DNA of 63,378 bases, counting the filler, from Hausera hauseri (Eukaryota): NCBI GenBank assembly GCA_046269625.1. It is 12 parts of 12 records of this genome, joined end to end, with 100 filler letters (N's around TTAATTAATTAA, not from the genome) between each part and the next. Parts side by side here need not be neighbours in the genome. Positions count along the whole stretch, not along the records: positions 37,412 to 41,982 come from JBJURY010523348.1; 11 more parts are not named here. One strand, 5' to 3'. The position numbers and the translations under genes were made by a program. Below the pieces are notes generated by a model that was not told the origin of the DNA, searched no databases, and saw nothing but the letters and a program-made list of their open reading frames with translations. This document shows positions 1-63,378 of the stretch, piece by piece (positions within the stretch are counted from its first letter, which is position 1; each line of letters starts with the position of its first letter).

Positions 1-542
1 AGCATGGAAAGCTAATACGTGAAAGCGATGAGAGCCAGAATAAGAAGAGCGGTTGAATTCTGTCAACCATCAAGAGATTGCTTGTGTATGTGCACAAGTA
101 CTCTTCAATGGAAGCAGTTCTTATATTCAGCTTCCGGAATGGATCGCTAATAAAAAGCATGTGTCAATATCCATAATAATGACAACATGTATTTCATGTA
201 TGCCATTTTATGTAAACTCGTACAGGATCAAATACATGCAGCAAATCGAGTTTGACTATATAATGATCTGAAGCACAACTGTGACGTCCAATGTATCACA
301 TTCCCTCCATCCGTAGATGAAATTAAGAAGTTCAGCCGAATCAACAACATATCCATCAACATCATTGGATTGGATGAGGAGAACAAATTTTTTCCCCTGC
401 ATATATATGATACTGAATTGGAACATCATAGAGATCTGCTCCTGCTAGACGATGGAGAAAAGAAACATTATGTTTGGATCAAGAACTTTGAGCATCTAAT
501 CAGATCCCAAATTACGAAAGATTCGGAAAGAATGCAAATATG
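1..542 (+). pseudogene. Polinton/Maverick protein-primed PolB N-terminal fragment, frameshifted, truncated by an LTR
   Basis: GSSSYIQLPEWIANKK...NNDNMYFMYAILC...NNISINIIGLDEE...DLLLLDDGEKKHYVWIKNFEHLI matches the conserved N-terminal region of Polinton pPolB. It is divergent from the three copies further on. Confidence 0.8.
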
Positions 543-1276
543 TGTTACAGTTTGGGTGGCTCTAAACGTCTCCCACTATAACAACGTTTATACTAATTTT
601 ATATCGCTTTTTAAGCAGGTTAGGATTACTTGTTCTCGAGTAATCTGCTTGTGCCTTAATAAGTTTTAAAGATTTTACTATGTGTTGCTGGTACTGCGTG
701 NNNNNNNNNNTGTCTTAAGTTACAAAAGGTTCGTCTTAGCTATATGAATTTAAGTAGTAGTTTACCTTAGGGTAGTACAAATCGTCCTTAAGGGACAATG
801 GAAAACTATCTAGAAATTTAGCAACCAAAAAATAACAGAATTACCCTCTATTCTTCAACACCAACAATACAATACGCTTTCAGTAAGATCAAATACTAAT
901 AACGTTAATATCAAATAATGTCTTTCAACTTCAATGAGTTCTTGTCAATGATATCGCTTGAGTAGTTTTTTCGGATTTTTCCGACTCTAAGTCGTGCACT
1001 GGATTGTTCAACTTCTAATTTCTCATGGGCTGCTTATATAGGTTTTCGACCGGATTCAACTTTGATAATTTACAATTTATTTTACATTGTTCTTCATTAC
1101 AGTCGAATTGTTTATTTTAATTTTCATTTACGATGCAGGTACAATCATTTTATATTCTCCGAATCAATTCTATAAATAATTACTAAATTCTAATCATATG
1201 TATATACAATCTCAAAATTCGACAATATCAATTGATAATCAATGACTATACATTTTAACTAGCTTGACCTATGACA
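543..1276 (-). mobile_element. Putative 3' LTR of a retrotransposon (contains a 10-N gap)
   Basis: On the minus strand it starts TGTCAT directly after the purine tract AGGGAGGAAAAA (1277-1288) and ends GTAACA where PolB homology stops. TATATAA at 1034-1040. Confidence 0.6.
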
Positions 1277-1742
1277 TTTTTCCTCCCTGAGCGGCATCCT
1301 CGGATGAGCCATTTGCGTCAGAAGATGTGGCGCAAAACGTTTCAGGTCGTCTCAGTCGATTCATCCTTTTGTCTAAATCCGATGGTGAGTTTTGATGTTC
1401 TCGACGTATTTCGGGATTCGTTTCTAGGCTGTAACTGTAATAAGGTTTAATCCGGACGATACGGGTATAGCTCCCGTTGTAATAATATTTTAACTCGGTA
1501 GCTTCTGCCCAGCATACTGGACAGGTTGTTTTTCCATTGTCGAGTGTCCATTTCTCCAGACAGTCTTGACAGTATTTATGACGACAGTTTTTATTGTCCC
1601 AAACCGTATATCCTTGTTTCAAATTTGCCTCACATACGGAACATTCGCTATTCTCTTTGTCCCAATCATCCCAGATCCACTTGGATGATTAATTCAATAG
1701 GCTTAAATACGAGACCATCTCTACCTTGATATAAGTAGCCAT
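1269..1742 (-). pseudogene. RING-HC (C3HC4) zinc-finger protein, putative E3 ligase, one in-frame stop
   Basis: ATG at 1742: MATYIKVEMVSYLSLLN*SSKWIWDDWDKENSE-CSVC...CRHKYCQDC...CPVC. The last codons overlap the PPT and LTR start. Confidence 0.75.
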
Positions 1743-1752
1743 GGATTACTTT

Positions 1753-2310
1753 TTATTTGGGGTTAATTGAGCTCTTACGGGGGTCGCAATTTACTTGGAT
1801 TAAGGTCCAGTCTGCTATAGCATCTTTGTCCAGATCGGGAATATTCCCTTCTATCTTATACTTCTGATATTGTTTTTTCAGCAATACTCGGATTTGTTTG
1901 TCCATCGGAACTACTATTTTCCCTGTTCTTTTTGAGCGGAATAGTGACGTGAGATAGGTTCCAAGTCTAGTGTTCTCCCATACATAGGTATTTTCGAATA
2001 CTTCTCTGGCTGACGCAAGTTTGATGAAGAACATTGCTTCCTTTATTATTTTCCTACTGTAGTATTCTGTGGTTATCAACATCCTAGGAAATTCTTGGCT
2101 TGTTTTAAAATGTACATCCTCTTTACTTCTTTTTCCTATCAAGGTATTGATTTCCGTTATTATGGGATTCCTAATTCCCTTCTTTAGTGGTCTTATGTTT
2201 TGAAAAGTGCTTGTTTGATTCTGTTGGTTCTGTACTTCTTTTCCTTCTTTTGTTTTTCGCCTTTTGAATAGGTAGTTGTATATGGATGTTACGACCCCTT
2301 AAATAACATT
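1753..2310 (-). CDS. Unknown accessory ORF (5' end frameshifted)
   Basis: The frame is open from about 2295 to 1753, the stop lies inside AATAAA, and it sits 10 nt upstream of the RING ORF. No family recognised. Confidence 0.4.
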
Positions 2311-2554
2311 TTAGTCAATTGTACCTTCAGTGGACACATTCAATGAATTGAATGTAACAATGTAATTGTGACGTGTCATTTGTAACTTATGACGATAAAA
2401 TGATTATAAACGAATATTGATTTAAACCTTTTGTATATTTCAATTGATTAAAAATTTCGTTTCAATTACCTTTTGTTTTAACATATTAAGTCCCACATGA
2501 TGGACATTCCTATTTTTCCTGTTTTTTGTACAATTAATGTATCTCTAGCTCTAG

Positions 2555-2620
2555 ATGAGTAAACTGAAAAGATATGTTATAAAAAATGAATGAGTAGACT
2601 GAAAAGATATGTTATAAAAA
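2555..2620 (+). repeat. Direct repeat, 2 copies, 35-bp period
   Basis: atgagta(a/g)actgaaaagatatgttataaaaa at 2555 and 2590. Confidence 0.85.
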
Positions 2621-2729
2621 GCGAAATCGAATAATTAGAAAATATAATTTTGAATATTACAAATTATTGAATAATTATAAAATTGAAATTATAAATGCAA
2701 AAAAATGGAATAAAAAATTAAAAGTACCA

Positions 2730-2893
2730 TTCTAAAAATGGAACCAAACGACATGGTGTCGAACATTCCAATTTTGAAAATTAAAAATTCCATTTCTAAA
2801 ATGGAACCAAACGACATGGTGTCGAACATTCCAATTTTGAAAATTAAAAATTCCATTTCTAAAAATGGAAACAAACGATATGGTGTCGAACGA
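2730..2893 (+). repeat. 63-bp tandem repeat, about 2.6 copies, immediately upstream of a TATA box
   Basis: aaaatggaaccaaacgacatggtgtcgaacattccaattttgaaaattaaaaattccatttct repeated; TATAAA at 2899-2904. Confidence 0.9.
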
Positions 2894-2898
2894 CCCAG

Positions 2899-3080
2899 TA
2901 TAAATACCTGTTCAATAAACACTCAAAAAACTCTCGAACCTATTCAATTTCATTTTTACAGATCACAGACTAGGTTAGGTCCTATAGCAGTTTACGGAAA
3001 TCATTGTTATATTATTAGGAAACTAACAATGGCTGAGGGAAGCAATGTCTACGACAACCGTTCATCCGAAGGAGTATTGG
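2899..3080 (+). promoter_or_regulatory. TATA box plus short first coding exon (MAEGSNVYDNRSSEGVL, phase-1 donor)
   Basis: TATAAA at 2899; ATG at 3029; G|GTAACT donor at 3081, followed by AT-rich intron-like DNA. Confidence 0.45.
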
Positions 3081-5334
3081 GTAACTTTTCAGTTTATTCA
3101 TGAGTATTTTGTTTATGTAATTTTGTATTAATAATAAAAGTTTTTTTAAAAAAAAATAAATTGAATTATGAGTATGTGTTGTGCAAAATTGTGTAACGGG
3201 AATGCCCAAGGCGTGACGGAGCGATTGAATCGGAATCTCTCGGAGGACCCAACGAATGGAAATACATGATGAATGTGCAATCGATTGGATGAAGTGATCA
3301 AACAGAGGCATGTACATGAAGCAATGTGGAACTCAGGGTTTATGATGGGACGACGGCACCACCGGATTACCATAGATGACATGAATGGTTGGTCCCGTCA
3401 AACATTTCGAGATATTGCAAGTATTATAAATAAATTGGGTTTGTGGTTGAATGTCGGTGTCTTAATATTTATAGCTTGAATATTTTATTTATAGTATTAA
3501 CATACTTTAATAGCATCGTTGTGGAAATATAATTTAGATTTAGTTTCTAAAAATTTTATTGGATTGCGGAGAATTAAAAGTATTCTAGAGGGGTATGCGG
3601 ATCAGGAATTTATGACGGGCAGGTCATTGCGACATAATTAACGTATAGTTATTTTGGAGCGATGACAGTAGAATCGCAATGATTGTGATCACATTCTGTA
3701 GTGTGTTATGACGAAACATTATGATGCGTATATGTGTTATAAATTGTTGCATAAATGCAAATAAAACAGTCGACGCGCGTGAATTAGATTTGTTCGGAAG
3801 TATAAATAAGTTATGACTCACACGTGTATTCCGAAAAACCCGCAGGTATGTTTACCAAAGGGATGACGTTGTCGGGTTGTAATGTTTAGTCAATTAAAGA
3901 ATGAACAGGACACTATGACGTATATGAATTGCGTTTGATTATTGGAATGGTGCGTATAATCTGCGAGGAAACCATGCCTGATAACATTTGACTAGGGAGT
4001 TGTAACGGAAGGTTAGAATTCGAGATGAGTATAATTTTAAATCTGAAATCGACATAGTCATTCTTCCAGACGGTGGTGATGTTGTTGCTGGGCCGGTCTC
4101 CTTGTATTGATTGTTCATTGTTTGTGATATAACGTTCACATTAATTACATGTAACATATGCAGTAATAACTATGATCCTACGCCCTATTTTTATTCGCCA
4201 TGTTTAAGATAACATTTAACGACTGAGTTAAAGTATTCACCGATAGGAAAGGAATTAATAAGCCTTGTCGTGTTTGAATGATAGAGGTGAGAATTAACTG
4301 ACAATGAAGCCTGAAATTGTTATCATGTTGTGAGCAGATTTTAAGCGAAGCACGTAAAATATTAGGAAACCTTGGATGTGGGGAGTGTTAGGAGAAATGA
4401 TAGTGGTTTGCTTATCATGGTGCCGGAGATAGATGATTCCTTCAATTATTGCTGCCAAGTACGGCTCAGATAGGACGATGGAATTTACGATGGTTACATT
4501 AACTCTTTAATTTTTACTGCTTTACGTTTATGATTTTGCAAATTTGAATTTGATTTGATCTTACGCCTCATGAATATCATGTTCCCTTCAGTTGATACCC
4601 ACGCACGTAGTTTTGCTGATAAACGTGCCGTGAACAGTAATAAAAAGAGTTTACTGACTTAGTTTTTACATTCGTAAAAAATCTTACATGCGGTGCATAC
4701 CGTGGATTGATAATTGTGTGGAAATGTCCTTCATGTATTTGGGATTCCTTCCATCTTTTATTGAAAGAGGGAAATCAATATCCCCGTTTATATATCCGAA
4801 CATATGCGATGCAAACCGTACGATCCGAAGAGAAATCCGACAATCGCCGAATTTAAAGCGAGATGTTGTCGAAAATACTCCCATAAAATCTGTCAGTTAA
4901 TTGTAGTGATACAGATGATCCTGAAAAACGAGGAGAGGATCCATTTGCGATATACGATGATCGATTACCATAATCACGAATATAGGTACGATCGATCGAA
5001 CGGAAATGATTTATAAACATAGGTGCTGATAGACAGGCATAATCTGATGAATTCTGAAAGTGTGCGTGCATGCAGTTACAGTGCGAGAATCTTAAGACAT
5101 CTGATAAAGTTCACTATGATTAAAATTGAAGTATGTGCTACCTCGAGCAAATAAGAGATAAACGATCATTTGGAGGTAAACCGGTTAAAACGCAGATTGG
5201 AATGCGTGGTGTGTTCTCAATGCGGTCTACGGAAGAAACGACGTATATATATTTAAATTATATACGCGACGATGGAGACACAGTACCACCAGGTGAAAGC
5301 AGAATTGAACGACTAAATTTTCAGAATACTATTG

Positions 5335-5410
5335 TCCTTAGTTGGAATCGAACTAGATACCATACATTGCAAGTCCATATCCTTAGTTGGAATCGAACTA
5401 AATACCATAC
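5335..5410 (+). repeat. Direct repeat, 45-bp period
   Basis: tccttagttggaatcgaacta(g/a)ataccatac at 5335 and 5380. Confidence 0.85.
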
Positions 5411-5727
5411 TTTGTTTCGGAATTAATTTTAAAAAAGGGTTGAAGATGAAGGAAAAAACTGGATTAAGCCTGCCGATATGCCTAAATACGAAGATTACGT
5501 AATTCCTTGTTATATGTTCAATAATCGTAGGCGCAGGTATTTTATATACCGTACCGCCCTCGGACTCCCCCTTCAGGTCCTGTGAAAACCTTTATATGTT
5601 GTCCCAAATAACGAATTACCCGAATAAATATAATATCATTTCTGTATTAAAAGGACCAACATGGATAATGTTTTACTGGGTTTGGGTTTCTTTTCTATTC
5701 TCATTTTTTTAATTATTGTTGCTGGTC

Positions 5728-6210
5728 TTATTTCTTCCCTTCGATCTTTTGGGGTTTTGATGTTCCTTGTAGTATCTTTTTTTCCCTAATTGTTAATGAT
5801 TCCATCCTGTTTTCGGTTCCTTGTTCTGGTACAGTAATCTGGAGGCTATGTTTGTCCGTAAGCTGAATGGTTCGAATTGGGGAATAAAGTTTTATGTTTT
5901 TCCTATATTTTCCATCTATCTGTTCAGGGTTTATAGAGCTGCGTAGATTATGCCTAGGGTTTTTAGGGGTCCATTCGTGTTCCCATTTCAGCTTAAGATA
6001 AATTTTTTGTAAATATTTGGACCGTTGGCTAGCTGTCAGAAGTCTTGGTATTTTACTGGGGTTGTCGCTCATTGCTTCGATGGTTATTTTAAAGAAGGCT
6101 TCCGGTGCGGTTGGTCGGTTTCTTCCTTGTATCGTCTTTTCCATCCGTTCTTGGACTATTGGATGAGAGGCTATTTCCCTAAGTCCGGCAATATTTGCAT
6201 CGGATATCCC
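5728..6210 (-). CDS. Unknown ORF, 5' end in the gap
   Basis: Frame open from the contig edge (GISDANIAGLREIASHPIVQERMEKTIQ...) to the stop at 5728. A-rich coding strand like the other retroelement accessory ORFs. Confidence 0.4.
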   Translation of the reverse strand, partial: GISDANIAGLREIASHPIVQERMEKTIQGRNRPTAPEAFFKITIEAMSDNPSKIPRLLTASQRSKYLQKIYLKLKWEHEWTPKNPRHNLRSSINPEQIDGKYRKNIKLYSPIRTIQLTDKHSLQITVPEQGTENRMESLTIREKKILQGTSKPQKIEGKK

Positions 6211-6310
6211 NNNNNNNNNNNNNNNNNNNNNNNNNNNNNNNNNNNNNNNNNNNNTTAATTAATTAANNNNNNNNNNNNNNNNNNNNNNNNNNNNNNNNNN
6301 NNNNNNNNNN
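6211..6310. other. Artificial contig linker (first of 11; others at 12651-12750, 18870-18969, 22965-23064, 27076-27175, 32677-32776, 37312-37411, 41983-42082, 47604-47703, 52793-52892, 57564-57663)
   Basis: Identical 100-nt N44-TTAATTAATTAA-N44 block, a palindrome with stops in all six frames, recurring between unrelated sequences. Confidence 0.97.
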
Positions 6311-7038
6311 ATTTCGGTGTCTGAAACAATTTGATTGTGAATCGTGTGATTATTATCCAACTATAACACAAACGACAGATTGCCAACAAAATTCATGAAA
6401 ACAAACAGAACGCAAACTATGATCTTCAACAGTGTTAGTGGATTGCGTTTCTACCATTCCGACCTCAACGTCATTCGATGATTCTAAGACTGAATTATGC
6501 ATCAGAAATTTATTATAAAAGTTTGTATAACAATTATCTCCTTTACTCATTAAATGATTCTTCTTTTCAACCTGTTTTTGAATTTCCTGAATTTATATTG
6601 GCTGTTTATTAATTTCACTTTGAATTAAATTTAAACATTAATATTCGTTTAAATTTCTCCTCACAAACAGTATGCCGATTTTATTCAATTTTATTCCGCG
6701 AAACATGAACTTTAACGATTTTTATAGTTTTGTGAAAGGACATAAAGCAAAAACTATTCTGAAACCGAAATGTCAATTTTGGCCAGCATGTTGTTTTACT
6801 CCTAGTTGCTTGAAAAACCTTTTAGTACTATTTCAATTGTTTTCTTAATTAAATCTATTAGGAAATTTTACTTCATCAAATGTTGAACAGAAAAAAGATG
6901 TCTAAAATGAAACTTAGCTTGAACAATGGGAAAACAAAAAAAAAAGAATTAAGAAATGACAATACCGACATGTAATTAAAAACTATTAAATGAGAAACAT
7001 AAATAAATTAATTCATGTACAATCATTAAATATTCCTT

Positions 7039-10000
7039 TTAATATCCTTGTTGTCCATAGGAAAAGTACTGTGGATAATTCCCGTAACTATCATTGGATG
7101 GATACTGATTGTACGTAGAAGCATTCTGGTTGTACGACGAACTATTTTGGTTGTATGACGAAGTATCGGGATACTGTGTCATTGAACTTTGATCGTACAT
7201 ACCATCAGCCGCATTTTGAGTAACAGCAGGAGTACCCTGGGTAGCTTGTTTCATTCCATAATTCGTGTTAGAGGCAGTAGTATCGCTGCCATATGAACCT
7301 GACTGTGCGTATGTATTAGTATTTGTCTGGCTATAATATCCGGTGCTATACGATGTACTATTGTACCCACCACTAGACGTATCATAACAACTGCTGTACG
7401 GATTCGTATAGTTACTATTGCCCGAATACTCAGTTTGTGATGAATCACCAACGTAATTCTGCTGCTCTTCGGAATAGTAATCATAATTGCTATAGTTTTG
7501 GTCATATGTTGAACTATCATACGACTGATAATTATCATAGTTTCCGGTGGCTATTTGCTGCTGGTCATTGTCGTCAAATTGCTGCGACACCATACCGCTG
7601 TTGTATGGCGGTTGGTACGGTTTTTGTTGTTGCGGTAGATTTCTTTGTTGGTTACCAAACTTCCCACCACGACCACCTCTTGGATTGCCATATGAACTTA
7701 TCTGTTGTGTTTGTTGCTGGTCACCAAATCCACCAGTTGCAGAATATGAGTTAACACCACCTTGGGCATTATCAAATCTCGATTGTCCTTGTTTATAACT
7801 TCGATTTCCATCATACGTTCCTTGTACAGGTTGACCGTACGTATTTCCTTGATTCATGTATCCCGCAGTACCGGCACCCCTACTACCTCTATTCGAACCA
7901 CTACCTCGACCCCCTCTACTATCACCACCTCTCTTATTATATGATGGTTGCACTGACATATCGGATCCCCTTCCTCGCGCATTCCGATTAAATTGTGCCC
8001 CACCGGGAATTGCTGAAAACGGTTGTGACTGAGGTCCAGTTTGTTGAATCGAACCACTGATCATATCATTATCAGTGTTATATGTATAGTCATCAAAATT
8101 TCTGTTGAATGGATCAGTCTGGTTGTCGTTATAATCAGATGGCATATTTCGACCACTAAATTGCTTTTGTTCACTGGAAGCAAATTCCTGATAACCCGGT
8201 TTACTTTGAAATGAGTCGGAATTGTCTCTATCGAATCTGCCGCCCCTTGATGCGGACTGTGCACCTCTACCTCTTCCTCTATTATCGCCTCTGTCCGATT
8301 GCCATGGTTTCTCTCGGTCATAACCAGAATTACCCGACATACCACCATATTGGAATGGCTGTGCCAAACTAGAGGAATATTGAAAATGAGACTGACCAAC
8401 ATCACCAAAAGTACGAGGTCCTTGGCCATAAGAATCTTGCCTTTTATCACCAAAGCCGCCAACTGATTTATAATCGTACGTGTTGTCACCTTGTCGCCGA
8501 TCTCCAAAATCTTCATTTGACCTCTTATCATTAAATCCACCAGTCTGTTGTCTGTCTCCACTATACGAATTGTTGAACCGTCTATCTCCAAACCCATCAG
8601 TCTGACGCCTGTCTGAAAATCCGCCACTCTGACGTTTATCACCAAAAGCTTCATTTTGCCGATCAGAAAAGTTTGACCCGTATTGTTTACCCCCAAATGA
8701 ACCTGACTGACGTCTATCACTAAATTCACCTTGGCGTTTATCACCATATCCACCTCGTCCACTTCTACCACCGAATTGTCCTTGGTCTCCTTCTCTGGAC
8801 TTATTCCTATCATCTCCCGATCTACCACTTCTGTCATCACGACTGTCTCTTCCTCCACGACCAAATTGACGATTATCAGCCCTAACATTACCTAGTCGAC
8901 TACCGGACGACCCACCTCGTCGACCTTGTCCAAATCGACTACCCTGATCTAACAGATCATTAAGATATAGAACTGAATGATAAAGATACCTCTATCCCGG
9001 CTATTTCTGTCTGAAGAACTGTGATGGCCATCATCACTATCGTTTGCTTCTCTTGAAAAACAAAATCCACCTCTACAAATACAATCAAATACAACATTCG
9101 AAACAACGCGAACTTGTAACTAGTTTTTTTTGAATCACTCGACTCATAGGATCGACTGTCTTTCGATTTAGAACCTCTATCCTCATCCTCATTTCCCCAA
9201 CGGCTTTTCTTCACTGGCGGTTCGTTAGAGTTCGCTTTTGTTTTTGGAGACGAATTCCAAAGACCGTATTGATCCTTTTCGATTTCTTCCCCTGCAGTTG
9301 CTTTATTGTTCTTATTCCTGGCTTCTTCGTTATATCGTTTCACCAATTGTTCCGCTTCCGCTCGTTGTAAATCAACGAAAATTATTTCGTTAAACATGTC
9401 AGCTTCAGGAATGACGAAATTTTCTACAAGATTAATGGTAAAATTAAATCAACGAAAACATAAATTGGTAAGTGAATAAGGCAGACACATTAGGAAGTCA
9501 CGAAATATGTTTTGGAATGTGAAGAAAACGTTACATAACCAGTCTCTAAAACATTTTATAAGTTCTAAAATACCAAATTTGTAAAACTTAATATTTACAG
9601 TAACGCCAGGATCTTCAGCTGAATGCACAACAGAATCAGGATGTTCCTAACTTTACCAAGAGCATTTGAGCGTTGTATAAAATATATAAACTTCATTGTT
9701 GGATTTAACAAATACATTTTGTAAATTGACTGGAGGTTGAATAGTATTCTGAAAATTTAAGATCTACAGCAAAAACAAATAACAATTGACTGTAGAAGTT
9801 CGTGAACATTGTACATGTCACAGACAATTGCAAACCGTGTCCGGTGTCTAACTTCAGGATCATCCACTGAATAGTTTAAATCAGCGGATTTGCAACCCGC
9901 ACAAGCATGTTTCAACATAGTATAGAATACAAACTTCGGTGTTGGGTTTAACAACTACATTTTATAAATAGAATGAAGACCGAATGGTATTCTGAAAATA

Positions 10001-12297
10001 AAAGATCTACTGCAAGAACTGTAGAAGTTTGAGTGTCACAGATAGCTACAAACCGTATCCGCAACACGTCAACTAAGCCCGTTCAATCTAACCAAATTTT
10101 ACGAATCCTATAAATGTTGCCGTTCCACTCTAGTGGTGACAATAATGGCTTTATCACAGCCATTACAGTAAACTTAACCTGTCGATAGCACGCACTGTGA
10201 AATCTTAGAAGAATCACAAAAAACAGTAGAATCAAACGACAATATTTAGGATTTCGGTAACGTATGAGTAGGCAAACCTTTCATTTGTAGCACAGCACTC
10301 TCTGGCACATCTTTGCCTTCTTCTGTGATAACCTGATTCATTCGTCGCTGATATTCATCGTCAGGTGGGACAATTACAATCGCTTTGCGTTTGAATCCTT
10401 CAAATTGAGACATTCTACGGCGTTGAGCCGTTGGATAAACATTTGTCTAAAGTGCGAATAATAAAGATTGTCTAATTTCGTCAATAAAACTATAAAATAA
10501 AAATTCCTAAAGTGCGTGTAGTAATGATTGTTGATTTGAATTTTCAAATTAATTTTCATTTGAGAAATGAAACCATGTCAAATAACATTAGCTCCTCAAT
10601 AGTATCGTAAATATATTCCGTTTTTACAACGTGTGAATTTATTTTTAATTAATAAATTCCGTTAATTGCAGGAAATTTGTACGAATAATTTAAATAAATA
10701 AATAAATATCAAGAAGCAACATTTCCCGATACATAACTAGTGATATTCAATTGTGTTTATTGAATGATATTATTGTAGATATAACTTGTAACGCCGCGTT
10801 TCTATCGATTACCTGTATAAGTTCTACTTACCGACCTAAAAAAGACCCTACCAATTTCGACAATGTGCAATAAACATTCAATTCCAGAACGACAACCAGT
10901 CTAAACATCTTTCAGAAATTTTGCCCAAAAATAACGTATGACAATATCTTCCGTCTGATACACCTAATTGCTTTATCGTTACTTCTCTATTGACGTATTC
11001 ACATCCTATTTTACTTGTCAAGCAGTTTTTATCTATCATGATTAACCACCAGTAACATACATTTCTAATCCATATCGATATTCCTATTTATTAAACTTCG
11101 ATTATTCTGTCCCTCTGACACGCCTATTTTAGCCTCTTATTAGATGCATGGATTCTATCCATATTTTCTTAATATCCGATTCATCCGACAAACATGAGTT
11201 AATACAAGGATGCGGATTTTCAGTCTCACTACCGACTAATTGTGGTTTTGAGTAACGTTTTATTGACACCCGTCGAAATTAGTAAGATCTATATTTTGAA
11301 GACGATTGTAAAACTATTTTAATTTTCGTAAAATATTTCAATATTAACGGAAAATGAATATAATCACAAACGTCAATACGTATTAACAGTAATTACAAAC
11401 CTGATCTAAAATATAATTTCTTTTTCGTGATGCGGCAATTTCAAACAATTTATTCAAACACTGTGTGGCAATCTGAATAAAAGATTCCCATTTGCTATTA
11501 CTGACTTTCTTTCGCAATTGGTTTGCCTAATTTCGTCACTAATAAAAAGAAATTATAATATATTGAAACCTTCATCAATTCCAAAACGTTGTTAATACTA
11601 ATCAAATTATACTGTTTGTCGACGTTTGTTTTCACGTGATTATCACACCATGTCGTCTTGCCGCAACTTGGTAGACCGCACATCATTAAAACTTCACAAT
11701 CACTTTTGGCTTTTGGTGTTCTTCCGCTTCGAGTTCGTCGATTTTGATTGACTATCCCAATAAAACTCCACATTATATCAATGATGAATTTTGAGCCATC
11801 GTTTTCGGTGGAAACCAAGGGTTTAATTGACCAAAATTTACTACATAATTACCACTTCTTACAGAAATGTGCGGAAATAAAAACTGATTCTTTAATTCAC
11901 TATGCATTTTTACATTGATTGAATATCGAACAATGAAATAATCAGCTGAAAATTCCAAGAAACAACCAATAACGTCACCAACGCCATATTCAGTGCCATA
12001 ATCAGCGCATCGACTTTCAGTCATTTTAGCATTGTTTTCAAATGAAAATGATTGTATTTCTTCTCCTAGTTTTAATGAACTACTGCCAACTGGCCAACCA
12101 ATTCTAATTACATCATTTTCGCCTAATTCGCTCTTTGACTCCACGTCGTTATATTTATGAATTTTTACTTTGAAATACGCCTTACCACTCTTCACGCCGT
12201 AATTTTCATTAACCCACCGCATAATACTCAAAACCATCTTCTTTTAATGGCTGAACTTTAAATCCGCATTTTTCGACAAACTACATTTAAGTCTACG
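7039..12297 (-). CDS. HNRNPUL1: hnRNP U / hnRNP U-like 1 family gene (SPRY, P-loop NTPase, long RGG/QY-rich tail); 5' end missing; SPRY exon has frameshifts
   Basis: SPRY ([14 protein letters not shown]...IRIGW...LGEE...[10 protein letters not shown]), [26 protein letters not shown]|[24 protein letters not shown]. Phase-consistent exons: ~12297-11570, 11526-11401, 10446-10278, 9423-9114, 9072-8990, 8948-7039. Confidence 0.9.
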
Positions 12298-13979
12298 TAG
12301 AAAATCAAGATGAGAATCTGTCTTCAATTCCCAGTTTGTACATAGTAAGATAAATAGTTAGACCTGGGAATATCGCTCATGCTGAGGAATTCGTGTAACA
12401 GCACTGGAATTGAACTCGAAATTATTACAGGACTTTAATTTATAGGAACAGCTTAAAGATTATCAAGACGAGATAGAAAGATGATAATCCATAATCACCC
12501 AAGTGATTTTATCGGCGAACCCATCTGTTGTCAAATTAATTATAGACTTGTGCCGAACGGCTCATGAAAAGTTAAGTTCTGAATTCAACCTTGGAGAAAA
12601 TCATCACGTGAGAAGTATCATTAAATGGGTAGAGTTCTTATAATACTGAGNNNNNNNNNNNNNNNNNNNNNNNNNNNNNNNNNNNNNNNNNNNNTTAATT
12701 AATTAANNNNNNNNNNNNNNNNNNNNNNNNNNNNNNNNNNNNNNNNNNNNGTGAGTAGAAGTTGTTTTGTCGTAGATGATAATTGTGTTTGTCGGAGTAA
12801 GTAATTTGGGTTTTTTGTCCAAGTAGGAAAGATTGAGTCTTTTGCTGTCTGATGACGGTTTTTATACCATCGTGTTGTAATGAATTTTTGTTGTTGAATT
12901 TGCGCCTATCAAAATTCAAAACTGAATTTTAAAATCGGCTATTCGATGAATTATTCGACAGGGTTGAGTCACTGTCTGGTGACCTGGTATTTCAAATGAA
13001 ATTTTATGACTTATTAGTCATCGTGGATTTAAGTGTGAGCGGTCATATGACATTCGACGTTGCATGACTTATATGAGTTATCAAAACGTAAAATTATTCA
13101 TTAATTTTATATGCAATAATGAATTTTATTGAATTTTAATTTTACTTAATTTTTTGAACTTCCTATGTTTTCAACTGGGATGGGTGTTAGTTAATCCGTT
13201 ATATATCACAAATGGCAGGGGATTGTATGAATTCAAAAGAATTGTAATCAAAATAAAATTCCAAAATTTTAAAAGGCAGGAAACTCGAATTGAAATAATA
13301 GATGCAAAAGTTCACAAATCAAAATGTATTTATTTATTTTTAGAATTCAATTTAAAACAAAAATCTGTTTATTTTATTGAATGATTTAAACAAACAGAAA
13401 AATCGACCATGCTGATCACCTTGAAATTAAACAAATAAAAATGTTCACGAATGTTGACAAGATACCGTGATAAACTCGACATTATTTAAATCTCATTACA
13501 TCGTGTGATAATCCTTTGTCCTCGGCAAATTGCGGCAATGTTTTTCAGATTTTCTGTTTTTGTCATGTAGAAGTCGATGACGGTTTGTAAGGAATATGAA
13601 TTAATAATGGTGTTTCGGGAGGGTGCTTCATGATGAGGTGGATGTGGAGAAGAAGCTGAAAATGGAAAAGGATCACGCGAAGAAGACGAGACTGGAGTTG
13701 GCAGCGAATCGTGCGATGAAGGTGAAATGAGTAGTGGAAGTGCAGGCGATGACGGAAAAGCAAATGGCGAAGGAACAGTAGATGATGAAATCCATTGGCA
13801 TAGCCCGCGTGGGTGATGACGGAAGTGAAGAGAACTGATCGTGACGCGCGAGTGAATGCTGCGAAGGATTAAAATCGTAAAGGAAGTTAGATGATGGCTC
13901 GAGGGTAGGGGAGTTAGAGTTGGGATTTGAAACAATGCTGTTGTCCCGGTCATCGTCAACGAAGAAGGCTGGCTTAAGA

Positions 13980-15499
13980 TTAGAAATGTGTAAGTTGTGA
14001 AGGGTGCTTTGCGTAAAATAGTGGCGGTGTGCGAAGAAAGGTTCAGTAGTTTGTAAGGGCCAACGTATTGGGGCCGAAAACCAGAATGTGACGGATCCTT
14101 CAGCTATATAAACTTGGCTCAGTATAAGTCCTCTGGAATATAGAATTTGTCTTTATTTATAAGGCGGCAAAATGCGTTTGAGTTGCCATCTACAAAGTGT
14201 GACTGTGCCGCACGAATAACTTCATCTGACGGTCTTTCATCGAGATTGGTGAGCTCAAATAGGGCACGAATTGGTGTCCCAAAGAGAGCTTCAGCTGCAG
14301 CGCAGCCGGTGGTGGTGGATGGCGTGTTGCGCCAACCGAGTAGGACAAGAGGAATAATTGAGGTCCAGTTATGATTGTTGTTTGCCAGGTTTTTTAATGA
14401 AATCTTCATAATGCGATGAAATCTCTCTAGAAGACCATTTGCTTGGGGATGGTACGGCGTCGAATGGAAATGGGCTATTCCCAAGTGCTTTACAAGAGAT
14501 TTGAAAAGATCAGCTTCAAATTGCGGACCCTGGTCCTTTATTATGTGACGTGGTGAGCCAAAACGGCTGACCCATACATTGATAAATGCATCTGCTACTG
14601 AGTCAATGTTTGTTGATCGAAGCGGAACGGCTTCCGGCCAGCGAGAAGCGCAATCCATCATGGATAAGATATACTTATAGCCGTTATCGGATGGTAAAGG
14701 ACCGACCAGATCTAAATGAACTGTGTCAAAACGAAATGTGCAAGGGAAGTGGTAAAGTGGTGGTTTGAGGTGTTTGTGAACTTTGTACTGTTGACATGCT
14801 GCACATTCCTTAACCCAGATTTGTACATTTGTACGCATAGTTGGCCATACAACGTGGCGTTGCAGTCGACTGAATGTGGCTAATAAACCCTGATGATGAA
14901 GAGTGAAAGTGATTGAAAGCTGTCTTTTACAGCGATGGAGCAAGAATCACTTTTTTGTTGGTCGAGTTGAAAGTGTCATAATCGATGTCATCGATAATTT
15001 CAACAGATTTAGAAGCTTGGAGAATATCAGATGATGGCTGATTTCTTCGCAGGACCTCAGAGGAGAAAATTGGCTGAACTGTAACTGAGTTAACCGACCG
15101 CAAAAGAAAATGGGCTACTAATTTTTCGGTGCCTGAAATACATTTTATGGAAAAACTGGGTGAGCAGAATCAAGACCAAAAAGAACGGTGTCAATGTGGC
15201 TCTGAAAGTTCTGACATGCACTACGTAGGCCGAAAGGCATAAAGATATATTTGTAAAGGCCGAATGGTGTGATGACAACAGTTTTGGGGGTGTCATCAGG
15301 CGCAACAGGAATTTGATGGTAGGCTTTGTGCAGATCAATGGTATAATAAGTATCGGTGTTGTTGAGGCCATGAAGAATATCTTTGATGAGTGGTAGTGGA
15401 TAGGCATCTGTAATAGTTAAATTGTTTAATTGTCTATAGTCGCCACATGGCCTATAGGTACCATCTTTTGTTACCATTACATGAAGAGGATAAACCCAC
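13980..15499 (-). mobile_element. Ty3/Gypsy retrotransposon remnant (RT fragment plus integrase; RNase H region deleted)
   Basis: RT KDGTYRPCGDYRQLN...IDLHKAYHQIPVAPDDTPKTVVITPFGLY...MPFGL. Integrase zinc finger and core (VHLDLVGPLP, DQGPQF, YHPQANGLLERFHR) with a downstream GPY motif. Confidence 0.92.
14119..14943 (-). CDS. Gypsy integrase (zinc finger plus rve core)
   Basis: HHQG...WPTMRTNVQIWVKECAACQQYK; D, D and E residues in VHLDLVGP / KDQGPQF / LLERFHR. Confidence 0.9.
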   Translation of the reverse strand: MLHRCKRQLSITFTLHHQGLLATFSRLQRHVVWPTMRTNVQIWVKECAACQQYKVHKHLKPPLYHFPCTFRFDTVHLDLVGPLPSDNGYKYILSMMDCASRWPEAVPLRSTNIDSVADAFINVWVSRFGSPRHIIKDQGPQFEADLFKSLVKHLGIAHFHSTPYHPQANGLLERFHRIMKISLKNLANNNHNWTSIIPLVLLGWRNTPSTTTGCAAAEALFGTPIRALFELTNLDERPSDEVIRAAQSHFVDGNSNAFCRLINKDKFYIPEDLY

Positions 15500-15855
15500 T
15501 GTTGGAACCCGACTGACTAGTTGGGTAATCCGGAAGACATGAGAAATAGAGAAGAAAGTGTATATAGTATATATATGTGTGTTTGGGCATGCGTGTGTAT
15601 ATGTACAGATTGGAGTAAGCGAATGGTGACGTTATATATAGATATTGTACATATAATTTTATGTTTATTATGGTAATTTGTATGGGATTGTGATTGTTTG
15701 TAAAAATCTGCGTGATTGGAAATGTAAAATAAGTGTGGAAATATAAAAAAGAATGTTGTGACTGCTATAAATAAACAGCCCGGGTCGACATTCAGGGGAG
15801 CCGGAAGACGAGAGTGGCCGAGAAATCGATTCCAATTGTTAACTGAACTCAACTA
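15500..15855 (+). mobile_element. Putative 5' LTR of a second Gypsy element, inserted into the RT of the first
   Basis: Begins TGTTGG exactly where the minus-strand RT is cut; TATAAA near 15765; ends ...CTCAACTA; followed by A-rich coding remnants leading to a protease. Confidence 0.5.
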
Positions 15856-15931
15856 TTTAGCGTCTCATCGTGTTAAAAGTACTCAGAAAAATATTAAAAA
15901 CCGTCATAACAAATATTCGAATTCATAACGA

Positions 15932-18869
15932 TGGAACGAAAATTTTGAAATCATTAGGAGTTGGAAAAGAGGGCAATCAAGAAATAAATACAGTGGCGAA
16001 AGATCAGTAAATAGTTGCATACGTACTCAGATTCGGATGTTATCAATTGGAACTCAAAAGAAAATTATTTCAAATATAACAGCAACTACAAATAGAATCA
16101 TAATTTGGCAAAAAATACTCGGGCATCGAGAAATGCAAGTGTACCTTGTAAGAGTACTTCGATGCATTCGAAATGATTTTATCTGATTCATATCCTCAAT
16201 TCATCTTATGAGATATTTATAGACACGTGGAATATCAAAATTTCATCATTTATAAAACCTTCAAAAATATCCACACAGAAATTCGAGGTTAATTGAACAA
16301 AATTTCAGGATATAATGGTCAATTCTTAAATTATATAAAATACATTAGATCCTATGGATCAAACCAACTATATTGGCATATATAAGTTATATGGGTTATA
16401 TATGACAATATTGACAATTGAATTGAAAATAAAAGAATTATGAATACAAAATTTAAAGTTGAGTCAAAAAATCCTGATACGGACAAGTTCAGAATTATCA
16501 AATTTCTCAGAGAATATGAGGAAATTTCTTGAAAGCTAGGTACCAATGGATACAGGAGAGCTTGGGGACCACGGGTATGAAGTCTCTCCAAGTAATATGC
16601 AGAATCCAGGCCAAAAGAGACAGAATAACATTGAGATATTATCCTTGTCCCAATCGTACAAATATGTTTTAAATAAATGCAATTTGAAAATGTTTGAATA
16701 TGAACGAGATTATCTTGAATTAACGAAGAGAAATAATCCAAATTATGACGGTGAAAACACTTATAGTCATAAAGAGGTAAAGATTGAAATTGGCAGTTTG
16801 ACCTTAACAGTTAAAAGTCATGGTAAGAGGCTAGAAGTAACTGTTACACATGGAACGCAAAAGATAAAGGTAACTTGTAAAATGGACGAAATTAGAAAAC
16901 TTTCCGATGATGAATTATATGTGCAAAGTACCAAAACGAAAGACGAGAAAAATTTCGTTGTAAGAAGAAAACAAATAGATGATTCATGGCAAAGATTTCA
17001 AGAATCAACTAAATACGAACATCGACGAATCATATCCTTGTGTAGATTTTAGACATTTTTAATGAAGGTATTCCGGTGTTATTTAAATATTATTGTTAGT
17101 TTCTGTTTTCGTTATTCTGGGTTGCTGAATGTCGGAATGGGCTATGCTGTCAGAATGATTGATAAAATCGGTGTGCTTGTATTGAACTTAGTTTTTAAAG
17201 GTGGATGTATTCCCCCGGAGAGGGGCACTCCGATAAAAATGGCCATGTATGGTGCAAAAAGTAATGTAAATGTATTTTTATATATAATTTAAATGTATTT
17301 TTATATCATTATATAATTATAGAATGTGGGAGGATTTAATAGAAGTTATAAATTGTATTTTATGGGGTCTGGGACAAGAACTCGAACAGTAATAAAAGGG
17401 AAACAGACCTGGAAATAGGGGTTTATGGAATTCGAGATGGGTTTAGGGATACATGAATTTAGAGAATTCATGAATGATACTTTGAGAATTGGTGAGAACA
17501 GGAGTTTGATAAAGGAGGAAATTTGTCTAACAGTGAATATGTTAGGATTTGACATATTTGCGTCGAATAACACTTATATAGAACCATCCTATGTACAGTG
17601 TACAGAAGCTACATTATATAAGGTCTATATAGAATCAACACCGATGTTGAAAAGAACTCGCCCTATAGTAACCTAAAAGGAAGGAATGACGACAATTATG
17701 ACACTAAAAAAAAGAATAGTAGATATATTACCAAACTAAAGAGACTTTTACTAAAGCCATTAAAGCAGAAATATCAAAGGAAACTGGTAACAGATCTACC
17801 ACAACTAGACCCTGCTGACGAATATCATAGACAAACTTATCGGGAACACTTAACGATAAATCCATCCGCTCCACAATATGTGAAACATCGAGGAATATAC
17901 CCTACATATCAAGTCCTAAAAATAAGACAAAACCATGATGAAGGACTCGTACCGTACAATTACGAACCTACTTTTAAAACAAGTACTAATGGAAATGAAG
18001 CTCGGTCCTACATGAGACCGGAAATAGAAATAGAAGTAAATGGATATCCATTAATTGCCTTAATAGATATAGCATCTACAACCACAATTATGGGAAAGGG
18101 TCAATTACCCAAGGAATTAAAAAATAAATTACGAAAACCTGGGGAAACGTTGATTAATGTGGGAGCATTTGGAATGGAGGAAGAAATAAAAATGGTTCTT
18201 GATGCAAATATTAAAATTTGCGATCAGATAATAAATCATACCATAAGAGTATCTGAGAATTTAACCAACGAGATATTAGTGGGATGCGACGTACTATATC
18301 AATTAAATAACGTGCATATTGATGTTAAAACTGGTCAACTTAAAAATTTTAACGAAAAGCGATAGAAAGAAGTAGTTTCACTGATTAAAGTATCACAATC
18401 CCACCGTGTTCAGAAATAATAGTGCCTGGTAGAATAGAAAGGAAACTACCAATAAGGTCATTCTATTTTGAGCTATCTCCACATTTGATGGGAAATATGA
18501 CATTTTAGTAGCATCACATGTGGATAAAATAAGAGAGGGAAAAATCCATTTGATAATCTGTAACGCGGGAACGAAGGAAAAACGATTAAGATGAAACACC
18601 AGACTCGGATCGGTAACAGCAATTGAAGAATTACCCAAGGAGTGGATTAAGTCGATTATGTCATATGCAGATAAGATCGAAAAGATGATGTCGAGGAAAT
18701 TAAAGTCGAACACTAACAAAGATAAGGAAAAGTAAGCCACCACTATTAATTGGAAAGAGAAGTTACAAAATTCCAAGATATTAACTAAAGAGGAAGAAGA
18801 AATGTTGATCCAATTACTAGAAAATAATAGTTTTCGATTCGCCCGGAATGACTATGATCTAGGAACGAT
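15932..18869 (+). mobile_element. Decayed Gypsy internal region: unrecognised N-terminal ORF, retropepsin protease, start of RT
   Basis: RPEIEIEVNGYPLIALIDIASTTTIM...ILVGCDVL is an aspartic protease with a degenerate DTG. LTKEEEEMLIQLLENNSFRFARNDYDLGT is typical of the pre-RT region. Confidence 0.75.
17041..17531 (+). mobile_element. Possible nested solo LTR
   Basis: TGTAGA...CTAACA with an internal AATAAA. Removing it rejoins the flanking ORFs in frame. No clear target-site duplication. Confidence 0.3.
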
Positions 18870-21800
18870 NNNNNNNNNNNNNNNNNNNNNNNNNNNNNNN
18901 NNNNNNNNNNNNNTTAATTAATTAANNNNNNNNNNNNNNNNNNNNNNNNNNNNNNNNNNNNNNNNNNNNTATATACAATGTTGTTTTTGTTTTGGACGTG
19001 GCGATTTGTTGCGTTGTGACATGCTTGTCCATATGCAATTTTCGTGTACCATTCTTTCTCTGAATGGTGTTCCGTATCACCTTCAAAATTCCTGCCGAGA
19101 TCGTTGGAGATGAACAGGATGTAGCATTCAATATGCAAGTACTTAGCGTGTGAGTGCTTGTGTCAGCCGGAGAAGTTGATGGTTCATTGGCTGCGCTTGT
19201 TTGACTGGTCTACAGGGTAGGTGGTGCTGCATCTACACTCATGGAACTGATATGAGGATAATGTTTCAATCATATAGTTTTATTTCTTTCCGTATGTATT
19301 TGTCTTGCTGGCAGTGCAAGCTATTTTTTCTTTTTTTCATGGTCAATTGTGTATGTTGCTGTGTTCGTGCTGCCGGATTGTATGCAACTCTTTCTCTCTT
19401 CAAATTTGATCTACTGTCCCCCTCTTCTCCATTTGTTTTCATATTTCTTTTTGTATGACAGTCTCTTTCAGTTCTACCGAACAGCCCTACAAGTAGTGCG
19501 GAGGTTTTTTTTTTTTTTTTGTGTATTGAAGCTGTTGGGAGACATGAAACGAGTAACATCATGAGTGATGCTGAAATCCAGGTAGCTGTCTGCACTGACG
19601 TCGTTCTGGAGCATTTTCTTTTTTTTTTTATATGAGACAGAACGGGTAAGAACGGACGATGACAACAACAATGCCGAATAGAGTGATCAAGGTGAGAACT
19701 ATCATAAGGAACAAAGGTATCATCTTCTTTCCTTAGAGACTGAGGAGCAACGCTGCTTCCTTTTTGACGATGCTGCTTCTGATCAATGTGTTCATTTACG
19801 GTGGCGTTATTCAGTTACAACCTACAACACGTGCTCTCCAGAGACGAGCGCATGATGTGGAATTTGAGCTTCAATCAGACTAGCAAAGAGTATTGTCGGA
19901 TCCAAGGACAGGAACCACATGAACGACAACACATTGTCACGAAAAGCTGCAACAGGGTTATTTAGACACCGTATCGAATATCAAGGAAATCGGATAATTG
20001 ACGGCAATGACGATTGCTACATTGAGAGTGTTAGATACGTTTTTGTTTATTTTTTGCTTTTTTTCGCACGTTGTTACCGCACCTGCGGCCACCGTCATAT
20101 GTGTACCCTCCCAGTCGGTCGTCAATGATGTTGAAGAGTCGTCAATTGGTGAAAACCAGCAGTTCCTTCCCAGAGAAGTAAGCAGTACTTTCACAGTATG
20201 CTTTCCACGTGATGCTGATTTTCTGAAGATCACGACCCAACAGAAACAAACAAGCAAACAAAGAGTGAAAGCGAACTAGTCTCAGCATATTTGTGTCCAA
20301 ACGCTTGACATTAATTTTTCTTCCCGGAGAACTCTCTCTTCTAGTGGAGAACTTAATCCGATTGCTATGGACAAGATAAGCGTAAAAGCTACAGCTACAA
20401 CAGACTACGATAAAATATCCAAAAGAAACAGGACAATCTTTTCCGTGAAGCCATCCTCTTCGATCAAACTGTCCTCTACACTGTGTGAATGATGCTGCTT
20501 TCAACAAGCCCAGGGTAACTAATAAATGAACGGCCGTTCCTTCATCAACTGAGGACACAAGGACAAATGATATTCTCTTTAACTCGTTGAAAGTTCTCTT
20601 GTGTCGAGTAAGATGATGTTTATATGCAAATGTGTGTTGGTATATTTCATGTACGGGCACAGGCTCAGTAGCTTTAAGGACTGTTCTCTTTGAAACGTGA
20701 TCAACAATAATATCGCCAGGATGGTTAGTTTTTAGCTGCGGCTCAAGAGCCGCTCATTGTATGCGAAATTTGTCGCGGAAATCAATTCACATCTCCATTT
20801 GTGTCACCGTGTTTGTTGGCAGTACGTGCGGATCCTTACACGTTGTCTATAAGAGGGAATCAGGATGAGTCTGGAGAACGTCTGTGTGACGGCCGCGTTC
20901 GTTGTCTCAGTACCACGTGCTGATTTCATCTGCCGGACTAATGGGGTTTTCTGCTGATATCCTCTGAAAGAAAAAGGGCACGGAAAAGGCTTTCCAACTC
21001 GCTTCAGTCGTGATAGCTGGCATTGCGGATACAGTCACAATCGGCTGGACATGGCCCGCACTACCTAAGGACACAATCAAGCCTGGACGAGCGAAGACCT
21101 CAAGAGAGGGTTTGTTTTTGCAAGGTGTTTGTCGGTGCTGGCGGTTTGCTCACCCGATGTCAAGTGTCTCACTATTTTCCCCGCCCCTTTTATCACTACA
21201 TGAATTCGTCGAACTTGTTCGCGCTTCTCATCTTATCGTTTGTGCCGCATTGTGTGACGCTATCATATGTCACGCCATCCGACACTGAGAACTACACGTT
21301 GCATAAAACAGTGGCCACAAGACGCGCCAATTCTAATTTTGAAGTTAACCTTCTACACCACCACTCCTCCGAATACCAATCCATTGTGGATAAGGCCCCC
21401 CTTCTGAAGAAGGTTCTTGCAGGTAGATGAAACCCTTGAAACTAACGTAGGAATGTAGGGAGGGCAGAAAAGGGTATGGTTTACAATACGCATCTATAGA
21501 GTTTAGTTCTTTGTGAAGTTGACTGACCGTGAACAGTAGGTGAAGGAGCATGTTATCTTGCCAATATTGAAAGTTACCGGGCGCACCTCCAATATTTTTT
21601 CTCGGCATATTCAGTGTAAGCCCCCGAACTCGCGTCACATGGGTAACTTGAATCCTCCTGATTGTGATGTTGCATTCAGTGTCGGCAGTTGATCTCGTGC
21701 CTCTTGCGGAATGCAGTGAAGCAGGCCAGATTCTCATGTTTATATTTCCCATTCGTGGAGTAATAGACACGGCTATAATTTTGCTGCAAAATCGACGACT

Positions 21801-23149
21801 CTTAGACATTCCCGACCTAAGTGCACATACCAACTAATCAAACATCGTTGATATGCCACAGTTGAACGACACCACTATACATTCTTGTTTACTAGGGCCC
21901 GTATGTGAGCGAATGTATGTTTCGACCTGTTCAAAAGATTAGACTGGCATCTTTTTTCAAGTTCTCCCTAGACATATTCCTTCCGAATTTTTTTCTGAGA
22001 ATGGCAACCATCCATTTGCCGCAATCTTGAGGCAGTTCCATCACCTCCTTATCCGGGTGGTCTGTATGCCCACTACCTTCAATGCTTCATTCGGAAAAAG
22101 ACAAATCGCAGCCGAATTGTTATTCTTTTTGTCGCACAATTGTATTAGACAGATACGAATATCACACTATATGTGATAGTCTGCTGCATCGGTGTCCTGT
22201 TTTATACACAGTGACGACGAATGCAAATCAGGGTAAACCTTAGGCGTTTGAGCCGACATACGTAGAAAAAGACATAGTTCAATCAATTCTCGAAGATCAA
22301 TGAGCATTACAATGCACTTCGAACGATATCATACAGGGACCCAATACGCATGCGCAAAATGTGTTCATCAGTTCACTGTTGAGATAAATTGCGTTTACCG
22401 CACAAGAACTGTTCATCATAAGAGTCGACCCTTCTATCCACGGTAAAAGTGGCGACGCCGTTATTTTAGAGCATTCTGTACTGAAAGTACTATGCTTTTT
22501 TGTTGTGGCAGGAGTCCGCATGTTGACGCGTGTTAGTGTTGTAGCGGTCGATACTTTGCTGTCAGAGACGCTGTGCGAAGAGGGTATAGTAAGACTAAGT
22601 CATTCTATGTTGGCAAAATGCAGCGGTAGCGTGTGAATGTGTCTCCAAGTAGGATGATTTCCAGTAAAAACCTTTTGTCCAACCTGTTGTTGTTGTCTGT
22701 CCCCCTTTTATCCCACATGAGGGACTATATTATATACATCTTTGTACTACTAATACTTCCTGCTGTGAAAACCGTGCTTCAACAAGGGTGTCTTGTAGAG
22801 TTCTATGAGATTGGAGACCGGCGATAATATTAGCCGCTTTACGTTGCAAATGCAAAATTTTGCTTGTCACTGCTGGACAAACGCTACCGTCCATCATTCC
22901 TCAGTGGTATATTACATTCAACTGCGGATTAGTGCTGAAAAGAGAGCTTGCGGTGTGCTGCTACNNNNNNNNNNNNNNNNNNNNNNNNNNNNNNNNNNNN
23001 NNNNNNNNTTAATTAATTAANNNNNNNNNNNNNNNNNNNNNNNNNNNNNNNNNNNNNNNNNNNNTGTTTTATTTTAATTCAAAGTATTAATTAGTTAATA
23101 TATATATATATATTGCATTTTACGCACACTTTAAATTGTTTCTCATTCA

Positions 23150-26100
23150 GAAATACAAACATTATCCCGTGTATTGCGTATCACTCATACATATTGCTGA
23201 AGAACAGTGCCATCAGCAGATGACGAAGTATTACGGCGTGGGCACGGATGGCTACTATGTGTCCAACGTGCAATATTTCAACCCATTGCCCGTACCCCGA
23301 AGTTTATGAGATGCACAAGCATCATCTCGGGCCGTTTACGCGGTTCAAGAAAATGATGCTTGCGTATTGCCCCACATACCTACGTTTCTGTACTAGTAGA
23401 GTGCATAACGTTGCTAGTTGCCATACTGCAATGGAGCAATACTATGGCACAGCCACAATGCTGCACGGTAAACGGGCCTGTGTTTGTTCCGGCTGTTCTG
23501 TAGTTGATGATTATGATCAAATCAATTATGAACAATTCTATAATTAGCACAAGAACCACTTGAACCAGTTTAAGCGGTAGAAAAAACAGATACTCATGGA
23601 CGCAAAAAAGCAACAACAACAACAACAACATCCCCTCAGCAACAATAACAAGTAAAAGGAAACGTCAAGCATCCACAAGCTTTGACGAATACGCGCAAAG
23701 CAGCAGCAGTAAGCAGCGTCAACAACAACAGCAGGAACAGTAGGAGGAGAAGGAGGAGGAACTACACATTACCGTCAAGTACGATCTAAACAGATCGTAC
23801 GTGGACATGAAGGTGGACATGCCCGCAAACACAAAAACGCAGTTGAGTCATGTCTCGTCCAGTGTGCTAAACCGACTGGAAGCTGAAGTGCGAAATTTAA
23901 ACACTGCAGAATGCAGTATTATGCACTTGCAGAATTTGAAAACGTGTAAGGTGACAGGAAACAATGGTACCTGTCACATCGAGCTGTACCCTATTTAGAA
24001 GATTTCATTGGCGACGTAGGCGAAAAGCTGGACGAAAAAATCGTCAACTATACGGAAAAAGTCAGTGGATGGCGAATAATCAAAATTGTCACTTTCGGCT
24101 TTATTATAACAAAATTCGAGTGACATAATTTATCTAACCGGACGTTCATTCTTACCGATACCTGAGGCTCTGAAACAATCACATGCGATAGTGAATGTGA
24201 AAAATACTGATTATGATGAATATTGTTTTCTATATAGTATTCTAGCAGTATTAAAATAAAACGAAGTGTCCAGGCAACATGGAAATTGTCCAAGTCACCA
24301 TCGACAGTATTTTTCAGAACTGGATTTCGAAGAAAGCTGAATGCCGATAAAACTAAAAACAATTGCAACATATGAATGGCGTAATCCTACACTGGTAATC
24401 AACGTGTTCCGGTACAACGCGATAATTGAAATACCGTGAGAAGAAGAGATATACAAAAACCCACATGTGGATATAATCTACTGCAGTCGAAACCTGAATG
24501 GACAGCTAATATATTTGTTGTTGTTGGAGCAGAAAGAAAAGTTCTATTACGCAGCAGTGACAAACCTAGACAGACTGCTGAACATGGCACATGACCACTT
24601 CATAAAAAAACAATACAATGTAAATGGTGTCCTGTATGTTTACACGGATTCAGGTTAGAAACTACATGGGAAAAGTAGTGACGCTGTGTAGACAACATTG
24701 CTTAGGAACAACAATGTACGTCATGTCCGTCGAAAAAGCTCTAAGATTCAGTGACTGGTCAAAAACGGACATTCCGGCATACGTCATATATGTCGATATC
24801 GAAGCAATTCTACCACAGTACAACGTGTATGACCAGAAGCATGTTCCAATCGCCGTCGGAATGCTGGTTGTGTCTATTAAAGCCGACAGACAACCGAAAT
24901 ACTACGTTTTCCACGGATGGAATTGTGTGCGTGATTCCGTATATCAGTTGGAGACTATAGTGAAACGGAAATCGAGCCGTGGTATCGGAATAATAGCACT
25001 AAGCCCTTGGTATGGGCAGACGAATATGAACCGCTGCTTTTCGCTGCCCCTGACGAATGTTACATGTGCCACAAAACCTGTTGGACTACATGCTTCATTA
25101 TCTGAAATTAGACGTGTACCTGTTAGCCGATGTGTTTCAGGCATTTCGAGCTAAAGCGTTTGTAGAAGATAGGCTGGAGCCACTCAACTTTTACTCAATA
25201 CTCGGAATGAGTTGGACATTAGCTCTGATGTCACTGGATCGGGATATCAAGCTATTGCAAAACCCGAAAATGTACCGGCTGTTTGATGTTGATATTCGTG
25301 GTGGCATGACTTTTGTCAACAAGCATCAGGTCACTGCTACCGCCGATACCACATCACTGCTGTACATTGATATTAATAACCTGTACGGCTGGGAGCTTTC
25401 GTAACCCTTGTCGTATGGTTCATTCGAAAAAGTAGTCAACAGACAAAATCTGGACGACATAATGGTCAACATACCACGAGCAGACATAACACGCTCAGTG
25501 AGATACCTGATGGAGGTCGATCTCGTGGTACAAATGAGCTGCATGACGTTTTGGACGATTTACCAGTCGCGCCAATTAGCCAATGTCCACCAGGCTGGAA
25601 GGTGAAGAAACTGCTTATGACGCATGAATCGAAGCTGAATTACGTGGTCCATTGTCGTTTGCTACAGTTCTACATGCAGCTCGGTGTACGCGTCACACAG
25701 CTGCATCGTGCAATACGCTTCAATCAGACGCCGATATTCAAGGCGTACATTAATGGAAATTCCGGGAAACGAGCCGCAACTTGTACAAATTTCGAAAAGG
25801 CCTATTACAAGCTCAAAAACTATTCACTGTACGGGAATACAGTAAAGAATTTGAAGAAACGGCTAAGTGTGCGCCTGTGCAACAACCAAAAAGGACTGTT
25901 ACGTACAACAGCAAGGCTCAGTTCAGGCGATCAATGCAAATTGCCGATGGATTGGTCGCCGTGCTTCTAAACAGAGAAGTCATACTGTACCGACTAAGCT
26001 ATATCAAACAAGTGGTATTGGACCTGAGCAAGTTGCGAATGTACGAGCTCCAGTATCGCGATTTGGCACGTTATCGGTAAATGTTCGACGGCTGTGAGAT

Positions 26101-26599
26101 TAGTATCGTTTCCGGTGAAACAGACAGCTTTTTTCTTGAGATAAAAAACATCAATCAAGACCAGCTGCCCCGAAAAATGACATCAGATGGATTACTGGAC
26201 ATGTCCAACTATCCACAGAACCATCCACTGTACAGCAGCACGATAACAAACAAAATCGGCTGCTTCAAGGACGAAAGTGAAGTCTGGATTCAATACAGGG
26301 AATAGATATTTTTGCGCCCAAAGTGCTGCAGTCTTCTGATGGACTATGGGCCGAAAATGCAGGCAAAAGGCATCTAGCCGAAACAGATGGAAATAAATCA
26401 CGGTGATTATCTCCGCGTCTATGATAGACAAGAAGAAAAAGGTGAAAATGCTGTTGTGTCTCAAACGACCATGCGATCGATTGAACATCAGCTGTATACT
26501 GTCACAAATAAAAAGGTTGCTTTGTCATGAAACGATGACAAGAAAAAGTCGGTGGGGCAGAATAAGAGTTGGGCGTACGGACATTGGCATTTGGATTAA
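23150..26599 (+). pseudogene. Polinton pPolB copy A (many stops and frameshifts, internal deletion near 25078)
   Basis: YVIYVDIEAIL (ExoI), YLKLDVYLLADVFQAFR, IRGGM, LLYIDINNLYGW, YYKLKNYSLYG, SGETDSFFL, IGCFKDE, AYGHW terminus. Confidence 0.93.
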
Positions 26600-26845
26600 A
26601 ACACGCGCACACACAGGTGAAATCGGTGCAGACAGATCAATTGACTATGATATTTTTCTGTTGTGTTTTATAAATAATGTATATTGTTCATTGTTTTGCC
26701 TTTTGTTTTATTATTTTATTATCATTTAATGTACCTTTACATTTAACCTAATGTGAGGAGAAACAATATGAAAAACAAACAAACAAAACCAATAAAATTT
26801 ATTAATCATCATAAGCTAAAATCAAGAAATAAAGTAAGTCAAATC

Positions 26846-27075
26846 AGCGTAAACTTTCACACTTCTATATTGGTGATTTAACACCGTGCAGATCCTTTTA
26901 TCCTTTCAACTTCAATTCTAGATAGCTTTTAGCTCCATCCGGTGGCAAAACTGCTTTTGCTGTTGCTGCTGCAGTTTCTCCGCCATGTGAACTGACAATT
27001 TTCGATATATTTCCTTTGAGAAAAATCGACGATGTATCTCAGATATGGTTACTAAACGCCAAATCACTGTCAACT
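26846..27075 (-). pseudogene. 3' part of the conserved Polinton ORF convergent with PolB (copy A)
   Basis: Homologous to 31765-31968 and 52530-52790 (DLAFSNHI.DTSSIFLKGNISKIV...). Confidence 0.6.
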
Positions 27076-27200
27076 NNNNNNNNNNNNNNNNNNNNNNNNN
27101 NNNNNNNNNNNNNNNNNNNTTAATTAATTAANNNNNNNNNNNNNNNNNNNNNNNNNNNNNNNNNNNNNNNNNNNNCAAGTCCAATGAAAAAATTAATAAG

Positions 27201-27401
27201 TCATTGTTGTTGTTGTCGTTTTTGTCTCATTTTTTCCGCGGTGCGTTTTACGAACAGAGATCTGACTACCAATTCCATATATTCTCGCTTGCTCACTATT
27301 CTTGTTTTTGTGAGTTTACATAAAAACTGTACATAAAACACGTGTACTGTCATTATGTCGTCGGTCAATTTCTGAATCTCACTTTCAATGTATTTTTCCA
27401 T
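27201..27401 (-). CDS. Small Polinton ORF divergent from PolB (copy B)
   Basis: MEKYIESEIQKLTDDIM..., homologous to 48142-48417 in the same position. Confidence 0.6.
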   Translation of the reverse strand: MEKYIESEIQKLTDDIMTVHVFYVQFLCKLTKTRIVSKREYMELVVRSLFVKRTAEKMRQKRQQQQ

Positions 27402-27528
27402 ATGATTAGTAGTAGTAGTAGAAGTATGGGGAACAAACGTTTATAACAGAGTAGAGGTTATGTTTAATGTTTAATTTTATGCGCTTATTTTATTTTTAAT
27501 TTTAAATTGTGTTAATTGTTTAAATTTA

Positions 27529-30500
27529 GAAATGTAAGCAATATCCCATGTACTGCGTTTGGCGTATACATGTAGAGGAGAAGGAAGATCAATGCCATCA
27601 AAAGATTGCAAAATATTACAAAATTAGTCCGGACACGTATGTGTGTCCAACGTGTGATGTTCCAACCCGCTCTCTGTACCCCGACTTTTATGATATGCAC
27701 AAACACCATCTCGATCCGTTCACGCGGCCCAAGAAGATGATGCATGCGCGTTGTCCCACATACTTACATTGCTGTAGTAATAAAGTGCACAACGTTAATG
27801 GTTGTCATAGTACAATGGAGCAGTACTATGGCCTAACCACAACGCTGCACAATAAACGGGTATACGTTTGTCCCGGTTGATCAATAGTTGAAGCTCAAAT
27901 CAACTATTAACAATTTTATAATCTGCACAAGGACCACTTAAACCAGTTTAAGCAGTCGAAGAAACAAATATTTATGGACAGAAGAAGCAGAAAAAACATT
28001 CTGTCAACAACAACAACCAGTAGGAAACGTCAGACCTCAACAAGTCTTGACGACTTAATCAGAAACAGTACCCAGCACAGCAACAGCAGGAACAGCATCA
28101 ACAAGAACAGGAGGCCAGTATTCCCAACATTACCGTCAAGTACGATCTGAACAGATCGTACGTGGACATGAAGGTGGATATGTCGGCAGAAACAGCAACG
28201 CAACTGAATGATGTATCCGCTCATGTGCGTAACCGGTTAGAAACAGAGGTGATCAAATTCCAACAACACCACCACTGAAAAGTGCAATATTATGCACTTG
28301 CAGAATTTGAAAATTTGGAAGGTGACAGGAAACAATGGTACTTGTTACATCGAGCCGTACCGTATTCCGAAGATTTTATTGCCGACGCAGGCGAAAAGGT
28401 CGAGGAGAAAATCGCCAACTACACTGAAAAGACTAGTGTATGGCGAATTATACGAATGGGCACTCTCGGCTTTATCATAATAAAGTCGAGTAATATGATA
28501 TATTTGTCTGGACGATCATTCATACCGACACCTGCAGCTATGAAGCAGTGTCTGGCGGTAGTGAGTGTAAAATATACCAACGATGAATACTGTTTTATTT
28601 ACAGTATTCTCGCGGTATTGAAATATGACGAAGCAGACAGATATAGTGCATCTTGTCCAAAACAGTATCAGAAATATTTTTCCGAATTGGATTTTGATGA
28701 AAGTTGGATGCCGATGAAACTGAAATCCATCCTGGCTTTTGAATGGCGTAATCCGACACTGGCAATCAACGTGTTCCGGTACAATACAATCGTAGAAACA
28801 CCGGCGGATCAAGAAATTTACAAAAAGCCTCATGTGGATATAATCTATCGTAGTCGGAACCCAAATGGCTGCCGCTCAGTAAATTTGTTGCAACTGAAAC
28901 GAAAAGAAAGTACCATTACGTTGCAGTGACAAATCTGGACAGACTACTGAACATAGAGCATGACCATTTCCTACAAAAACGGATACAGTGTAAATAGTGT
29001 CCTGTACGTCTTCATGGATTCAGGTCGGAAACAACATTGGAGAAACATGTGACTCTGTGCAGACAAAATTCATTGGTAACCACAATGTATGTCATGCCCG
29101 TCAAAAAAAACTCAGTTTCACAGATTGGTAAAAAACAGACAGTCCGGCATATGTGGTATATGCCGATATTAAGGCAATTCTACCACGGCACAACGTGTAT
29201 GATCAAAAACACGTTGGTATGTTGATTGTCCTAATAAAAGCGGACGGTCAGCCGAAGTATTACGCCTTTCACGGCTGGACCTGTGTGCGTGATTTCCTGC
29301 AGCGTGTGGAAACGACAGTAAAAACGGAAATCGCACCGTGGTATCACAATAACAGCACAAAACCCCTAATTTGGACAGATGAAGATGAAAGCCTGACGTT
29401 TGCAGCCACCGATGAATGTTACCTGTGCCATCACAAAATATTACCGGAACAACTCGTACCGGATCACGACAATTTTACCGGGCGATATCTAGGAGCAACA
29501 TGCAACGCATGCAATTTGGCATGACGTGTGCGGCCATTCCTGCCGCTGATATTTCATAACTTCCGGGGTTATGATTGTCACCAAATTCTGAAATGGGCCA
29601 TAAACGTATTTCCGCACTGGGAGAAATCCATAAGCCCAACAATTATGGAGAAGTACCTGTCCCTATCGGCCCGCATAAATCGGTTTCAGGTACGGTTGCT
29701 TGGCTCATTGCAGTTCCTCAATGAGTCTCTAGCAAAGCTCGTAAATGCCTTGTCGGATGTGCCTCTAACACTGACGCAGTTCCTCACACATATTGCACGC
29801 AGCAAAGGCATATTCCCGTATGACTTTACCGTGTCATATGAGCGACGCAGGACAACAGAGGAATTACCGCCGCGATGGACAGGTACCGCAGAAGATGAAT
29901 ATCAGAGAGCACAGGAATTTCGGACAGAGCTCGGTTGTAGAAACATGTTGTATTACATGTTTTAGTATCTAAAGCTCGATGTGTACCTATTAGCCGATGT
30001 GTTTCAGACCTTTCGGGCTAAAGCGTTGGATGAAGATAGGTTGGAACCGCTGAACTTTTACTCAATACCGGGAATAAGTTGGGCATCGGCACTAATGTCA
30101 CTGGATCGGGACATTGAGCTGCTACAAGACCCGGAAAAGTACCGACTGTTTGACGTTGGCATTCGTGGCGGCATGACATTTGTCAACAAGAATCACGTAA
30201 CCAGTGAATACGATGATACAACGTCAATGTTGTACATCGATATTAATAACCTGTACGGCTGGGTGCTTTCGCAACCCTTGCCATACGGTTCATTTGAATG
30301 GATAATGGACAAACAAGAACTGGATATATTGCTGGACAGTCTGCCAGCAGCAAAAACGGCAGAAAGCAGCTCAGTCGGCTACCTAATGGAAGTGGGTCTC
30401 GTGGACTTTCTGGATGAACTGCCGGTCGCACCAATTAGCCAATGTTTACCCGGCGGCTCAAAAGTAAAGAAACTGCTCATGACACATGAAACCAAATCGA

Positions 30501-31480
30501 ATTACGTGGTTCATTGGAGTCTTCTTTAGTTTTACATGCAGCTTGGTGTACGCGTCACACAGCTGCATCGTGCAATACGCTTCAATCAGGCGCCGATATT
30601 CAAGGTGCACATTGATGGAAATTTTGGAAAACGAGCTGCAGCTTGTACAAAGTTCGAAAAGGATTATTACAAGCTCAAAAACAATTCACTGTACGGGAAA
30701 ACAGTGGAAAATCTGTAGAAAAGGCTTAATTTGCGCCTGTGCAACAACGAAAAACGACCGGTTACGTACACCAGCAAGGCTCAGTTCAGGCGATCAATGC
30801 ACATTGCCGATGGATTGGTCGACATGCTTCTAAACCGGGATGAAGTCGTACTGGACCGGCCAAGCTACATGGGACAAATGGTATTTATCCTGAGCAAGTT
30901 GAGAATGTAAGAGCTCCGGTATCGCTACTTGGTACGTTACCGGCAAATATTCGGCGCCGGCGGCAATGGCTGCGAGATCAGTGTCGTTGCCTGCGACACA
31001 GACAGCTTCTTCCTTGAGCTAAAATACATCAATCGAGACCAGCTGTTTGGATAAATAATATCAGATGGACTACTGGACACGTCCAACTACCCAGCGGACC
31101 AACCACTGTACAGCAGTGCGATAACGAACAAAATCGGCTGCTTCAAGGATGAAAGTGAAGGCCGGGTTCAGTACAGGGAATGGATATTTTTGCGACCAAA
31201 GTGTTACAGACTTCTGACAGACTGTGGGCCGAAAATGCAAACAAAAGGCATCCAGCTAAAACAGACGGAAATAAATCACGGTGATTATCGCCGTGTCTAT
31301 GATAGACAAAAAAACGGAGAAGGAGGAAAGGCTGTTGTGTCTCAAACGACCATACGATCGATTGAACACCAGCTGCATACCATCACAATTAAAAAGGTTG
31401 CTTTGTCATGCAACGATGACAAGCGTAAGTGGGTGGGGCGAAATAAGAGTTGGGCGTACGGACATTGGTGTTTGAAATAA
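27529..31480 (+). pseudogene. Polinton pPolB copy B (near full length; HNH/EndoVII-insert type)
   Basis: Cys/His repeats, poly-Q, GRSFIPTP...NDEYCFIYSIL, VYADIKA, CYLC...DHDNFTGRYLGATCNACNL, FHNFRGYD, KGIFPYD, YIDINNLYG, KLKNNSLYGKT, CDTDSFF, LRPKCY, DDKR...AYGHW. Confidence 0.95.
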
Positions 31481-31764
31481 CACATGTTCAGTAACAAAAC
31501 AGTTTAGTCAGTAAAAAGATGCAATTCAGACCAGCCAGATCATTGACATTTGTAATCTTTGTTTGTTTTACATTCATCTATTGTGCATGTGATCAATAAC
31601 GTATTTGTACGCTATTTTTTGTGTTCTATTTATAACAAGGAAATGGGGCTTAAGTTGGGTTATCGAAAAAAAATCTCATTACTCAAAATCTCAAATACTT
31701 TTCACAACACAAAAACTCAAATAAATTTTATTACAAATCAAACAAAAAACACCAAAAATTAAAG

Positions 31765-32284
31765 TCAGTTTATTAGGGTAAACTTCTCCAACTTCCACCT
31801 TGGCGATGTAATACCACACAGTTCCTTATATCCTTTCAGCTTCAATGTCAGGTATCCTTTTAGCCCTTCCGTTGACAAAACTGCTGTTTGTCCATTTGCA
31901 CGCACAATTTTCGCCATGTTGCCTTTAAGGAAAAGCGAGGATGTGTCACGAATATCATTGGACAACATTAAATCATTGTCAACTTCATCGTTTTCTCCAA
32001 TGCATCCAAGTCACTGTCACCTATTTTCTTTGCCAACAGGCCATATTTTACCTGCTTCATTTTGATCGGTGTTGATAATTGCACTACAGTGGGGGTTCGC
32101 AGGAAATGTAGATTGTACCAGTTATACACTCTGGACTGTCTGAGGGAATACGGGCCGTACTTGGACTCACTGTTCCTTTCTAAATACATATTAAGCATAA
32201 AAAGGAAAAATGAAATGGTCTTACTGCAACCTGTCACAATTGAACTGTCGTTGTTGTAGATGCTGTTTTGTTGTGCAGACATTT
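31765..32284 (-). pseudogene. Conserved Polinton ORF convergent with PolB, function unknown
   Basis: Two frameshifted segments (31968-32348 and 31765-31968); the C-terminal half is present downstream of all three PolB copies. Confidence 0.6.
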
Positions 32285-32776
32285 TAGAGACAAAGTGAAA
32301 TGAAAAGACATCCATATTTATATCAACTTTTGTTTTCATTGTAAACAAGACATTTACTTTGTAAGTATTTTGTCATATCACAACAAAGATATGTCTCATT
32401 ACAATGATACATACACTAGTTTTGAACTATTCAATTGACCAATACGAACCTTGTTTACAGAAAGAAGAAACAGATGAATACATCTATTTGCATGAAATAT
32501 GGTCAATACAAAGCCGTATACATTTTTTGTAAGCACAATTCGGTCCATGATCACGATATGGGCATATAGTATTGTCAGGTACCATCGCCAGCGAGCTTTT
32601 TGATGTTGATGTTGAATACGTCGTCATTCGCAACTCGGGAAACTGTGAATGGAGTTGTGTAAACTTTCGCCCGTCANNNNNNNNNNNNNNNNNNNNNNNN
32701 NNNNNNNNNNNNNNNNNNNNTTAATTAATTAANNNNNNNNNNNNNNNNNNNNNNNNNNNNNNNNNNNNNNNNNNNN

Positions 32777-33728
32777 CTATGCCCGGTTTACATCGACATG
32801 CACCAGTGTTTCGATCGCATTGCAAATATATGGATCCATCAGAGTTGCACATACATTCTAAAATACTGGAAAATCAATAAAATCTAACAAAGGACATTGC
32901 CGGTAGTCATGGTTTTTTTGCGAAAATTAATTATACAAGTACACAATTTTATCCTGCATAATATAAAATGATAATAAATTTTGCAAGCATAGTTCAAATA
33001 AGGTATTAAGAGCTTTCGAATATTACATCATTTCACATTTCTTCAATTTCCTTCTCACACGTCGAAGTATTTTAAAAATTGATAAAATTTTCACTCTTTT
33101 CTGACAATTAATATTTGACTTACAGTGACTTCTTGATGTTTTGTTGAACTGACAAATGAAAGAAGTGCGAAATAAGGTAACATTTAAATGATCTTATTGT
33201 GTAATCATAGATTTTCTTGCAAAAGGATTTGTCATTATTAATCAACATAAAATTGTGAACTTGCAGAACTAATTTTTATAACAACCCTGACTAGCAGTTA
33301 AAATATCCCTTATAAGTGAAGTTATACTCTTGCATCCGTTTTCTCTTCGTGGATCACCCCAGAATCCATCTTCACATTGGTCACATTTTCGTCCACTACG
33401 ACCTGGACGACAGTTGCACTGTCCAGTTAGCTGATTCAAGAAATATTTATTCGGAAAACATTTTTATTCTTTACTTTGTTACAAAGTTGATCGAAGGATC
33501 CAGCCGGAAAATCGCAGTCACAAGAACCACAACCAATTCCAGATGAAAAATTATAGAATTTTTCATTACATTTGTCACATTCTAATCCGATAACATTGGG
33601 TAGACATGAACATTTTCCGGTTTCTTGATTGCAAATCCCATTGGACTTCGGATCGGTGCCTAAATTATTGCACACACAAGGTTTGCAGGTTTTCCGAGCC
33701 CCATTTCCAAAATATCCTGGTATGCACT
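32777..33728 (-). CDS. LAMB1: Laminin beta-chain exons (laminin-type EGF repeats), partial
   Basis: CIPGYFGNG...CVCNNLGT...[22 protein letters not shown]...[10 protein letters not shown] | [27 protein letters not shown] | [22 protein letters not shown], collinear with laminin beta LE domains. Confidence 0.85.
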
Positions 33729-34549
33729 AAATAAAAAAATTATAATATTACTTTGTACAATATTTTAAGTAAGCGATTTTGAAAAAAATATTTCATATAA
33801 ATCTTTCAGCATTTTTTCGGGGAAACAAAATTCTGTTATTGATCTTTTAAATAAATATATTCATTTCGAGATCAACTGCAATTGTTTTAATAATGATAAA
33901 TAAATGTCTTAACGTTTTGTATTAAGAATGAAAATAAAACAAATCTCTGATTTGATGTGGACGGATACAATTTCGTAGATTAGAGATACCGAATTGTGGA
34001 AAACAAAATATACAGAGAAATTTTATTTCGGATAGTGAACAAAAAGAAATCTCTGGATTGTAACTTGAATGAATCTTGTTACATTATTGTTGAAGAGGAA
34101 CACTTTTTGGCTTGGTTCGGCGATTGGTAAAATATGAAATGGACTTGAAAGGAACCGGTAGCTCAATAATACGATTCTATGACTATTTGATAAATTGAAG
34201 TGATGCATTTCCCCATCAGCAGCAGAATATCTCATACGAGCAATGGGGAGAGATAACCGAACTATGAAGTCTAAGATTTCTGTTTATAATCCTGTAGTTT
34301 AGAAGGTTTCGAAAATACTTTTTATCTTTTCAAGTAATTAATAGTATTTTCGTTAGTGTTTCTATATTTGTATATCACAAATCCCTCATGTAAGGCATCT
34401 CACACGGAATCATTCAACTCGAATTTCTGACCATATAATGGAGATAAAATTAGTCACAATACGATGTTGAAATGCAATCATTTTTCTTAACGGAAAAAGT
34501 CAAATTTTGCAATAATGTTTGTTTAAAAATAAGAGCTTAATGTTTTAAA

Positions 34550-34792
34550 GAGAAACTGTCAAATCTCAAATACTTTGTTGTCGATGCCGGTGCAATCGGC
34601 TGCGAACATTTGAAAAATGTTTCCATGATGGGAATCGGTAGTCGACCCAAAGGACGAATTTCCGTGACTGACGTGGACAGCATTGAAAAGTCGAATTTGA
34701 ATCGACAGTTTTTATTCCGCCCTCAGGACATTCAGAAAATGAAATCAGAAGTCGCCACTAAAACTGTCAAAACTATGAATTTAGAGATCAAT
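34550..34792 (+). pseudogene. UBA1: Ubiquitin-activating enzyme E1 adenylation-domain fragment
   Basis: [16 protein letters not shown]...[31 protein letters not shown] (GAGAIGCE changed to DAGAIGCE). Confidence 0.88.
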
Positions 34793-34990
34793 CCTTTTTG
34801 GGATTTTGTGGGCGAAGCTTATATTAATCATTCTGGTATAATTAATTCGAAAATGCGTACTACTGCTAATGCAGTTGAAGGAACCCACATTTCAGATTTT
34901 CCTGCTTTTGAACACTTCTCTAAAGATTCAGATGAAGTTACTGATTACGAAGGAGATAGAAGTTTAGATGCTTTCAAAAAGTTTCTTGAC
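34793..34990 (+). pseudogene. Protein disulfide isomerase C-terminal thioredoxin-domain fragment, in frame with the UBA1 piece
   Basis: [10 protein letters not shown]...[10 protein letters not shown]...FP...F...[15 protein letters not shown] resembles PDI PIWDKLGE.Y...KMDSTANEVE...FPTLKFF...DYNGERTLDGFKKFL; CGHC absent. Confidence 0.75.
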
Positions 34991-35249
34991 GTGAAAGCAA
35001 TCGAATTGATTGCAAAAAGGAGCGTTTTGGGTCTTACCACACCTGCGTCCCGGTTCACTGATGGAGTTAAACTTGTCTAGACAATTGGGTCCCGTAGGGG
35101 CAGAACCACGTTTTTAGCGTCCCACTCAACAGCTACAAGACACGAGACAAAATATGTGGGGCTACCACACTACCTATCCTGTTGCTTATTACCGTCATTT
35201 TTTATCTACCTTTTTGTAAATAATAAATTAATACATACCGCACATATAA

Positions 35250-35608
35250 CACAATGTATCGACACAATACAATTATATGACCTCATTCAAGTTATTTCAA
35301 GAATATCAAGAGCAGGTTGAAAAGCAATATAAGAAAGCAAAAAGCATGATTTAGAACAAGGGGATTGGGTTTACATACATTGCCGAGTAGCCAAGAAAGG
35401 GACGTCGTTAAAATTAACTCGTATTGGCAGAGGGCCGTACGAAATTACTAAAATTATGCCAACAACAGCGCACATTAACAAGCATGGGGGAGAAGAAGTC
35501 GCGTTAGTACAGAGAGTCGTTAAGACAGATATACGGCCCAATAAACGTTATAACCTACATCAACGAAAAATAAAAACTTCCTCAATAATCTCTAAACAGA
35601 TATCGTAT
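35250..35608 (+). mobile_element. Gypsy integrase C-terminal (GPY) domain
   Basis: DLEQGDWVYIH...KKGTSLKLTRIGRGPYEITKIM...RYNLHQR; GPY codons at 35432-35440. Confidence 0.8.
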
Positions 35609-36877
35609 ATGCAGATAGTCTTGGCGCTGTCCCTAATTGTTTCATATATTCAGAAAGGTAATTCCGAGCTCTCCAAAGAAGATGCAGAAAAACAAAAGGA
35701 TATACAAAATTTAAAATCAATAAAAGCTTACGGTGCATATTGGAAAAAGCCATGTATTTGGGTTAAAGCAGACGGCCCTGTTAAAGACCATGTAAAATTA
35801 CGAATATTGTTCATAGACTTAGATAAAAATTTCCCACATGGATTTCAAAGGAAGTGTTGTATGTTAAATTATGGACGAACATATACATACGAACTGCAAA
35901 TGACCTACTATAATATGCGTGGAATTCAAGTTCATATACCTACAGGGCTCAATATAGTCATGCCGAAACAGAATGCAACGAGTCAAGCTAAGACGAATGA
36001 AATAATCCGAAGTACCGATCCGAATATACGAATACTAGAGGAGAATATTAAAAGGATCTCAGTAAATAAGGATAAACAATAAATTCAAATAAACGCTAGA
36101 ACAGGACTAACTTCTAGACAAGAAGTCGCAGTCGTTTTCGAAGCAGTAAGAAGTAAACCATGAAAATAGAATATTGCTTTGTCCGTCATGGTGTGCAACA
36201 CCAGTGTTGTAAATTGCCAGTAAACCAAGAATTCAGAATAAGATTTGATCTATACCAAGTACGGCCCAATAAAGCAAGCATACAGTTGCGAACTTATTAC
36301 CCAGAGAATAGAATATGGAGGATTACAATGGAGATGACAACCAGAAGCCAAACTACTCGAGTTAGTACCGTTACAGAAACCATTACACCGGGAAGAACGC
36401 CTAAAAGAGAACTAGAAAGTATACCTATTAAATATTCGGCATATCGATCTAAAATTGTGTTCTGTGTAGAAGAGAAAATAAATTACGATATACACGTAAA
36501 CTGATGAACTCAAAAGTACTTACCAGACAGAATGCAATTTGTTAAAACCACAGTCCGATTATATAATACAAGTATATGCAAAGGATAAACAAAATCAAGC
36601 ATTTACGTTATGTACCTTAAATGAAATTCGTGCAGAATCACATGTACACAAAACCATAGAGGATGAAATGACCACTCCATCCACCATACAAAAATCCATG
36701 GAATTAACAAATCTATCGATCTTATGGATTATTGGACTATCAGCGTTTGTTCACGTTGTGTTAATTGCGATTTTTGGATTAGTTACCAAAAATTGCTATT
36801 ATAAGCGTCACAAAATCGAAGCGACAGAATTAAGGGTAATGGAGACCAAAGACAAAACCTATGATGAAATAACCTAA
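35609..36877 (+). pseudogene. Env-position type I membrane protein fused to integrase (one stop, two frameshifts)
   Basis: Signal-like MQIVLALSLIVSY, Cys-containing ectodomain with Thr-rich spacers, FN3-like LKPQSDYIIQVYAK, TM helix ILWIIGLSAFVHVVLIAIFGLV, tail ending TYDEIT. Confidence 0.6.
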
Positions 36878-36991
36878 CAACTACAGATCGGGTTATTCTA
36901 TCATCTAACAAAGAATTGGTTTTATTTTAAAACAATACTTTGTTATAGGATTAATCGTTATTGTTTATTTTTTAAAGCGGTAAGTATTACA

Positions 36992-37311
36992 ATGACAACC
37001 AGAACCGACAACGAGCGACGTAGTATCGATAAATTCTTCCAGAAATGCATCACCGTACTTATTCCCCAATCAAAATATATTTACTGACAAATCAATAACG
37101 AGTTATACAAAAATCCCACGTGGAGTATAATCAAAAAAGTGAAATCCGCAATAATCTAAGAGGGACGACTGAAGAAGACCGAATCATCTATCTCTATGCC
37201 ATGAGTGACGATAAAGACGCCAAGTCGTATTCGCTGAACCAAGTGGCTAAAATTGATCCGGTATATCATCAGAATATATACATTCACCTCGCGAATGGCG
37301 AACTCTCTTAC
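36992..37311 (+). pseudogene. Additional accessory ORF downstream of the env-like gene, runs into the gap
   Basis: ATG at 36992 (MTTRTDNERRSIDKFFQKC...) and an open frame 37120-37311; unrecognised. Confidence 0.3.
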
Positions 37312-37411
37312 NNNNNNNNNNNNNNNNNNNNNNNNNNNNNNNNNNNNNNNNNNNNTTAATTAATTAANNNNNNNNNNNNNNNNNNNNNNNNNNNNNNNNN
37401 NNNNNNNNNNN

Positions 37412-37979
37412 AATTTTCTCTTTTGTACTGTGTTTGAAATCCAATATGCATTTTCTTCCGCTGTATTATCCGTTGAGTAAATTACCTTAACCAACACTGT
37501 TGCGTTATAATTTGTATCTTTGTCGAGATCAGGTCTTTTAACAAATGTATCTATGAACGGTAGATCACTGACATCAAGATTTAATAAATAAGGGCAAGTG
37601 GCACGCAATTTCTTATGTGCCGTACTTGGTCGATTCTTCGTTTGTTCGTATTGAAATTCTCCTTGGCAATAAATGCATCTAATTTGTCCTGTTATGGTTC
37701 TGAAGAATCCGGTTCTGGCATATGCTTGCGCTAGTTCTTCCGGAATAGGCAAGTTTGGATATTTTAGGAACGATATTGTTCTGTTTTGAGCATCTCTCAT
37801 GGAGTTATCCAGTACTATGGCTCTAGAGAAGCTTATCAATTTTTTAATAAATGATGCTGGTCCAAATTGTCTGTTCTGGTAATGTAATAGGTGCTGTGCG
37901 ATATTAAATTGTACTGGCTTGACATATTCATACTGCTTTGGTGTTCGTAATTTGTATTCTTTAACTTTTGTCATTTCGA
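37412..37979 (-). CDS. BIR-domain (inhibitor-of-apoptosis-like) protein, cassette 5, 3' end in the gap
   Basis: RTISF...YARTGFF.....IRCIYC...AHKKLRATCPYL is the BIR CX2C-H-C signature. Acceptor TTTTAG at 37980. Confidence 0.85.
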
Positions 37980-38029
37980 CTAAAATATAATATATCCAAT
38001 AACGTCATCAAATTTACGCAAACATTTAT

Positions 38030-38337
38030 TTATAAATTTTTTACAGTAAAATAAGCATTTTTATATCTAAATAAGGTATTGTTAGTACGACATTTCGGGC
38101 ATGAAGTCGCGACCGCAAACCACTATTTTATACATCGTCGACAAAATTGGTGTTTGCATGTGGTTAATTATATTGGTTCTCTTGAATATTCATTCAAACA
38201 GATAGCACACTCCTTTCCCAGACAGACAAAAGTTCCCTTTGGATCATATATGGAATAGCTGTTTGTCGTTGTAGTATAACAGAATGCCGACAATCCGTGG
38301 TCCAATATATTCGCTCTATCCAACCCATAAGGAGATC
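38030..38337 (-). pseudogene. RING-HC protein, cassette 4 (two internal stops; absent from the ORF track)
   Basis: KECAICLNEYSREPI*LTTCKHQFCRRCIK*WFAVATSCPKCR; AG acceptor at 38338; stop overlaps AATAAA. Confidence 0.8.
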
Positions 38338-38382
38338 CTTAATAAGTCAAAATGAACGACTTATAATTAATTTTATTAACAA

Positions 38383-38791
38383 TCAATAATCTAAAAGTGG
38401 TTTTGGCTGTGGATTTCTCCACTGTTCCGGCCAACTGCCGTCATCTTCATCAATCACCAATACTACGGATGGCCGATTATCAATATTTAAATATGTAATC
38501 ACTCCTTCTGCAACATAAAAGTCTACTGATTCAAGGCAGTAAGGACACTGTTGACAGGATCCCAAATACTCCAAAATACACGGTTGACAGAAACATGACG
38601 ACATGATAGGACAACCAAATTATCTGTCACTAATTTAAGGCACACCCAGCAAAATGTGCAAGCTCGTCGACAACAAGGGCAGTTACTTTGTTCGTTTAAC
38701 CAAGTATTAATGCAGGACTGGCAATATGTATGTCCACATGGTAACATTGTCCTTTCATTCGGCATTCCCTCGAGACAGATAGGACAGATAT
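38383..38791 (-). pseudogene. Tandem double RING-HC protein, cassette 3 (one frameshift near 38595)
   Basis: CPICLEGMPNERTMLPCGHTYCQSCINTWLNEQSNCPCCR, then CWVCLKLVTDNLVVLSCRH/FCQPCILEYLGSCQQCPYC, acidic tail. Confidence 0.85.
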
Positions 38792-38839
38792 CTATAACCC
38801 ACAAAACTAAATTTTACTAGCTCCAACAATCATTTATTA

Positions 38840-39069
38840 TTATATATCAAAATCGATCAATTTATTAATTTCATTTAAATCATCCTCCGTCAATGTACAC
38901 ATAGGGCATAATAAGTAGCACTCTTCATTCATTGTAGCTACTTCTAGTTTAACTTCTTCTCCACAACCATTACACTGAAACTGATGATCCTCCTGTTCCA
39001 TTTCTGTAATGAATTTACACAATGGGCAGGATTTTTCTTTATCGGAGAATTTCCAGCATATAACACATC
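38840..39069 (-). CDS. Small CxxC zinc-ribbon protein, cassette 2
   Basis: CVIC...CPLC...CNGC...CPMC with an acidic tail; TTTTAG acceptor at 39070; AATAAA directly after the stop. Confidence 0.65.
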
Positions 39070-39232
39070 CTAAAAGCAACATAGTTAAATCCGATTACTC
39101 AATTCTATTTAATTTCTTCATATTCTTAATGCCATTTACTAATCTGATACCCAAATTATTCTTTTCTTTTACTTGCGTTATTCAATTAATTTCCCTATTC
39201 CAAGTCAATTCACAACATTTATTAATCAACTA

Positions 39233-39522
39233 TCATAAGGGCATATAAACCAGCCCATTAGGTCCAAACACATACAAGTCATTTGGATCCTCCTCTATTT
39301 CAGTCTCTTGTTCATTTTCCTCTTCATCTGGGATCACCACTACGGTGGTTCCCCAACACTGGTATGATGTGATTTTTCTTCTACAGAACGGGCACGACTG
39401 GTTTTTTGCTAACCATCTATCTGCGCAGTGGGTGCACATTATATGAGTGCATCTGAATAATGCATATTTCCTTCCTAGTGCTCCAAAACATATATCGCAC
39501 TGTGCTGATTCATATTGATCAC
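39233..39522 (-). CDS. RING-HC protein with acidic tail, cassette 1 (no in-frame ATG before the RING)
   Basis: QCDICFGALGRKYALFRCTHIMCTHCADRWLAKNQSCPFCRR...DEEENEQETEIEED. Confidence 0.8.
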
Positions 39523-39686
39523 CTCAAATTATCTGGGATAATAAATTTATTATTATTCTAAGTGCATTTTACATTAGAGTGAAATTTGCTTACTCAACTA
39601 TTCGTTAATTTTGGCATTTTTAAGGATATATCCTAATATTTTGTTCTCTAAATCGGAGTTCTTCGTGTTCTTCACATCATTGTGCT

Positions 39687-39703
39687 CCTCACTCGGGGCA
39701 CCA
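39687..39703 (-). promoter_or_regulatory. Retrotransposon primer-binding site complementary to elongator tRNA-Met
   Basis: Minus-strand TGGTGCCCCGAGTGAGG is the complement of ...CCTCACTCGGGGCA-CCA, the 3' end of animal elongator tRNA-Met. It includes the post-transcriptionally added CCA and lies a few nt after ...CTTAACA and an AATAAA. Confidence 0.8.
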
Positions 39704-39710
39704 GTTTATA

Positions 39711-41982
39711 TGTTAAGTACAGGGGTCGTTTATAGACCTTTATTGCGTACCAACATATAAAATTTGGACTTTACTTAGTTGTAAAGTCATCTTATTCTTC
39801 CTTTCCTCTACTTGATTTCAACCTGAATCGTGAGTTCTTAATGTTTTGGTCATTCGATTTATCATAAAGAGTAAACAGTTGCTTGTAATTTTTACCCTTT
39901 TCATACCTTCTTCATAGGGTATTCGATTACTCATTTTTTAAACATAGATGACATTTACTTCTGATTGATGTTAGAAAAAACGATCTGTATTATTAAAATT
40001 AGAACTCAAGTTAACGTTCATAATTACAGAATTCTAGCCAATATCCGCCTTTGTAGTTTGTATCCGATGTAAATAAAAATTTGAAGGAAACCCCATTGAC
40101 CAAAAACAATTTAAGAATAAAAATTTGAAGGAAACCCTATTGATCAAAACAATTTAAGGAAGGATAATAATAATAATCATAGTTTAAAGAAGGTTGTCAT
40201 AAGTAATCGTTTTGTCTATATTATAATACAAATTATATTAAAAGTATATTCGTGATTTTTGAGGTACTTTGACATAGTTGGGCTGATAAAACATAATACT
40301 GTGAAATGCTTAATATCTGTAAGGGAGAACTAAATAAACTCAATACAATAGAATACTCGGTTCTTAGTGAGGGTAATTACATACGATACTAAAATATAAT
40401 TAATATTCACAAGAGGAACTAAATAAATTAATACCTGAGGTTTACCCGAGTAGCGATGTAGACATAGTTTATTGTAAATTATATTAACACTAGTCATGAA
40501 TACACTTTTTAGGAAGATACCTCAAGAATGAGTATAATTTCGAAGAAAAAACATATATAAAAATAGGTTTTTAAGCTCCATAAAGATAATACTTGATTAT
40601 TCACCATATATTAGATCGCTTCGATTAATAGTTCATGGTTTCAGTTCCATATCCACCCTTAGACTAATTTTCTCAAAATCACTATGCGAGTAGTTCCACA
40701 TACCCATTGAATTCTCCGATTTAAAAAATAATAATTCTCAATCGTTCATAACCCAGGATACTTGTCTAAATGCTGAAATAATCTTAAGTACTCAAATGGA
40801 AGGGATCTATGGTCTTCGATACACATTTCTATATACGTACACTTGTCAACTAATATGGTTACAATTTATCAATCTAAACGTAAATATTTATACTTATTGT
40901 AATCAATTTACATTGCATCATCAAATTCATTACACTAATCTAAATTTCATAAGCATTTCATTTAATACTCGACGGGATACGTTAGATGTCCGTCACACAC
41001 TTGTCACTTTAAGGAATTCTGAATCGATATTAATTCATACTTCATTATACGATTCCCGAACATAAAATGCCTATATTCTGACTATCAATTTCAACCGAAT
41101 CCACATTTTTCTCCGAATTATGGACTACCACAATCCTGAACATTTCTAAATTCTACTGGAAATACCAATATAGTAATTAGTTTACTTTCCAACGTATGGA
41201 AATTCATGCACATCACATTTCTTTCCACACGTATCACAACCATTTATTTTTAGAATACATTTATTGAATGACAAAATTTTACAAATATATTAATAAAATA
41301 TTGCAGCCGGTTGATCAATAATAAATCTCATATTTACCATTAAAATTCTCGTAATTCTCCGGGTCCTTAGTCTCTCTCTCGTCAGCTGAACGATTATTGC
41401 CATTCCTGTTAGCCATGGATGTCGAAGAACATTAATTGATCTACTTGGATATAACTTCTAAACAATGTTTTCCAGATTCTTCGGTCGTCTAACTGTTTTG
41501 TAATTCTCAGCGTTTCAGTAAAAAGTTTTGATGGATCGAGCTACGCAATATCAATAAGACGTAGAAACCAAATGGAAATCGAATCAAATTGAAATCGAGT
41601 AATTTAAGTTCAGGTTCAGTTATGTGTTTTAAGTTATTTATGCCAGGTTTATATAGGATTTTCCGCTGCACTTTCTAGAATCATGCGTATTTTCAGAAAT
41701 CATTCGTCCGATTTCCGAAATCACGCACCATTCATTATTCAATGCGTCGCTCGCTATTATTATGCATCGTTTCCTGTTTTCAAAAATCAGTCACCTGGTT
41801 TTCAAATTCACGTCAAAATCACGTATTATAATTTTCACAATCACGCATCAATCATTATTTTTAATAACAGTCGTCCGATTTTCGAAATCAATTTAATGCG
41901 CCCTTTGAAATGAGCTATTCTTTTATTTCGTATTATTTATCTATTTAACTATTCATTCCTCTTGCTCAACCGACCGCTATTG
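39711..41982 (-). mobile_element. Putative long (>2.2 kb) 5' LTR with TATA box and internal short coding exon
   Basis: Ends in ACA just before the PBS; AATAAA near 39740; CCTATATAAA at 41648-41657; exon 41416-41338 (MANRNGNNRSADERETKDPENYENFN, phase-1 donor GTAAAT). The far boundary is not in the contig. Confidence 0.5.
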
Positions 41983-42082
41983 NNNNNNNNNNNNNNNNNN
42001 NNNNNNNNNNNNNNNNNNNNNNNNNNTTAATTAATTAANNNNNNNNNNNNNNNNNNNNNNNNNNNNNNNNNNNNNNNNNNNN

Positions 42083-42924
42083 AAGGGACCTTGTTTTTGA
42101 TTAATTTTAGGTAACTAGTTGCATTAACTCTGGTACCTGCCTCAAAAAGATGCAATGGTCCAAGCCCTTGGTTAGAATATGCTCCCAGACCATTAATGAT
42201 GTGGGGTGTTTAACGGACCTGATTATAAAATTATGATGAAATCGACTATTTTGGGGCCTTCTGACATAATTATGGTTTCTTCCAAAATGCAAAAATGTGG
42301 TCTCATATGAAAACATTACTTGTTTCCACTGTTCACTTGTCCAACTGAGATACTTCCGACAAAAAATATCCTATCCTTAATATTTTTCGGTCTGCAATGT
42401 ATTTTTGAAGGTTTATGAGCAGTTAACCGAAGATCTTTGGCCAAATGGTGCCTAATACCTCGTTCACTAAACCTAATATCAGGAAACTCAGCTTTTAGTT
42501 TATGTGATGTTATAAGAGGATGTTTCATGACTGCTCTTCTTAGCGTTGTGTCTTCTCTTGAACTTGACTTCCGCGGACTTCCATATCTAGAAAAATCTCT
42601 TACACTCCCTTTTACCAAATTCTTTCTTGGAATCCTGCACACTGATGTCTGTTAAATCTTTAATTTATTTGATATATCTGCTTGTTTATACCCTTCTTCA
42701 TTTAAAACTACCACTTTTGCTTTATCTACAATAGAAATTCGTTTTCTAGAAGTCATATTAATAAACATTTAAATATGCCGCACATTCCTGATATTTGTTT
42801 ACGCAGAAAAACAACTTTCAATTATTATAATTATGATTCATGCCGAAGTAAGTTAATTATAGCATTCGATTCGTTAATTTTTAGTATTTTTGGCAATTAT
42901 GCATGACTTTTTGTCACGATTGTA
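42083..42924 (-). mobile_element. Tc1-family transposon, 5' TIR and decayed transposase
   Basis: End TACAATCGTGACAAAAAG; ATG at 42756; HTH, GSPRKSSSREDTTLRRAV, FSYETTF (first catalytic D region), VKHPTSLMVW. Confidence 0.85.
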
Positions 42925-43017
42925 CATGCATAAACTGACATCTTGATTGCATGACAGTAGTAGGTTATTAATATCCTTATTGAGACAATAATAGATCGCA
43001 TTTTATATTTATAGGTC

Positions 43018-43290
43018 ATGGGGAAACAGAAGCAATTGTCTGCAATAATTAAAGAAAAGATCATCACACTAAGTCAGCACAAAACTAAGTCACAACAAGA
43101 AATTGTCACAGAGTACGATGTTTTCCAAAAATCCGTTTCTCGAATACAACATAAGCATCGATAGAATGTCTCCCAGGAGGTGCAACCACGGGCTGGACGT
43201 CCTCAATGCACAACTGTCACCAAAGACAGAAACATTGGAAGGGAGGTGAAAAAAACACTTGTATCAGCTTCTCAAATCTAGACAAGTATG
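43018..43290 (+). mobile_element. Tc1-family transposase N-terminal fragment
   Basis: MGKQKQLSAIIKEKIITL...SQQEIV...SVSRI...PRAGRPQCTT...DR (paired-like HTH and GRPR motif). Confidence 0.7.
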
Positions 43291-43689
43291 ACGACTTTAT
43301 TGGACAATGTTGCCATTCGCACAATTTCGATAAATACATTGACTTTTTTATTTTGAATCAAAACATGCTTGTATTGACACGGTTGTAGGCGCAGCCTCCT
43401 TCTTTTGGTGTGTTGCCAAGCATGGCATGTCGCCAAGTTGACGCTAGTTTTGAGGTTTGGCCATCGCCTGGAGTTGGCTGTTTGTCTGTAGTAAAGCGAT
43501 CAATTTCCAAAACTATTTCTCGTCAGGATAGTAATACACTAAGAAGTAATCCTGATACTAATAAGTGCCCACGAAATAGATATAATGGAATGGCAAACGT
43601 TTTATTATAACAAAAAACGGTTCTTTAACATATGCGGAAACGAAATGATCAGATTATCATCAATGTAAGGGTGTGCAAACGTAAAATAT

Positions 43690-46398
43690 GAGGGAATTGA
43701 GTCGATATGTCGCTGAAAAGTCTTGGCGGCATTGCGTAAACCGAATGGCATTAAAAGAGCTCGTAAAGGCCAAAAGGAGAAGTGACAGCAGTTTTTTCTA
43801 TGTCTTCGGGTGCCACCGGTATTTGGTGGTATGCTTTGGCTAAATCAATGGTCGAATAAATGGTAGTTGAATTAAGGCGATGCAAAATATCCTTGACGAG
43901 TGGTAAGAGGTACGCATCAATGATTGTCAAGTTGTTCAACTAATTGTAGTTACCGCATGGTCTAAACATACCGTCCTTTTTTAATACGACGTGTAAGGTT
44001 GACGACCAAGGAGATTTGGAACGGCGTACAATTCCGGAACGTTCTAGTTCAAGAAATTCGGCTTCTGCAGCCTGTCTACGACGAGGTGACAGTGGTCGTA
44101 CCTTTTGGCGTATTGGTAGTTGATGCTGTGTAATTATGTAATGTACAGTGCTGTTTTAGGGGTAAACGAACGATCTTTTTGAAGTACGCGTGGACATGAT
44201 GTGGTAACGAATTGCTGTAAAGTTGTAGGCAACTGTGGTAGATTCGGTGATGATTGTGAAACAGCTAGAGTAGTAGCGGATGCGATTTGTAAAATGTTTT
44301 GTGATGTGCAGTCAAGTGGTATTTGATGTAAGATGGTCGAATTGAAAATGGTGTTGGATGAAGTCATTTCGTCGAGTGAATGAACATAGGTGACAGTTCC
44401 ACAAATATCGAAATCGAATATCAATATTATTATTTAAAAGTTTACGAATTGAATTATTGTTATGGAAATTCGAATTATTTATTGATTTTCCCAAAATTGA
44501 CTTCGGTGTCTCGATCGACTGCACGGTAGTCGAAATGCTACTGACATGCTCAGCAATTCCGCCAGTGATGCCGCTCCTCAGACATCGTTGACTGCAGTCA
44601 ACCAGTAAATTATAATGTGATAAAAAATCGGACCCTAGAATTGCTGTCTGGACGTTAGCCACTGTAAACGTCCAGTGGAAAGGGGAAGGAAATTTTGGTA
44701 AAATGAAGGATAATTTAGCCGTACCAGAAATGCGCAGCGGTTGACCTGAAGCGGTGTATAAGGGTTTAATTCTGAATGGTGAATTTTGTACAAAAAAAGA
44801 TTGTAGTAATAAGGAAATCGCTGCACCTGTATAAATAAGAAAATCAACGGATTGCATTGTAGGAGCGGTTATTGGAGCCTTTAGAGTAAAAACAGCAACA
44901 GAGGCGTGTCGGCATTCAGAAAGTGAAGTAGTGCTTTTGCCATAGTTTGCCGTGACTTCTGGCGGCAAATTTATTTTTTCTAAAAAGAGGAACTAAGATG
45001 ACTATTAGAAGAAAAGGTAGTACATCCGTCGTTCGTATCTGGTTTGAAAGTGCAGTCTTGAATGCATTTATGGACTTGATTTTTAAACTTTGCGTGGTAA
45101 ATGCAAACAACGGTATCTGAAGAAAAACTTTTGTTGTAAAGTTTGCACCCAAGGCAGCATTTCTTGGCATTCTTATTGAATCTGCTGTGATAATAGCAAA
45201 TTGACGATCGAGCAGGCAATGGTGACCGGTTTCTAGATGCAGAAGGGGCGCAGTCAGCAGCAAAATTCCTTCGCCGGGACAGGAAAAACTCGTTTAATTT
45301 GTTGTTTATATTGTTAATTGTTGCTTATAGTGCTGTATTTTCGGCACGTAGCTGATTTAGTTGTTGTTCTATTGATGTGTTATTGTTTTGCATAACGATA
45401 GTGGCAACTGCCGCCGAAACGACTGGTGGGAATTTAAGTGTAAAACATCGTGTGTCTTGTCTGCTAATTCGGCCAATTTATCAAGGGCCGTGGAGTCTTC
45501 CACCACGGTAAGTAGGGCCCGAATTTGGATTGGTAAGGCGTTAAGAAAGTAGTGACGCAGTAGTTATGGATTTTGTTCTTTAGTGACGCCGAGAATGTGC
45601 AAATGTGCCAAAGATGTGAGTAAAAATTCTGATGGTCGTTGTGTGCCTATAGCATTGTCCTGGAAGAAGCGTTGGATGATGGTGTCCATTGACGGTTCTG
45701 TGGTTTTAAGAACAGCGTTGGAGAGCTCTGAGTATGGGTCAGGAAGTTCAAAGATTTCAAGGATGTTGTGAATTTGTGTTTTAATGTTGTTAGGAAGTAA
45801 GAAGAGGAGATTGTGTGTTTTGGTTAAGGGGTAGGTGATATTGTTTGCCTGTAGCCGCAGTTGATTGAATTGGAACCAAATAGCCTTGGTTGTTAATGAA
45901 GAATTCGGTGCAATTAGGGAAAGGAGCGGAAGAGGTAGGAGGTGAAGTATTATTGGTGGAAGCAGGAGTGGGTTTTTGAAGTAGTATGACAGATTTTGGT
46001 TTCGTGGCGGTTTTATCCGTGGTGCTTATCGTGGGTGATAAATTCATGCCATCACGGATGCGGAAGTGTATGTGGATGTGAATATAAGTTGAAGAAGGTT
46101 GCAGAGTCCCAAAGAGAGGTATCATGGAGCCGTGGCGTGAGATAAAAGTCAGGTGAGCGAAGAAAAGTGGAGATGTTGTATATAGCCGCAGTGTTTAAGT
46201 CTGTTAATGCATTCGTGCAAATGTTTATTATTTCAAAAAAAGAAAAGGAAATATATGGAGAGGTCGTGTAGCCGGAGTCGTGTTGTGGTGCGTTAGCGAA
46301 CAGTGTGCCTTACCCAATGGTATAGGGTGGGTGGCCGGGACTTCAGCCTCGCCGCAGCGGATCGCCAACTTTGGGGTAGCCGAGGTTTCCGCATGCCA
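43690..46398 (-). mobile_element. Ty3/Gypsy retrotransposon of the CsRN1/Kabuki type (LTR, gag, protease, truncated RT)
   Basis: Gag with two CHCC-type motifs (CYYHSRFNKNAKKCCLGC, CIYHAKFKNQVHKCIQDC); protease FLIYTGAAISLL...ILGSDFL; RT RPCGNY...IDLAKAYHQIPVAPEDIEKTAVTSPFGLYE; short LTR-like segment about 46192-46398 with AATAAA. Confidence 0.85.
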
Positions 46399-47600
46399 TG
46401 TTTCTTCATCGGTCACTCCATGTTCACTATGCAACAAGTCCATTTTACAGACCAATGACGAATTGTGCGCATAATCCATTCGCAGTGGATCCGCCTCAAC
46501 GATTACGGTAAACTCTGGTTTATTACTCAATGAAATAATTTTCTCATAAACACTAAATAATGTACGAATTGCCCGAATTGTCATTTCCTCTGCCATTCCT
46601 TCAATCATTGCTCGTAAATAGTATTTCCCTGACAACATATCACTAAATTGAAATTTCCCATCATTATTCTTGAATCCATTTTGGCGGAAATCATCACCAA
46701 TCATCGACAATAAAATACACGACACCGGTTTACCCATATTGTTATGGACGACCGTCACAATCAATTCTGCTAATTTGTATGCTGTGTATTTGTGTGATTC
46801 GCCTATCTGAACGAATTTGTATCCGAATTTCATAAAGACAAGTTCGTATTGGAAAGTCGAATTCGACGGACCCAATTTAAAATGGTCACTGTTATCAGAT
46901 AATGTCGATCCAATAACGATACGAATATCCTCATCAAAATTCGATTTCTTATAAACGTCGATAATTACATTTTCTACACGCTGTTCAATATTTCCTTCAA
47001 TAAATGTCCCCTTCTCCAATACAAATATACATTTTATCGTGTCCATGGCAACATCGAATGTTAACTTATTTGGCGTACATAAAAATATCGATGATTTCAA
47101 CGAAATTTCTGCCGGAATATTTGGCAATATCCGGAATTGGAATTGACCTGTCAAATTTGCCATGCATTCAACATCAATTTCTACAGAATCCAATTCACCA
47201 ATTCGTACCAATCCTCGGATATCCGATTTCTCAATATGAATAACTGACGAATTATCGACGAATGTCAAATCGACTCGCAGATGAAATTATTTAACGTTAA
47301 TTTTTAAATCACATTCGCCATTATTATAATTAAATTGATACGGACACAATTCATTCGTATCGACAAATTGAATTTCGTTATCAACTCAATGACAAGTCTC
47401 GATTTTTAGTTCGTGTGTGCCAACATTCGGTAAACAGATTTTCGATAATCCTCTGGGGATTTGTAATAAATCAATAAACAATTTTTAGTTGTTGTCATTA
47501 GCGATATATTAATAATAATGAATATTGATGAGATGGAATGACGAAATGGGCAGCTAGAATCCAATTTTCTCAAATACAAGACCAAAGTCGACATCCTCAT
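46399..47600 (-). pseudogene. NOMO: Nodal modulator (NOMO) fragment interrupted by the Gypsy LTR
   Basis: FVLEKGTFIEG...GP....YEL...K.GYKF...FTAYKLAE-like, LLSMIGDDFRQN...GKFQFSDMLSGKYYLRAM...FSVY.KIISLSNKPE..VIVEA. Homology stops at HGVTDEET where the LTR begins. Confidence 0.75.
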
Positions 47601-48141
47601 CAANNNNNNNNNNNNNNNNNNNNNNNNNNNNNNNNNNNNNNNNNNNNTTAATTAATTAANNNNNNNNNNNNNNNNNNNNNNNNNNNNNNNNNNNNNNNNN
47701 NNNAATCATATTGCAATATTGTTTCAAACAAATTTCATCTGCTGACTGCCACGTAGGAATGTAATCCGTCTGACCACCACCAACACCACTACCAAAATTG
47801 GTCATAAATTGTACTTAACGAGGATTATCGTCCAACGCATAACAATCAGCCATTTATTTATATGTGCAAAAAATCTTACAAAATAAAAATTCCATATCAC
47901 GAGCAACCTGCTTTATATGGCGTAAGTAGAGTTGTCATGCCCTCCAATTCTGCTGGGCAAGTAGGAGTAGCTCTTCAGGAGGCAAATACCGAGCATTGTC
48001 CAAAGGCCGATNNNNNNNNNNAGTATAATCTTATGGGAAAGAAGCACAAGAATTTATACTCCAATGTAGCTTGAACACACACACAAAATAAATTGCGTTA
48101 GTACATAAAAACAAACACGTAGCCAAAAAGTACAAATGTGG

Positions 48142-48417
48142 TTAAATACGGTTAATCAACTTTTTCATTACAATACAAAGCGAAGCCGTAAATATAAGTC
48201 CAATGAGGAAATTAATACGTTGTTGTTGTTTCCGTTTTCGTCTCATTTCATCCTCGATACGTTTTACGAAGAGCGATCTGACTATTAATTCAATGTACTC
48301 TCGCATGCTCATTATTTTAGTTTCTGCGAGCTCATATAAAAACTGTAGATCAAACACATGTCCCGTCATTATATCATCGGTCAATCTTTGAATCTCACTT
48401 TCAATGTACTGCTCCAT
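48142..48417 (-). CDS. Small Polinton ORF with C-terminal hydrophobic helix, divergent from PolB (copy C)
   Basis: MEQYIESEIQRLTDDIM...RRKRKQQQRINFLIGLIFTASLCIVMKK; homologous to 27201-27401. Confidence 0.65.
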   Translation of the reverse strand: MEQYIESEIQRLTDDIMTGHVFDLQFLYELAETKIMSMREYIELIVRSLFVKRIEDEMRRKRKQQQRINFLIGLIFTASLCIVMKKLINRI

Positions 48418-48567
48418 TTGATTAGTAGTAGTAGTAGAAGTATGGGGAACAAATGTTTATAACAGAGTAAGGCAATTTCACGACTATTCGGGTTATATTT
48501 AATGCTTATGTATTTTAATTTATTTATAATTTTAATCTATTTTAAAAGTTAATTTGTTTAAATTTAG

Positions 48568-51500
48568 AAATGCAAGCAATATTCCATGTATTGCCTCTCT
48601 CGTATACATGCGAAGGGGGATCAGTACCATCAGCAGATGGCGAAATATTACAAAATTGGCACGGACACGTATTTGTGTCCAATGTGTAATATTCCAACTT
48701 TATATCCGCACCCCAATTTTATGTGATGCACAAGCATCTTCTCGGACCGTTTACTCTCTCTACGAAGAAGATGATGGTTGAGCATTGACCCACATACCCA
48801 CACTACTGCACTAATAAAGTGCACAACATTAGTGGCTGTCATAGTGCAATGGAGGTGTATTATGGCACCACAACGCTGCACAAAAAGCGGGCCTATGTTT
48901 GTCTCGTTTGTTGTTCTATAGTTGCTGAAATCAACTGTGAACAATTTTATAACCAGCACAAGGACCACTTAAACCAGTTTAAGCGGTCGAAAAAACAACT
49001 AGTTATAAACTCAACTAAAATCAGAAGCAGCAGCAGCATCCCCTCAACAACCAGTAGAAAACGTCAGCCCTCAACAATTCTTGACGACTTAATCAGAAAC
49101 AGTACCGAGCAGCAGCAGCATCAATAACAACAAGAAGAACAGGAGCAACAGGAAGCCAATATTCCAAATATTACAGTCAAATACGATCTGAACAAATCGT
49201 ACGTGGACATAAAAGCGAACATATCGGCGAAATCAACAACGCAATTGAGACATGTCCCTCAAAATGTGCGCAACCGATTGGAATCCGAAGTGGTGAAATT
49301 CAAACACCACCACTGCAAAGTGCAATATTATGCACTTGTGGAATATGAAAATCTGCAGGGTGACAGGGAATCATGATACCTATCACATCAAGCCGAATCG
49401 TATTCCAACGATTTTATTGCCGACGTAGGCGAAAAGCTCGACGAAAAAATCGCCAACTATACCGAAAAGGGTCGTGGCTTTCGAATTGTAAAAATTGTAA
49501 CTCTCGGCTTTATCATAACAAAGTCGTGTTATATAATTTACCTATCCGGGCGATCATTCATACGACACCTGCAGCTCTGAAGCAGTCTCCCATGGTGGTG
49601 AATGTGCAAAACAAGAACGATTAATACTGTTTTCTTTACAGTATTCTGATTGTATTAAAATATGACGAAGTGGACAGAAAATATGCTAATCATCAAAGTC
49701 AGTATCGGCAGTATTTTTCCAAATTGGATTTCGATGAAAGCTGGATGTCGATGAAACTAAAAACCATTCCGACGTTTGAACGGCGTAAGCTGACGCTGTC
49801 AATCAACGTTTTCCGGTAAAACTCAATAGTTGAAATACCGGTAGATGAAGAAATCTATAAGAATCCCCATATGGATATAATCTATGGAACCCGAAATCCA
49901 AACTGACGCCCGGTAAATGTGTTACTGTTGGAGCGGGTGGAAAAGTATCATTATGTGGCCGTGACAAATTTGGATAGATTGCTGAATATAGATCATGATC
50001 AGTTTATCAAAAAACAAATACAATGCAAATGGTGTCCTGTGTGTCTGCACGGCCTCAGATTACAAACTTCATGGGAAAAGCATATGACGTTGTGCAAACA
50101 AAATGCAACAGGAACAACAATGTATGTCATGCCAGTAAATAGGAGCTGAGGTTCCGTGATTGGTAGAAAACTGACTGTCCGGCATACGTTGTATATGCTG
50201 ATATTGAGGCAATCCTACAACAGCACAACGTATATGATCAAAAACATTCCAATTGCCGTTGGCATGCTGGTTGTCCCAATAAAAGCTGCAGGTCAACCGC
50301 AGTATTACGTTTTTCATGGCTGAAACTGCGTATGCGATTTCCTGCATCAGTTGAAAACGATAGTAGAAACGGAAGTCGCAACCTAGTACAATAGAATTAG
50401 CAATAAACCCTTGATGTGGACAGATAAATATAAACCAATGATGATTGCAGCCACCGATAAATGTTACCTATGCCACAAAATATTACCGTTCAATGCACTG
50501 GAACAACTCATACCGGATCACGATAATTTTACCCGTCGATACTTGGGAGCATCATGCAATTCATGCAATTTGGCAAGGCGTGTGCGCCAATTCGTAGCTG
50601 TAATTTATCATAACTTCAGGGGTTATGATTGTCACCATATTTTGAAATGGGCAATAAACGGATTTTCGCATTGGGAACTGTCCATAATTCCGACTACGAT
50701 GGAGAAATACCTGTCACTGTTTGTTCGTATAAACCGATTCCAGGCAGGCTTCCTCGACTCATTGCAATTTCTCAATGAATTATTGGCAAAGCTGGTAAAT
50801 GCCTTGGTAGATGTGCCGCTAACAATGACTCAGTTCTCTGTACACATTGTGTGCAACAAAGGCATATTCCAGTATAACTTTGCAATATCGTACGAGCTGC
50901 TCCAGATGACAGACGAATTACCATCGCAATGGACCGGTATCACAGAAGAAGAATATCACAAAGCACAATTGTTTTGGGCAGAGCTCGGTTGCGGAAACCT
51001 ATTGGAGTACATGCCTCAGTATCTGAAATCGGACGTAGACCTGTTAGCCTGTGTTGCAGACATTTCGAGCTAAAGCATTGGCAGAAGATATGCTGGAGTC
51101 ACTCAACTTCTATTCAATAGCCGGAATGAGTTAAGCATCAGCTCTGATGTCACTGGATCAAAATATCGAACTGCTGAAAGACCCAGAAATGTACCGAATG
51201 TTTGATGTTGGTATTCGTGGCGGCATGACATTTGTCAACAAGCACCATGTAACCAGTGATCATATCACATCACTGTTGTATATCGATATTAATAACCTGT
51301 ACGGTTGGGCACTTTCACAACCCTTGCTGTACGGTTCATTCGAATGGATAGTCGACAAACAGGATTAGGACAGAATACTGGAAAATCTGCCGACAGCAGA
51401 CACGACAGCAGAAAACAGCTCAATCGAATACTTGATGGAGGTCGATCTCCTGGTACCGAAGGAGTTGCATGACTTTTTGGATGAACTGCCGGTCGCACCA

Positions 51501-52345
51501 ATTAGCCAATGTCCGCCGGGCTTGAATGTGAAGAAGCTGCTTATGAGGCATGAACCCAAGCAAAATTACATAGTTTATTGGCGTCTGTTACAATTTTACA
51601 TGAAGTTAGATATACGGCTACATCGCGCAGTCCGATTTGCTCAGTCTTCCATATTCAAGGCGTACATAAATAGAAATTCGGAAAAAAGAGCTGCAGCTTG
51701 TACAAAGTTAGAAAAGGACTACTACAAGCTGAAAAACAATTCCCTGTACGGAAAATAGTAGAGAATCTGAAAAAGCGGCTCAATGTACGCCTGTATAATA
51801 GCGAAAGTGGGTTGGTTACGTACACGAGAAACATAGTTCAGGCGGTCAATGCACATTGCCGATCGATTGGTTGCCGTGCTTTTAAACAGAGAAGGAGTCG
51901 TACTGGACCGGCCAAGTTATATTGGATAAATGGTATTGGATATGAGCAAGTTGCGAATATATGAGTATCGCGATTTAGCACGTTACCGGCAAATGTTCGG
52001 TGGCGGATGCAAGATCAATATAATTGGCGGTGACATAGACAGTTTTTTTCTGCGGCTGAGAAAAGTCAATCGCAAACAGCTACTGCAGAAAATGCCGTCA
52101 GATAGATTACTGGACACACCCAACTACCCACCGGATCATTCGTTGTACAGCAGGGCTATCACCAACAAAATCGGCTGCTTTAAGGATGAAAGTGAAGGTC
52201 GGGTTTAGTATCGAGAATGGATATTCCTACGCCCAAAGTTCTACAGTCTTTTGACGGACTTTGGTCCGAAAATGCGGGCAAAAAGAGTCCAGCTGAAACA
52301 GACGGAAATCGACCATGGTGATTATCGCCGTGTCTATGAAGAAGA
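48568..52345 (+). pseudogene. Polinton pPolB copy C (decayed, 3' truncated)
   Basis: Same motif series as copy B: DHDNFTRRYLGASCNSCNL, YHNFRGYD, YIDINNLYGWALSQPL, KLKNNSLYGK, GGDIDSFF. Confidence 0.93.
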
Positions 52346-52529
52346 AGGACTATAATCAAAGGCTGCTGTGTTTTGTATAAATAATGCATATTGTTCTTTG
52401 TTTTTGCCTTTTGTTTTATTATCATTAAGTTTATCTATTTAACTTAATGTGAAGAGAAATAATATGAGAAACAAACAAAATCAGCAAAATTTATTAATCT
52501 TCCTAAGCTAAAATCAAAAACAAAGTCAA

Positions 52530-52790
52530 ATCAGCGTAAATTTTTCAAGCTTTCATATTGGTGATTTAACTCCGTGCAGATCCTTTCAACTTCAATGTTA
52601 TATAACCTATAGCTCCTTCCGGTGGAAAAACTGCTTTTACTGCTGCTGCTGCTGTTTCTCCGCCATGTGACCCGACAATTTTTGCCACATTTACTTTGAG
52701 AAAAATCGATGATGTTTCTCGGATATCGTTACTCAACGCCAAATCACTGTCAACTTTTCTAATTGTGTCTTCCGTCTTATCCAATTCATT
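52530..52790 (-). pseudogene. Conserved Polinton ORF convergent with PolB (copy C)
   Basis: DSDLALSNDIRETSSIFLKVNVAKIV...GYITLKLKG. Confidence 0.6.
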
Positions 52791-53399
52791 GTNNNNNNNN
52801 NNNNNNNNNNNNNNNNNNNNNNNNNNNNNNNNNNNNTTAATTAATTAANNNNNNNNNNNNNNNNNNNNNNNNNNNNNNNNNNNNNNNNNNNNAAAATTCT
52901 AAAATCATTTATTTAAACAAACAACCCCTCAAAACTTTTTCATTCACATAAATACGAAACAAAGAAATCTATTTATAAAACTGATCAAAATTAGCCAGTC
53001 TAATCAGCAATATCTATGCATCTCAAATTTAACTGGATTTTTTGTTGTTGCAAGCATGTCGGAATAATTTACTAGATTCTAATTAACAATGTGCCGCAGA
53101 CGATAATCGTATCAATTTCAATTAGTTTGATCGATTCTGAATAGACAGTCTTGATTGTTTGTGTCTGATGATGAATCATTGGGAGAAACAAACGTTGATA
53201 GAAGCAAATTGCAAACGAACTAATACTTCTGAGATAAGAGTAAACTCTACGTCGATATTTTGTTGGTTGAGAAGGAAAATATCCCCAGAAAATAGTTAAT
53301 GACAACAAAACCGCATTTTGAACAGCTAAGTCAGAAATTATTCTCCAATAATTTTGAATCCGGGTGATACTTACATTTGGGGTGTAAGAAAATTAAAAT

Positions 53400-54205
53400 C
53401 CAGACCAATTCATGAGGTTGTCTGACATTCATTGGAATGGGAATGGCACTCGATTTCTTAGGACTCTAAAATTGTTTAGACTGACGGAATTCATTATTTG
53501 AGTACACCGGTGGAGGTGGAGGGGTTTCTGATTTTCGTGGAGCAAAGTAGTCCGCCAATGTCTTGCTTTTTGACCGACTGATTTGGCCATTGTTGTCACT
53601 AATAAGTGATGATTGTCTTCTTTGTGGATCGACAGAAACGTTTCCTCTGATAAATGGATGTCGCATTATATCCTTGAAACTGATTCGGCAAGACGAATTT
53701 TTAATTAACATTTTTTTATTACATTACGTAAATATGTTGATGCATGGGCTGGAAATGTTATTTGATCCAATGGTTTTTGGTAAATTGCTTTAAGAGCTTC
53801 CGGATTATTAGCTTGGAACGGAGCGACCCCGGTTAGGCACTGATAAATTATGACACCCATACTCCAAATATCAACAGTTATTATATAGTTTTTACACAGT
53901 AAAACTTTAGACGCCATATACATTGGAGATCCGCACATTGTCGCAGCCATAATACCTTCCTGAAGAAATCTGTCAAAACCAAGATCAGTGAGTTTATGAC
54001 GAATTTTCGATTCGATGGCATCGAAATTCGGTTATCAGAATTTCGCTTCTATGGGAAAACATAAAAGAATGTTACCTGGTTTTAGATCCCTGCGCGTTAT
54101 TCCTTGAACGTTTATAACGTCAAGTGCTGACACTAATTGAGTTAAGAGATTGCATATTACGTCTTCTGGAAGAATTCGTTTTCCTGATAAAACTTTTAAA
54201 TGGAG
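53400..54205 (-). pseudogene. ULK: ULK/Atg1 (unc-51-like) Ser/Thr kinase pseudogene fragment
   Basis: RRDLKPGNILL (HRD lost), DLGFDRFLQEGIMAATMCGSPMYMA, DIWSMGVIIYQCLTGVAPFQANNP; stops and frameshifts. Confidence 0.85.
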
Positions 54206-54329
54206 AAATTTTCGAGGCGGAAGATCGGGCCCGACTATGGGCCTGATGCGGCGGCAACGGACGCTTGGCCGTGCCCGACCAAATAAGCCAAAATGCACCG
54301 GCCTCTGTGGGCACCATAAGGTTCACTAC

Positions 54330-54900
54330 CGAGTATTCGTACCAATTATGAACGTGTTATCCAACATGACGATGATATTGTTATTAATGCTGTTTGTCGT
54401 AGTCCAGGCGTAAGTACAAGACGTCTTTCTAGAGGGATAGGAGTTTCGCAGTTGACAATGTGGAGGTCACTGAAATGAAATAAATTTTAGCCATTTCATA
54501 AACGAAAGATTCAACATTTACAACCAGGGGACGGTCCGTTTGGATTGGAATCTTGCAAATTTTTGAATATTAATCAAAAAATCTATAGTCCTCTTTTTAC
54601 GGATGAGGCATAATTCACTCGGTTTAGCGTCAACAACTTTCACAATGAACACTCATGGACAGAAGAGAATCCTCATGAGGTGGTGGAACAGAACTCGCAA
54701 CACCGATTTATCGTCAATGTCTGGTGTGGCCTTTTACACAATCGGCTGATTAGACGGTTCATATTATTTGGACGCCTAAATGCTGAGTTCTATTTTCACT
54801 TCCTTCAGGAAGAGTTGCAGCAGCTTCTTGAGGATGTTCCTTTGTATCTCAAACGAGATTTGTACTTCCGACATCATGGAGTGTTGTTTCAATGTTAAGT
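54330..54900 (+). mobile_element. Tc1/mariner (Tc3-like) transposase remnant
   Basis: SPGVSTRRLS, FTDEA.F, NFHNEHSWTEENPH, QHRFIVNVWCGL, LNAEFYFHFLQEEL..LLEDVPL. Confidence 0.85.
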
Positions 54901-55300
54901 CACGAGTTTTAGATGATTCCACCATTATAAATCATGAAAGGCAAATGCGTCATTAATAGCGTATTTATATTTTAAAAAATTCAATTCCATAACAAAATCA
55001 CTATCTATATTTAATAACAACTTTAGTAGTCTTACGCTTCCTGCAGGCCTCACAGATAAACCACCGCGTAAAAACGATAAAATAAAAAAATGGGAGAAGA
55101 CAACGAGAAAACGCATGGTACAGTTTAAAACGTTTATTTCTACCAAAGTTATCATTCGACGAATTAATTAAGGTGTAGGATTCGTCCGAGTCGGTCAGTG
55201 ACATCCCCGACCGGAGGAGTCGCCGACGGGGAATAGGATTATTATTCGAATCGGACCCTGTCGACGTGGCATGCAATATGACCGGTTGTGGCCGGCGTCG

Positions 55301-56053
55301 TCAGCGTGGTACGGTAATTACCCATAGGTGAGGGCTCGTTGTCCTAGCCTGCTGCTTGTCGACAGCTCGATGGGCGGGAATCAGTTGACTCTCCGAGGGC
55401 ACCAGCGACTCATAACGTTGGTCAGCAGCTGCGATCAGTCGCAGGAATACCGGAAGGAACACCGCTGAATCAAAAAGACGGCAGTTATTCCCCTCCTGGT
55501 AGAACCGATGGAGCGAGCTCGCTGGGAGGGAGTATGGGTCGTCTCTCTCCAGCCCGACCAAATGTCTGACGAAGCGACTTCTTTGCAGGAGTTCCCGTAC
55601 CGTCAGGAAGTTTGCATAGGACCGGTACGGGGCTCGTCGATGTGTATCGCGGCGCTTACTGCATGAAGCAGATTCTCGCTGGATTGCGCGTAGTCGGTCT
55701 AAAGATCGGTTTTGTTCCCGATGGCAGACACCTCGATTGGCGGTGTTGTCAGGTCCGTCGCATGCCGGTTGAGGTACCTCGGCGACCTTGTGGGTGGTTA
55801 ACTCGACGGGCGGGTCAGTTTCCGGGTCTCGTGTTCTCTTGGGAATCCGGAAGTTTGGCTCGATCTGCTTTTTTTGGGCAACAACGATATCAACAGCCCT
55901 GGTTTCAGCGTCATTTCTGGCCAGGGGTTCCCCGGGTTTCGTAGTCTTGGTGGGGCATAATTGTTTCTTCTTGTAGCTGCTGGTGGAATTATTCGTTATG
56001 GTTCCGTCACCGTTGGTCCTTCTCTGTCTCACGATTTTCGTAACTTCCGACAT
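55301..56053 (-). CDS. Uninterrupted 250-aa ORF of unknown function in a GC-richer island
   Basis: ATG start and no disruptions; GC visibly higher than the flanks; no family recognised. Confidence 0.4.
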   Translation of the reverse strand: MSEVTKIVRQRRTNGDGTITNNSTSSYKKKQLCPTKTTKPGEPLARNDAETRAVDIVVAQKKQIEPNFRIPKRTRDPETDPPVELTTHKVAEVPQPACDGPDNTANRGVCHREQNRSLDRLRAIQRESASCSKRRDTHRRAPYRSYANFLTVRELLQRSRFVRHLVGLERDDPYSLPASSLHRFYQEGNNCRLFDSAVFLPVFLRLIAAADQRYESLVPSESQLIPAHRAVDKQQARTTSPHLWVITVPR

Positions 56054-56414
56054 CTTGTTTCTTGTTTCTCTTTTCTTTTTTGAATAAAACTGTCCAATCT
56101 CTGAACTGTGGATTTAAACAAAAGATTAAATCCACAGATCTTGATTGTTAATTAATTTTTTAGGTTGTTACAAGTGCTGGTCACTTCAGCACTTATAATG
56201 CCGATTTTTAATTTTAATTTGTATGCTTTATATTGTGATGTTTTGTTAGTTTGGTGAATCCGTGATTTTATACTGTGATTTTAGATTTTTTATTCAATGA
56301 TAAAACTGCTGTTGCTCAGTTTCAGAATTACAATCAGATTGTTCGACAGCCAAAGTTATCAAACAAATTTGATTATCGTTAACTTGCCCCTCCGTTAGAC
56401 AATCATCCAAGCAG

Positions 56415-56901
56415 ATGGTTTTGGATTGTTTCTCTTCATCTGAAAGAGACTCACTATTTTTTGAGAAGGGACAAAATATCAACAGTGAAGTTTACAAGAC
56501 TGTATTGGAGAAGAAGCTATTAAGAAAAATGGTAATACATGACTGTTCCATCCGTCATGCTTCATTGGCAACACGACCATGACTGCAGGAGCATGGGGTT
56601 GAGGTGCTGGAGTGGCCTGGGAACTCTCCAGATCTCAACCCAATTGAGAATGCGGCTTATTCTTAAAAAGAAATTTAGCCTTTTAAAACCCTTCAACAAT
56701 CATGATCTCATTGAAGCTATAAAGGAAGTCTGAGTGAAGAAAATTCCAAAGGAGTATTGTTTGAAGCTAGTACATTCTATGTCCAAGCGTCTTCAGTGGG
56801 TAATTCAAAACTGGTTTGTCTTCAATTATTCCATAAATCGCAAGAAAACATAAGTTTTCACTACTTTCAACTTTTCTCCCAATACTTTTAGCAGCACTGT
56901 A
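56415..56901 (+). mobile_element. Tc1-family transposon 3' part with TIR
   Basis: VLEWPGNSPDLNPIEN, LVHSMSKRL; right end ccaatacttttagcagcactgTA. Confidence 0.85.
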
Positions 56902-56934
56902 CATTACTGCTCAAACTAAATATCTTTTGAATGG

Positions 56935-57240
56935 AAAGATCACTGAACTGAAAATTGGACAGGTTTACCCCAATGTTTTGACGGATATGGATGTGGATTT
57001 CTTGATGAAACCTGGGCCAATGAATTTGATTCAGGAAGCAAATTAATTCTTACGCACTGGCAACATTTGTCATAGCCTCAGTTCCAAAAATTCAATGCCT
57101 ACGCATCGCTGAAAAGATTCTTGAGGCGATATTCTAGGAAGCAAAGCAAAAGAAGAATTCTTTGATTCTCAGTGTCTGTTTGCTCTGTGATAATGTTCAT
57201 CTCACATGGTGACAAAAGCAACCTAAACTTTACTAAAATG
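56935..57240 (+). pseudogene. Possible caspase large-subunit remnant
   Basis: TDMDVDFLMK and VIMFISHGD resemble caspase GTDVD and LSHG motifs; heavily frameshifted; QACRG not seen. Confidence 0.3.
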
Positions 57241-57663
57241 TTTACTGAAAAATTTTATGGATACGACCCACATTTTCATAAATTCTAAAGGAGATGGGTG
57301 GAGGTTTTTTAAACTGACTGTGAAATTTTGATGTATTCAAAACATTGTCTTTTCTCTCAGACATAAATTTTATAAATCCATTATGAAATAAAAATGCAGC
57401 ATTATTTTTCCAACTACTTACAAATCGTTCATAAATTAAAATTTCATTAATACTGATTATTACATTACTTAAATCTTATTACATATTTATTTTTGTAAAC
57501 ATTCGACTAACGCATACATTGCCACAACTCTCATCGCTGACCAAAATAAGATGAACAAGATAANNNNNNNNNNNNNNNNNNNNNNNNNNNNNNNNNNNNN
57601 NNNNNNNTTAATTAATTAANNNNNNNNNNNNNNNNNNNNNNNNNNNNNNNNNNNNNNNNNNNN

Positions 57664-58641
57664 GCAAAGACTGTCAAACAGACTCGGCAACAGACCCAAC
57701 GTTGGCTCGGGAAACAGTTAGCATACAGCCTCAACAAACCAATAAGAAGGCGGTTTCCAACTCGTGCATACCGTGCTGCCAGTGTAAATAATGTATGGCA
57801 AATGGATCTGATGGAAATGATTCCGTACGCCAGTATCAACGATGGATATCGGTATGTGCTGACATGTATTTATGTGTTTAGTCGTTATGCACGTGTAATT
57901 GCTGTGAAATCTAAATTCGGTAAAGTGATTGTCGACGCTGTTCAGACACTGGTACAACAATAACAACAACGACAGCCTAAGCATTTACAAACGGATTTGG
58001 GTAAGGAATTTTACAACGCCGACGTTGCAGCGGTCTTGAAACGGTTCGGCGTAAACCAATACTCCATGTTTTCGCAATACAAGGCTGCACTCGTTGAACG
58101 ATTTAATCGAACATTGCGCGGTCGCCTAAACAAATTGTTTACGAAGCAAGGCAACAAACGCTCGGTAGATGTACTGCCGGATATTATTCGTGCATACAAT
58201 CATTCAACACACCATTGCATCAACGGAATGCACCCGGTTGACGTAACCGATGATTTGGACATGTGACTTTATCAAAACTGAACAAAACGACAGGCAATTA
58301 AATGCCCAAAATATAAAATCTGTTCTTACATACGTATTTCGATAATAAGTACGACGACATTCATTAAGAATTTCAATCAGAACTGGAGCGACAAGTTTTT
58401 CCGCATTTCAGCAATCACCACAAAATAAACACTTGTAATGTACGTTTTATAGGATGAAAACGGTGAAGAAATACGAGGTTAATTCTACGAACAGGAACTG
58501 CAGGTACTGCCCGAGAAACCCGATGTGTATCGTATTCAGGAAATTCCACGTTTTAGTGGTAAAGGTTAGAATAAACAACATCTCGTCAAGTGGTACGGAT
58601 ACACTGCACCGAGTTGGATTTGTGTATCACAGATTCAATGA
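57664..58641 (+). pseudogene. Polinton retroviral-like integrase with C-terminal chromodomain
   Basis: AYSLNKPIRRRFP, VWQMDLMEM, YRYVLTCIYVFSRYA, LQTDLGKEFYN, KAALVERFNRTL, YNHSTH, NWSD..F.I, FYEQELQ, LVKWYGY..PSWI. Confidence 0.92.
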
Positions 58642-59663
58642 GCAGCAGCAGCAGCAGCAGCATTTACTTGGTACTTGATAATAACAGATCATTATCACAA
58701 CATGACGACAATGACAATACCGCTAAACAGTTTACCATGCACTTGGACCAACCGGTCGATTTACGGAAGGGAGCCTGGGAAGTGGCTTTGACGGAATTCA
58801 CATTTACATTTTCCCTATAGACAATACGTCAGAACAGTGGTGTTTACTTTACCCGACAAGAAACGTACTCTATTTCAAATCGTTTGCCGACAATCCGACA
58901 CAATAACCGACATACTCTTTGCAATTATTCGCGACAAAATTTCTCGGTTTATGCTTATTTTTCAAACTACCATATGAAACTAATGCATCGAAATCCCATT
59001 GAAATGCGGTTTAATTCTATAGATGATGCTCAGGCATGCGATTTTCAATCAGTCAATGTACACTCAAAACATCTACGACTAGGTGGCCATGTTTTAATTG
59101 GTGAAAATTGGACCTTTTTTCCAATGCAGAATCCAATATTATATTACACCACACGATTTCTTAATGGAAACGGAACTGGAATTGTGTGAGTACGTCAAGA
59201 AAACGGCTACATTAGCTGTAAAGACGTGTGCAATAAACGCAGATGGTCATATTTCGCTTACACTAAATGACAACATAACATATTTTGCCTTTGATGAATT
59301 ATTAGCTCAGAATCTGGGTTTTTCAAAACGCGAATTCTATCAAACCATTGTTGGACAATCTAGTGTTGCCAAATACAAACCGCAACTCTATGGAGCATTT
59401 CATAGAATTAACATTTTAACGGACTTAACCGAATCCGTACTCGTTGGTGGAGAACGTAAACAACTACTGGCTTCTATTGAACTGGATTCTGACACCTACA
59501 AAACATCGGATAAAACTGTTTGCGTTAATATGCCCAGACCCATGTACTTATTATTGTGCACAGTATTTCCGTGTATATGCTTGATGAATTTTGGGAACCC
59601 ATTAAATTTCTGTTTGGCTCAACGACACATTTGACGTTAGATTTTCCATGTCGTCGTCGATAA
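58638..59663 (+). pseudogene. Polinton minor capsid (penton, PX-like) protein, copy 1
   Basis: IYLVLDNNRS...NTAKQFTMHLDQPVDL.KGAWEVALTEF ... INILTDLTESVLVGG...LLASI...PMYL. ATG overlaps the integrase stop (ATGA). Confidence 0.8.
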
Positions 59664-59708
59664 TAAACAAACTGCGTCATCATTATCATTATCATCATCA
59701 TCGAGATT

Positions 59709-60791
59709 ATGAGTATTTACATGGTGTTTCCTTGCAACAGTTGTCTGACGACCCGTCCGAAACACTCAGCCAATGAATACGTTGTAGATTGGAACAATCC
59801 TTTGGATTTATTTGGAAAATGGGAGGTTTCACTGACGGAACTTAACTTTCCCTACACACAGGTGACATTGAAAGGTAGGATGAAAATAACGTACAACAAG
59901 ACGGTTACTGAAACCAAAACACATTCTTGTGCTCTGACACTTACTAACAATAAAATAACAGTTGGATAATCGGTCATTTGCACGACCAATACAAATTACG
60001 GTTTATACGGCAAGATTGGTGGTTTCATTTTAGAGCAAAATTTACATTTTATGTCAGATTTTGAATTTATTGTCATATTTGAGTCCTCTGAGATGGCGCA
60101 GAAATTTGGATTCAAAAATACAGAGTACAAAGGTAATCATACTAAATGTGAATATATAGTTGCTCAAATATTAAGTCCCGTATATTACCACACAACGGTA
60201 AAATTTACCTATACAACAGAAACGGTATCAACGTCATACGTATCGATTGGAGACAACGTCTATTGTGAATCTGTAGCACATCTCTGTCAACACTTTTCTT
60301 CTTCTTGAAATCAAAAGTACAAGGCTGTATTTAAAATTTCCGAGTCAGATGCAAATGGGTGCATTACATTTGGACTGGCTAAAGGTATTGTCGACATTTC
60401 ATGGGACAAAGCTTTAGCCATGGTATTGGGTTTTGAAAAACATCTGTTTGAGGCATCGAATACGAAGACGGTGGCACATATTGGAAAACTTAAACCCAAA
60501 TTGAAAACTGGACTAAGTCAAATGTACATTTACATGAACGTCACCAAACCGATTTCGGTCGGTGGAGTACTTATACTGCTACTCTGTGCAATTTATCCGG
60601 AAAGCAGCAAGTATACTGCTGGCGACAATGTCACTGTCAAGCTCGATAATCCAATGTACCTACCCGTGACATCTACATCTATAAACAATGTTGAAGTAAA
60701 TATCCGATGTGACGCGGGCTACCTTATTGAATTTCCGTACGGTAGCACAACCAGTCTAACGCTTCATTGCCGTCGAATCCAATATGATTGA
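59709..60791 (+). pseudogene. Polinton minor capsid (penton, PX-like) protein, copy 2
   Basis: IYMVFPCNS...NPLDLFGKWEVSLTELNFP ... MYIYMNVTKPISVGG..LL...NPMYLPV...VEVNIRCDAG.LIEF..G...LTLHCRR. Confidence 0.85.
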
Positions 60792-61148
60792 TTCTGAAAT
60801 CGCTTCTATTTACAGTAAAACCAAGCAGGGCGGGGAACTGCCGTATTTCGTCGGTAAACAGTACGGCTCTGGATAGTTGCGTACATTGGCACGCTTAGCA
60901 TTTCCAGTCTTGAAGCGTGTCGGTGCCGTGGCAGCAAAAACGGCACAGGACGTACTATATGAAACAAATCGATTTTACTATCACTGAAGGAACAAGCCTT
61001 GTCCGAAATAAAAAGCGCTGCACCGGGAGTTATTGATTTAGTCAAAAAACAATTCGCTGGCAGTGGCTTGATGGTGAGAAAACGCCGTAAAGCATCATCG
61101 AGTTCATCAGCTATAAACAAACGTCGTCGTTGTACGATTTTCGATTGA
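60784..61148 (+). pseudogene. Small basic Polinton core/membrane-active protein (PW/cupiennin-like)
   Basis: QAGGELPYFVGKQYGSG*LRTLARLAFPVLKRVG...AGSG...RKRRK...TIFD, in the typical position between minor and major capsid genes. Confidence 0.7.
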
Positions 61149-61171
61149 TTAATTGAAAGACATAGAGACAA

Positions 61172-62405
61172 ATGGCATCTGCAAAATCTGAATTGTGTAT
61201 ATTTGACAAAGCAGCGCCACAGATTGTTACTGACAATGCCGCATTTGAGGAAATTTACCCCGTTGATTCGGTTTCAACGGACAATAACATTGACATTCAA
61301 TTGAACATTATTGCATCGGACAATGAATATCTCTATTTGAACGATAGTCTACTCTATGCTAAAGTCATTGTTAAAAAGGACGCATCAACGGTTGTCGCTG
61401 CAACAGACACTGTCACACCGGTCAATTACTTTTTCCTCACACTGTTCCAGGAGGCTTCACTGACTCCGAACAGCGTCAAAATCGAAGGCAACACCAGTCT
61501 ATACAGTATCAAAGCACTCATTGAAACGGCTCTGAATTACAGCGCAGACAAAAAGCGACTTATTTGACGAAAACCATCGGATATGATGCCACAGCGGAAA
61601 ACCGTCAGGCATGTGTAGTAGAATCAAAAGCGCTTACAATGTATGGATCGCTGTACTTTGACTTTTTCGATCAGCCAAAATACCTAGTACCCGGTGTTAA
61701 AGCCATGATTCGGCTCAAACGCAACGACAATTTCTTTTGTTTGAAAACCACCATTGCAAATCTCAAACCCATAATTAATATTACCCAGGCATGATTATAT
61801 GTACGTCGTGTAAAGGTAAAACCATCTGTGTTTATGGGACATCAAGTGGGCTTGGAAACGCAAAATGCCTGTTATCCATTACAACGCACATAACTCGTCT
61901 TTTACACCACACCCAAAGGTTCCACTACGTTTTACATAGCGGCACTTTTTGGCGACATGCGAGTGCCGAAATTTCTGATTGTTACATTTCAAACGACTGT
62001 TCAACAAACTGGCAGTTATTCGACCGATTCGGAAACGCTTACACATACCAATGTGAATTACATCAGTTTGGGTCGGAATGCGTATTTCCTTGAGACGTAC
62101 AAGCAAGACTTTGAGTCTAATGATTATGTTTGCACATATTTGCAATTTATCGTGTGCAACATGGGTTTGCTCAACAGAAGCATCAACAATGGCATATCGA
62201 TGTATTTATTCAAGTCCACATATCCATTCTTCACTTTGTTCTGGCTCCAGGTTATGACGTTGAACAGACTCAACTACATCAGCAAGGAAACCTACGACTA
62301 AAGATTCACTTTGCTAAAGCGTTGGAGCAATCTACCGTGATGTACATTTACGGTGTATTTAATGTGGAGGTTAAAATAACGAAAAACGGAACCGTCATTG
62401 TTTAA
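61172..62405 (+). pseudogene. Polinton major capsid protein (double jelly-roll, PY/hexon-like), frameshifted
   Basis: KSELCIFD...Q.......EIYPVDSV...EYLYLNDSLLY, PVNYFFLTLF, DFFDQPKYLVPGV..IRL.RN, GNLRLKIHFAKAL....YIYGVF. Confidence 0.9.
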
Positions 62406-62442
62406 ATAAATCTGCTGTGTCTCACTTCTTCGTAGTCGTACT

Positions 62443-62855
62443 ATGAAGTAATTTATTACGACTATTACTATTATACTTAATTCACATTTAGCTCCACCGA
62501 GCTCAGTCACTACGGAAATATGCTCTTGGACGTGAAATTTCGTGGCGTATTTCCACTAAACCGTGTGCCGCGTGATTTACGTCAAACTGGCGGCGGTGGC
62601 TTTATTGTCAATACAAACACTTCTTCGTTGCCGGGCGAACATTGGATTGCCGTGTACATCCATCATGCGACCAACGTCGCCAGAGTATTCGATCCGCTCG
62701 GATTTTACTATCCGTCATCGTTAGTTTCTGAAATTAAACGGCAATCATCATCATCATACCGTGTTGAATATAATCGAGTTCATTATCAATATCTAATGAC
62801 TATACTGTGTGGATATTACTGCTTCTTGTGGCTTATATTACAATCACTTTTGTGA
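62443..62855 (+). CDS. Adenain-like (Polinton) cysteine maturation protease, probably with a 44-nt intron
   Basis: FRGVFP...FIVNTNTSSLPGEHWIAV...FDPLG...YN..HYQ.....LCGYYC (His, Asp, Gln, Cys). ATGAA|gt 62448-62491 ag|C restores MNSTELSHYG. Confidence 0.88.
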
Positions 62856-63378
62856 AATATATGTGTATTATTTTATTGCTGCTGTTTTTTTCTTTCAAAC
62901 AAATCATAAGAAACAATATGATATGTGTGACTTTTCATCATAATCATTCTGCTTGTGAGTTGTAAATACTCAATCATCAGTTCGTCGTCGTCGTCGTCTT
63001 ACACGTCTTTTTACAAAACAAAACGATATTTTGATTTTTAGCAATGTGTTTTTTTGTCGTTCGTTCGTTCGTAGCATTTTTCACCCCGATCCATTGGTCT
63101 GATCGTAAGGCGGCAATAATATGAAATGCTCAACTACTGATGGGCTACGTGCTCAACCCATTTCCACAGTTCGCAGACTTGAACAAAGGGAAATTTTTAC
63201 CGTTTGAAATTTTTCAATCAATTTTTCCCATGTTCCCATGGTTAGACCGAGTTGAAATTGCGTGCATTCGATTCCTCGACATCGGTTTAACATTTGTACT
63301 GAACACTGCGCAATTCGTAACTCGTGTCTCGTTTCTCATAAAACATTTCCTGTTTTGCTTCTTTTGCTTCTAGCGCCG

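Follow-up and report, generated by a model that had tools for sequence, protein, structure and literature searches.

An array of putative RING and BIR terminal-exon cassettes behind the primer-binding site of a likely LTR element in Hausera hauseri

The window analyzed here is the whole stretch of 63,378 nucleotides, filler included, from Hausera hauseri, and consists of 12 joined contigs. One of them, the array contig (4571 bp, positions 37412-41982), has no DNA likeness beyond chance to the other 11 contigs in the window. Its features lie on the minus strand, where a putative 5′ LTR and a primer-binding site (PBS) are followed, in this order, by a RING cassette, a cassette with four CxxC motifs, a double RING, another RING and a BIR. 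Elsewhere in the window are Maverick-like contigs, an hnRNP U whose best relatives are 39-41% identical, and, in contig 2, apparent introns of ~30-45 nt.

The putative 5′ LTR (39711..41982) is at least 2.27 kb long, its 5′ end being cut at the contig edge. It closes with a terminal CA at 39712-39711, 7 nt ahead of the PBS, a gap that exceeds the usual length. The tRNA-Met PBS (39687..39703) agrees at 16/18 nt with the Met PBS in Table 2 of PMC1084362, and its pattern, with up to three mismatches allowed, has no other match in the window (0.08 expected). In contig alignments, the LTR nucleotides adjoining the PBS are kept alike in diverged copies. The PBS, the LTR-like CA end and a GT at 39593 are all present as the original prediction had described them. 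ARAGORN found no tRNA in the window, and Rfam returned four rows around the PBS, all at chance level. The PBS pattern had no match in the viral collection, where tRNA-tail patterns matched 0, 0 and 16 loci, with a tRNA in 0/16.

The stretch belongs to a repeat family, with 1748 contigs of sequencing run X1 and 197 of run X2 aligning to it, and 1044 of the 1748 X1 contigs are less than 95% alike to it. Judged from these contigs, the family has many copies, in majority below 95%, as an LTR retrotransposon would. The X1 and X2 pieces are themselves contigs, and none of those listed covers the stretch end to end. Summed contig depth varies along the array contig, for example 957 at 39716 against 176 at 39745; it is not a copy number, and the cassettes are not ranked by it. 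Contig joints with sides of 24-32 nt lie at 39676-39688, and the PBS is joined to the first RING across differing sequence in at least six diverged X1 contigs. Matching to other copies yielded a repeat family in which the link between PBS and first RING is kept. In the 4571-bp contig, gag and pol are absent, as are a second LTR, a PPT and a TSD, and neither gag nor PR-RT-RH-IN was found in L001 and L002, two contigs of 1.9-2.9 kb that carry relatives of the IAP. The proposed LTR element stands on its PBS and repeat family, with a second LTR and gag/pol absent from the contig. The predicted place of the array ahead of gag, with gag-pol downstream, is about as probable as a non-autonomous element that has cargo only and is mobilized by a helper.

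Cassette 1 (39233..39532) encodes a RING-HC domain (39499-39380) with an acidic tail and has an AATAAA at 39223. Cassette 3 (38383..38791; acceptor TAG|38791, phase 1; AATAAA 38377) encodes a double RING-HC whose second RING is broken in this copy, with a frameshift near 38590. Cassette 4 (38030..38337; acceptor AAG|38337, phase 1; AATAAA 38030) encodes a RING-HC (38209-38087) with stops near 38170 and 38125, which are private to this copy and absent from overlapping copies; it was read with X at these stops for the Pfam search. Pfam recognizes RING in all three cassettes (E 1e-10 to 2e-13), and cassettes 1, 3a and 4 have the C3HC4 ligand set over Pfam cut-offs. They also retain Ile/Trp/Pro at E2-contact positions, along with the Arg that follows the last Cys. 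As had been claimed, cassettes 1, 3 and 4 have no in-frame ATG ahead of their zinc ligands. Cassette 2 (38840..39069; acceptor TTTTAG|39069, phase 1, open; AATAAA 38838) has four CxxC motifs and is unclassified: Pfam gives nothing over cut-off, and the C3HC4 pattern of RING-HC is absent. Its atlas matches are RING-like and mostly from Nucleocytoviricota clusters, with weak scores (<0.9), and its predicted fold is uninformative (mean pLDDT 51). The predicted domains were thus recovered by Pfam as RING in cassettes 1, 3 and 4 and as BIR in cassette 5, the four CxxC motifs of cassette 2 being present with no Pfam match over cut-off.

Judging from its sequence, the copy in this contig is decayed, in agreement with an earlier caveat, as seen in the frameshift of cassette 3 and the stops of cassette 4. 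Among the best 40 of 711 rows, 15 coding differences were listed (4 synonymous, 9 replacements and 2 stops), and these show only the decay of this copy.

Cassette 5 (37412..37979) encodes the N-terminal part of an IAP and is cut by the contig end. It follows the acceptor TTTTAG|37979 in phase 1 and has its own ATG at 37974. Its BIR (37779-37585, CX2CX16HX6C) scores over the Pfam cut-off (E 4.5e-7), as in IAPs, and the ligands C101, C104, H121 and C128 are invariant in seven rows. The predicted fold has a mean pLDDT of 52, with 62-84 in the BIR core. A search for homologs of this cassette by shared words gave 0/17 candidates. The BIR groups with seven IAP relatives, 4/7 of which have a C-terminal RING; the full-length BIR+RING relatives, on other contigs, show 43-49% identity. 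In a quick tree of 79 rows (the first 70 of 150 listed matches and 9 others), this group of eight rows stands apart from the other 71 (SH-aLRT 97). The Trp and acidic residues in the IBM groove of caspase/IBM-binding IAPs are absent from the cassette 5 BIR (YEQTKNRPSTAH against WKPSEDPWEQH in P0159). Without these XIAP-type groove residues, the cassette 5 BIR is doubtful as a caspase inhibitor; of the predicted anti-apoptotic effector, the BIR is there and the XIAP-type groove residues are not. In L001 and L002, the IAP relatives are placed just behind an acceptor-like site, in phase 2 and with their own ATG 16 nt on; in L001, it is a membrane-protein ORF and not a PBS that precedes the IAP on its 5′ side. 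Homology of this membrane ORF to the integrase-fused membrane ORF of contig 7 was rejected, the match being confined to a hydrophobic stretch of 45 aa (E 6e-4), with N-terminal parts that do not match.

Large DNA viruses commonly carry arrays of RING and IAP genes, and the locus might be an endogenous DNA virus or Maverick-like gene cluster, its RING and IAP genes independently initiated and its PBS a chance match or an insertion. The weak, mostly Nucleocytoviricota matches of cassette 2 and the Maverick-like contigs of the window would fit such an origin. However, three cassettes have no ATG, the link between PBS and first RING recurs in diverged copies, and IAP alignment in the viral collection gave a relative in 0/17 candidates. 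For cassette 3, the same collection gave generic RING loci in 5/13 (L003-L007), alike at 30-47% over the domain only. We regard a DNA-virus origin as highly improbable.

As predicted, an AATAAA lies at or near the stop of each complete cassette, starting +9, +1, +5 and -1 nt from it in the four; this 4/4 compares with 20/453 control stops. An AG in phase 1 exists before each of 39522, 39069, 38791, 38337 and 37979. When acceptors are ranked blind to frame, the top AG coincides with the predicted, open phase-1 acceptor in cassettes 2-5 (4/5). In cassette 1, the top acceptor is CAG|39532, in phase 0 with a stop 6 nt on (score 6.0), whereas GAG|39522, in phase 1, scores 0.7. The claim of five same-phase acceptors thus holds for four. 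Four top acceptors would share one phase by chance at ~0.04, and 4/5 would do so at p ~0.14; the acceptor and donor scores use ad hoc weights set after the sequence was seen. Of 172 AATAAA examined in the window, 13 rows combine the signal with a good AG after it and at least 55 codons in a phase-1 frame; five of these rows lie in the array. A 1-nt indel had been offered to explain cassette 1; a diverged copy (X2 record 13) aligns through 39547-39212 with its sole two gaps near 39301-39306, and the indel is therefore unsupported.

The acceptors of cassettes 2-5 score 5.4-7.3, similar to four apparent host acceptors (5.2-7.2), as they would if the cassettes were exons of one host gene or members of a host tandem gene family. 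This origin is very remote, given that a stop with AATAAA closes each of the four complete cassettes, that diverged contigs align to the stretch in very large numbers, and that a PBS lies directly upstream. The gaps from poly(A) signal to next acceptor, 40-154 nt, are operon-like and bring to mind an array resolved by SL trans-splicing, in which a host SL RNA and not a cis leader exon would provide the start codon. In flatworms, the SL has an ATG at its end and is able to provide the start codon (PMC12582326), and the top acceptor of cassette 1 is in phase 0, the phase that such an SL requires. An AUG-ending SL would, however, give phase 0, whereas the top acceptors of cassettes 2-5 are in phase 1, and an ATG is missing from cassettes 3 and 4. 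An SL-resolved operon is accordingly quite improbable.

Some alignment boundaries fall at the same signals. Diverged copies align as far as 39212-39213, just past the AATAAA of cassette 1, or 38025, exactly at that of cassette 4, and the ends of five contig joints fall at 38331-38336, shortly beyond the cassette 4 acceptor. Copies that are ~15% diverged are thus alike through AATAAA and acceptor and different just beyond. The order of cassettes 2-3-4 is kept in two X2 joints of equal depth. These observations bear on passive cargo, that is, an LTR element which captured host RING/IAP 3′ exons, acceptors and poly(A) signals included, and makes no alternative products from them. Captured last exons would themselves bring AG, stop and AATAAA; the cassettes are mutually only 24-37% alike and so need not be designed duplicates; and this copy decays neutrally. 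Against it stand the conservation through AATAAA and acceptor in ~15% diverged copies, the private nature of the cassette 4 stops, and the full-length BIR+RING relatives of the IAP on other contigs. We consider passive cargo unlikely. The PBS match, the repeat family, the poly(A)/acceptor statistics and the signals kept in diverged copies together support, at the level of sequence, an element of LTR type whose RING and BIR cassettes follow acceptors and terminate separately.

The main donor had been placed at the GTAAGC of 39588..39593, which is a weak candidate: its GT is outside the top 14 of 117 GTs by the ad hoc score, in this copy the phase-1 frame of the exon ending there contains no ATG, and the site sits in a stretch that differs between copies (joint 39547-39676). 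The donor 41338|41337, the second option of the original prediction, does better, ranking 2 of 117 by the same score, and the leader is likely an LTR-internal exon ending at 41338. This putative leader coding exon (41338..41416) starts with an ATG at 41416 and, with 26 open codons plus 1 nt, reaches the donor ATG|GTAAAT in phase 1. Open ATGs also follow at 41403 and 41340, and both lead to phase 0; with three open ATGs in phases 1, 0 and 0, the phase-1 fit is not special. Between the donor and the PBS lie 14 acceptor-like AGs scoring at least 4.5, which the model requires to be skipped. A TATA-like box (TATATAAA, 41648..41655) precedes the exon, and two AATAAA (41265 and 41248; 41243..41265), 72-89 nt past the donor, are likely the LTR poly(A) site.

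On balance, we judge it fairly probable that the contig is the 5′ end of a decayed, many-copy LTR retroelement whose leader exon is spliced to one of five separately polyadenylated cassettes. Transcription would start from the TATA box near 41650, and, as foamy viruses do, the element may use U1 bound at the 41337 donor to suppress the poly(A) site that lies 72-89 nt beyond. The donor would then be joined to one acceptor, the AATAAA of that cassette ending the message; for cassette 1, the second leader ATG (41403) could provide entry in phase 0, a weaker site being the alternative. One leader and alternative cassettes that each have their own poly(A) signal could let a single promoter give rise to a set of RING proteins together with an IAP. 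The RING products would be small E3 ligases and the IAP a BIR-RING ligase favoring survival of the element-bearing cell.

That retroelements carry apoptosis and ubiquitin regulators is already known from planarian Burro. Among the motifs of the giant Gypsy-like Burro/GYPSM1 elements are RING-associated (AIR1), BIR, MATH, ankyrin and BCL2-like ones, and in one element of Dugesia tigrina an accessory ORF lies upstream (PMC6431247). Compared by description and not by sequence, their RING and BIR cargo resembles the array. However, the Burro domains lie in or beside a ~4,900-aa polyprotein (PMC6431247), whereas the array has five short, separate cassettes directly behind the PBS. The RING+BIR 'B-IAP' of Burro1 protects stem cells according to a second-hand account (excerpt of PMC13465017), and the full-length relatives of cassette 5 have the same BIR and RING domain types. 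The BIR pattern CX2CX16HX6C is common to cassette 5 and to XIAP, DIAP1 and baculovirus IAPs, and the full-length relatives of cassette 5 end in a C3HC4 RING. The cassette 5 type differs from the XIAP type in having one intact BIR with an apparent degenerate second, and the subgroup of cassette 5 does not have the XIAP-type groove residues.

In foamy viruses, the LTR poly(A) signal comes after the major donor and is suppressed by U1 there (excerpt of PMC3694450). As far as that excerpt goes, the array matches this geometry (41337 to 41265/41248), and foamy and complex retroviruses make accessory proteins from spliced messages, as proposed for the array. Accessory mRNAs of complex retroviruses share a common 3′ LTR poly(A) site and come mostly from near the 3′ end, whereas each array cassette has its own poly(A) signal. 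To our knowledge, complex retroviruses recruit host E3 ligases and do not encode RINGs. Ogre and bdelloid ORF3 elements are Gypsy-type elements that carry extra ORFs, as the array contig does, and bdelloid ORF3s are typically expressed from spliced messages, as an excerpt of PMC5408684 states; that rotifer paper has 0 occurrences of 'RING'. These elements have one or two extra ORFs and no alternative terminal-exon array, and a layout of separate terminal-exon cassettes was not found in literature searches. A complex LTR element of new layout is likely. More tentatively, and short of an even chance, the locus may represent a complex virus-like LTR lineage in which a leader exon encoded in the LTR stays constant while the terminal-exon array behind the PBS is exchangeable, yielding ubiquitin ligases and an IAP from one promoter as a counter-defense toolkit. 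By analogy, and equally tentatively, this arrangement could be viewed as the mirror image of protocadherin-type variable-exon clusters.

If the array works as read, a retroelement expresses its own E3 ligase panel by splice and poly(A) choice, and its genome-length RNA must pass at least five internal poly(A) signals. This would be a new expression strategy for LTR elements, giving them a virus-like toolkit for steering the host cell. The array would also serve as a testable model of the way in which these elements acquire and swap genes for host manipulation, and the substrates of the ligases would point to invertebrate anti-retroelement defenses.

The array lies within one 4571 bp contig (37412-41982) of the window's 12. 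On its minus strand, 7 nt separate a CA at 39712-39711 from the downstream TGGTGCCCCGAGTGAGG (39703-39687), which is identical at 16 of 18 nt to the tRNA-Met PBS tabulated in PMC1084362 and is the sole such match in the window, in line with the original prediction. Five cassettes follow the PBS on the same strand. Pfam matches bear out the predicted RING-HC domains in cassettes 1 (39532-39233), 3 (38791-38383) and 4 (38337-38030) and the BIR in cassette 5 (37979-37412); cassette 2 (39069-38840) has no Pfam match above the cut-off. As had been claimed, an in-frame ATG ahead of the zinc ligands is lacking in cassettes 1, 3 and 4; cassettes 2 and 5 have one; that the five form a DNA-virus cluster is very doubtful. 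The description of the retroelement copy as decaying also stands, with a frameshift near 38590 in cassette 3 and stops near 38170 and 38125 in cassette 4.

Each complete cassette ends, as predicted, in an AATAAA at its stop (starting +9, +1, +5 and -1 nt from it; 4/4, vs 20 of 453 control stops), and in three of the four the signal continues as AATAAATG and then T- and G-rich sequence. Every AG between a domain and the sequence preceding it was scored as an acceptor irrespective of frame, using ad hoc weights fixed after the sequence was seen. On this scale the top AG of cassettes 2-5 (among 11, 4, 8 and 24) is the acceptor originally proposed, open and in phase 1, with scores of 5.4-7.3, similar to the 5.2-7.2 of four apparent host acceptors. 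The claim of five phase-1 acceptors thus holds for these four, but fails for cassette 1, whose top AG (among 8) is CAG/39532, in phase 0 and then a stop, and whose proposed GAG scores 0.7. The 1-nt indel invoked there is unsupported, because the gaps of a diverged copy aligned to it lie only near 39301-39306. Four acceptors in one phase give p ~0.04, or p ~0.14 with cassette 1 as a miss. Among 172 AATAAA in the window, 13 have a good AG and then a phase-1 frame of at least 55 codons, and five of these 13 rows (four acceptors) belong to the array.

The donor first proposed, at 39593, is a weak candidate: it ranks below 14th among the 117 GTs, and its exon lacks an ATG in the required frame. The GT ranked second, ATG/GTAAAT at 41338/41337, closes a 79-nt open exon that begins at ATG 41416, ends in phase 1 and lies ~230 nt downstream of a TATA-like box. 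Two further ATGs downstream of 41416 are also open, in phase 0, which weakens the phase-1 specificity, and 14 acceptor-like AGs between this donor and the PBS also count against specificity. A phase-0 leader ATG could serve cassette 1. An operon resolved by spliced leaders (SLs) would predict phase 0, since flatworm SLs end in ATG (PMC12582326), and is improbable. For the leader exon of a retroelement, a parallel exists in foamy viruses, where U1 suppresses 5' LTR polyadenylation with a donor upstream of the LTR AATAAA (PMC3694450); the same arrangement is found here, with AATAAA at 41265 and 41248, 72-89 nt past the donor, both continued by AATAAATG and T/G-rich sequence. Over these two signals, directly after the donor, lies a short CxxC-x2-C-x2-H frame (41190-41270, minus), possibly a decayed sixth cassette within the putative LTR.

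The feature is real and conserved. Matching contigs number 1748 in sequencing run X1, of which 1044 are <95% alike, and 197 in run X2; that the array is a host gene is scarcely credible. In six X1 contigs, one with an X2 counterpart, RING1 is joined to the PBS side over intervening sequence that differs, and the cassette order 2-3-4 is kept by two X2 joints of equal depth, which are likely one contig. Copy alignments stop at 39212-39213 (cassette 1) and 38025 (cassette 4), just past or at the AATAAA, and five contig joints fall at 38331-38336, immediately beyond the acceptor of cassette 4. That the cassettes are passively captured exons is unlikely. Upstream of the PBS, likeness among copies falls within ~40 nt, resembling an LTR terminus. 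The cassette-4 stops are absent from overlapping copies, and the 15 coding differences in the top 40 of 711 rows (4 synonymous, 9 replacements, 2 stops) fit private decay of this copy.

The protein P0001 aligns to the whole of cassette 5 at 43% (among 266 hits). Together with P0157, P0017 and P0020 it has a BIR and a C-terminal RING, with an apparent second BIR, degenerate, between the two. In a quick tree of 87 columns, one branch (SH-aLRT 97) splits eight rows (the window, P0001, P0157, P0020, P0022, P0012, P0017 and metagenome locus L002) from 71 others. Two of 28 candidate metagenome loci, L001 and L002, hold an IAP relative that has its own ATG and is preceded by an acceptor-like site. 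The ORF upstream of it in L001 shows weak FN3 similarity and probably carries a membrane anchor; no tie to an integrase was found for this ORF on comparison with the window's integrase-fused membrane ORF. An A-rich spacer (L001 1845-2160, with a TA repeat; L002 640-970) parts the membrane-protein ORF from the IAP acceptor, and the two loci are alike there by eye. The Trp and acidic residues of the BIR groove have a role in caspase binding. The window BIR keeps 4/4 zinc ligands and has neither the Trp nor the acidic groove residues of XIAP-type rows; judged from these residues, direct caspase binding is therefore doubtful and ligase-type action via a C-terminal RING more likely.

Elsewhere in the window, a similar unit is found at 711-2298 (minus). 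Its 181-aa ORF, whose stop is overlapped by AATAAA, starts from a phase-1 AAG and is followed by a RING gene that may contain a 45-nt intron and whose ATG 1742 shares the ATCCATGGCT context with leader ATG 41416. Next come AATAAA, a TATA-like box (around 1040) and a terminus similar to the putative LTR end of the array contig. At 35333-37311 (plus), a region with weak Pfam similarity (E 0.12-0.17) to the integrase C terminus shares its reading frame with a signal-like segment and a membrane protein, after which come an acceptor-like site and a short ORF; a second complex LTR element probably has its 3' portion here. A Gypsy-type integrase (Pfam rve) and RT-like pieces lie at 13486-18869 (minus), where an adjoining plus-strand ORF ends in a retroviral-type protease. 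Contigs 23065-32676, 47704-52792 and 57664-63378 are mutually similar (65-81%); we take them to be Maverick/Polinton-like, with pieces presumably related to protein-primed polymerase and, in one, integrase-like and adenain-like ORFs. An hnRNP U-like gene at 6311-12650 (minus) has several breaks and apparent introns of ~30-45 nt, and in a single ORF at 34541-35080 (plus), possibly a chimeric fragment acquired by capture, a ThiF (E1 enzyme) segment is fused with a thioredoxin-like one.

Burro elements encode a giant polyprotein, and their RING-associated, MATH, BIR, ankyrin and BCL2-like motifs lie within it or next to it; an upstream accessory ORF is present in one of these elements (PMC6431247). 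Here, in contrast, separate acceptor-led cassettes lie behind the PBS. The Burro1 RING+BIR protein B-IAP is reported, second-hand in PMC13465017, to protect stem cells; host IAPs with RING are reported absent in sampled flatworms (PMC13159474), and spliced ORF3 messages are noted in PMC5408684. PMC8532177, PMC13238120 and PMC11599104 contributed nothing further. No separately polyadenylated, acceptor-led RING/IAP cassette array behind a PBS was found in the literature covered. Lee et al. (2026) on Burro1 and the first description of Burro, which fall outside that literature, may with their supplements describe spliced B-IAP expression, and if so the array is less new.

The sequence layout and its retention in copies are observed; that the cassettes are transcribed, spliced and polyadenylated and yield active proteins is our prediction. 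On balance it is probable that an LTR promoter would drive the short leader exon, which would be joined to one of several acceptor-stop-AATAAA cassettes, the choice of cassette yielding separate RING, zinc-finger and IAP proteins. The odds are about even between gag-pol lying downstream and an element that carries cargo only. The array is likely to represent a complex LTR retroelement, predicted from sequence, with cargo like that of Burro and expression like that of a complex retrovirus.
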